Shown: positions 1 to 25,013 of the stretch, piece after piece | Position numbering within the stretch: the first letter of the stretch is position 1 | Layout of the letters: each line of letters begins with the position of its first letter | From: a virus | Strand: one strand, 5' to 3' | Virus record (IMG/VR): IMGVR_UViG_3300037558_002946 | DNA: 25,013 bases | The notes under the pieces: model-generated | What the model saw: only the letters and a program-made list of their open reading frames with translations | Database searches by the model: none | What the model was told of the DNA's origin: nothing | Translations under genes and position numbers: made by a program

Positions 1-2
1 TT

Positions 3-251
3 TACAGCATTTCCCTCAACCTTATGGGTGATTGAGTCTCTAAGATGTCCAGTGTCGAGCAATGGTTTAGATGAGCCTTTGCGTTTAATCGTTTCTGGGC
101 TGAGTGGTGGCCATTCAGCTCTACCATGAGATATTGTCTTTTTTATCTGATCTTCAAGGAATGCCCCGACTAAACTCAGTATTCTCTCCTTCTCATCTTC
201 CAAGGCTTTTAGCAAGTCTGGTGTCTTGTCAATGTCCCTAATTCGAATCAT
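3..251 (-). CDS. Virion morphogenesis/neck protein (Mu gpG / HK97 gp10-like), N-terminal part, truncated by the window edge
   Basis: Manual translation: MIRIRDIDKTPDLLKALEDEKERILSLVGAFLEDQIKKTISHGRAEWPPLSPETIKRKGSSKPLLDTGHLRDSITHKVEGNAV. It carries the W-x-P-L-S-P-x-T...K-P-L-x-D-T-G-x-L-R-x-S-I signature, and its ATG overlaps the upstream stop (ATGA). Confidence 0.8.
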   Translation of the reverse strand, partial: MIRIRDIDKTPDLLKALEDEKERILSLVGAFLEDQIKKTISHGRAEWPPLSPETIKRKGSSKPLLDTGHLRDSITHKVEGNAV

Positions 252-565
252 ACTGCCTCCTCGAGAATTGCTTTTCTGTACGATTGGTAATTCTCGTAAG
301 CTCTTATAATGTAGCGCTTGCCATCTATCTCCATCTGCCAGCCAATTTCAAGCTCGACATCGACATAAGCCTTCATCGATGCCTTAGTTATTCCAGCCTC
401 TTGCCAGAATCTCAACTCTTCGGATTTAAGTGGCAAAATTACAGCCCTAATAGTTTCCACTTGCTCTGATTCCTCCAAATATCCATCAATATCTTGCTCG
501 AATACTTTGATCAGCGTTACATCGATTCCCTTCTTTTCCAGGATTTTCGCGAAACTCAACCCCAC
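248..565 (-). CDS. Head-closure/stopper protein (SPP1 gp16-like)
   Basis: 105 aa, beta-rich, with pattern G-x-x-V-T-L...I-R-A-V-I-x-P...D-G-K-R-Y-x-I; lies directly before the neck gene. Confidence 0.65.
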   Translation of the reverse strand: MGLSFAKILEKKGIDVTLIKVFEQDIDGYLEESEQVETIRAVILPLKSEELRFWQEAGITKASMKAYVDVELEIGWQMEIDGKRYIIRAYENYQSYRKAILEEAV

Positions 566-681
566 CCCTCCTTGAGCTGATTGAAGTCATAGCTCCTTGG
601 CAGCTTCCTTATTTTCAGCTCATCACCAACTTCTATTACTTCGATGTATCCTTCACGTGGAACCAAAATTATCAATTTCAT
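556..681 (-). CDS. Small hypothetical protein (41 aa), not in the ORF track
   Basis: MKLIILVPREGYIEVIEVGDELKIRKLPRSYDFNQLKEGWG; ATGA overlap with the upstream gene, and it fills the gap exactly. Confidence 0.6.
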   Translation of the reverse strand: MKLIILVPREGYIEVIEVGDELKIRKLPRSYDFNQLKEGWG

Positions 682-968
682 CTCCACTTACCCATGATGT
701 ACCAAAGTCCAGCAACGAAAGCCATGAACACAACAACACCAATGCAGCCAAGGAGGTCGAAGAGCACCATCATAAGCATTGCTCCGAATGAATACTCGAA
801 GAAATCTCCAAGAAAGTTCGCTTCTCGTTCTTTGCCTTTGAGATAAACGTGCTCTATGAACTCGTAGGCGACAAAAATTACGAACATCGCTGGAACGAAT
901 TTTGTCACGCCACCAGCGAGTATGTGTGCTACCGATCCTTTGCGGTCATCGAACACATTAACCATCAT
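678..968 (-). CDS. Membrane protein (2-3 TM), holin-like candidate
   Basis: Hydrophobic segments in a 96-aa ORF; likely start at 968 (ATGA overlap, GGAGG RBS). Confidence 0.55.
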   Translation of the reverse strand: MMVNVFDDRKGSVAHILAGGVTKFVPAMFVIFVAYEFIEHVYLKGKEREANFLGDFFEYSFGAMLMMVLFDLLGCIGVVVFMAFVAGLWYIMGKWR

Positions 969-1192
969 TTCTCCTCCCTCCCCTTGAACAGCCAACCCCC
1001 AACAGCCACGCTAAGCAATGTTAGCAAAGTCTGCAAGAGGAGCTTGAAAGTGTCCGTGTCTATCGAGACCTCTATTTTTGCAACTTTAAGCAAATACGCA
1101 TAGCTCACAAGGAATGTCAGCAAGATAATCAGTGTCACGATTGCTTTTAGCTCCGCTTTTTGCAACAACGATTCTGGTTGTAGTGGCTTCAT
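965..1192 (-). CDS. Small membrane protein (2 TM), holin-like candidate
   Basis: 75 aa, two hydrophobic helices, charged C-terminus (KGREEK); preceded by the late promoter motif. Confidence 0.55.
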   Translation of the reverse strand: MKPLQPESLLQKAELKAIVTLIILLTFLVSYAYLLKVAKIEVSIDTDTFKLLLQTLLTLLSVAVGGWLFKGREEK

Positions 1193-1211
1193 GAGGGGTC
1201 ATGCAATAATA

Positions 1212-1221
1212 GACTTTAAAA
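1212..1221 (-). promoter_or_regulatory. Late-type TATA element TTTTAAAGTC, 19 nt upstream of ATG 1192
   Basis: Same motif and spacing as at 5689, 8799 and 10607. A second similar element (TTTATAAAGTC) lies at 1243-1253. Confidence 0.7.
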
Positions 1222-1341
1222 GCCCGAAGACAACAACGAGGAGACTTTATAAATGACAAAAAAGTTACTCTCTTCGCTCCATTTTCAAAAATATCAAGTG
1301 TCTAATTTTTATGAAATTAAGCTAAGAAATATATCGCGCTG

Positions 1342-1375
1342 AAAATGGCCCATGCGTATGGGCTGTTTTAAAAAA
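1342..1375. terminator. Hairpin (GCCCAT-gcgt-ATGGGC core) next to a T6 tract after the tandem wHTH gene
   Basis: Inverted repeat 1342-1369 and a minus-strand oligo-T at 1370-1375, just after the stop at 1379. Confidence 0.4.
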
Positions 1376-1378
1376 GAC

Positions 1379-1855
1379 CTAAAGAAGGGATGTCGTGAAG
1401 AGCCGGAGCCCACCAACTCTTATTTCAAATATGTAGCCACGCTTCACGAGTACATCCAAATATTTTTTCAAGGTGTTGTTGTTCCAATTGAGCTTGCACT
1501 TAAGCTGCCAGATGCTTATTAACTTGTTGCTCCTGATTTCGTTGAGCAATTTAAGCATAGATTCCTCCTTTATTATCCTTGCTCCCTTCTGCATCCCTGG
1601 CTTCCTCTTCTTGAAGCCCATTTCGAGCAATATTTGTTCAGCCTCGCTTATCGTGCACTCGAACTCCTTGGGCAGAAAGATCGTTTTACCACCAAACCTC
1701 GCGATTGCAATCAAGTCGCGCTTTCGCAATGCTTTAATTCTTTGAGGTAAGTTGCTGTTGCCTTTATATTGCAAGTTGAATCGCTCTTTGAGTTGCTTGT
1801 ATGTTGCGCAACCCATTTCTTGTATGGCTTGTAAAACCTCCTCTTGAGTTGGCAT
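1379..1855 (-). CDS. Tandem winged-helix DNA-binding protein (putative transcription regulator)
   Basis: Two wHTH-like units: EEVLQAIQEMGCATYKQLKERF...IKALRKRDLI and LLNEIRSNKLISIWQLKCKLNWNNNTLKKYLDVLVKRGYI. Confidence 0.75.
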   Translation of the reverse strand: MPTQEEVLQAIQEMGCATYKQLKERFNLQYKGNSNLPQRIKALRKRDLIAIARFGGKTIFLPKEFECTISEAEQILLEMGFKKRKPGMQKGARIIKEESMLKLLNEIRSNKLISIWQLKCKLNWNNNTLKKYLDVLVKRGYIFEIRVGGLRLFTTSLL

Positions 1856-2140
1856 CTACTCCAACTCCAATTCCATTTCTCTTTCGATTTCTCTCTCCTT
1901 GCGCTCAAACTCTCTCTCGAACTCTGGAACCTCGAACTTGAGCACATTCTCTATGAATTCTCGCACTTCATCGTAGTTCCTTGGTTTGACAACAATTGCG
2001 AGGCCATATTGTTGGACATCGAGTAAGTCGGAGAAATTGTCCTCAAAAAATTGCTTGGCGATTTTAAGGACCTTAATCGCCTTGAGACTCTCGGTCACAT
2101 TCAAATTTTTCTTTGTATCCTTTATATTGTTTTTTGTCAT
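1856..2140 (-). CDS. Hypothetical protein (94 aa, acidic coiled-coil C-terminus)
   Basis: ORF track 1856..2185; start re-assigned to ATG 2140, just after the upstream stop at 2142. Confidence 0.55.
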   Translation of the reverse strand: MTKNNIKDTKKNLNVTESLKAIKVLKIAKQFFEDNFSDLLDVQQYGLAIVVKPRNYDEVREFIENVLKFEVPEFEREFERKEREIEREMELELE

Positions 2141-2141
2141 C

Positions 2142-2423
2142 TTACGATTTAAAGAACGCAATAAACGCCGAAACAATCGTGACAATCACCGTAAAAGCTC
2201 CACCAATTATCTTAAAATAGGATTTGTGTCTCTCTTGTACTTGCTTCAAGTTAGATATGTCCTTTTCATGCCTATCGAGAATTAAGGACTGATCCTTTTG
2301 CTTTTGTTTTATCGCCTCCAAATCAGCCTTCAGTTCTCCGAGCATCCTAAGTTGTTCTTGGTTCGTTTTCTGAACATCCAAAAGCAATTGTTGCACGAGT
2401 TCCTGCCAGTCCTTGCTGTCCAT
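2142..2423 (-). CDS. Coiled-coil protein with C-terminal TM helix (XhlA/hemolysin-like lysis candidate)
   Basis: Heptad-rich N-terminus, then IIGGAFTVIVTIVSAFIAFF; GAGGGG RBS before ATG 2423. Confidence 0.55.
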   Translation of the reverse strand: MDSKDWQELVQQLLLDVQKTNQEQLRMLGELKADLEAIKQKQKDQSLILDRHEKDISNLKQVQERHKSYFKIIGGAFTVIVTIVSAFIAFFKS

Positions 2424-2431
2424 ATTCCCCC

Positions 2432-2872
2432 TCACGGGGCGGACCTCTTGAACAAAGTCGGTCTAACAACAGTTTCTTGCGTTTCTGGATCCACTTCGTA
2501 TTTGGCATAAGATCTCTGTGATCTGAGAAACACTTTCAAGGCTTCATCAGCTTCAAGTCTGAAAAGTTCCATGAGTTGGAGCTTCAACTTGACATTCGGA
2601 TCCTTGCTCTCCCTCAACTCAGCTAAGGTGTACTCGAGAGCATCGGCAGAATCTTTTCCACTCAAATCTCTCGCAATTACATCAGCACAAGCGTAGTACA
2701 ATACCCACTTGAAGATAGATTCAGGAACAAAATCGGAGAAGTCCCTGCCAGTGAGCTCTTTGACTTGCGCGATTCTTCTATCTAAAAAAGATTGGATTAT
2801 CGTATCTGGTGGGTCGGTGGTGTAAGCATCTCCAAGCTTATTCCTGACATCGCTAATCGTTGGGAAGGGCAT
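2432..2872 (-). CDS. Head-tail connector/adaptor protein (SPP1 gp15 / HK97 gp6-like)
   Basis: Begins MPFPTISDVRNKLG...IIQSFLDRRIAQVKELTG, typical of helical adaptors; located downstream of the capsid gene. Confidence 0.7.
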   Translation of the reverse strand: MPFPTISDVRNKLGDAYTTDPPDTIIQSFLDRRIAQVKELTGRDFSDFVPESIFKWVLYYACADVIARDLSGKDSADALEYTLAELRESKDPNVKLKLQLMELFRLEADEALKVFLRSQRSYAKYEVDPETQETVVRPTLFKRSAP

Positions 2873-2878
2873 AGCCCT

Positions 2879-3043
2879 TCACTCTTTCTTTGGCTTGCTC
2901 TTCTTCTCCTCGACAGTCTCGAAGAGTCCTGTTGCGAGCATTCTTTCTGCAACTTTCTCGTCCTTGACTTCTACAATTTCGCCTTTCTTCAGCTTGAACT
3001 CTTTGGAGATGTATGTTGGAGCATTAACGAGTTTTAACTTCAA
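2879..3043 (-). CDS. Small basic virion-associated protein (54 aa), not in the ORF track
   Basis: TTG start after a GAGGAGGTG RBS: MKLKLVNAPTYISKEFKLKKGEIVEVKDEKVAERMLATGLFETVEEKKSKPKKE. Resembles the small ORFs commonly found between capsid and adaptor genes. Confidence 0.7.
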   Translation of the reverse strand: MKLKLVNAPTYISKEFKLKKGEIVEVKDEKVAERMLATGLFETVEEKKSKPKKE

Positions 3044-3056
3044 CTAAATCACCTCC

Positions 3057-3386
3057 TCAACCTTTAATCGTCTTTGGTGCAAAATCGGGCTGAGTGCTCT
3101 TCTCAGCATCGGCTGTCGTGACAACATTGGTCGTGTCTGTTACATTCGTGGTACCATCGTAGTGCAGTCCTGTCGCAGCACAATGCGCATTGTAATCGGC
3201 CTTTATCTCATTCACGAGATCCACCAATGCGTTATACTTGGCCTTAAGATCGTTGATTATGTCTTTTATCGTTGCAAGATCGTCGGCAATATCTCTCAAT
3301 GCTTGTGCAAGGTCAGGTGAACCTTGAGCCCCTCCAGGAGCTAAGTTCGCTCCACCTTCACCAAAGTTCTCTTTGATTACGACCAT
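3057..3386 (-). CDS. Capsid decoration/head-fibre-like coiled-coil protein
   Basis: Follows the capsid gene; Gly-rich N-terminus and heptad repeat LRDIADDLATIKDIINDLKAKYNALVDLVNEIKADY. Confidence 0.5.
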   Translation of the reverse strand: MVVIKENFGEGGANLAPGGAQGSPDLAQALRDIADDLATIKDIINDLKAKYNALVDLVNEIKADYNAHCAATGLHYDGTTNVTDTTNVVTTADAEKSTQPDFAPKTIKG

Positions 3387-3407
3387 CGAAACCACCTAAA
3401 AATTGGG

Positions 3408-4307
3408 TTAAGGTGCTGCAACATTGATGGCTCTTGCAATCGCATCCTTCTCTTCGATTATGAAATCGACCCTTGCTGTCAATGCATACTTGGCGTAGAG
3501 GTCCTTGTCGATCACCTCATCGCTCTGCGTGGTCTTCCTGACAGTTATGTTCCTCTGGATGACCACAATGAGGTTTTGTGGAATCGTAAGCCAGACTTGG
3601 TCATCAGGCCACTTAGGTGGCGTAATTACTGGGAAGCCCCTCGGCATGACTTCCTTGTCGCTGATCAGGAGGGCGTCGCCAGCGGCAGTTGCTCTGTTCG
3701 TTAGGTAGTCTTTGAAGGCTTCGAGCTGATCGGGGCTCATTATCCACACAAGCCCTGGCCTTCTGTATTTGTTCGGTAAAGCCTTGATCAAGTTGCTGAA
3801 GAGCTCCTTATCAATCGAAGCTCCACCATGATCGTAAGTGTGGGTTCCAGTTGCAGCTTGCTTTATCCAACCATCGTCGATCTTCAGAAAGTCGTAGTCA
3901 GGATCTGCTGGATCAGTAGCTGTATCTGCGTTTATGGCGAGATCTTCGAGATCTACGCTGAATTGCTGGGCCATTATCCTTGCAATAGTGTTCGCGAGGT
4001 TTTCGCGCTCAATGTTGTCCTCGATAGCTTCCATCGTTATGCCATACTTGAGCATGACCTTAACAGTATCATAGTTCACGCTGCCTATCGTTACTGATGC
4101 TTCGGAAGCGACAGTTTCTCCTTCGGTTGGGGATCTCAGAATCCTTGATGCTACACCAATCTTGTCGATCTGACCCTTGGGATGGTTAACTGCCAGAACT
4201 CTGCATTTCTTCAGCAAGATCGCTTGCTCTTGTACCATTTGTATGAAGCGATTGGCTTGCTGTCTGTTCATCACTCCAGTTCCCAATTCAGTAGTTGTTA
4301 TGGGCAT
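3408..4307 (-). CDS. Major capsid protein (HK97 fold)
   Basis: 299 aa directly after the protease-scaffold gene (TAAATG junction); resembles HK97/P2-type capsids (EAIEDNIE, DLEDLAINAD, YALTARVDF). Confidence 0.85.
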   Translation of the reverse strand: MPITTTELGTGVMNRQQANRFIQMVQEQAILLKKCRVLAVNHPKGQIDKIGVASRILRSPTEGETVASEASVTIGSVNYDTVKVMLKYGITMEAIEDNIERENLANTIARIMAQQFSVDLEDLAINADTATDPADPDYDFLKIDDGWIKQAATGTHTYDHGGASIDKELFSNLIKALPNKYRRPGLVWIMSPDQLEAFKDYLTNRATAAGDALLISDKEVMPRGFPVITPPKWPDDQVWLTIPQNLIVVIQRNITVRKTTQSDEVIDKDLYAKYALTARVDFIIEEKDAIARAINVAAP

Positions 4308-5669
4308 TTAGAACACCCCCTCAAAACTAACCTCATCTGAATTCCCGCCAACCTTAACCTTCGGAGGCGCTGACTTCGCTTTGAGTACCTTGGTCTCGAG
4401 GATCGTCAAGTAGAATTCCTTGAGATCAGTAACATCCTTTGATTTGAGTTCTTCTTCGTTGATTTCGTCAGTCAAAGCCTTGATCTTCTCAATCAATTCA
4501 GCTTTTTCACGTTCAATGTATTGCTTGACCTCGTTTGCCAATTTCTCGTTTTCTTCTTTGAGTTTAGCGTTTTCAGCTGTGAGTTCACTGTTCTTTGTCT
4601 CGAGTTCTTTGACTTTCTCCGATAATTCGCTGATTGTCGCTTCGAGTTCCTTAACCCTTTTCTCTACTTCTTCCATGTTTTCTTGGCGTGAATTTAGACT
4701 TTTTAAAGCAGAGTGGTCAGTTGCTTCCTCTTCAAGTTTGAGCGCCTTAAGAAGTACCTCTTCGTCGATCTGAAGAGTCTTCAGTACAACACCAACATCA
4801 AGAAGCGATCTATATTCTGGTGGCTCCCTTCCAAAATCGTTTTTGTAGTGGGCCGATAGGTGAGCATATATTTTGCGCTTGTCCTCCTCTGGCAATTTTG
4901 CAACAGATAGTCTGACAAAGCCAGCGATTACTCCTCTCAAGTTGACAGCGTGCGGTTTTGGATGTTTGGTCGGGTTGTGGTGTGGGAACTTCAAGTCTGT
5001 ATAGCGGTCTGGTGGATTCTTGGGAGCCCAAGCAAAGTGGGCTGCGATGAATTGTTGCTCGTCCTCGCTCAATGATTCCCAAGGCTCATCAGTAAAATCA
5101 CTCAAATTCGGTTTCCTCCAAGGCGATTCTTCATCCTTGCCATACTTGAATGTGTGGCGAGGAGATATGCCTTTAATAACCAAGTTCTTCTCGTAAACAT
5201 CTTCGACAACAGCTTCAGGGTTTGAAGGGATGCCGACAAGTGATACTTCGAGTATTTGCAATTTCTTTATCTTATTGCCCTTTCTCTCGAGTACCTTGAA
5301 GCCTATGCTGAACGCATCGAGGAATCCATTTTTAAGAGATTCGTAAATTAGCTCGAAGTATGGATGTGCCTTGTTGAGCATTACCTTTATCCAGAGCTTC
5401 AATATTCCTCTGTCTTCTTTTACAGCTGCATCCACAACTTTTCCGATTGGTATCTCATCCTCGATGTCAAAGTCTCTCTTTATTAGGGGCGCATGCCCGA
5501 TGAAAACCTTGTTGTAAGGCGGATTCACGATGTCTCTTGCCGCTTCCTGTAAGGCTTCTTCGGTTATTATTTCGTCGTGGAGGTCCTCAACAGTGGCAGA
5601 AGCGTATCCTTCAACATATACGTTTTTCTCGTCCTCTTTGGTTTTGAGAGATCTGACTACCAATTGCAT
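4308..5669 (-). CDS. Prohead protease (HK97-type) fused to an inserted domain and a C-terminal coiled-coil scaffold
   Basis: VEGYAS...D-x-H-D-E-I-I, GH, AFSIGF (catalytic Ser region), LEVSLVGIPSNPEA; long heptad C-terminus. Confidence 0.88.
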   Translation of the reverse strand: MQLVVRSLKTKEDEKNVYVEGYASATVEDLHDEIITEEALQEAARDIVNPPYNKVFIGHAPLIKRDFDIEDEIPIGKVVDAAVKEDRGILKLWIKVMLNKAHPYFELIYESLKNGFLDAFSIGFKVLERKGNKIKKLQILEVSLVGIPSNPEAVVEDVYEKNLVIKGISPRHTFKYGKDEESPWRKPNLSDFTDEPWESLSEDEQQFIAAHFAWAPKNPPDRYTDLKFPHHNPTKHPKPHAVNLRGVIAGFVRLSVAKLPEEDKRKIYAHLSAHYKNDFGREPPEYRSLLDVGVVLKTLQIDEEVLLKALKLEEEATDHSALKSLNSRQENMEEVEKRVKELEATISELSEKVKELETKNSELTAENAKLKEENEKLANEVKQYIEREKAELIEKIKALTDEINEEELKSKDVTDLKEFYLTILETKVLKAKSAPPKVKVGGNSDEVSFEGVF

Positions 5670-5688
5670 GTGAGAGTCTGCCAGAATA

Positions 5689-5699
5689 GACTTTTAAAA
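5689..5699 (-). promoter_or_regulatory. Late-type TATA element TTTTAAAAGTC, 19 nt upstream of the protease ATG
   Basis: Shared motif and spacing with the other three late units. Confidence 0.7.
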
Positions 5700-5709
5700 T
5701 GCTGATAAG

Positions 5710-6039
5710 CTAATACACCAAAGTTACACCATCTTCCGAATCGGGCATTCTTGGAGGCTTAACTTCTGGCAAGTTATCCTTAACGATCCATTCTCCCGAA
5801 TCAGCCAATTTATTCGCTGCATACCTCCATAAATATAGGTCTCTTTCCGATTTTATGAGCCACGCGAGAAATGTCGGTCTGGAGTTCATCTCCTGTCGAA
5901 TTCTCTCCAGAGCTCTTTTCCCGAGAGTACCGAATGACTTTGCTGTGACCTCGATTGGATTATGAGGGTCGCTGCCCATACCAATTATCTCTACTTTATC
6001 TGGCAATTCTTTGTGTTTGACTACTATCTTCCATTCCAT
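5710..6039 (-). CDS. Hypothetical protein, candidate immunity protein for the MuF toxin domain
   Basis: 109 aa, immediately downstream of MuF-HExxH, with its own AT-rich TATA-like element. Confidence 0.55.
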   Translation of the reverse strand: MEWKIVVKHKELPDKVEIIGMGSDPHNPIEVTAKSFGTLGKRALERIRQEMNSRPTFLAWLIKSERDLYLWRYAANKLADSGEWIVKDNLPEVKPPRMPDSEDGVTLVY

Positions 6040-6063
6040 TCTACCACTATTTCCTTATTAATA

Positions 6064-7557
6064 TTATATAAAATCTCCCCTCAACACGGAAAGCAAAAAC
6101 GCGAAGACTTCTCTGTCAGCCTCGTACAACTTCTTCATCGATTCCTCCGTGGCGAAATGCTCTAAACCGACACTCACGAACTCTGTCATTATGTCCCCCT
6201 TCAGATCTTCGATGACTTCGGGATTCTCCTTGATTCTCATCAAGTTTCTTACAGAATCCTTAGCCAACTTTGATGGATAAAATCTTCCCATGTACGGACT
6301 TATGTGCTCGAAGCCTTCGAAAATGTAAACATCATATCCAACGAACTCGTAGTTCTTGAATTCGTTCAGTCGCCTCAACTTGTAGCCTCTCTTCCTAATT
6401 CTCGCGAGATAAAACTCTTTCACGACATCTTCAGCGCCATAGTGCTCCAAGTGGTGGCCATATTCATGGAGAAAATCACGCCACTCGTTTTCACTTCCAA
6501 CCCCTCTTATCAGCGTAATTCTCTTCTTCCACCAATTGTAATGTGGATTTCCAGACTTCTGATAATTAATTTGCACATTTCCCGCTTTCTCTATCAACCT
6601 TCTGTTGACCTTTGTGGGTAACAATAATTGTATTCTCTCCCTCAAATCCTTACTGGCTCCTTTCATGTAGCTTTTGTAAATTTCCTTTCCTATTCTCTCA
6701 GACTCAATCACGCTCAATGGTCTACCATTTACAACACGATTAACAGCTTTCGTAAAGCTACCCTCTTCCTTCAACGCTTTTTCGAAATCGTCCAAAGCCT
6801 TTCCAATTTTCTCGTCGATCTCAGGAATTCCAACCCCAAATTCTTCTTTTCGCTCTTCTTCACTTTCTTTATCGAAGTAAGGCAATGTCGTGCACCGGCA
6901 ATTCGGATGCGCTGGTGGGGTAGGGTCCCCGATGTTGAATATCTTATCATGTTTCGCTCCACAAATCGGACAAGTGCGCTCGTCAGCAGCTGCGTACCAC
7001 TTCCACTTCTTCAAGCCAGCTTTCTGATAGCGGTCAATTGCTGCGGCATTAAAAACTCTCGTGGATTCCGTTCTTGCAATACGCTCTGCTTTCCATTTTG
7101 TATCGTTTATTACCTCTTTAACCCGCTTAGTTAACTCCGATATCGATTCTCCTCTAATTATCCCTTCTCTCAACTGGAAAGCTAAAGCCTTCTTCGTCTC
7201 CTCGCTCAAGCCCTTGATCAGATCGAGCTGCAAGTTCTCGAGCTGGAGCAAAGTTTCGTTGTCGAGAATGCCAAGATGTGGCGGTATTTCTATCGTGATG
7301 CCATAGCGCTTCAGCTGTCTGTTTGCGAAATCAGCTCCGCGCTGCCAGAATTGCTGAGTATAGTAAGCAACAACTTCTTCAGCCTTATCGCCAGCGAGGT
7401 GCTTCGATACGATTTGCTTTATCTCCCCGATTGTCGCCTCGTTAATCGCATCTGTAGTACCGAGAACTTCCAGGATTTCTCGCTTTGCCGATTCTGAAAG
7501 CTTTCTCAGCGCTTTAACATACTCTTTTCTGAGGAGCTTTGTCTTCGTTGGATCCAT
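6064..7557 (-). CDS. Head morphogenesis protein (SPP1 gp7/MuF) with C-terminal zinc-metallopeptidase (HExxH) toxin-like extension
   Basis: MuF core RIARTE...W-x-W-x-A-A-x-D-E-R-T-C-P-I-C...PPAHPNCRC. The C-terminal ~250 aa contain FLHEYGHHLE, PYMGRFY and TEFVSVGLEHF. Start re-assigned to ATG 7557. Confidence 0.85.
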   Translation of the reverse strand: MDPTKTKLLRKEYVKALRKLSESAKREILEVLGTTDAINEATIGEIKQIVSKHLAGDKAEEVVAYYTQQFWQRGADFANRQLKRYGITIEIPPHLGILDNETLLQLENLQLDLIKGLSEETKKALAFQLREGIIRGESISELTKRVKEVINDTKWKAERIARTESTRVFNAAAIDRYQKAGLKKWKWYAAADERTCPICGAKHDKIFNIGDPTPPAHPNCRCTTLPYFDKESEEERKEEFGVGIPEIDEKIGKALDDFEKALKEEGSFTKAVNRVVNGRPLSVIESERIGKEIYKSYMKGASKDLRERIQLLLPTKVNRRLIEKAGNVQINYQKSGNPHYNWWKKRITLIRGVGSENEWRDFLHEYGHHLEHYGAEDVVKEFYLARIRKRGYKLRRLNEFKNYEFVGYDVYIFEGFEHISPYMGRFYPSKLAKDSVRNLMRIKENPEVIEDLKGDIMTEFVSVGLEHFATEESMKKLYEADREVFAFLLSVLRGDFI

Positions 7558-7558
7558 G

Positions 7559-8779
7559 TTACTCTTCCTCTTTTGGTGGTTCTGGTGGCAGATCGATCCA
7601 TTCTCTTGCTTCTCCAAGCGTTACAACGCCAGCTTGATACAGCTTGACCGCCTGATCGACCCAATCGCTGTAGTCCTCCCTGAGCGGATTGTTGAACTTG
7701 AACCTGACATCTGCATCAGTGATGCGTGGAATCAGCTTTCTGTTGATTTCAGCCTCGAATTTGCGCTGGATACTCTCGATGAACAGCATGAACGTGCGAC
7801 GTTGGTTGTATGACGTGGCTCTGTTGCTACCCTCAGCCTCCCCCAAGAAAACTTTCGGTACCTTCAGAGCTCTATCCACCTGCCGCTGCAGATGCTCGAG
7901 TATTTTCGCTATGCCTGCGAAGTCGTGAGAGGCTGATAGGTCCTTCAATTCAACAGTTTGATCAAAAACAAGATTGTTGCTCACAGTAAAAGTTCCATCA
8001 AGGTTATCTTTCACCCTATCAGCGAGCAACTCGTTCACAGCCTCAAGCTTCTCCTCAGCGTATGTTTTTCCAGTCTTAGGATTTATTGCTTCATCTTCTG
8101 GAGTTAACTCCACCTTGGCCCAAAGCAATCGGTGGGCATCACGATGGGCCATGGCTGCTGCTGTCGCTTCTATCTTATTCTTTATGCTGAGTTTATTATA
8201 GACATTGTGCAACAAGCTCAAACCATAAACATTGTCCGCAAATTGCCTAAAGCGGAAGTGAAGGACATCCTCTGGCTCGAATTTGTACTCTGGATCTCCA
8301 ATGAATGTTGCGTTGTAATCGTACCAATAAAATTGTATTCTACCATACTCGTCCGTTACGATTTTGACACGCTTTGGGTGAACAACTTGAAGAGTAAAAC
8401 CAAAATCGTTGTCCTCCTCGACAATGAAATTGTAAGCGTTTCCAAAAATCAGATGAGTTAACACATCGTTTTCCAAGATGTCCCAAAATCCGACTTCAGC
8501 TGCAAACTCCTCGCACCTCTCAACAGCTTTCGGCTCGCCGATGAACTGAAAGCCAGCTCCAACAACCAAGTATGTGATGGTCTCAAGGTGGGCTTGAGCG
8601 TCTTCGCTTATATTGTAAAGCCATTCGTATTCGTCGTAGTTAACACGAGGGTCGAATCCAGGTGAACTTTCCAATGGTTTGGCTACAAGAATTGCCTTGT
8701 CGGACTTGTACTTGAACTCCCTTCTTCTTTGTGTCTTGGGCATGTCATTCGAGAACCTACGGATGATTCTGTTCAGCAT
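7559..8779 (-). CDS. Portal protein
   Basis: 406 aa between terminase and MuF; motifs LIFGNAY, VLHFRF...VYGLSLL, LKVPKVFLG...NRAT. Confidence 0.88.
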   Translation of the reverse strand: MLNRIIRRFSNDMPKTQRRREFKYKSDKAILVAKPLESSPGFDPRVNYDEYEWLYNISEDAQAHLETITYLVVGAGFQFIGEPKAVERCEEFAAEVGFWDILENDVLTHLIFGNAYNFIVEEDNDFGFTLQVVHPKRVKIVTDEYGRIQFYWYDYNATFIGDPEYKFEPEDVLHFRFRQFADNVYGLSLLHNVYNKLSIKNKIEATAAAMAHRDAHRLLWAKVELTPEDEAINPKTGKTYAEEKLEAVNELLADRVKDNLDGTFTVSNNLVFDQTVELKDLSASHDFAGIAKILEHLQRQVDRALKVPKVFLGEAEGSNRATSYNQRRTFMLFIESIQRKFEAEINRKLIPRITDADVRFKFNNPLREDYSDWVDQAVKLYQAGVVTLGEAREWIDLPPEPPKEEE

Positions 8780-8798
8780 GTAAGAGTGGGCAGATTTA

Positions 8799-8809
8799 GA
8801 CTTTAAATA
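8799..8809 (-). promoter_or_regulatory. Late-type TATA element TATTTAAAGTC, 19 nt upstream of the portal ATG
   Basis: Shared motif and spacing with the other three late units. Confidence 0.7.
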
Positions 8810-10138
8810 TCAGCCAACGACTCCATAAACCCTCCTCAACGATCTGCCTCCGTGACCCGCTGCCCACACAGCAAGGGCCAACGCTATGACACAATCATCA
8901 TGCATGCCTTGCCTCGCCTCCATCTTTATTCCTTGCCTCGTGAGTTGATACTCGAAGAATTGTAGCTCTTTTATCAGCTCCTCTATGTATGGATACTTGA
9001 CTTCGCCATTCTCGATTGCCGCTTGCAAGCGCTGGATCAATTGGACCTTCGACTTTGCAGTGAAGACATATCCTTCAGCTCCGATATCCTGCAAGTCCTC
9101 GAGTACTGGATCTCCAACACCACTGGAATCGATCAAAACTTTGGCGTAGTTGAAGCGCTTGTACAATTCCTTCAACTTCAATATCGTTTCGGCGTAGGGG
9201 CGGCGGTTGAATCGCTGGAAGTGGACGAGTTTGAAGGGCTTATTCGTGATGTCAAGTACTATGATGACCGTATAATCGAGATACTTCGCCAGATCGCAAC
9301 CGATAGCGTAGATTCTCCCTGGCTGCCCCATATCGACGAGTTCGATGTTGGAGATGTTTCTCTGGATGTCGGCCCACCTGAAAACAGCATTCTGGTCCTC
9401 TACGAACTCCGCGAGGTATTCTGTGCGGAAAATGATCGAGTTCTCGCCATACTCTCTCTTTTTCTTCTCTATGAACTCGTGACTGATATGGGGATTGGCT
9501 GTAGAAGGGAAGCGATAGCTGCTGTAGTCTTCGAACTCTTCCGATTGCCCCTTGAGGTAGGAATCGTAAAAGTGGTTCTTTCCGAATGGCGTTCCGATTT
9601 TGATCCATGATCCATTGAAATCTGCTAACATTGGCTCGACAACTTGGCTGATGACATCATCGGGAATGTAAGCAGCTTCGTCGAGGATTGCCCTATGCGC
9701 CTTGTGGCCTCTCAAGTACTCTGGCTTTGTTGTCGAGCGAGCGTGGATCTCGCTGCCATTCCTAAATATAATCTTGCTGAAGGGAGTTTTGTAGACTCGC
9801 TCGATGAGGTGAACAAGAATCGATTTAGAAAGTAGGGTCGTTATCTCCCAAAACATGATATTTGCTTGGTTGTAGGATGGGGCGAGGATGAACTGAATGG
9901 ATCCAGGATGAGTTATGGCGTAGTGGATGGCCGAAAACGCCATCGCTTTGGTCTTGCCGAAACGTCTGCCAGCAACAACAGTTATGAACTGATGCTTGTC
10001 GCGGAGGATCAGCTTTTGAGCTTCGTGGGGCTCGTGGTTTAGGAATATTTGTGTGAACAGAACTGGATCCCTTATGGCTTGCTTAATCTTCTTTTTGTCC
10101 TTGCCGAGTTCCGATATCAAATCGTCGAGCTTACTCAT
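8810..10138 (-). CDS. terL: Terminase large subunit
   Basis: Walker A AGRRFGKT, Walker B AILDEAA, coupling motif IGTP, RNase H-like nuclease IGCDLAKYLDYT and HDDCVIALALA. Confidence 0.95.
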   Translation of the reverse strand: MSKLDDLISELGKDKKKIKQAIRDPVLFTQIFLNHEPHEAQKLILRDKHQFITVVAGRRFGKTKAMAFSAIHYAITHPGSIQFILAPSYNQANIMFWEITTLLSKSILVHLIERVYKTPFSKIIFRNGSEIHARSTTKPEYLRGHKAHRAILDEAAYIPDDVISQVVEPMLADFNGSWIKIGTPFGKNHFYDSYLKGQSEEFEDYSSYRFPSTANPHISHEFIEKKKREYGENSIIFRTEYLAEFVEDQNAVFRWADIQRNISNIELVDMGQPGRIYAIGCDLAKYLDYTVIIVLDITNKPFKLVHFQRFNRRPYAETILKLKELYKRFNYAKVLIDSSGVGDPVLEDLQDIGAEGYVFTAKSKVQLIQRLQAAIENGEVKYPYIEELIKELQFFEYQLTRQGIKMEARQGMHDDCVIALALAVWAAGHGGRSLRRVYGVVG

Positions 10139-10586
10139 CTTCCTTCAAAGCTTCTTCAAACAATGCTAAGAGCTTGGAGGCTGGATCTTGAATGTTGCCA
10201 GCGAGCTCGTGCTTAAGTTTGATCGCTCTAAACATAGCGTTCGTGCATACTTCCACGACCCTTGGCTTCTTTTCGGGATCGACCTTCATAGCGTAATTGC
10301 GCATCCTGGCAATTATATCGTTCAAAGCTTTGATCTCATCCACAACCTTATCGGCTCCCTCCTCGAGTTGTTGATAGTACTTCTCCACACCCCTCTTCAC
10401 GAAATTGAAGTGTCTCTTGTGCCTGGTTATGTTGGACTTACTAAGCTTTAAATCGGGGAATTTTGCGATGATCTCGCTGTAAGGACGCCCTTCAATCAAC
10501 ATTTGATTAATTTCCTCAAGGTGTTCGGAGCGGCAAATCTTGCATCTCGGGTTCAAGAGTTGCGCAACATTTTCGGAGTTACTCAT
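10131..10586 (-). CDS. terS: Terminase small subunit (N-terminal CxxC/HTH)
   Basis: Directly upstream of and overlapping terL; RCKICRSEH...YSEIIAKF...SKSNITRHKRH HTH followed by helical oligomerisation segments. Confidence 0.75.
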   Translation of the reverse strand: MSNSENVAQLLNPRCKICRSEHLEEINQMLIEGRPYSEIIAKFPDLKLSKSNITRHKRHFNFVKRGVEKYYQQLEEGADKVVDEIKALNDIIARMRNYAMKVDPEKKPRVVEVCTNAMFRAIKLKHELAGNIQDPASKLLALFEEALKEDE

Positions 10587-10606
10587 GGTTGCGCTTGTTG
10601 TGGATG

Positions 10607-10616
10607 GACTTTAAAA
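10607..10616 (-). promoter_or_regulatory. Late-type TATA element TTTTAAAGTC, 20 nt upstream of the terS ATG
   Basis: Shared motif and near-identical spacing with the other three late units. Confidence 0.7.
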
Positions 10617-10648
10617 GAGAGATTAGTTGAGACAATGGAGAAATCCCA

Positions 10649-10698
10649 ATGTTCTACAGTAGAAACCTTATTATAGGTAGGTTTCTACTGTAGAACAT
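10649..10698. repeat. Perfect 20-bp inverted repeat, each arm containing the palindrome TTCTAC-W-GTAGAA, flanking a TATA-like element (probable operator pair)
   Basis: ATGTTCTACAGTAGAAACCT (10649-10668) / TATTATAGGT / AGGTTTCTACTGTAGAACAT (10679-10698); the right arm overlaps ATG 10697. Confidence 0.9.
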
Positions 10699-10978
10699 GA
10701 AGTACGAGGTGTGTGATGTTAAGGAGTACGTGAAGAAGAGTAAAAAAAGAGGTCGTTGGTACGCGTGGACTCAAACTGTCATAAATCTCAGCGCTGATTG
10801 GCAAGGAGTGCCATTTGTTGCAATATTAGACTACAAGTTTGTCGCGGAGTTGTGGAACTTTCTCAGCAAAATCAAGGGAAGAATTGGCGAAGTTCAACTC
10901 GAAATCGAGTGTGAAGACTGGCTTATAAAATTCGAAGCGATGAAATCAGTCATGGAAAAGAAAATGCACGAAGTCTGA
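10697..10978 (+). CDS. Small putative transcription regulator (AbrB/swapped-hairpin-like)
   Basis: The only credible plus-strand gene; fills the gap between early and late modules; has its own TATA and operator; basic beta-rich N-terminus (KKSKKRGRWYAWTQTVINLSADWQG). Confidence 0.6.
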   Translation: MKYEVCDVKEYVKKSKKRGRWYAWTQTVINLSADWQGVPFVAILDYKFVAELWNFLSKIKGRIGEVQLEIECEDWLIKFEAMKSVMEKKMHEV

Positions 10979-10990
10979 TCTGACAATTTT

Positions 10991-11656
10991 TTACAAAAAC
11001 TCCTCAAAATCCGAAAACGTGATGTATTCGACTCTCTTCTTTCCTTCTGGAGGTAAGAGTCTTCTCTTTGACTTGTTTTTATTATACTCGGCGAGGAATT
11101 TTATCATCGCTTCCTCGACCTCATCGAATTCTGCAAATTCATCTCCAAAGATCGAACGTATCATCCACTTTCTCAAAAACCCATAGAAGAAACTCTCTTC
11201 TGGTAAGTGTGTCGTGAACTTCCTATAAAATGGTAGCGAGTTCTTCTTCAAGTAGTGCAACCTCTTGCTCCTCAATGACCTCTCATCACTAAAATAATAC
11301 GTGCTGTGATGCACAAACTTGTAATTATCCCTCTCAATGAACTCGATCCCCCCACTTTTCAACAACTCGAATCCATCTTGAGTCTCATTCACCTTATAGA
11401 CTCCAATCCAAGATGGCAAGCAATCTGGCATCTTAGCTTTAGGACCCAAAACTAAGAAAACAGCATCGCAAATGTAAACATATTGAGGAAGTTGCTCGAG
11501 GATTCTCATCGGCTTATCGTTATCTCCCTTGATCTCGAAGCCAATTATGTTGTCAGCATAAAGCCCAAGCACATCGAATACCGAACCCTCGTAAATCGCA
11601 TCGAAGTTCCTTAAAATTGTTTTCTTCAACAACTCCTTAATTTCGCGCTCGTTCAT
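10991..11656 (-). CDS. PD-(D/E)XK nuclease-fold protein (sce7726/MmcB-like)
   Basis: FDVLG...IGFEIKGDNDKPMRILEQLPQYVYICDAVFLV...LPSWIGV matches the D...EIK-x-D-x-D...RL..Q...Y...D pattern. Confidence 0.7.
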   Translation of the reverse strand: MNEREIKELLKKTILRNFDAIYEGSVFDVLGLYADNIIGFEIKGDNDKPMRILEQLPQYVYICDAVFLVLGPKAKMPDCLPSWIGVYKVNETQDGFELLKSGGIEFIERDNYKFVHHSTYYFSDERSLRSKRLHYLKKNSLPFYRKFTTHLPEESFFYGFLRKWMIRSIFGDEFAEFDEVEEAMIKFLAEYNKNKSKRRLLPPEGKKRVEYITFSDFEEFL

Positions 11657-12923
11657 TAGCCTCTCTCCTCAAGAAGACTTCAAGGTCGCTTTGCACCCAA
11701 GATTGTTTGATGTTCTTCCAAAACAAATTCAGGCGACTTCTCCAGTACGGGCTGTTTTCCCAACGCTTTGAAAGATAAAAATAATAGCGATCTGGATCGT
11801 TAGCAAATTCATTGGCTATTTCTTCCTCTTTTTTTACAACCCAAGCGTTGTGGAGTGCTCTGACAGTAAAACCATCTTTCTTGTGAGCCTTGAATGCTTT
11901 GACAAGAATATCGAATGGAATGTCGTGGAAGATATAGTCGGGATCCGCATGAACCTCTCTGAGCAAGTTGAGTTCTTTGGATCCGAGCTTGTTTCTCTTG
12001 ACACCTACTGGAACCCCAACGTGTTCTGGCAAATAGATGGTCCAGAACCTTGCCGCAATCCTCCAACTCGAGCCATCCGAGAATTTTGCTCCACCGAGGA
12101 AGCCGAGATGCATGAAATTTATGTTTGCGGCTCCAAGGAGGAACACTTCTCTATCTCTCAGCAAATTTAGGGCTGTGGCGAGGCGTTCAAAGATGACATT
12201 GACAGGTGTGAGGTCTTTTCCATTGCTGCCATTGCTGGATCCAGCGGGCTTATGTTGGTTGCCGACTTGAGGAGCTGGATGCGTATCAGCTGCATAAACA
12301 CCAAGTCCGATCTTGCGAGTATATTGGGCATCCAAAGGATGATCGTGTTTCGGTCCTTCGTAAGAGTTATTTATCCCCGAAAAAGTTCCGATACCCAACA
12401 AATTCGTGTCCTTTGTTGTGGCGTGATATGTTCCGAGAGCGAGTCTGTCCGGATCTTCGATAAGATTTAAACTTTCCAATAATTCTCCGAGGGTCCAACC
12501 ATGAACCACTGGAATGACTGGAACGTGTTCGAGCATGATGTGGTAGAATTCAGCTGACTTTCTTATCAATTTCCGACGATCCTCACAACTCTGATAGTAC
12601 GCTGGTGGAAGGTCGAGTTGGATAAGAATGTCTTTTTTAGTGTAGCCCATTTTCTTGTAAACAGCAACAGTTCTGAGTGGATCTGGATTTTTCAACTTGC
12701 CCGTAAGGAATTGGAAACCTCCACTGTCGTAAACGAGGCGATGACTACTACCGAACTTATGGCGAAAGCCCATACTATTGTTGGACTTATAGAAAGGAAC
12801 TACCGAAAAAAGGAGCTCATTAAAGTAGTCTTCGACATAAGGGTGTTTGCCCACACACTCAACTTGATGAGAAAGGAATACGATTATTTCTTTTGCCGCT
12901 TCTTGGCTTTTAATCCCCTTCAT
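11637..12923 (-). CDS. tRNA-guanine transglycosylase-fold protein, DpdA-like (putative 7-deazaguanine DNA transglycosylase)
   Basis: DSGGFQ (12711-12728), IQLDLPP, IPVVHG, VFLLG, FSDGSSW (nucleophile Asp in a DpdA-like D-S/G-S-S-W context) and ALHN. It lacks the CxCxxC zinc motif and any PUA domain. Confidence 0.8.
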   Translation of the reverse strand: MKGIKSQEAAKEIIVFLSHQVECVGKHPYVEDYFNELLFSVVPFYKSNNSMGFRHKFGSSHRLVYDSGGFQFLTGKLKNPDPLRTVAVYKKMGYTKKDILIQLDLPPAYYQSCEDRRKLIRKSAEFYHIMLEHVPVIPVVHGWTLGELLESLNLIEDPDRLALGTYHATTKDTNLLGIGTFSGINNSYEGPKHDHPLDAQYTRKIGLGVYAADTHPAPQVGNQHKPAGSSNGSNGKDLTPVNVIFERLATALNLLRDREVFLLGAANINFMHLGFLGGAKFSDGSSWRIAARFWTIYLPEHVGVPVGVKRNKLGSKELNLLREVHADPDYIFHDIPFDILVKAFKAHKKDGFTVRALHNAWVVKKEEEIANEFANDPDRYYFYLSKRWENSPYWRSRLNLFWKNIKQSWVQSDLEVFLRREANERARN

Positions 12924-13071
12924 CCTCTTTTACCCACTCCAACAATTTCTTGATCTTCAAGTAGATGCAACTCTCAATTTCGTTCGGACACTCCCAACTC
13001 CACTCGCAATACTCGCATACTTCCTCGTCGAGCCACCTTTCGATGTCGCTAATCAACTTGTCAACATCCAT
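12910..13071 (-). CDS. Small Cys-rich protein (53 aa), not in the ORF track
   Basis: MDVDKLISDIERWLDEEVCEYCEWSWECPNEIESCIYLKIKKLLEWVKEDEGD; overlaps both neighbours; GAGGGAG RBS. Confidence 0.65.
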   Translation of the reverse strand: MDVDKLISDIERWLDEEVCEYCEWSWECPNEIESCIYLKIKKLLEWVKEDEGD

Positions 13072-13312
13072 GTATCTCCCTCAAAACGCTCTCCAACCGC
13101 GACAAATCCGATCCAACAATAGAAGCGATTGGCACTTCGTTCTCAAGCACCACAATAGTTGGCAGCGATTGAACGAAATATTTCTTCGCCAATTCTCCAT
13201 TCTTTTCGACATCGACCTCTTTGAAGTCGATCCCTCGCTCTCTCAAATATTGCTTGACGATTTTACAAGGAGCACACCATCTGGCCGAAAAAAGCAAGAT
13301 TTCTACCACCAT
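13061..13312 (-). CDS. Thioredoxin/glutaredoxin-like redoxin
   Basis: FSARWCAPCK active site and cis-Pro motif VQSLPTIVV. Confidence 0.9.
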   Translation of the reverse strand: MVVEILLFSARWCAPCKIVKQYLRERGIDFKEVDVEKNGELAKKYFVQSLPTIVVLENEVPIASIVGSDLSRLESVLREIHGC

Positions 13313-14037
13313 TCCACCTCCAAAAAGCCCTCTTCTACCAACATTATAGCTTCGGCAAGTTTGTACGCCATCAAAGGTGGGACAGCGTTGCCTATTTGCG
13401 CGTATTGCTCTTCGAGAGTTCCATAAACTACGTAATCAAGCGGGAAAGTCTGAACGATTTTTGCCTCTGGAATCAAGCTTCTTCTGCGGAAGACTTTACT
13501 CAACCCTCCGCGCGATGTCTTCCATCCTCTTCTGTACTCGCTCGCAAGAACAGTTGGAAATATAACATCCACGGGTTGTTTTTTGGGTTCGGGAAAATCT
13601 CCAGCAAACAATCGCCTTCTCAGTTGTGGAACTCCGAAGTCGGACATCCTGTATATTCTGACTTTCGGGACATCGGGAGGAAGGTAGTCTCTGGCGAGGG
13701 GCGTTTCCTCCATGATCACGTACTTCGGTTTTTTCTTGCGGACTATCTCCCAAAACCAGTTTATGAGAGATGTATCGTGCGTTCGCTTGTGATTCGCAAC
13801 GCTGTGGTCCTGGCAAGGTGGAGAGCCTATAATTATGTCGCAATTCGGAATGTCTTTGGGATCCACATTTAAAGCATCCTCGCAATGGACATCAACGTGA
13901 GGAAAGTTAGCCTTGTAGCTCCTGCAAGCAATTTCCCACTTGTCGAGAGCGTAGATTATCTCGAAACCAGCATAATCAAATCCCAAGCTGAACCCTCCGC
14001 AACCGCAAAATAAATCGATTACCTTAAGTGTCCTCAA
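13303..14037 (-). CDS. DNA (cytosine-5)-methyltransferase, compact
   Basis: Motif I IDLFCGCGG, IV GSPPCQ, VI variant VIMEETP, VIII QLRRRLF, IX/X EAKIVQTFP...QIGNAVPP. Confidence 0.92.
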   Translation of the reverse strand: MRTLKVIDLFCGCGGFSLGFDYAGFEIIYALDKWEIACRSYKANFPHVDVHCEDALNVDPKDIPNCDIIIGSPPCQDHSVANHKRTHDTSLINWFWEIVRKKKPKYVIMEETPLARDYLPPDVPKVRIYRMSDFGVPQLRRRLFAGDFPEPKKQPVDVIFPTVLASEYRRGWKTSRGGLSKVFRRRSLIPEAKIVQTFPLDYVVYGTLEEQYAQIGNAVPPLMAYKLAEAIMLVEEGFLEVEWW

Positions 14038-14809
14038 ACTCTATTCCTCCATAATCCGACAGAACTCTCTTTCCCATCATATGCATGATTCTTCGATACA
14101 ACGCTGGATTCACTTGAGATAGTTGCTTCTCCCAACCAATGAAGCCAGTACAAGTCATGCAACCATTTCTATCTGCAAAATCGTAGATTGGATTGATCGG
14201 AAGTTGTTTTACTTCGATGTATTCCCAAATATCCTTGTCTGTCCAATAAGCCAAGGGATGCGCTCTTAAAATTGGCCTCTTGAATTTCGTATCGCCTATC
14301 CTCTTCGTCCAATAAAGTGGTCCTTTGTTCGCAATGTGGAGTTTTCTTGTCCTTGACTCAAATGCGGAAATTCCAGTGAACACACAATCGATGTTGTTGC
14401 TCTTATAGAAATCATTGGCTGGCTTGTTCTTGAGATACCAGCAACACTTGGGCTCCTTTTTATACCACCTTCTGTGGTCTGGAAAGCCATACTTCTTTAC
14501 GATCTGCCAGAAATTCTTCTCTGGCTTTAGCTCGTAGAAATTCAAGTTCCATTCTCTGGCAATTCTCCTGACAAACTTTAAATTTTGGGGATATTCAACA
14601 CCAGTATTGCAGAAGACAACTATAATGTTGGGCTCGAATTGAAGGACCAAGTGTAATAAGACCAAAGAATTCTTTCCACCACTAAAAGCTACAGCTTGCT
14701 TTGTTGTTTGCTTTAAAGCATCTTGGATTATTCGTTCAGCAATCTCTATCTTTTTGCTAAGAGGTTTATCGAGCCAATCCTCGATCTCCTTGAGTTTAAT
14801 GTAGCTCAT
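14024..14809 (-). CDS. PAPS/APS-reductase family (PP-loop, Fe-S) protein
   Basis: AFSGGKNS, FCNTGVEYP, CCWYLK, FTGISAFESRTR, HPLAYWTDKDIWEYI, RNGCMTC. Confidence 0.9.
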   Translation of the reverse strand: MSYIKLKEIEDWLDKPLSKKIEIAERIIQDALKQTTKQAVAFSGGKNSLVLLHLVLQFEPNIIVVFCNTGVEYPQNLKFVRRIAREWNLNFYELKPEKNFWQIVKKYGFPDHRRWYKKEPKCCWYLKNKPANDFYKSNNIDCVFTGISAFESRTRKLHIANKGPLYWTKRIGDTKFKRPILRAHPLAYWTDKDIWEYIEVKQLPINPIYDFADRNGCMTCTGFIGWEKQLSQVNPALYRRIMHMMGKRVLSDYGGIEFEDT

Positions 14810-16338
14810 GGCTCTCCCTTGATCATCCTCTCGATATTGTCGAGACGTACCATCAGCGTGGCGATTGCGTTAATCAATTGGATCATTCTATCCTGCTTCG
14901 AAGCTCTCTCGACCCTCTCAAGGAAAAGTCTTTCGAGGCGCTCTATTCTCTTTTCTATGCTCGAAAACATGGACTTCATTATGTCTTCGAAGTTTTGCTG
15001 CGACATGCCACCAGCAATACAAGCCTCTATAGCATCTATGCGTTGTTGGATTTGCTGGATTTGTGGCTTAAGTTGAATTGCTGCTTCCAACCCTTCTCTT
15101 ACCAAATCGATCTCCTCTGGATTGTCGGACTCTATGTGGCCTTCACCATGACTGGCATCAATCCATAGTCTTTCATTCAAGCGAATCGGAGATGTTTCAA
15201 CAATACCTCCATTTTGCATCAATGTTTTAGTTCGACTTTCGTTGCGCAATTTCTTCATGATGTTTTGGATGAGTTTTGACTTCAAAGCCCATTCTGGCTT
15301 GCTCAATAGGTAAGGCTTGTCGAGCTCTATTTCGACACCCTTAGCATATTGCTCTCGAAGCCATATTTGAACAGCCCTATCCAACATCCGTATAACTTCA
15401 GCTGCTGCTTCCTCCGCAGATTTATCGATAAATTCAACATCTTCAGCAAGTTCTGCTACGACTTTGTACTTTAACGCCCGGATCCGGACAACTATGCTGT
15501 TGACAGTGATCAAGTATACGTGGCCAGTCCAACCCTTTGGTGTGTACGATTTGAGGTACGACTGACATTCGGTTGAGAAGGGTTGATTTTGGTTGACAAT
15601 GTGATAAGCCAATTGCAAGCGGTGCACATTGATCGGGAGCTTTTGCGGGGAGCTAACATCCCTGTTGTTGCGTGGTTGACAATTGGGTTTGCTGTGTGCC
15701 TTTATGAATGCGATGATAGCTTTCTTAACGACATATAACTTGTCCCTCTTTTTTCCGAAGCCCCAATGAGACCCTTTCTCTGCGATGAATCCCCATTTTA
15801 TGAATTTCTTAACCCACTTGTGTACCGCTTGCCTCGATATTCTGAGTTTTCTGGCAATCTGGCTTTGAGTTAAGCCTTCGTATAACAATTTCAGAATTTG
15901 CTTAGCTCTCTCACATAAGTTCTCGAGTATGCCTATATCCCTAAGGTCCAAGGGTTTGTCAACCACCCATGTTGGAGGTTTGTCAACCACATTGTCAACA
16001 TGTGTTCTTGGTCTCGTGTCCTTACTTTTTGTGATTGCTCGGCCATTCTTTGAGATACGATATGATAACCCATGATGTGATTGCTCTGTTTCAAAAATGG
16101 AGGATGGAGATTGCTTTGATTCGTTGAGTTTTGTCAACCCATCATCATGAGATTGACTATCAATCTCGCTGTCAACCAAGACTATGTATGTCTCGCTGCC
16201 AACATACCTCCTCTCGACTGGCAGCGATAAGAGATGCCACTCGATGGATGGTACAGGATAACCAGTAAGCTCGGCCAATTCCTTTAAAGTGCGAGGTTTC
16301 TCCTGGAGAATAGTTATTATGCGGTCTCTGATGCTCAT
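14806..16338 (-). CDS. Multi-wHTH protein, putative replication initiator
   Basis: N-terminal wHTH (PRTLKELAELTG), low-complexity linker, second HTH (GLTQSQIARKLRISRQAVHKWVKK), alpha/beta domain and C-terminal coiled coil. The gene contains iteron-like repeats. Confidence 0.55.
   Translation of the reverse strand: MSIRDRIITILQEKPRTLKELAELTGYPVPSIEWHLLSLPVERRYVGSETYIVLVDSEIDSQSHDDGLTKLNESKQSPSSIFETEQSHHGLSYRISKNGRAITKSKDTRPRTHVDNVVDKPPTWVVDKPLDLRDIGILENLCERAKQILKLLYEGLTQSQIARKLRISRQAVHKWVKKFIKWGFIAEKGSHWGFGKKRDKLYVVKKAIIAFIKAHSKPNCQPRNNRDVSSPQKLPINVHRLQLAYHIVNQNQPFSTECQSYLKSYTPKGWTGHVYLITVNSIVVRIRALKYKVVAELAEDVEFIDKSAEEAAAEVIRMLDRAVQIWLREQYAKGVEIELDKPYLLSKPEWALKSKLIQNIMKKLRNESRTKTLMQNGGIVETSPIRLNERLWIDASHGEGHIESDNPEEIDLVREGLEAAIQLKPQIQQIQQRIDAIEACIAGGMSQQNFEDIMKSMFSSIEKRIERLERLFLERVERASKQDRMIQLINAIATLMVRLDNIERMIKGEP
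15499..16178. repeat. Dispersed iteron-like repeats, consensus TTGTCAACCA(C), 8 copies in two opposing orientations
   Basis: Direct copies: 15956-15966, 15980-15990, 15992-15999, 16131-16139, 16170-16178. Inverted copies: 15499-15505, 15590-15599, 15672-15682. Confidence 0.8.
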
Positions 16339-16341
16339 AGC

Positions 16342-17367
16342 TTACGTGCCATCGTACATGTTGCCGATGAGCTCCCTCTCTTGCTTCAATTTCATCTTTA
16401 TGTCCTCAGAGAGCGAGAACGACTGTTTGATGAGCTTGAGTTTTCTCCCCTCTTTCACGAGTTCCGCATCGAAATCGACATAATTGGCGAAGATTGGCAT
16501 TAGAAACGATGATGCCACTTTCCTGTCAATGTTGAGTTCAAGTTTTTCAGCAACTCTTGCTATGTCCTCAGCATAAGCTTCCTCTGGTAAACTCTCGAAG
16601 AGCTCTTTTATTTTATCGTAATCGTAAACTCTGGACCACAACCTTCTGCCATCTTTATTTGTCACTCGGATGATCAACTTGCCATCGTGGATAGCGTATT
16701 GGAAGTAGCGATGGGAAATCCAAATAACACTCTCTTCGTCATACGCTGGCTTCCTCCCACGCCTCTTCGGTTTTACTGGCTCTCTTGGTTCTCGGAAATT
16801 GATTAGTTCGGTACCCTTGACAAGGATCATTTCCGAGCCTCTCTTGTGGGCCTTCACAAGCTTGGCTTCGAAGTCGTTGTGAGCCGAGAATATGTGCATC
16901 AAGTACCTCGCAGTAGCATCAGAAATCTTGAGTTCCATCTCCCTTGCTTGCTTCAATACATCTTTAACAGTGGACCGTGCTGGAAGAGCATCGAACAATT
17001 CCTTGACTTTTGAGAATATTAGCCTCCGCTTGAAGCCTGGAGGATCGGCCCTATGCTTGAAGTATATCAGATCGTTCTTTTCGTCAATGAAGTAGTAAAT
17101 GCTTCCAACTTCTCGCCATCCTGGTTCGCTTAATTCTTTGTCAGGCTCATCCAGCATCCTTTCTATGGCAAAAATGAAATAGGCCGCACCATCGACCAAA
17201 TCGTCGAGTAATTTTTCCTTGCAACCAGTCTGGAGCATTGTTGAGGATCTGTAAGACTTTACTCGGGCCATCGCTATGAGATCTTCGAGTGGCAATTGCT
17301 TCCAAGTTTGCTTGTATAGAGAGTCGCGCTCGTTTATCTTGTCGAGAATTAACTCAATTGCCCTCAT
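16342..17367 (-). CDS. Nmad1/DUF1599-like all-alpha NTP-pyrophosphatase-type domain fused to two tandem ~95-aa repeats
   Basis: N-terminus Y-x-x-x-W...L...K-x-x-R...D-D-L-V-D-x-x-x-Y; duplicated KxKELFxxLP...LMxIF...DFxAxLVK; start re-assigned to ATG 17367 (GGAGGT RBS). Confidence 0.6.
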   Translation of the reverse strand: MRAIELILDKINERDSLYKQTWKQLPLEDLIAMARVKSYRSSTMLQTGCKEKLLDDLVDGAAYFIFAIERMLDEPDKELSEPGWREVGSIYYFIDEKNDLIYFKHRADPPGFKRRLIFSKVKELFDALPARSTVKDVLKQAREMELKISDATARYLMHIFSAHNDFEAKLVKAHKRGSEMILVKGTELINFREPREPVKPKRRGRKPAYDEESVIWISHRYFQYAIHDGKLIIRVTNKDGRRLWSRVYDYDKIKELFESLPEEAYAEDIARVAEKLELNIDRKVASSFLMPIFANYVDFDAELVKEGRKLKLIKQSFSLSEDIKMKLKQERELIGNMYDGT

Positions 17368-17563
17368 TGGTGTTACCTCCAAAGAAAGCGAAGCAAGGAA
17401 GGATTGCAACAAAGTCAGCTTCTGGATTGAGCTTGCTGTCATACAGATCTTCGGCAAATTCTTTGGCCTCGTCGAAATACTTGAAAGGTTTTGCGTTCAC
17501 GATTTGCTCGTACCCCTCCAACTTAGCATTGTAATGATTCTCAACCCACAGAACTAAGAACAC
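17354..17563 (-). CDS. Hypothetical protein (69 aa)
   Basis: Fills the gap, overlapping both neighbours; GTG start with RBS. Confidence 0.55.
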   Translation of the reverse strand: MFLVLWVENHYNAKLEGYEQIVNAKPFKYFDEAKEFAEDLYDSKLNPEADFVAILPCFAFFGGNTNEGN

Positions 17564-18188
17564 GATTCCATCCCTCCATCTCTCCCTCGAACTCGATTGG
17601 TAGATCGATTCTGTAGCGGCGCTGGATGTTGTGTTTGCAAAGATCTTTCAATCTGAGGAACAAGTGAAAAATTGTCTCGATGTCTCTCTGGCAATGGGCC
17701 CTTATCTCCGCAAATTTCGATTCCTCGTACAACTTCGGTATATCTCTGCCAGATATCTCAGAATCGTATGGAAGGCCAAGATATTCCGCGATTTCTTTCA
17801 GTTTTACGTGCTTGTTGTTGGGTTGGAGATACCTCGTAACAACATACATAAGATCCACGCGATAAAGCTGCCTCAATCGCGTAACGAGCGACGAGTTGTA
17901 CTCGTGTTTTAGATATCTCGCAGAAATAAAGGGTATGTCAAAGCTGATGTTGTATCCAATTATGCAATTCGAATCGTTTTCAGTGAGCTTGTAGATAGCT
18001 TTTACAATCATGTCGTCTTCGCTGTACTCGTCCCTCGACAGCACTTCGACTCTGAGCTTGTCATCCTCGATGTACCCTACGCCTATTGCTACTATCTCGC
18101 ACTCTGTTTTCTTTTCAGTCGGGATGGGGTCCAAGCCAGTCGTTTCGATATCGAGAAAAACAGGATTTAATCGGAGAATTGCTGTCAT
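17541..18188 (-). CDS. DEDD 3'-5' exonuclease (DnaQ/PolB-exo/RNase H-like)
   Basis: ExoI FLDIETTGLDP, ExoII IIGYNISFDIPF, ExoIII HCQRDI. Confidence 0.9.
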   Translation of the reverse strand: MTAILRLNPVFLDIETTGLDPIPTEKKTECEIVAIGVGYIEDDKLRVEVLSRDEYSEDDMIVKAIYKLTENDSNCIIGYNISFDIPFISARYLKHEYNSSLVTRLRQLYRVDLMYVVTRYLQPNNKHVKLKEIAEYLGLPYDSEISGRDIPKLYEESKFAEIRAHCQRDIETIFHLFLRLKDLCKHNIQRRYRIDLPIEFEGEMEGWNRVLSSVG

Positions 18189-18625
18189 TTTGCATCTACC
18201 TCCCTTATCGCATTAAATAAGTCATTTCTATCGATTTTCTTCCACTCTGCATCTTTTTGGGCATCGTAGGGACAAAAATTAGGAGGAAACCATGCAAGTG
18301 CTGGACCTATGTATATGCATGGCGCTCCACAAAGCTTGCAGAGGAAGACGTTCTCGTTTCCATATAGCTTCAACTTTCCAAGAGATTTCGTAAGAAGGGG
18401 AGCTTTGCAATGCTTCAGAAACTCGCGAGTGTAGCGTATACAATCTTCCCTGCCGCACATCCCATCTTCAGCCTCTTGCCTCAGAGGACAATCTTTATTG
18501 CAGAATACATGTGCAATTGAGTCTTGTACCTCCGACAGATGCAAGTGTCTCAGAATGTCCAAGCCCTTTAATTTTGTAGCAAGATATCGGAAGAATGTTG
18601 CTCTATCGCGTTCGTTCTCTCTCAT
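18185..18625 (-). CDS. Cys-rich (zinc-finger-like) hypothetical protein
   Basis: FCNKDCP, CGREDC, CKLCGAPC; start at ATG 18625 (GGAGGT RBS). Confidence 0.6.
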   Translation of the reverse strand: MRENERDRATFFRYLATKLKGLDILRHLHLSEVQDSIAHVFCNKDCPLRQEAEDGMCGREDCIRYTREFLKHCKAPLLTKSLGKLKLYGNENVFLCKLCGAPCIYIGPALAWFPPNFCPYDAQKDAEWKKIDRNDLFNAIREVDAK

Positions 18626-18638
18626 TATATCAAACCTC

Positions 18639-18836
18639 CTAAAATAGCCCGAACATTCTCCCAAGCCTATCTCTTTCCCTTTCCAACTCTCTGTAAGCTA
18701 AGTCATCCAACTCGTCAGCCCTTATGAAGTGCGGGCAATACTTGCATTTTCTAAGCCCACATTCTTCTGGCTCGAATTCCTCATCGACCTCAGTATCGAA
18801 GTAATAGCTCTTCGGGTTGTTGCAAGCTCCCTTCAT
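18639..18836 (-). CDS. Small Cys-rich protein (65 aa)
   Basis: MKGACNNPK...CGLRKCKYCPHF; ATGA overlap with the upstream gene. Confidence 0.6.
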   Translation of the reverse strand: MKGACNNPKSYYFDTEVDEEFEPEECGLRKCKYCPHFIRADELDDLAYRELERERDRLGRMFGLF

Positions 18837-19201
18837 CTTGATCCCTCCCGAATTCGCCAGAGCAATCGTATCGGACAATTGTATCGCTCGCCATTCCACT
18901 CGAAAATCGCCATCCTTCTGTTCACGACAGCCACGAGCTTGACAACAACTCCTCTCGGAACTCTCGCGTATTTTGGACCCATGTAAATTCTGAGTTCATC
19001 CTTGAGTTCGACATCCGAAAGAAAGTTGTTAGGACAGAGTTCAATGCAATCGTATATCGTTATTATTGGTGGCAAGCCTGTAAGTTCAGAGAACTTTTCG
19101 CACCACCAGTATTCGCCATAGGGAACCTTCCCCTTCAGGAAATCGCAATCCAAGAGATCAAGCAATCCCTTATCTTTGGCAATCTTCAGAAACTCATCCA
19201 C
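18833..19201 (-). CDS. Hypothetical protein with SH3/KOW-like C-terminus
   Basis: GTG start at 19201 after GAGGAGG; C-terminal beta-rich VPRGVVVKLVAVVNRRMAIFEWNGERYNCPIRLL. Confidence 0.55.
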   Translation of the reverse strand: MDEFLKIAKDKGLLDLLDCDFLKGKVPYGEYWWCEKFSELTGLPPIITIYDCIELCPNNFLSDVELKDELRIYMGPKYARVPRGVVVKLVAVVNRRMAIFEWNGERYNCPIRLLWRIREGSR

Positions 19202-19316
19202 ACGAATCGGCCTCCTCTGGAAAACAATCGAAGTACAACTCGCACTCGTGGCAGCAATCGTTGTGGCCCTCGATCCACATGTTGCAAGGAAAGTGAGGGC
19301 AGAGTTCGCAACACAT
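19194..19316 (-). CDS. Cys-rich micro-protein (40 aa, 8 Cys)
   Basis: MCCELCPHFPCNMWIEGHNDCCHECELYFDCFPEEADSCG, after a GAGGTG RBS and the stop of the DUF5131 gene. Confidence 0.55.
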   Translation of the reverse strand: MCCELCPHFPCNMWIEGHNDCCHECELYFDCFPEEADSCG

Positions 19317-19320
19317 GGCA

Positions 19321-20025
19321 TCATCGCACCTCCGGAAATTCTTGGATCTTCTCTGGCCATCGCAAGTTGTTCTTGAGGAAAATTGGGATTCCAAGTTCTC
19401 TTGCTGGCTTTATTATGCGTTCCACCCACTCTGGCTTAGGTGGGCGATAAGGATTGGTTTGGGCACCAACGATTATCCAATCGATGCCCTCGAAATCATC
19501 TGGCTCAAAAACACTCGGTTGCTTTAGCAATGGTTCAAAGCTCAGAAATCTGACCGATGGAGTTTTGGCTCTGAGCAACCAAGATTTAGCCACGTACAGA
19601 TTTGCAAGATTCACACCATCTAATGTCGCTCCAATCCAAGTGTTCTTTGGAAATGCGAACCACGAGTACCTTCTCGGATTCTTCGTCAAAAATTGAAATA
19701 CATGCTGCGAGTTGTCCTTGACAACATTGAGGACTTTGTGAACCCACTCTATTGGCACCCAAGCACCAAAAAGGTCTCCCATACTGACTGTGAAGATCAT
19801 AGCGCTACCCATTGGGAGGTACGGATTCCTCGATCTGAAACTCTTTGGAACACTGTTATATGGCTCTTTCAGTCTTTCAGAGTGGAATGTTGGAGCATAG
19901 CCATACGGAAATAGCTTTTTGAAGCGATTAGCGATTTTGCGACCATAACAATAGGGGCAATTATGCAAGCAACCAGTTACAGGGTTCCAAGTGAAATCGG
20001 TCCATTCGATCTTTGTCCTATTCAT
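19321..20025 (-). CDS. DUF5131 / phage gp37-gp68 family radical SAM protein
   Basis: MNRTKIEWTDFTWNPVTGCLHNCPYCY (CxxxCxxC), FTVSMGDLF, FQFLTKNP, FLSFEPLL, IDWIIVGAQT, IPIFLKN, QEFP. Confidence 0.9.
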   Translation of the reverse strand: MNRTKIEWTDFTWNPVTGCLHNCPYCYGRKIANRFKKLFPYGYAPTFHSERLKEPYNSVPKSFRSRNPYLPMGSAMIFTVSMGDLFGAWVPIEWVHKVLNVVKDNSQHVFQFLTKNPRRYSWFAFPKNTWIGATLDGVNLANLYVAKSWLLRAKTPSVRFLSFEPLLKQPSVFEPDDFEGIDWIIVGAQTNPYRPPKPEWVERIIKPARELGIPIFLKNNLRWPEKIQEFPEVR

Positions 20026-20209
20026 ATCCTCCACCACTCCTGAGTTCGTCAACAAAAGCCCAAACGAGAACTGGAAGCCAAAGCACCATAGCTAAAAGCA
20101 ACGTGATCAATTTGTCCTCGGGCTTCTTGTGGTATTTTGTGGCTCCAAAGCCTACCCAAGCCCCAATTGCAAAATAAATTAGAATCAGAATTGATAACGC
20201 TGCCATCAT
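20018..20209 (-). CDS. Small membrane protein (2 TM)
   Basis: 63 aa with two hydrophobic helices separated by KYHKKPEDK. Confidence 0.65.
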   Translation of the reverse strand: MMAALSILILIYFAIGAWVGFGATKYHKKPEDKLITLLLAMVLWLPVLVWAFVDELRSGGGYE

Positions 20210-20334
20210 CTGTTACACCTCACTTGTTTGAATCCGACGAATCCGCCAAAATAGGGGCATTTCTGACACATCTCGAGTGTCATGAGTCCATGATGCTTGC
20301 AATTTACAGCTCCGATGACAATGACAATCTGCAT
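20206..20334 (-). CDS. Cys/His-rich micro-protein (42 aa), not in the ORF track
   Basis: MQIVIVIGAVNCKHHGLMTLEMCQKCPYFGGFVGFKQVRCNR; ATGA overlap with the downstream gene. Confidence 0.6.
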   Translation of the reverse strand: MQIVIVIGAVNCKHHGLMTLEMCQKCPYFGGFVGFKQVRCNR

Positions 20335-20336
20335 TG

Positions 20337-20579
20337 TTAATCCCCCTCGAACTCCACAAAATCGTCAAGACTTCGCTCATTGATGCTGCTAATCGGTTCG
20401 AGCTTCAGCTCGAAAACAGCGCCTTTTTTTATTGTTCTCAGAAATCTCTTCAAGTCCTCCTTTGTTTCAGCCTTGATTGTTATCGTGATGTCTATGTCTC
20501 CAGTGTTCTGCAACTTTGCTTTGTAAGTCCTTTTCTTCATCGAATCTTCAACACCAATGCTTCTGAGAGTTACATACAT
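20337..20579 (-). CDS. Hypothetical protein with C-terminal PIP-box-like motif (ERSLDDFV)
   Basis: Immediately downstream of pcn; small beta-rich protein ending NERSLDDFVEFEGD. Confidence 0.6.
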   Translation of the reverse strand: MYVTLRSIGVEDSMKKRTYKAKLQNTGDIDITITIKAETKEDLKRFLRTIKKGAVFELKLEPISSINERSLDDFVEFEGD

Positions 20580-20581
20580 TG

Positions 20582-21304
20582 CTATCCCTCGTACTCTATT
20601 CTTGGAGCCAAGAAATACTCCACAACGACACTTCCGATTTCGAAGTGCAACCTCACTGGATAATCGGTGCCAAGATGTATCGTGAGCAAATCGTCAGATG
20701 ATGCGACTTTTAGCATCATTTCCAAGTAATCCAAGCCAAACATGCTTCTGGCTTCAGCGCCCTCGAACTCTTCAAGATCCGCAGAATCGATTTCGAGAAC
20801 GAGCCTATCGATATCTCCTTTTGCTTCTACGTAGAACGATTCTTTGTCGGTTCTGAAAATTACGCTGTCAGATATGTTTTTAGCAAGAGAAATGAACTTC
20901 TTGACTTCTTCAACCTTCAAAGTTATCTTGGCTGGCAAATCCAAGCTTGGTTGTTTAGGCTCCCTTCTTATTGCCGAAGGATCTATGGCTTTAAGCTCGT
21001 ATGCCATGTTCCCGCTTCGCAACTTTATTGCTTTTCCATCGAAAACGATGTCTACTAAATCGTCCTTTTTCAGTCCTTTCAACAAATCGTTGAGTCTGTC
21101 TATGTCCACACCCACGATCTCTTCCTTCGCATCGAAGGCTTCGAAAGCATCCAATGGTACTTTCACGATGACCATCGCGACATTGCTGGCATCCACAGCT
21201 CTGACATTGAGTCCATCGTTGAATCGAAACTTTGCCTCGCTGACAAAAGGTCTGAGAGCTTGTACTACTGTTTTAAGAATAGAAGCCTTGCATATTACAT
21301 TCAT
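20582..21304 (-). CDS. pcn: DNA polymerase sliding clamp (PCNA)
   Basis: RAVDASNVAMV, GVDIDRL, IDPSAIRREP, ARSMFGLDYL, LTIHLGTDYPVRL and YFLAPRIE are characteristic of euryarchaeal PCNA and close to Archaeoglobus PCNA as recalled. Confidence 0.96.
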   Translation of the reverse strand: MNVICKASILKTVVQALRPFVSEAKFRFNDGLNVRAVDASNVAMVIVKVPLDAFEAFDAKEEIVGVDIDRLNDLLKGLKKDDLVDIVFDGKAIKLRSGNMAYELKAIDPSAIRREPKQPSLDLPAKITLKVEEVKKFISLAKNISDSVIFRTDKESFYVEAKGDIDRLVLEIDSADLEEFEGAEARSMFGLDYLEMMLKVASSDDLLTIHLGTDYPVRLHFEIGSVVVEYFLAPRIEYEG

Positions 21305-21579
21305 TCTCTCACCTCAACGCGTATTTTTGCGCTCTCGACAATCTGATCGAAGTCCACTATTCCTCCATGTACCAAGCTTTTAATGAGCAATTCAATCGCT
21401 TTCTTGGCTTGCCTCTCACTCTTCAACCTGAAGAATCCGAGGCGAGGCTTCTTCCTGTCCGTAACAGCGAAGAATTCGAAGCCATCCCTTCCATTTCTGT
21501 CCTTCGTTGGTCTGTAGTATATTTGCTTGATGTCATCGGCCCTGATGTAAAGTCTGCCAGTCTTTATCCACGTGTTCAT
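21301..21579 (-). CDS. Hypothetical protein (92 aa)
   Basis: ATGA-type overlaps with neighbours; beta-rich N-terminus plus a C-terminal helix. Confidence 0.65.
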   Translation of the reverse strand: MNTWIKTGRLYIRADDIKQIYYRPTKDRNGRDGFEFFAVTDRKKPRLGFFRLKSERQAKKAIELLIKSLVHGGIVDFDQIVESAKIRVEVRE

Positions 21580-21944
21580 TGGTCATCCCCTCCAGAACCA
21601 TCTACGACAACTTTGAGTGGCATTCCGATGTATTTGCTCAACATCTTCATCTTCCAGCCTTTCTTGCCAATGACTTTTCCAGCTGTCTTCCTGTTATCGA
21701 CTTCTATCGCCAAGTACAAGCGCTTGATACCATATTTGGAAAGGATTGATGACAGAGCTTTGATGTCCTTTGGTAAGGGCTTCATCAGAAGAATGTGGTT
21801 GCTGAGATCCTTGACCGCATCGTAGCTTATTATGGCGAAAATGTGATTCGGATCTTCCAAGCGAAGCAAGGCGTGTTCCTTTACTATGTTAACGATTGGC
21901 TCGCCCTTATTGGCAAGTATCTCTACAAGTTTCAATTCGTTCAT
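21576..21944 (-). CDS. KH-domain RNA-binding protein (archaeal NusA/S3-like KH)
   Basis: C-terminal AIEVDNRKTAGKVIGKKGWKMKMLSKYIGMPLKVV with an intact GxxG loop (IGKKG). Confidence 0.75.
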   Translation of the reverse strand: MNELKLVEILANKGEPIVNIVKEHALLRLEDPNHIFAIISYDAVKDLSNHILLMKPLPKDIKALSSILSKYGIKRLYLAIEVDNRKTAGKVIGKKGWKMKMLSKYIGMPLKVVVDGSGGDDQ

Positions 21945-22549
21945 CGCTCATCCCCCATGTACCTCTCGCTCAACCTCTCGATTTCATCAAGCACTACGAC
22001 AACATCCTTGTAGCGTACATCGCCCATCGTTGCAATGAACTTCCTCAAAGCGTGTTTCTCATCAGCGTTTCTCGCCTTCTCTATAGCATCCAAAACAGCT
22101 CTGATTGTCTTCTTGGGCAGCTTTGTTTTGCCATAAAGCAATGCCTCGAGGTCGTTGCGATCAAAAGAATATCTTATCCTGGAAATCGTGTCATTCAATC
22201 TCTTCAAAATTTCAATTGCCTCCTCGAGCAACAATCCATACTTTCGCACTTCTTCTGGCGTGATTGTCTTTTGCAATGGATTCGTGTCAAGGGGGCATTG
22301 TTGGAGCTCTTCTATCAGGACTATATCTCCAGTCGCCAAACAAACATGCCTATCGCCATTAATGTTCGCTATGCCGCTGTATTTGCAATCGTTGCAACCG
22401 AGAAACTCTTTGATGTCTATCAATTCCCCTCTCATGCAAAGGTCTCTATCGGGACAACTCTCATCGCATTGCTTGTTGTGGTATGGGTGGTCCTTGTTAT
22501 TCTGACATACCTCGAAGAACGGATTGGGAACTTGCTTCATTGCTCGCAC
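21941..22549 (-). CDS. Hypothetical protein: Cys-rich N-terminus plus helical C-terminus
   Basis: CQNN...CDESCPDRDLC, CNDC...C...C; helical basic C-terminal half. Confidence 0.6.
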   Translation of the reverse strand: MRAMKQVPNPFFEVCQNNKDHPYHNKQCDESCPDRDLCMRGELIDIKEFLGCNDCKYSGIANINGDRHVCLATGDIVLIEELQQCPLDTNPLQKTITPEEVRKYGLLLEEAIEILKRLNDTISRIRYSFDRNDLEALLYGKTKLPKKTIRAVLDAIEKARNADEKHALRKFIATMGDVRYKDVVVVLDEIERLSERYMGDER

Positions 22550-22815
22550 CCCTTACAAAAATTGCGGATCTTCTCCTCTGCCTCCCTTGGCAACTTGAAA
22601 ATTGGAATCAGCATTTCGTTGTTTATTATATCTATAATTTCCTCAGCGGTTTTGGCGTATTTTATGCCAAGTGTTCTGAACTTTCCACTCCAGTACTTGA
22701 TAGTACTTGTTATTTTGAATCTTGGTTTCCGCTTGTAGCGCTGAATGGTGATAAACTCGTAACCCACCCAAGTTCGACCCAATGGTATTGTCAACTTGTC
22801 TGACAAGAGTATCAC
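22537..22815 (-). CDS. Hypothetical protein (92 aa)
   Basis: In-operon ORF with overlapping junctions. Confidence 0.55.
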   Translation of the reverse strand: MILLSDKLTIPLGRTWVGYEFITIQRYKRKPRFKITSTIKYWSGKFRTLGIKYAKTAEEIIDIINNEMLIPIFKLPREAEEKIRNFCKGCEQ

Positions 22816-23369
22816 CCCATCTGAACGATAGCCTTTATTTTCTCGATCTCAGCCTTGAGCTCTTCCTCAGTAGGTTTACTCACCCTGCAATCCACGATCA
22901 TTTGCTTGAGCTTTGCAACCAATGCTTGCAATTGCCCTCTGATCTCCTTTCTTCTTCCGATTAGGATATTGGTTTTGTCGAGCACATTAATTGCAAATTC
23001 CAACGCAAGTTTTGCTTCATATATCTCCTTGAGGAACTCTACAAGATCATCTTGCTCATCCTTGCACTTGTCACATAGCGTAACGCCATCGTTGCGCAAC
23101 AACCAACCAGTGGGCACGGAAGTACTGTTCTCAACAACAACCTTCTTACCACACTTCAAGCACTCGTGTTCAGAGGTATAGGGAAACTTCAACTCTTTTG
23201 CAAAGCAACGAAGTTCGCTAAATTCTCCGAGAGTTCTTAAAACCTCATTCTTACAGTTTCCAGAGTGCTTGCACGCAGAATCTATGTTTGGTTCATAACG
23301 CCCGCAAATTATCTCCGCGACACTTTTGCCACGCTTGTAAACTTTAATAGCCTTGTACTTAGTTGGCAT
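22812..23369 (-). CDS. Zinc-ribbon plus coiled-coil hypothetical protein
   Basis: ECLKCG...LCDKC zinc ribbon followed by heptads. Confidence 0.65.
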   Translation of the reverse strand: MPTKYKAIKVYKRGKSVAEIICGRYEPNIDSACKHSGNCKNEVLRTLGEFSELRCFAKELKFPYTSEHECLKCGKKVVVENSTSVPTGWLLRNDGVTLCDKCKDEQDDLVEFLKEIYEAKLALEFAINVLDKTNILIGRRKEIRGQLQALVAKLKQMIVDCRVSKPTEEELKAEIEKIKAIVQMG

Positions 23370-23571
23370 TGCAAAGCCCCCTCACCAGCTTCCTAAACCC
23401 TTCATCCACAACCAAATCCTCGTACTCGACATCTATGTCGTACAATCCATCATCTCTGCGTTCCACTTCGAGGCTCACGAGCCTCGAGCCATATCGGCGG
23501 ATCTCTTCCAACACTGTTCGCTCGAGTTCCTCTAAACTAACTCCTGTCACGATATAGTTTCGAACCAACAT
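23359..23571 (-). CDS. Small acidic hypothetical protein (70 aa)
   Basis: Start re-assigned to ATG 23571 (GGAGGTGG RBS): MLVRNYIVTGVSLEELERTVLEE... Confidence 0.6.
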   Translation of the reverse strand: MLVRNYIVTGVSLEELERTVLEEIRRYGSRLVSLEVERRDDGLYDIDVEYEDLVVDEGFRKLVRGLCNAN

Positions 23572-24638
23572 GGCTCCACCTCCAATGGGGATGCCTGTGA
23601 AGGCGGAGCCATCGATGCATTCAGAAGGGTCTCCAAGGAAGAACCAGTAATGATCCAGATTCCATAGTGTCTGCAAAACTCCCATGCTGAATCGTAAACA
23701 CTGCCATCCACAACGAGCGCTGGAATTGCAAGATCACCATAGGCTTGTTTGACATCCAAGTAATATTCAGCGAGAAAACCTTTCGTAACTCTGAAATTGT
23801 ACTTAAACTCGAAAACAATCGTTATGCTTCCATGGAACCACTTTAGCCTTTTCCACTTGCCATTTACTTCTATGACTGGAATCGCGTAGGCAACGAGGTC
23901 AAAGATTCGAAGCTTTCCATTTGGCAATTGCTTCCTAACTTGTTTGTTGAATTCGAAGATCTGTATTGCGATTCTGTTTGTTTCAAAAAGAGTTGAGAGA
24001 GCTTCGTAAAGCAAGCTCTCGAACTCTCTGCCCTTCTTCATCGCCTCGTGCCTCTTCTGTATTGACAATTCGAGTTTCTCCTCGATTATCCTGTCAATGT
24101 TCTGTTCGAGTTCTGGACTGTAGTAGAATGTCGCATCGACATAGCGACCTTGGTACTTCTTGATATGTTTCGATGCCAACAAGCCATTGCGGATGTAGTT
24201 CTCGAGAGGTGTCAGATCCACAGTTCCATACTCGCTCCTGATGTCGTAGTTGCTCAAGATTTCCTTGCCATATTTTATTCTGTCGTAGATGTCAACAATT
24301 CTGTCTGGCAAGTTTTCGGCCAAGAATTGCTCGACAAGTCTGTCGTGGAGAGATGCGAGTTTGTGGCTGAAGTACAAGTAGAAGCGCTCGTTACCCCTCA
24401 AACTGATGATCCCCTTGCTTCTCGAAAGAGCTCCTTTTCTATAGAGAGATGACAGAGCTTCACTTATGCGCTTTTGATTCCCTTTGAAGTCCATCGAAGT
24501 GAAGTATGGTTTACCGAATTGCGATAATTGGTGGAGAATAGATTCGAGTGTAGATCCTGGATTCGTGTGCAACAAAACGCCATCGAGCTTGTAGACCCTC
24601 ATTCCCCCCTTGGTGTCCCTGACATGCTCGACAATCAT
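23547..24638 (-). CDS. Winged-helix plus Mrr-like PD-(D/E)XK endonuclease
   Basis: N-terminal wHTH (ISEALSSLYRKGALSR). C-terminal KGREFE...IFDLVA...VFEFKY...ALVV...AWEFCRHYGIWIITGSSLETLL follows the Mrr_cat pattern. Confidence 0.75.
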   Translation of the reverse strand: MIVEHVRDTKGGMRVYKLDGVLLHTNPGSTLESILHQLSQFGKPYFTSMDFKGNQKRISEALSSLYRKGALSRSKGIISLRGNERFYLYFSHKLASLHDRLVEQFLAENLPDRIVDIYDRIKYGKEILSNYDIRSEYGTVDLTPLENYIRNGLLASKHIKKYQGRYVDATFYYSPELEQNIDRIIEEKLELSIQKRHEAMKKGREFESLLYEALSTLFETNRIAIQIFEFNKQVRKQLPNGKLRIFDLVAYAIPVIEVNGKWKRLKWFHGSITIVFEFKYNFRVTKGFLAEYYLDVKQAYGDLAIPALVVDGSVYDSAWEFCRHYGIWIITGSSLETLLNASMAPPSQASPLEVEPCWFETIS

Positions 24639-24767
24639 TCACACCACCCGTGGTTCGCAAAAAGAGAAGTTCTTGCCTTTAAGCTCAAGGATTTTTGAGC
24701 AACTTTGCAAAACTGTGGCAACCTCTAAGTTAAGCTTAGCTACGCTTGAGAAGAGTTTGGATAACGA

Positions 24768-24840
24768 AGCCGCCGGCGGGATTTGAACCCGCGACCTGGT
24801 GATTACAAGTCACCCGCTCTGCCAGCTGAGCCACGGCGGC
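24768..24840 (-). tRNA. tRNA-Thr (anticodon UGU), intronless, CCA not encoded; probable integration target
   Basis: GCCGCCG/CGGCGGC acceptor stem, D-arm TGGCTCAGCTGGCAGAGC, anticodon arm GGTGA-CTTGTAA-TCACC, T-arm GCGGG-TTCAAAT-CCCGC, discriminator T. Confidence 0.97.
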
Positions 24841-24867
24841 ACTCTGCTTTCATTTTGATTCGGAGAG

Positions 24868-24881
24868 TTAATTAATTTTTT
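24868..24881 (-). promoter_or_regulatory. BRE/TATA promoter of the tRNA gene (AAAAAA-TTAATTAA)
   Basis: TATA-like octamer 27 nt upstream of the mature 5' end, preceded by a purine-rich BRE. Confidence 0.75.
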
Positions 24882-24884
24882 GCT

Positions 24885-25013
24885 TTACTCTAAGGTGCTC
24901 CTTTCAAAGGCAAACATCGCGATTCCAAGGAAAGCTAACGCAAGAAAACCAAGAATGGACAGATCAGTAGAAAGGGGAAAGACACCATCAACATCAGTAA
25001 GCATACTTCTCGC
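24885..25013 (-). CDS. C-terminus of a host membrane protein, probably an ABC-2 type permease (partial)
   Basis: ARSMLTDVDGVFPLSTDLSILGFLALAFLGIAMFAFERSTLE*; the final TM helix ending F-x-R is typical of ABC-2 permeases. Confidence 0.55.
   Translation of the reverse strand, partial: ARSMLTDVDGVFPLSTDLSILGFLALAFLGIAMFAFERSTLE

Follow-up and report, generated by a model that had tools for sequence, protein, structure and literature searches.

Our comparative analysis of a viral head module revealed a MuF protein whose C-terminal domain, here termed X, has a predicted zincin-like metallopeptidase fold, a small gene, Y, immediately downstream, and related proviruses in which both are replaced by an unrelated domain and an unrelated small gene. 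We propose that X is a capsid-borne peptidase effector and Y its cognate neutralising protein, the two forming an exchangeable MuF cassette in a provirus of an Archaeoglobaceae archaeon, and we give this explanation, the best of those considered, a probability of about 0.55. It is favoured by the combination of a delivery domain that stays constant, a predicted C-terminal enzyme that is exchangeable, a small partner exchanged together with it, and orphan partner genes; judged on sequences, this comparative pattern is what defines a polymorphic toxin/immunity system. The label toxin is applied to X by analogy with the characterised Apk2 and Bxa (PMC11699363). We infer peptidase activity and toxicity of X, its binding by Y, and its packaging and delivery, as laid out in the following model. 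The MuF core would anchor the fusion inside the capsid by docking at the portal; X would exit with the DNA and, once in the infected cell, cleave a target protein. Y, which is probably co-transcribed and has a Shine-Dalgarno-like leader, would bind and block X in the producing cell, and would also protect lysogens and cells with stand-alone Y genes.

All head-module genes of the window, the 25,013-nucleotide stretch of DNA to which the positions given here refer, lie on the minus strand in the order terminase, portal, MuF-X, Y, protease and capsid. The open reading frame list and Pfam identify the terminase large subunit (10138-8810), the S78 prohead protease/scaffold (5669-4308) and the major capsid protein (4307-3408). 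The portal gene (7559..8779; PF04860, E 1.2e-28) abuts the 497-aa MuF-X gene (6064..7557) translationally (TAAcATG), the ATG of the latter lying one base past the portal stop, and the 109-aa Y gene (5710..6039), encoding the candidate immunity or inhibitor protein, starts 24 nt past the MuF-X stop. In most relatives a Shine-Dalgarno-like GGTG precedes the start codon of Y by a few nucleotides. The window contains four copies of the promoter-like motif TTTAAA(A)GTC, where 0.61 would be expected, on the minus strand at 1212-1220, 5689-5698, 8799-8807 and 10607-10615, and the copies at 5689 and 8799 are located about 20 nt upstream of a late-gene start codon. The first of these two in the direction of transcription, TTTAAAGTC (8799..8807), lies ahead of the portal gene at the presumed start of a portal/MuF-X/Y unit, and the second, TTTAAAAGTC (5689..5698), lies just after Y and ahead of the protease gene at the presumed start of the next unit. 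Given these putative promoters ahead of the portal and protease genes, portal, MuF-X and Y probably constitute one late transcription unit. A TATA-like box upstream of the window's Y was considered as a promoter of its own and rejected, since it coincides with the region of the MuF stop, where conserved coding of ...GDFI-stop accounts for it. In the protease gene (4308-5669, minus strand), S78 occupies aa 9-156 and is fused to an extended C-terminal part, of which the final ~130 residues form a coiled coil, presumably the scaffold; the protease part is far better conserved than the scaffold part (93% vs 79% identity to L134, 65% vs 54% to L006).

The window corresponds to G000:C48:21863-46875, part of a contig in a 2.27-Mb, 99.9%-complete cellular assembly. 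Its relatives are found in Archaeoglobales/Archaeoglobaceae genomes, one close homologue being annotated from Archaeoglobus profundus, and because of this affiliation the description of the window as a provirus of an Archaeoglobaceae archaeon is sound at the level of sequence comparison; the initial annotation had likewise seen an archaeal virus. A temperate lifestyle is plausible given the cellular contig and a tRNA-Thr in the window (24768-24840); the 363-aa ORF adjacent to this tRNA has no Pfam integrase match. The same head module is also present on metagenome contigs of about 43 kb, and 22 metagenome contigs encode, in this head module, a protein identical to MuF-X. A further, truncated copy of MuF, a lone 133-aa ORF (Pfam MuF, E 6.6e-11; L002:1459-1857 (+), corresponding to G000:C48 about 16264-16662), lies roughly 5 kb outside the low end of the window on the opposite strand, beside a tape-measure-like gene (PhageMin_Tail); both genes possibly belong to the same provirus.

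The initial annotation had let the MuF domain end at HPNCRC and continue into an extension of about 250 residues, and profile searches bear this out. The Phage_Mu_F / SPP1 gp7 domain (aa ~128-224, 6886..7176; PF04233, E 9.6e-24; TIGR01641, E 1.3e-28) ends in CPIC...HPNCRC, with HPNCRC at aa 217-222 (6892-6909), and is followed by an acidic linker (aa ~225-244, 6826..6885) and by X (aa 245-497, 6067..6825). Three motifs are located in X where the annotation had placed them: HEYGH (H364, E365, H368; 6454..6468), the HExxH metal-binding/catalytic motif, which continues as HExxHHxE; PYMGRFY (aa 421-427, 6277..6297); and TEFVSVGLE (aa 458-466, 6160-6186). X itself has no match in Pfam, NCBIfam or PDB sequences. 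A PDB profile search with X returned nothing below E 0.05 and neither lethal factor (LF) nor PPEP among its matches; the only weak hints from sequence searches, each covering the HExxH region, were FtsH (E 0.24) and oligopeptidase A (E 0.7). When 1.84 billion representative proteins were searched exhaustively, 25 relatives emerged. Across the 26-member alignment H364, E365, H368, Y422, Y427, E459, G464, D481 and F485 (window numbering) are invariant and H369 and E371 nearly so; in a second set of 60 viral proteins the two histidines and the glutamate of HExxH, one tyrosine and the glutamate at E459 are again invariant. Because the H/E/H residues and this glutamate are invariant in both sets, the aligned sequences indicate conservation of the X motifs beyond chance. 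The proposal that TEFVSVGLE supplies the third zinc ligand stands in part: the conserved candidate is E459, the glutamate of TE (6181..6183), and the last glutamate of GLE is a glutamine in several relatives.

An AlphaFold2 model of X, computed with the 26-member alignment (pLDDT 97.2, pTM 0.93), shows a three-stranded sheet (strands 89-111) followed by the HExxH helix 116-135 bearing H125, E126 and H129 (model numbering), which is the zincin arrangement. E459 immediately precedes helix 221-230, and its invariance together with this place before a later helix makes it the candidate third zinc ligand; Y422 and Y427 are candidates for the transition-state tyrosine by analogy with M34 peptidases. 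Foldseek by itself returned matches at E > 0.1 only, yet with ArdC, PPEP and LF on top, ArdC being the top, weak match. X is similar in overall structure to solved zincins, and the fold search places it among zincin metallopeptidases with PPEP and lethal factor closest, in line with the MuF-metallopeptidase reading first made from the letters. On the predicted structure, we class X as a presumably active zincin-like metallopeptidase domain whose catalytic residues are intact.

Is the small downstream gene part of the same system? The initial annotation had called it an orphan ORF, which it is not: Y homologues (31-48% identity) lie 3' of X in every archaeal relative examined, so that each X-bearing archaeal MuF gene inspected is followed by one, and a further homologue follows a MuF-ADP-ribosyltransferase-X protein (hhalign 97%, E 3e-11). 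The AlphaFold2 model of Y (pLDDT 86) has a beta-beta-beta-alpha-alpha-beta order and a disordered tail, with no informative fold match and no recognisable family. Beyond the archaeal relatives, an ORF of 79-132 aa starting -45 to +60 nt from the stop of the X gene accompanies 61/66 non-redundant viral X genes vs 28/74 control genes from the same loci, both samples being drawn from loci that are not phylogenetically independent; these small ORFs often share 4 or 8 nt with the X gene. Iterated HMM searches started from archaeal Y stopped short of the small ORFs that follow distant X domains, and the best profile-profile link of Y, to the largest distal small-ORF cluster, has an hhalign probability of 48% (E 1.8e-4). 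The small ORFs behind distant X domains are diverse, with only part of them linkable to Y, and because of this 48% link we do not claim a single family. Tails of 130-180 aa that follow internal X domains in some viral proteins gave no match to Y profiles. Small ORFs are common in phage head modules, as the 38% of control genes attest, and one may regard the downstream ORF as an unrelated small head gene and X as a catalytically dead structural extension of MuF. We consider this very improbable, as the metal-binding and catalytic residues are invariant over >80 divergent sequences and Y co-varies with X, not with the flanking genes.

X forms the very C-terminal end of MuF proteins, some of them with long linkers, of the MuF-ADP-ribosyltransferase-X protein P0010, and of proteins without MuF. 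A tblastn search of 50,697 phage records with the window's X had no hits; starting from a distant family member instead retrieved 92 cultured-phage records, including Xanthomonas phage Rb1, cyanophage PaV-LD (ORF080R/081R), 157-kb Vibrio phages, Flavobacterium phage pippi8-1, Bacillus phage vB_BboS-125 (gp68), S. pyogenes phage 315.3 (SpyM3_1120, whose annotated best non-GAS match is ORF28 of the lactococcal phage r1t) and four Lactococcus phage records. X relatives are encoded on 222 IMG/VR contigs, and among 60 viral X proteins Pfam recognised MuF in 21, a portal fusion in two, ddrB-ParB in one and ART in one. The annotations of other phages, such as that of PaV-LD ORF081R as a 'virion structural protein', suggest by analogy a virion location for MuF-X. 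Several side observations concern these loci. X occurs in tandem (L067, L045, L016 (P0017), L019), a 1099-aa protein having three copies and a 613-aa protein two; a degenerate copy lacking HExxH is also present in P0017, and in PaV-LD the domain is found in two adjacent paralogous genes, ORF080R and ORF081R. The contig encoding MuF-ART-X also bears, just upstream of the portal gene, a DGR-like pair of bAvd and an RVT_1 reverse transcriptase (L011:1547-3176). A large ORF upstream of the portal gene on a MuF-X phage contig (L016:1-2447) contains LAGLIDADG_3, which may be an intein or a homing endonuclease within a packaging gene.

The hosts of these viruses comprise archaea, Firmicutes, cyanobacteria and Proteobacteria, and a spread over such different hosts is easier to explain by a viral or universal substrate than by a host-specific one. 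The main rival to our proposal builds on this. X may be a self-processing or maturation peptidase of capsid-internal proteins that cleaves, ahead of ejection or following it, the MuF fusion or other internal proteins, with Y as a regulator or substrate and no toxin involved. The spread over unrelated hosts suggests a viral substrate, X is C-terminal in multi-domain head-associated proteins (MuF-ART-X, portal fusions, ddrB-ParB, tandem X), and autoproteolysis has been proposed for such domains by Iyer et al. (PMC5512222). The protein of the window, however, has no other cargo to release, and for this and the reasons given below we regard such a role as possible, though not probable. Another virion-borne function, digestion of the host envelope, for instance of S-layer protein, at infection, has a precedent in the large internal protein of phi24B, whose virion-borne metallopeptidase domain was proposed to serve envelope penetration (preprint 10.64898/2026.04.10.717836). 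We think it highly unlikely for X: the same domain is present in viruses of hosts with unrelated envelopes, extracellular action needs no cognate intracellular partner, and the slot of X alternatively holds an unrelated domain of ~160 aa with a partner of its own.

This alternative occupant came to light when only the MuF core (aa 1-240) served as query. The nearest cores, with 53-67% identity, reside in proteins of ~390-408 aa without X, including the A. profundus protein, whereas in X-bearing relatives core identity is only 50-55%. The closest cores bear an unrelated C-terminus of ~160 aa, termed Z, followed by an unrelated 84-98-aa gene; hhalign probabilities of 0.1% for Z against X and 0.4% for the Z partner against Y mark both as unrelated. 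Among 96 Archaeoglobi genomes, five encode MuF-X and six the shorter MuF form. The Z cassette was observed at L128, L129, L131, L132 and L133 (Archaeoglobi genomes G028, G044, G017, G047 and G060); the ~160-aa Z domain comes in two subtypes (ending ..THWKI.. or ..TVHKINKRKF..) with an overlapping 84-98-aa ORF, and neither of the two parts has a Pfam or PDB sequence match. The expectation that relatives would combine the same MuF core with swapped C-termini and swapped downstream ORFs is thereby borne out, with X and Y replaced by Z and its partner.

Three comparisons define the unit of exchange. L128 is 81% identical to the window in portal, 67% in MuF core and 89% in capsid protein, and X and Y are absent; in their place are the unrelated C-terminus and an unrelated, overlapping 84-aa ORF. 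L134 is 91% identical in MuF core, 93% in protease and 95% in capsid protein vs 49% in X and 39% in Y. Conversely, the IMG/VR contig L026 and L126, the G038 provirus, share 92% identity in X, 93% in Y, 94% in portal and 98% in protease (N-terminal domain), and 41% in MuF core. The identities of X and Y run in concordance across pairs (94/96, 92/93, 77/70). At the acidic linker, identity to L134 falls from 91% (core) to 49% (X), and L026 vs L126 shows the reverse discordance. From these identity breakpoints, we read X and Y as moving as a single cassette whose recombination junction with the MuF core is the acidic linker after HPNCRC. The MuF core is also an exchangeable module, given its 41% identity between L126 and L026 despite near-identical portal, protease, X and Y. 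The polymorphic-toxin reading holds up in these comparisons, since X varies or is replaced among relatives and is far from an invariant domain.

The same data bear on self-processing. Judged by L128, whose head module carries another cassette, X and Y are dispensable for building this head type, and the virus has its own S78 prohead protease besides X. A maturation peptidase is disfavoured by near-identical head modules that function with an unrelated cassette where X-Y would be.

Y genes also exist apart from X. A Y-profile search of the Archaeoglobi class found Y beside X in 5/5 X-bearing genomes and, in addition, two intact copies elsewhere. One (G038, C1:1777060-1777362) lies 122 kb from the G038 provirus and is 80% identical to that provirus's Y; the other (G042, C66:3752-4060) is at most 42% identical to any Y allele, in a genome (92% complete) in which the X profile finds no X. 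Within about 6 kb of both orphan genes there are no X, MuF or head genes, the neighbours being cellular-looking ORFs, and a TATA-like box precedes each. Stand-alone Y genes in host chromosomal contexts are expected of immunity genes and agree with the initial annotation of Y as a candidate immunity gene; polymorphic toxin systems are known to include orphan immunity genes (PMC11699363, discussion). There are two such copies only, and they could be provirus remnants.

The orphan genes count against a role of Y as chaperone or substrate, neither of which would predict them, and the self-processing model leaves those in cellular contexts without a role. It is conceivable that Y is a dedicated chaperone or packaging adaptor that folds X or loads it into the procapsid, rather than an inhibitor or immunity protein; its tight, often overlapping translational coupling to X, its co-inheritance with X and its probable expression with the late portal-MuF unit would all suit such a function. 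Stand-alone Y genes with TATA-like boxes of their own, in host contexts without X, fit this poorly, and in characterised MuF systems the ORFs of this type encode immunity proteins (PMC11699363). We consider a chaperone or adaptor unlikely, somewhat more so than the self-processing peptidase, and retain neutralisation of X as the preferred function of Y.

What would the relevance of such a cassette be? X with a coupled partner ORF recurs as a pair in >200 viral contigs and in studied phages (315.3, lactococcal phages, PaV-LD, vB_BboS-125), and the locus described here offers a directly testable candidate protease/inhibitor pair from a thermophile. If Y is a true inhibitor, it would represent a new class of zincin inhibitor, and if the orphan Y genes truly protect cells, they would constitute a defence gene of viral origin.

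The fold of X invites comparison with two groups of peptidases. Its resemblance to M34 (anthrax lethal factor, PPEP-1/2/3) is structural only, with 12-15% identity in structural alignments, and at the sequence level neither Pfam nor the PDB profile search places X in this family. The spacing from HExxH to the glutamate is 91 residues in X and about 40-45 in M34. Phage and plasmid polyvalent proteins contain zincin peptidases as a hub domain, and Iyer et al. proposed those of the larger proteins as self-processing, autoproteolytic peptidases (PMC5512222). X shares with these zincin-like MPTase domains, a group that also includes its top Foldseek match ArdC, the HExxH motif and, in E459, a candidate for their glutamate on a later helix, the two separated by a variable insert, as well as fusion to MuF, ART, portal and ddrB-ParB in head-associated proteins. 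Unlike them, no member of the X family matches MPTase-PolyVal (PF18818) at E <= 1e-3, including the 60 viral members, and the window's X has no match at E <= 10; a text search of PMC5512222 found no description of a conserved, coupled small downstream ORF.

The closest parallel is provided by the MuF polymorphic toxins described for bacterial temperate phages (PMC3482391, PMC5576092); in the case of Apk2 and Bxa, a small immunity protein encoded alongside neutralises the toxin (PMC11699363). Apk2 and Bxa are also the only enzymatic types characterised, with no metallopeptidase among them. As a kind, MuF polymorphic toxins are not new, and Euryarchaeota already appear, in a table only, among the taxa that Zhang et al. 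give for MuF-linked toxins (PMC3482391). A supplementary table of Jamet et al. appears to list the phage 315.3 MuF with a C-terminal extension, its domain given as 'unknown' (PMC5576092), and a halovirus paper mentions a 'long' MuF. New are the documented cassette exchange in Archaeoglobaceae proviruses, the orphan Y genes, and X as a previously unannotated domain coupled to a partner. The bacterial systems and the window have in common an N-terminal MuF domain encoded beside the portal and a variable C-terminal domain, enzymatic or predicted to be so, followed by a small cognate ORF; C-terminus and ORF are exchanged together on related MuF cores. They differ in that the host of the window's virus is an Archaeoglobaceae archaeon and the C-terminal domain belongs to an unannotated zincin family, with toxicity assigned by analogy. 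MuF-anchored toxins have so far been established only in bacterial prophages; the constant capsid anchor, exchangeable effector, cognate small partner and orphan partner genes in hosts seen at this locus suggest that the same logic operates in proviruses of hyperthermophilic archaea.

Follow-up and report, generated by a model that had tools for sequence, protein, structure and literature searches.

PIP-like C-terminal tails on putative modification enzymes of an archaeal provirus that encodes its own sliding clamp

Early genes of the provirus

The window analysed here is the whole stretch of 25,013 nucleotides of virus record IMGVR_UViG_3300037558_002946. It represents a head-tailed provirus whose host is an Archaeoglobus-like archaeon, and the tRNA-Thr(UGU) gene at its edge is likely to be the attachment site. 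Table 1 lists the features of interest, among them four early proteins whose C-terminal octamers resemble PCNA-interacting peptides (PIP boxes).

Table 1. Genes and tail motifs of the provirus discussed in the text
Feature	Position	Strand	Basis or remark
Putative PD-(D/E)XK-type nuclease, 221 aa	10991..11656	-	sce7726 sub-threshold, phrog_984; tail YITFSDFE(EFL)
YITFSDFE (nuclease)	11003-11026	-	residues 211-218 of 221
TGT-fold (putatively DpdA-like) transglycosylase, 428 aa	11637..12923	-	AF2 and Foldseek; PIP box QSDLEVFL
QSDLEVFL (TGT-like)	11670-11693	-	residues 411-418 of 428
Cys-rich micro-protein, 53 aa	12910..13071	-	ORF and translation
Thioredoxin/glutaredoxin-like protein	13061..13312	-	PF00085 E 1e-10, PF00462 E 1.4e-9
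C5 cytosine DNA methyltransferase	13303..14037	-	PF00145 148.8 bits
PAPS-reductase-like PP-loop enzyme, 261 aa	14024..14809	-	PF01507 110.6 bits, phrog_424; tail KRVLSDYG
KRVLSDYG (PAPS-reductase-like)	14048-14071	-	residues 247-254 of 261
PolB-exo-like 3'-5' exonuclease	17541..18188	-	PF13482 and PF10108
DUF5131, radical-SAM-related phage protein	19321..20055	-	PF07505 138.7 bits
80-aa protein with tail ERSLDDFV	20337..20579	-	immediately downstream of pcn
ERSLDDFV (80-aa protein)	20355-20378	-	residues 68-75 of 80
PCNA (sliding clamp), 240 aa	20582..21304	-	PCNA_N 45.6 bits, PCNA_C 31.7 bits; NF002222
tRNA-Thr(UGU)	24768..24840	-	ARAGORN; at provirus edge

The provirus encodes PCNA, as the initial annotation stated. 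Both clamp domains (PF00705 and PF02747) are matched, and the archaeal sliding clamp family NF002222 gives 236.4 bits against a cut-off of 207. Viral PCNA is 51% identical to host PCNA (contig C18). Its interdomain loop and C-terminal APRIE are conserved, and hence the docking site is intact. Although PCNA is encoded, no DNA polymerase was found among the window proteins scanned.

The TGT-like protein has no sequence match in Pfam, PHROG, NCBIfam or the PDB. The Pfam TGT domain PF01702 leaves it unmatched at E 0.01, missed it in a search of its own genome as well, and is present in only 2 of its 93 homologues. The structure fills this blank and confirms the label. The AF2 model (pLDDT 80) has the (beta/alpha)8 barrel fold of TGTs, and Foldseek against the PDB finds ArcTGT (1iq8/1j2b), 7nq4 and other TGTs with probability 1.0 and TM 0.5-0.6. 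D66-S67-G68-G69 (DSGG, from the superfamily motif DSGG[FY]Q that holds the catalytic Asp) and D283 are invariant in 56 TGT-like sequences, and D66 and D283 are probably equivalent to TGT Asp102 and Asp280. The protein also contains an insert of about 60 residues (173-235) that is disordered.

"PAPS-reductase-like" is correct for the PP-loop enzyme, whose PF01507 match lies far above the cut-off of 22.5 bits. Narrower identities are not supported: the three CysH models score below their cut-offs (NF002537 80.5 versus 154, TIGR02057 51 versus 254, TIGR00434 69.9 versus 165 bits), and so does DndC (TIGR03183, 13.5 versus 290.4 bits). The scan of the window proteins also turned up no DndA, DndD or DndE partner. 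The thioredoxin-like protein is a possible reductant for the enzyme.

The name nuclease is plausible only. The match to NF033832 (sce7726) reaches 46 bits, with a cut-off of 70, and D(28)...E-I-K (D...ExK) is conserved in the alignment. Neither the 80-aa protein nor the 53-aa micro-protein, whose gene sits between the thioredoxin and TGT-like genes, matches any family.

Conservation of the C-terminal tails

All four octamers translate as the initial annotation gave them, at exactly its coordinates, and each lies 3-10 residues from the C-terminus. We scored them with a matrix built from seven host PIP boxes, with 2,365 host tails as background. The host tails QLSLDSFF (816 aa), QATLERWF (336 aa), QQTLEDF (205 aa), QPTLFDYL (199 aa), QVTISDFV (1,144 aa) and QTTLESFFNS (390 aa), from the host's PCNA clients, share their pattern with the viral ones. 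Judged by size and motif, the six proteins look like PolB, FEN-1, RNase HII, UDG, the PolD large subunit and NreA. The A. fulgidus RNase HII motif named in the initial annotation (QKTLDDF) is close to QQTLEDF, the end of the host RNase HII assigned in this way.

The window-only case for PIP-like tails is modest. Only ERSLDDFV (rank 10) and QSDLEVFL (rank 25 of 2,365 tails) fall into the top 1%, and 2 of 32 window ORFs above this threshold correspond to P about 0.04. KRVLSDYG (score 3.2, rank 149) and YITFSDFE (2.9, rank 178) do not reach 3.65, the 5% threshold for host tails. The consensus Q-x-x-[LIM]-x-x-[FYW]-[FYW/h] is fitted by QSDLEVFL and, in all but the Q, by ERSLDDFV; the other two fit only at position 4 (L/F) and at aromatic position 7. 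Glutamine is absent from three of the four motifs. In the same scan of window tails, the C5 methylase has no PIP-like tail.

Homologues make the clearer case. The tails are conserved in relatives of all four proteins, and 18-71% of family members exceed the 1% matrix threshold where 1% is expected; given the relatedness among the homologues, these percentages overstate independent support. The enrichment that the initial annotation had proposed to look for is therefore clear across homologues and only partial within the window. With the tails conserved, the condition by which that annotation would have been refuted, unconserved tails no commoner than chance, does not apply.

In the TGT-like family, Qxx[LIMV]xx[FYW] occurs in the last 25 aa of 81 of 92 homologues (88%), compared to 1.35% of the 2,365 host tails. 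The family profile reads [YW]-V-Q-[TS]-[DK]-[LM]-x-[VI]-[YF]-L-K, followed by 2-19 variable residues. Q411, which forms the PIP box together with L414, F417 and L418, is at least 90% conserved. Even the TGT-like protein of a distant 93-kb contig (L037), about 30% identical to ours, ends PYVQTDLSVYLK. The 80-aa protein keeps N[ED]R[ST]LD[DE][FY] in 7/7 homologues, with L71 invariant, and in all seven related contigs read (L011-L017) its gene directly follows viral pcn with the tail kept.

In the PAPS-reductase-like protein, the motif lies 25 residues beyond the end of the Pfam domain. The 74 closest homologues have the tail ...MGQ[ST]xLx[DE][FW], often at the last residue; 58 of them show xxx[LIM]xx[FWY] within the final 22 aa, 30 of these with Q at position 1. 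The 1% threshold of the host matrix is exceeded by 35% of the 74 and by 4% of 46 distant homologues, which thus serve as an internal negative control. No PIP was seen in the Bicaudavirus homologues (SMV2, ATSV). Among nuclease homologues (26-47% identity), tails of the form Q/K-x-[ST]-L-x-x-[FWY] recur behind linkers of varying length. The closest ends KQMFLSDY, others carry QTDLEMF, QTTLGMF, KTLTLDDW or SMTLDKFL, and 8 of the 20 closest lie above the 1% threshold. Canonical versions of both tails hence occur in homologues. In the window itself KRVLSDYG and YITFSDFE are degenerate, and it is only their relatives that suggest a PIP box.

Docking model and genomic context

In the AF2 model, residues 405-428 of the TGT-like protein are coil with pLDDT falling from 78 to 56, compared to above 90 in the barrel. 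We modelled the complex of viral PCNA with TGT residues 388-428. It scores 0.72, whereas the best of three controls scores 0.00. Of 80 solved complexes, 58 attained this mark, as did 2 of 110 mismatched pairs. The runs share at least 90% of contacts, with a partner pLDDT of at least 57. TGT residues 408-418 are placed against PCNA residues 37, 40-44, 116-119 and 231-239, the classic PIP site. PIP-PCNA complexes, for example the A. fulgidus PCNA-peptide structure 1RXM (PMC4929162), are well represented among solved structures, and hence the model may pass by resemblance alone. Complex modelling, also proposed in the initial annotation, covered one tail of the four and is supportive. The AF2 model of the 80-aa protein is weak as a whole (pLDDT 60), and its residues 58-80 are mostly coil at pLDDT 45-52.

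All contexts examined in other contigs are archaeal and PCNA-using, with Cdc6, MCM, RFC, proteasome and exosome genes. L037 repeats the set of ligase, PAPS_reduct, C5 methylase, TGT-like protein, MCM, PCNA and DUF5131. DUF5131 is a recurrent neighbour (also L015, L016, L029 and L030), and the PolB-exo-like exonuclease turns up again next to pcn and the 80-aa gene in L011-L016. Elements without pcn within 8-10 kb (L009, L033) also harbour TGT-like genes, and these encode the same motif. Hence, host PCNA may suffice as a docking partner, and a preference for the virus's own clamp, as the initial annotation inferred, is so far not supported.

In L010 the TGT-like and PAPS-reductase-like genes are neighbours, and both are present in the window and in L037. 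They are apart in L009, L029, L031, L033 and L034, where one occurs without the other, and a single pathway for the two enzymes is not supported. The host genome contains QueC and ArcTGT; none of the window proteins scanned was assigned to preQ0 synthesis.

Probable clamp docking and its alternatives

To explain these observations, we propose that the short flexible tails of the four early proteins are PCNA-interacting peptides on viral enzymes, which we consider probable. The initial annotation had read the octamers as PIP motifs on DNA-acting enzymes. Conservation, synteny and the model of the TGT tail argue for this reading; the two degenerate window motifs argue against it. The tails suggest that these enzymes act on replicating viral DNA and not on tRNA or in sulfur metabolism.

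In our scenario, PCNA (viral, host or both) would be loaded onto replicating viral DNA. The Q, L and aromatic residues of a tail would enter the hydrophobic pocket that lies beneath the interdomain connector loop, and the tail would zip against the PCNA C-terminal strand. Docking would then tether the enzymes to freshly synthesised duplex DNA at the fork. There, the TGT-like enzyme would most likely exchange guanine for a host-made 7-deazaguanine precursor. Rather than serving sulfate assimilation, the PAPS-reductase-like enzyme could perform an ATP-dependent step on DNA, either separate or subsequent and possibly linked to thioredoxin. The 80-aa protein, a candidate clamp adaptor or competitor, may occupy or regulate clamp sites. 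The purpose is likely self-marking or anti-restriction of the viral genome.

Alternatively, the conserved segments could serve each enzyme itself, as an active-site lid or as a DNA-binding or dimerisation arm, and resemble PIP boxes by coincidence. CysH-family enzymes use a flexible C-terminal arm, which sets a precedent for the PAPS-reductase-like protein; the viral PAPS-reductase tails, however, contain no cysteine. The TGT tail is conserved outside the PIP core too (Y-1, V0, [VI]6, K9) and begins only about five residues after the last helix; a function within the enzyme is therefore possible as well. Yet AF2 packs this tail without confidence, and the complex model puts exactly the motif residues into the PIP pocket. 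The tail Q/x-x-[ST]-L-x-[DE]-[FWY], which is that of host PCNA clients, would moreover have had to arise convergently on three unrelated folds (TIM-barrel TGT, PP-loop and PD-(D/E)XK) and on a mini-protein. We regard this explanation as unlikely. That all four motifs arose by chance from termini rich in Leu, Asp and Phe is hardly credible. The loose pattern [LIMVF]xx[FYW] is indeed found in 53% of host tails and, without enrichment, in 20 of 32 in the window. However, the excess of homologue tails over the matrix threshold, the canonical motif in most of the TGT family and the synteny of the small ORF with pcn effectively refute a chance origin.

A narrower explanation is that only the TGT-like and the pcn-adjacent protein bind PCNA. 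The PAPS-reductase and nuclease tails would then have decayed, lacking Q and a good aromatic pair, which agrees with their scores below the 5% host threshold. The PAPS-reductase-like enzyme might be an ordinary auxiliary enzyme of sulfur metabolism and use the viral thioredoxin encoded nearby; in published annotation, PAPS reductases of viruses count as metabolic (bioRxiv 10.1101/2021.07.29.453957). However, the closest relatives without Q strictly keep L-x-D-[FY] (MGKTVLADF, MGRTILEDF, MGKTVLSDFGG), which argues for selection and not decay. Archaeal PIP boxes without Q are also known. A metabolic role further conflicts with scores far below the CysH cut-offs and with the position of the gene among DNA enzymes, including after MCM in L031. 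Hence, we consider the narrower explanation distinctly unlikely.

PIP-mediated recruitment itself is known; new would be the clients. Archaeal C-terminal PIP boxes (FEN-1, RNase HII, PolB, NreA; 1RXM) share the consensus Q-x-[ST]-L-x-[DES]-[FWY]-h with the viral tails (PMC4929162). They likewise lie in a flexible tail near the extreme C-terminus, and the modelled site is the same (pocket, interdomain loop, C-terminal strand). Their clients, however, are core replisome and repair factors, whereas those proposed here are virus-encoded base- or nucleotide-modifying enzymes with a TGT fold and a PP-loop.

DpdA DNA-guanine transglycosylases insert 7-deazaguanine into DNA. The viral TGT-like enzyme shares with DpdA and phage DpdA the TIM-barrel, the invariant DSGG and second Asp, the context of viruses and mobile elements and a preQ0 pathway supplied by the host (QueC). 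In contrast to DpdA, it is too divergent for Pfam TGT and carries the disordered insert. A DpdB-like ATPase was not identified, and the family instead has a PIP tail that is conserved. In the literature searched, DpdA is not mentioned together with PCNA. In eukaryotes, a PIP-type motif of DNMT1 recruits this DNA-modifying enzyme to nascent DNA via PCNA, and modification follows replication. We propose a similar recruitment, but of another class of enzyme, in another domain of life and for another purpose, and the C5 methylase of the window is without a PIP-like tail.

The other proteins have looser counterparts. DndC, SspD and BrxP belong to the PAPS-reductase family and serve DNA phosphorothioation; they use the PAPS_reduct PP-loop domain on DNA rather than for assimilating sulfate (PMC12707154, PMC12839542). 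We propose an action on DNA for the viral enzyme too. The latter is nevertheless far from DndC, and a clamp-docking tail is undescribed for DndC, SspD and BrxP. NucS/EndoMS is an archaeal RecB-like PD-(D/E)XK nuclease with a C-terminal PIP (PMC4929162). The viral protein is likewise small, putatively PD-(D/E)XK-type and with a PIP-like tail, its nuclease activity being suggested by D...ExK only, but homology to NucS is undetectable at the sequence level and the protein falls into the sce7726/phrog_984 group, below the family cut-off. Finally, the 80-aa protein recalls TIP, the Thermococcales inhibitor of PCNA, which has 64 aa and is a proposed competitor of PCNA clients (PMC4929162). Both are very small proteins with a terminal PIP-like motif, directed at PCNA in the case of TIP and putatively so here. 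However, their sequences are unrelated, the motif is N-terminal in TIP and C-terminal in the 80-aa protein, and the latter is virus-encoded and strictly syntenic with viral pcn.

The four tailed proteins and their setting

The window encodes a sliding clamp (PCNA, gene pcn), as the initial annotation had it: two Pfam domains match, NF002222 scores 236 bits (cut-off 207), and the protein shares 51% identity with the clamp of the host. The four octamers taken there for PCNA-interacting peptides (PIPs; consensus QxxhxxFF) are exact in translation and lie within ten residues of the C-termini (see table).

As a domain name, PAPS-reductase-like is correct (PF01507 scores 110.6 bits), and the protein falls far under the CysH and DndC equivalog cut-offs. 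Sequence searches with the 428-aa TGT-like protein gave no match in Pfam, PHROGs, NCBIfam or PDB; its identity was reached only by collecting homologues and by folding. The D-S-G-G motif and a second Asp are invariant in the family alignment (n=56). The AlphaFold2 model (pLDDT 80) matches archaeosine, bacterial and eukaryotic TGTs with a Foldseek probability of 1.0, and PF01702 is present in 2 of 93 relatives. Alignment, fold and relatives confirm the name TGT-like, which no sequence library did. The family is a branch of the TGT superfamily from archaeal viruses that Pfam misses. Residues 173-235 (window ~12219-12407) form a disordered insert of ~60 residues (pLDDT <50); family sizes of ~340-620 aa suggest that this insert is variable.

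The nuclease is putative, named from a sub-threshold sce7726/phrog_984 match and a conserved D...E-x-K motif. The 80-aa protein has a weak, unconfirmed 'acylphosphatase' hint (E 0.0025) and no usable relative in the ESM Atlas. Its AlphaFold2 model (pLDDT 60, coil tail) is too weak for a fold search. None of the four tailed proteins has a paralogue in its own genome.

That genome (2.27 Mb, 50 contigs) holds the window at G000:C48:21863-46875. In the ORF map the minus strand carries all substantial window genes. The left half contains head-tail virus genes, as judged from this map and from relatives with terminase, Mu-type portal and Mu F. The tRNA gene at the provirus edge is consistent with an attachment site. 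Among the scanned proteins of window 8810-21304 there is no DNA polymerase, primase or helicase, though PCNA and a PolB-exo-like exonuclease are encoded. Presumably the polymerases that use the viral clamp are those of the host.

The host PCNA, Archaeoglobus-like in look, lies on contig C18 with metabolic genes as neighbours. A third PCNA of 239 aa (G000:C16:9065-12325, locus L001) is 34% identical to that of the window. Only two or three small genes are common to its small island and the provirus, among them homologues (62-70% identity) of 18639-18899 and 22537-22815. The island may be what is left of an element, or a second element related to the provirus. A PCNA of this type also adjoins the closest PAPS-reductase homologue, in the related loci L029/L030.

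Genes of the region with the four tailed proteins in order of transcription, with their octamers, the residues between octamer and C-terminus, and the rank of each octamer among 2,365 under the host PIP matrix
Feature	Position	Strand	Place in order	Octamer	Residues to C-terminus	Rank
PCNA	20582-21304	minus	first			
80-aa ORF	20337-20579	minus	second, after PCNA	ERSLDDFV	5	10
DUF5131 gene		minus	third, after 80-aa ORF			
PolB-exo-like exonuclease		minus	fourth, after DUF5131			
371-aa protein		minus	after exonuclease			
510-aa HTH protein		minus	after 371-aa protein			
PAPS-reductase-like gene	14024-14809	minus	after 510-aa HTH protein	KRVLSDYG	7	149
C5 DNA methylase		minus	after PAPS-reductase-like gene			
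Thioredoxin		minus	after C5 DNA methylase			
53-aa Cys-rich protein		minus	after thioredoxin			
TGT-like gene	11637-12923	minus	after 53-aa Cys-rich protein	QSDLEVFL	10	25
Putative nuclease	10991-11656	minus	last, after TGT-like gene	YITFSDFE	3	178
tRNA-Thr(UGU)	24768-24840	minus	provirus edge			

Tails in the host and among homologues

One rival to a docking peptide is chance likeness, for which the tails of the host supply the background. The canonical PIP was sought within the last 25 residues of 2,365 ORFs called from the host genome. By size and motif alone, six of the proteins found look like PolB (QLSLDSFF, 816 aa), FEN-1 (QATLERWF, 336 aa), RNase HII (QQTLEDF, 205 aa), UDG (QPTLFDYL, 199 aa), the PolD large subunit (QVTISDFV, 1,144 aa) and NreA (QTTLESFFNS, 390 aa). 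The tail of the 205-aa protein resembles the A. fulgidus RNase HII motif named in the initial annotation. A scoring matrix was trained on seven host PIP motifs; with the training set removed, its 1% and 5% thresholds are 7.65 and 3.65. Judging from their strong PIP-like tails, two host proteins that had no part in the training, of 482 aa (DLTLDSFF, G000:C12:1102-2550) and 531 aa (QVTLEDLA, G000:C48:63058-64653), are probably further PCNA clients.

An enrichment of PIP-like tails in the window holds only in part. Loose patterns are not enriched: [LIMVF]xx[FYW] counts as no commoner in window tails (63%) than in host tails (53%), xxx[LIMV]xx[FYW]h occurs in 22% and 21%, respectively, and both were discarded as evidence. 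The pattern [LF][SDE]D[FY] seems enriched (3/32 window against 8/2,333 host tails) but was discarded too, having been fitted post hoc to the data. Under the host matrix, ERSLDDFV and QSDLEVFL stand in the top 1% of host tails. The 1% line is passed by two of the 32 window ORFs (binomial P ~0.04), and the scores of KRVLSDYG and YITFSDFE are not separable from background. The evidence from the window alone would be weak.

Conservation of the tails in homologues had been set as a check beforehand. The tails are kept in the families of all four proteins, among PAPS-reductase homologues in a close group only. For the TGT-like family we collected 93 proteins (E down to 1e-14). Qxx[LIMV]xx[FYW] lies in the last 25 residues of 81 of 92 relatives, compared with 1.35% of host tails, although family percentages, here and below, overstate the support because homologues are non-independent samples. 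The tail profile is [YW]-V-Q-[TS]-[DK]-[LM]-x-[VI]-[YF]-L-K, after which come 2-19 residues without conservation. In several members ...QTDLEVYLK is the exact C-terminus.

The 74 closest PAPS-reductase homologues (35-82% identity) have tails such as ...MGQSNLEDF, ...GQSSLDDF, ...GQSNLDRW and ...GEPTLWEF. Within their last 22 residues, 58 carry xxx[LIM]xx[FWY], with Q at the first position in 30, and four of the 74 have a second motif at the extreme end (...LDEWF, ...LEEWF). The window protein and its nearest relatives share a non-Q variant in which L-x-D-[FY] is retained (MGKTVLADF, MGRTILEDF, MGKTVLSDFGG). The 1% matrix line is passed by 35% of the close homologues and by 4% of 46 distant ones, which equals background; the distant group is an internal negative control.

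In the nuclease family (61 proteins, exhaustive HMMER search) the closest homologue, 47% identical, has C-terminal KQMFLSDY. Others have QTDLEMF, QTTLGMF, KTLTLDDW, SMTLDKFL or KKLDEFF on linkers of differing length. All seven homologues of the 80-aa protein contain N-[ED]-R-[ST]-L-D-[DE]-[FY]. The gene is directly 3' of viral pcn in all seven contigs read, four of which are without a TGT-like or PAPS-reductase gene. One short motif, the same as that of the host's clamp clients, occurs on four unrelated folds, as a shared docking peptide predicts.

Other collections added little. A search of 96 Archaeoglobi genomes for relatives returned only three weak ones, all without the motif, and IMG/VR gave just four loci, distant and uninformative. 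In annotated viruses, the tail QKTFDDFL is present on a homologue from a thaumarchaeal spindle virus; no PIP-like tail is present in the bicaudavirus or three bacterial-phage homologues. Some distant, possibly bacterial, PAPS-reductase homologues (P0209, P0172, P0180, P0186) have RQLDLF ends or contain QMSLF; a few such tails are metagenomic. They resemble the bacterial beta-clamp-binding motif QL[SD]LF, but three annotated phage proteins (Clostridium, Bacillus, Porphyromonas) have no tail of this kind. Bacterial-phage PAPS reductases with beta-clamp motifs are a lead only.

Predicted docking of the TGT-like tail

In the TGT-like model the barrel has pLDDT >90, while residues 405-428 lack regular secondary structure and fall from pLDDT 78 to 56. 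Strongly conserved sequence in a coil modelled at low confidence is the usual picture for a motif that serves a partner rather than the fold.

We modelled viral PCNA (5-row alignment) together with TGT-like residues 388-428. The complex scored 0.72 and the best control 0.00, which indicates likeness to a PIP peptide and is not proof of binding, because PIP-PCNA complexes have already been solved (e.g. A. fulgidus 1RXM; PMC4929162). Among solved complexes 58 of 80 attain this score, and among mismatched pairs 2 of 110. Contact agreement between runs is at least 90%, and partner pLDDT at least 57. The confidently predicted interface pairs TGT-like residues 408-418 (SWVQSDLEVFL) with the pocket (residues 37 and 40-44), the interdomain loop (116-119) and the C-terminal strand (231-239) of PCNA. 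In the model this is the canonical PIP site. Viral PCNA retains the interdomain loop and the C-terminal APRIE.

Gene context and a clamp-docking scheme

All contigs examined are archaeal in character. Cdc6, an integrase and a PCNA fragment accompany the PAPS-reductase homologues in L029/L030; in L031, MCM is directly upstream of the PAPS-reductase, and an RFC-like ATPase is present. L034 carries an ATP-dependent ligase and RFC subunits, L033 is flanked by exosome and proteasome genes, and L035 has an elongation factor G/EF-2-type GTPase and the proteasome. In L010 the PAPS-reductase is immediately upstream of the TGT-like gene. On L037, a 93-kb metagenomic contig, the TGT-like protein is only ~30% identical, yet the gene set of the window is repeated (2107-18801): ligase, PAPS_reduct, C5 methylase, RNase H, TGT-like (tail PYVQTDLSVYLK), MCM, PCNA, an 84-aa ORF, a CxxCxxCC protein and DUF5131. 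The ATP-dependent ligase there has the tail QQLSLKDML. This repetition suggests that a wider group of archaeal viruses shares a conserved module for replication plus modification.

Genes of this suggested module also occur apart. L009 and L033 have motif-bearing TGT-like genes without pcn or PAPS-reductase nearby; thus the tails are independent of a virus-encoded clamp. L029 and L031 have PAPS-reductases without a TGT-like gene. Since the two genes are found apart, one joint pathway is not required.

Starting from the observed gene identities, tail conservation and synteny, we infer the binding, timing and chemistry of a scheme close to the one first proposed, in which the virus tethers base-modifying enzymes to nascent DNA on its own clamp. 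PCNA would be loaded onto viral DNA as the provirus replicates. The TGT-like enzyme would dock by QSDLEVFL and swap guanine in the new duplex, with preQ0 made by the host as the most plausible replacement. QueC (238 bits) is encoded in the host genome, as are two or three genes of the TGT family. Likewise, the PP-loop enzyme of PAPS-reductase type would dock for an ATP-dependent step on DNA; a thioredoxin gene of the virus is nearby. The PD-(D/E)XK protein could, by analogy with NucS, cleave DNA at the fork. The 80-aa pcn-linked protein may compete for clamp sites or organise them in a TIP-like manner, which makes it a candidate clamp-associated regulator.

Eukaryotic DNMT1 is a textbook case of PIP-mediated recruitment. 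In archaea such recruitment is equally well established, for factors of replication and repair (PMC4929162). What would be new are the clients: viral modification enzymes for a known mechanism. In our literature search we found no mention of DpdA, the DNA-guanine transglycosylase, together with PCNA, and no description of a clamp-docking motif on viral PAPS reductases. Bacterial Dpd systems reach DNA via an ATPase partner, DpdB. For DpdA-like enzymes, riding the sliding clamp would be a testable answer to the problem of duplex DNA access.

Archaeal-virus PAPS reductases are routinely taken as auxiliary sulfur-metabolism genes (10.1101/2021.07.29.453957). The conserved tail would argue instead for action on DNA at the replication fork. 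Family members acting on DNA are known from Dnd, Ssp and BREX type 4 (PMC12707154, PMC12839542), but by the models of these systems the window protein is not a member. PIP tails could separate DNA-acting from metabolic paralogues among archaeal viromes. A broader claim is possible, though in our estimate somewhat more apt to fail than to hold: 'auxiliary metabolic' PAPS reductases of archaeal viruses as a class, and the large un-named TGT/DpdA-like family, would be PCNA-tethered modifiers of replicating DNA, with clamp docking in place of the DpdB ATPase and the 80-aa protein as a new viral clamp regulator steering PCNA between host and viral clients.

In L033 the TGT-like gene has, directly upstream, a gene for a radical-SAM protein of ~235-250 aa (7217-7921), and L031 has one close to its MCM/PAPS-reductase pair (6626-7378); this protein could provide a QueE-like step of deazaguanine synthesis.

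Follow-up and report, generated by a model that had tools for sequence, protein, structure and literature searches.

Among the closest described systems to the locus analyzed here are the DpdA transglycosylases, represented in our comparison by bDpdA, phage DpdA1 to DpdA3, and the archaeal-virus enzyme DpdA4 (PMC6884629, PMC10516641). There is precedent for viruses that encode DpdA alone and use preQ0 from the host (PMC8651126, PMC6884629), and Salmonella phage 7-11 and HRTV-29 both carry a stand-alone gene without the preQ0 pathway. DndC, SspD, and BrxP, PAPS-reductase-family PP-loop enzymes that belong to DNA phosphorothioation or type 4 BREX systems, resemble the product of a second gene of the locus. 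The pairing of a PAPS reductase gene with a DNA methylase gene, as in HFTV1 (gp58/gp60) and as in phage members of phrog_424 that lie beside N6/N4 methyltransferases (MTases) or ParB-MTases, resembles its gene arrangement. The locus lies in a 25,013-nucleotide stretch of viral DNA (here called the window; IMG/VR record IMGVR_UViG_3300037558_002946), which reads as a tailed virus or provirus of an Archaeoglobus-family archaeon.

Five minus-strand genes run from position 14809 to position 11637 (Table 1). All five open reading frames were confirmed, with successive overlaps of 14, 10, 11, and 14 nt and a GGAGG/GAGG-like motif a few nucleotides ahead of each start. A sequence-only reading of this DNA had described the genes as overlapping and translationally coupled and had identified their products as a PAPS-reductase-fold protein, a C5 MTase, a redoxin, a four-cysteine protein, and a protein with the TGT fold, and these descriptions hold. 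The overlap chain, however, runs past the block on both sides into unrelated genes. The upstream HTH510 gene overlaps its neighbor by 4 nt, and the downstream 221-aa gene overlaps its neighbor too; tight overlap is a trait of the whole early operon and not peculiar to the five genes. The block would be the distal part of this long operon, probably in a variable slot with replication genes on one side and terminase genes on the other. Homologs of HTH510 were found at locus L006 and in genome G006 (locus L229), while the 221-aa gene, which has no homolog in the fetched related loci, is in the overlap chain but outside any conserved module.

Table 1. Features of the window discussed in the text
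Feature	Coordinates	Strand	Basis or remarks
221-aa gene	10991..11656	-	phrog_984; downstream, overlaps transglycosylase gene by 20 nt
Putative TGT-superfamily, DpdA-like transglycosylase, 428 aa	11637..12923	-	Family profile, fold, Asp triad
Cys53, putative 53-aa ORF (C19, C22, C28, C35)	12910..13071	-	Position, overlaps, and SD-like GAGGGAG only
Thioredoxin/glutaredoxin-fold redoxin, 83 aa, CAPC motif	13061..13312	-	PF00085 1e-10; PF00462 1e-9; phrog_22
C5-cytosine DNA methyltransferase, 244 aa, TTG start	13303..14037	-	PF00145 3e-43; phrog_116 2e-49; PADLOC MTase_II 2e-54
PAPS-reductase-fold PP-loop protein, 261 aa	14024..14809	-	PF01507 1e-31; phrog_424 4e-45
510-aa HTH protein (HTH510)	14806..16338	-	HTH Pfam hits; upstream syntenic anchor
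DUF5131 radical-SAM-like protein, Cx3CxYC	19321..20055	-	PF07505 3e-40; candidate third partner
PCNA, virus-encoded	20582..21304	-	PCNA_N 7e-12; PCNA_C 2e-7

By itself, the transglycosylase has no sequence match in Pfam (TGT and DUF6610 included), PHROG, or the PDB, and none among 50,697 phage and archaeal-virus records. The profile of its family, which comprises 93 clusters, gave its best match with ArcTGT 1iq8 (E=9e-5) and just E=0.75 with Salmonella DpdA 7ui4. The AlphaFold model matches TGT structures with VIA Z scores of 26 to 28 over ~320 residues at an rmsd of ~3.1 Å and a Foldseek probability of 1.0, and ArcTGT 1iq8 is among the top structural matches (Z 27.1, 321 residues, rmsd 3.1). 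In the family alignment the aspartate triad D66, D104, and D283 is kept, and it corresponds to D95, D130, and D249 of ArcTGT. Like DpdA, the protein is a virus-encoded TIM barrel of the TGT superfamily that retains three aspartates: the one in DSGG, the second substrate aspartate, and the nucleophile. It also resembles the stand-alone DpdA proteins in that no deazaguanine synthesis or tailoring gene was found within the window and the host, which carries queC, queD, and ArcTGT, can supply preQ0.

The differences from both enzymes are considerable. Unlike ArcTGT, this mobile-element-encoded protein has neither the tRNA-binding domains C1, C2, and PUA nor the CxCxxC...H zinc site, and it carries a disordered insert (residues 157 to 235, about 70 to 80 residues) and a C-terminal PIP box, QSDLEVFL, at residues 411 to 418. 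Loss of the Zn site extends to most members of the family and sets them apart from DpdA as well. The PIP box is family-wide: a PIP regular expression matches 75 of the 93 members (81%), compared with 16 of 1,553 control ORFs (~1%). We know of no report of a PIP box on any DpdA. The genes that accompany the family are radical-SAM (DUF5131/SplB-like) and PAPS-reductase-family genes, in contrast to the QueC/D/E, DpdB, and DpdC partners of DpdA. Judged by its sequence, the transglycosylase falls outside every described DpdA subfamily and appears to represent a new, unclassified clade, and with its conserved sliding-clamp-binding motif we consider it the most novel of the five genes. The PIP box probably docks on the viral PCNA. 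A PCNA-binding motif in place of the tRNA-binding C-terminal domains of ArcTGT also argues against the default reading in the literature insofar as that reading would have the transglycosylase act on tRNA.

The same default would make the PAPS-reductase-like protein, with thioredoxin as its reductant, the product of an auxiliary metabolic gene for host sulfate assimilation, the annotation that viral PAPS reductases carry in papers on Asgard and haloarchaeal viruses. Its fold and Fe-S cysteines do match assimilatory APS reductase. The AF2 model (pLDDT 95) retrieves CysH/APS reductase first in Foldseek, followed by CysD, FAD synthase, and TtuA/NcsA, and in alignment with the APS reductase 2goy the CC and CxxC of its [4Fe-4S]-type CC...CxxC set fall on the Fe-S cysteines. 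In an alignment of 34 homologs, S43, G45, S48, C122, C123, C217, and C220 are invariant, but no cysteine is conserved after the CxxC; the catalytic, ECGLH-type C-terminal cysteine of PAPS/APS reductases is missing across the family. In addition, the protein has a true PP-loop, the canonical SGGKNS, rather than the degenerate motif of CysH, and its gene is strongly linked in position to genes for DNA methyltransferases and ParB-MTases. By these sequence criteria the enzyme is distinct from CysH, and we regard the default reading as very improbable. In the host genome the PP-loop gene is the only strong PF01507 match.

PADLOC matches to BrxP (8e-21), SspD (5e-7), and DndC (4e-4) instead point to a viral BrxP/SspD/DndC-like clade, with which the protein shares the SGGK[ND]S PP-loop, the Fe-S-type cysteines, and linkage to DNA-modification genes. 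The DndC-like framing of the sequence-only reading therefore fits better than the sulfur auxiliary gene label, because the nearest functional relatives are DNA-modification enzymes and the C-terminal catalytic cysteine is missing. The likeness is partial. The 261-aa protein covers only positions 118 to 320 of the 779-position BrxP profile, and the rest of BrxP thus has no counterpart here. It had also been stated that no dnd partners are present, and this was borne out: a scan of 20 window proteins turned up no cysteine desulfurase, DndD/E, SspB/C, or PglZ/BrxC/BrxL. The enzyme would be an ATP pyrophosphatase of the PP-loop/[4Fe-4S] type, with a probable role on DNA and not in sulfate assimilation.

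The neighbors of PP-loop genes are consistent with such a role. At distances up to 1 kb from the PP-loop gene, the density of N6/N4 MTase ORFs is 10.7 per 100 kb, versus ~1.5 per 100 kb at 2 to 8 kb, a DNA methyltransferase enrichment of ~7-fold, and all 31 of the ORFs in the nearer range share the strand of the PP-loop gene; a positional link to ParB-MTases was seen as well. At L133 the PP-loop gene is followed by two MTases and at L209 by a C5 MTase. In the isolate HFTV1 one hypothetical gene separates MCM from the PAPS reductase gene; then come a small hypothetical gene, the DNA methylase gene, and, a few genes later, PCNA. In HRTV-29 a PAPS reductase gene is right ahead of TerS, with DpdA 6 kb off. 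The window resembles these archaeal tailed viruses in having a PP-loop gene and then an MTase gene between the replication genes and the terminase, with PCNA in the region. It differs in that the MTase is of the C5 type (motifs FCGCGG, PPCQ, and GNAVPP, with a very short target-recognition region) and in that the pair is extended by the redoxin, Cys53, and the transglycosylase.

The sequence-only reading had joined all five genes in a single pathway for a redox- or sulfur-dependent modification of a DNA base. In such a pathway the PP-loop/Fe-S enzyme would be reduced by thioredoxin, and Cys53 would carry sulfur or a metal. The unbroken overlap with an SD-like motif at each junction, the kinship of the PP-loop enzyme with the DNA-sulfur enzymes BrxP, SspD, and DndC and of its fold with the Fe-S thiolases TtuA/NcsA, and the canonical partnership of thioredoxin with the PAPS-reductase family are all consistent with this model. 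The combination, however, is conserved in no relative among 51 loci with transglycosylase homologs and 160 PP-loop loci. The 51 loci are mostly short metagenome contigs, and in just 15 of them is the TGT gene flanked by 800 nt or more on each side, which limits what partner absence means in the others, and related loci are nonindependent samples. With these limits, Cys53 occurs in none of the 51 loci, a C5 MTase in 1, and a PP-loop gene, always from another subfamily, in 4; the transglycosylase occurs in none of the 160. The closest TGT relatives, L005 (80%) and L006 (78%), lack PP-loop, MTase, Trx, and Cys genes in their sequenced flanks. The closest PP-loop relative (82 to 83% identity) is in the same-genus genome G006, where gene order differs: its neighbors are DUF5131 on one side and the HTH510 homolog on the other, the locus has no MTase, Trx, or Cys53, and no TGT-like gene was found anywhere in the 99%-complete genome.

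The two small proteins fit the five-gene model no better. Cys53 has no Pfam, PHROG, or PADLOC match, is absent from all fetched related loci, and is an ORFan whose sole match among 1.84 billion representative proteins is itself. The redoxin likewise found only itself in a word-index search of 5.8 billion clusters; its host paralogs are at most 33% identical, and it occurs in 0 of 51 transglycosylase loci and 1 of 160 PP-loop loci, so that we regard it as lineage specific. No Trx or Grx is among the families matched by at least 2 of 150 sampled direct PP-loop neighbors. The thioredoxin logic of PAPS reductase fails to carry over, because the CysH thiol that thioredoxin reduces is missing here. 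Together with the absence of desulfurase and Dnd/Ssp homologs from the scanned window proteins and the extension of the overlap chain into unrelated genes, these observations make a single five-gene pathway improbable. The comparison of co-occurrence proposed with that model, in which random association was to count against it, gave a mixed answer: a link among all five genes is not supported, but the PP-loop gene with an MTase, and the TGT gene with a PP-loop or radical-SAM gene, recur as pairs.

These latter pairs raise another possibility, that the transglycosylase, the PP-loop enzyme, and the DUF5131/SplB-like radical-SAM protein are a three-enzyme unit that makes or tailors a nonstandard DNA base, with the MTase, Trx, and Cys53 as bystanders. 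The unit could be a nonorthologous echo of QueE (radical SAM), QueC (PP-loop), and TGT, or it could tailor the inserted base in situ. All three genes lie inside 8.4 kb of the window, although unrelated genes separate them. At L007 a C-terminal fragment of DUF5131, an SspD-like PP-loop gene, and a TGT gene (63% identity) are contiguous and co-oriented; a PP-loop gene also adjoins TGT at L032 and, beside a more distant relative, at L012, and is 2.3 kb off at L024. The PP-loop genes at L007 and L032 are of two subfamilies, and such differences between loci are the pattern expected of functional recruitment. Radical-SAM genes adjoin or neighbor TGT-like genes in 9 of 51 loci and share Cx3CxYC and further aligned motifs with DUF5131, and in G006 a single 125-aa gene separates DUF5131 from the PP-loop gene. 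Yet G006 is without a TGT gene, L005 and L006 have neither partner in their sequenced flanks, and just 4 of the 160 PP-loop loci contain a DUF5131-like gene. The families matched by the radical-SAM genes are of the SplB/PA0069/Rv2578c type rather than QueE, and all three enzymes are encoded by genes of a kind that is typical of the early region and would cluster anyway. We therefore consider a three-enzyme unit unlikely, if less so than the five-gene pathway.

Since related viruses carry different combinations of them, the five genes look like separate DNA-marking modules, and we lean toward reading the block as a mosaic of separately exchangeable nucleic-acid-modification modules instead of one five-step pathway. 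The modules may not be fully independent; the adjacency of PP-loop and TGT genes at L007, L032, and L012 suggests functional coupling between the first and the second. Module 1 would be the recurrent pair of a BrxP/SspD/DndC-like PP-loop enzyme and a DNA methyltransferase, here of the C5 type, which would most likely methylate cytosine of the viral DNA. The redoxin and Cys53 are probably lineage-specific additions with no demonstrable tie to either module. Module 2 would be the DpdA-like transglycosylase of the new clade, which its C-terminal PIP box probably tethers to PCNA; the missing Zn site, typical of TGT and DpdA, counts against this assignment. DNA would be the substrate of both modules. 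In viral DNA that has just been replicated, the transglycosylase may replace guanine with a host-made 7-deazaguanine base, presumably preQ0, and the modification may serve the virus against restriction.

The five genes of the block are confirmed on the minus strand at the coordinates that the sequence-only reading had given them, and the identities it proposed are borne out by domain and fold matches: a PAPS-reductase-fold (PP-loop) protein with SGGKNS and CC...CxxC motifs, a C5 methyltransferase (MTase), a redoxin, and a TGT-fold transglycosylase, which are accompanied by Cys53, a small protein with four cysteines. Neighboring genes overlap by 14, 10, 11, and 14 nt, and a GGAGG/GAGG-like motif precedes every start codon in the block. 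The chain of overlaps runs on, by 4 nt into the upstream gene for a 510-aa HTH protein (HTH510) and by 20 nt into the downstream gene for a 221-aa protein, so the coupling characterizes the early operon as a whole. The genes around the block are typical of a tailed archaeal virus, and no PF00589 integrase was found on the contig. The sole match of the 221-aa protein is phrog_984, a PHROG with no assigned function, and it has no homolog in any fetched locus; its GFEIKGD segment may represent a motif of the PD-(D/E)XK type.

Positions of the block genes and of landmark genes around them
Feature	Coordinates	Strand
PP-loop protein, 261 aa	14024-14809	-
C5 MTase, 244 aa, TTG start	13303-14037	-
Redoxin, 83 aa	13061-13312	-
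Cys53, 53 aa	12910-13071	-
TGT-like transglycosylase, 428 aa	11637-12923	-
221-aa protein	10991-11656	
TerL	8810-10138	
3'-5' exonuclease-like gene	17541-18188	
DUF5131	19321-20055	
PCNA	20582-21304	

The whole block is present in 12 DNA sequencing runs from 9 studies, which may be the block's own source. Four runs with part of the block represent fragmented contigs of the same element, which gave no joint across the block and are uninformative about modular variants, and no RNA sequencing run was listed as carrying it.

The sequence-only reading had also proposed that the five genes constitute one new redox- or sulfur-dependent pathway for hypermodification of a DNA base, and this claim is mostly unsupported. 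We fetched 52 loci around transglycosylase homologs, 51 after dropping one duplicate. Neither the redoxin nor Cys53 is present in any of the 51, and a C5 MTase is present in one. PP-loop and MTase genes are both absent from the available DNA around the closest relatives of the transglycosylase (L005 and L006, 80% and 78% identity); in L006, three small unrelated ORFs separate the transglycosylase from an HTH510 homolog that precedes it. Among 160 loci fetched for the PP-loop family, none has a transglycosylase and one has a redoxin, and among 150 randomly drawn direct neighbors of PP-loop genes, no Trx/Grx family had more than one match. A genome of the same genus (G006) carries a PP-loop ortholog (82 to 83% identity) in a related element with the order exonuclease, DUF5131, 125-aa gene, PP-loop gene, HTH510 homolog. 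The MTase, Trx, and Cys53 are absent from this locus, and the transglycosylase was not found anywhere in the 99%-complete genome. Based on the gene contents of these relatives and on the singleton status of the redoxin and Cys53, we conclude that the block is not a conserved unit; we favor reading it as a mosaic of anti-restriction-type modules.

The redoxin matches PF00085 (1e-10) and PF00462 (1e-9) and has a small Trx/Grx fold with WCAPC in its translation. A word-index search of 5.8 billion clusters returned the redoxin alone, and Cys53 matched only itself among 1.84 billion representative proteins; by these searches, both are therefore lineage-specific members of the block. An 84-aa ORF in another transglycosylase locus (L008) has a weak Trx score and was rejected as a redoxin, being a coiled-coil sequence with no CxxC. 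The C5 MTase is short but complete: it matches PF00145 (3e-43) in two stretches, and FCGCGG (motif I), PPCQ (motif IV), and GNAVPP (motif X) can be read in its translation. Palindrome statistics of the window indicate no target for it. CCGG is low in the window only, at 7 observed versus 16 expected, which are small numbers. CTAG does not occur in the window (~31 expected under a Markov model) and is strongly avoided in the host genome (observed/expected ratio of 0.10), which suggests that virus and host may share a CTAG-directed restriction pressure.

The 428-aa transglycosylase has no match in Pfam, PHROGs, NCBIfam, PADLOC, or a PDB sequence search. Its model (pLDDT 74.6, with a core mostly at 78 to 96) is a TGT-type (beta/alpha)8 barrel, with a Foldseek probability of 1.0 against ArcTGT, QTRT1, and bacterial TGT and a VIA Z of 26 to 28 against TGT structures over ~320 aligned residues (rmsd ~3.1). 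The family comprises 93 homolog clusters, and a profile built from 34 members matches ArcTGT (1iq8, E=9e-5). D66, D104, and D283 are invariant in these 34 members and align to D95, D130, and D249 of 1iq8, which we take, from their roles in ArcTGT and the Z. mobilis TGT, to be the catalytic and substrate aspartates. Conservation of this triad suggests a working guanine-exchange enzyme. The structural zinc site (CxCxxC...H) is absent, the aligned segment being HADPDYIFHD, and within the aligned family only two homologs (P0042 and P0093) retain its cysteines. Residues 157 to 235 form an insert of pLDDT<50 with many G, P, H, and N residues; it is confined to the Archaeoglobaceae-type clade (P0001 to P0005) and missing in relatives of ~40% identity.

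A tblastn search (E<=1e-3) of 50,697 phage and archaeal-virus records gave zero matches to the transglycosylase, and neither PF01702 nor PF20314 (DUF6610, which is DpdA4) matches it at E<=10. The family profile matches Salmonella DpdA (7ui4) weakly (E=0.75), finds no relative in viral contigs, and finds only four in genome contigs. Five DpdA subfamilies have been described, bDpdA and DpdA1 to DpdA4 (PMC10516641). As judged from sequence, the family falls outside these five and is an unclassified TGT-superfamily or DpdA-like clade with a predicted PCNA-binding motif.

That motif is a PIP box, QSDLEVFL, at residues 411 to 418. Searched for in the last 30 residues, the pattern Q..[LIMV]..[FYW][FYWLIVM] occurs in 75 of the 93 family members versus 16 of 1553 host ORFs used as a control, and we predict that this C-terminal segment binds PCNA. 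Unlike ArcTGT, the 428-aa protein has no tRNA-binding domains. Together with the PIP box and the nearby viral PCNA gene, this makes replication-fork DNA the probable substrate. In the host genome, queC adjoins queD and there are two TGT-family genes, which makes host-made preQ0 a plausible donor base; host preQ0 has been proposed as donor for viruses that carry DpdA only (PMC8651126, PMC6884629).

TGT-like genes also occur in other settings. Among 120 genomes of one archaeal class (Thermoprotei), reached via the transglycosylase locus L002, 43 have a single chromosomal TGT-like gene of ~325 aa (loci L238 to L266, in genomes G104 to G211), which scores 60 to 120 bits against the viral family profile and is subthreshold for Pfam TGT. 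It adjoins a HerA/DUF87 helicase gene in 10 of 30 loci and a PP-loop (ATP_bind_3) gene in two, and these loci may be related to the HerA+TGT "BRC" defense systems (PMC12839542). In a same-family genome (L230, G028:C3, 4068-14647), 4 kb separate a PP-loop homolog from a canonical Pfam TGT gene (PF01702, 2e-24), which is followed by genes for a DUF5591 protein and a 1413-aa protein without a Pfam match.

The PP-loop protein matches PAPS_reduct (PF01507, 1e-31) and phrog_424 (4e-45), and its AF2 model (pLDDT 95) finds CysH/APS reductase first in Foldseek (6vpu, 2goy), then CysD, FAD synthase, and the Fe-S thiolases TtuA and NcsA. SGGKNS, C122-C123, and C217xxC220 are invariant across 34 homologs. 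In APS reductase 2goy, the residues aligned with these four cysteines are the [4Fe-4S] ligands. In CysH, a C-terminal catalytic Cys (ECGLH-type) forms an S-sulfocysteine that is reduced by thioredoxin. Although the window protein resembles assimilatory PAPS/APS reductase in its fold and its CC...CxxC cluster, this catalytic thiol is missing: no Cys follows the CxxC, and none is conserved there in the 34 homologs. The host genome has no second strong PF01507 gene. A PIP box on this family is not claimed, since the pattern occurs in 14 of 120 members when strict and 32 of 120 when loose, and the window copy has K for Q.

Like DNA-phosphorothioation enzymes, the PP-loop protein has a true ATP-pyrophosphatase motif, and in PADLOC it is closest to BrxP (8e-21, over part of the profile only), followed by SspD (5e-7) and DndC (4e-4), which makes it a candidate member of that group. 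For a DndC-like phosphorothioation role, the partner proteins are missing from the window: none of DndA/D/E, SspA/B/C, PglZ/BrxC/BrxL, or a cysteine desulfurase is found among the 20 window proteins by Pfam, PHROGs, or PADLOC. The enzyme may use ATP to activate either DNA or a precursor of a DNA modification. In BREX and Dnd systems, modification modules based on an MTase and those based on a PAPS reductase are reported to substitute for each other (PMC12839542), which fits a DNA-marking role. Our literature search found no experimental study of any viral PAPS-reductase-like protein and a single paper in which DUF5131 is mentioned.

PP-loop genes recurrently pair with DNA MTases. At distances of up to 1 kb from the PP-loop gene, ORFs for N6/N4 MTases, some ParB-fused, have a density of 10.7 per 100 kb, versus ~1.5 per 100 kb at 2 to 8 kb, an enrichment that is descriptive and carries no formal test because the loci are related to one another; all 31 ORFs in this nearest interval share the strand of the PP-loop gene. 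Two MTases directly follow the PP-loop gene in L133 (47% identity), and a C5 MTase does so in the viral contig L209. The isolate HFTV1 has the order MCM, hypothetical, PAPS reductase, small hypothetical, DNA methylase, with PCNA a few genes on. In HRTV-29, a PAPS reductase gene directly precedes TerS, and DpdA lies 6 kb off, adjoining a YaaA/DpdC-like gene. The slot between the replication genes and the terminase therefore looks like a variable modification island. The linkage to DNA MTases and the missing catalytic cysteine are the reasons that a sulfur-metabolic reading of the enzyme fails.

The PP-loop homolog in L209 (7968-10997) is 415 aa long, with a ~120-aa insertion that splits the PAPS-reductase domain, and the C5 MTase behind it is 575 aa. 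The 150 sampled direct neighbors of viral PP-loop genes (L053 to L212) include two S-adenosylmethionine synthetases and two dCMP deaminases, a hint that these genes may be connected with SAM or nucleotide metabolism. In Methanosarcinales-type genomes, by contrast, about 10 PP-loop loci lie in conserved cellular surroundings (AI-2E transporter, glutamate-synthase-like oxidoreductase).

The main rival to the mosaic reading is some coupling between modules through the transglycosylase, a PP-loop enzyme, and a radical-SAM enzyme. In 9 of 51 loci, the transglycosylase has a DUF5131/SplB-like radical-SAM gene next to it or close by, and a PAPS-reductase-family gene directly adjoins the transglycosylase in L007, L032, and L012 and lies 2.3 kb off in L024. 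These PP-loop genes are only 23 to 28% identical to that of the window, and the two that were scanned with PADLOC, from L007 and L012, are SspD-like. The best arguments for coupling are this repeated adjacency, the window itself, in which DUF5131, PP-loop, and transglycosylase genes all lie within 8.4 kb, and the metagenome contig L007 (3-2345), in which a DUF5131 C-terminal fragment, the SspD-like PP-loop gene, and a TGT-like gene with 63% identity to that of the window are contiguous and co-oriented. L007 is the most compact form of a candidate three-enzyme module. We rejected a QueE/QueD reading of the transglycosylase neighbors, since the families matched by the radical-SAM genes are PA0069, Rv2578c, and "mobile pair B" (SplB-like) and the 150-aa neighbor family has no Pfam or NCBIfam match. 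We consider it rather unlikely that the full extension of the coupling idea is correct, in which the transglycosylase would be a sixth, PCNA-tethered DNA transglycosylase lineage of thermophilic-archaeal mobile elements that, with the PP-loop and DUF5131/SplB-like enzymes, installs an undescribed base (a tailored deazaguanine or other guanine replacement) at the fork, and viral "PAPS reductases" would be mislabeled DNA-modification enzymes.

If confirmed, the mosaic reading would show how little the overlap and co-orientation of genes in a compact viral operon say about whether they share a pathway. The value of the block would lie in an unclassified transglycosylase clade with a predicted PCNA-binding motif and in a case for placing viral "PAPS reductases" with DNA modification. 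In viromics, these proteins are routinely scored as sulfur auxiliary metabolic genes (AMGs). Given the missing catalytic cysteine of the family and its tight positional association with DNA MTases, we argue that this label is wrong, which, if confirmed, would alter ecological interpretations. Hypermodification of viral DNA drives an arms race with restriction systems and is a source of enzymes for biotechnology; to our knowledge, almost nothing is known about modified DNA in viruses of hyperthermophiles. If confirmed, the transglycosylase clade would be a concrete candidate for such modification, and a DpdA-like clade that lies outside the five described subfamilies and conserves a motif for clamp binding would physically couple guanine replacement to archaeal replication.
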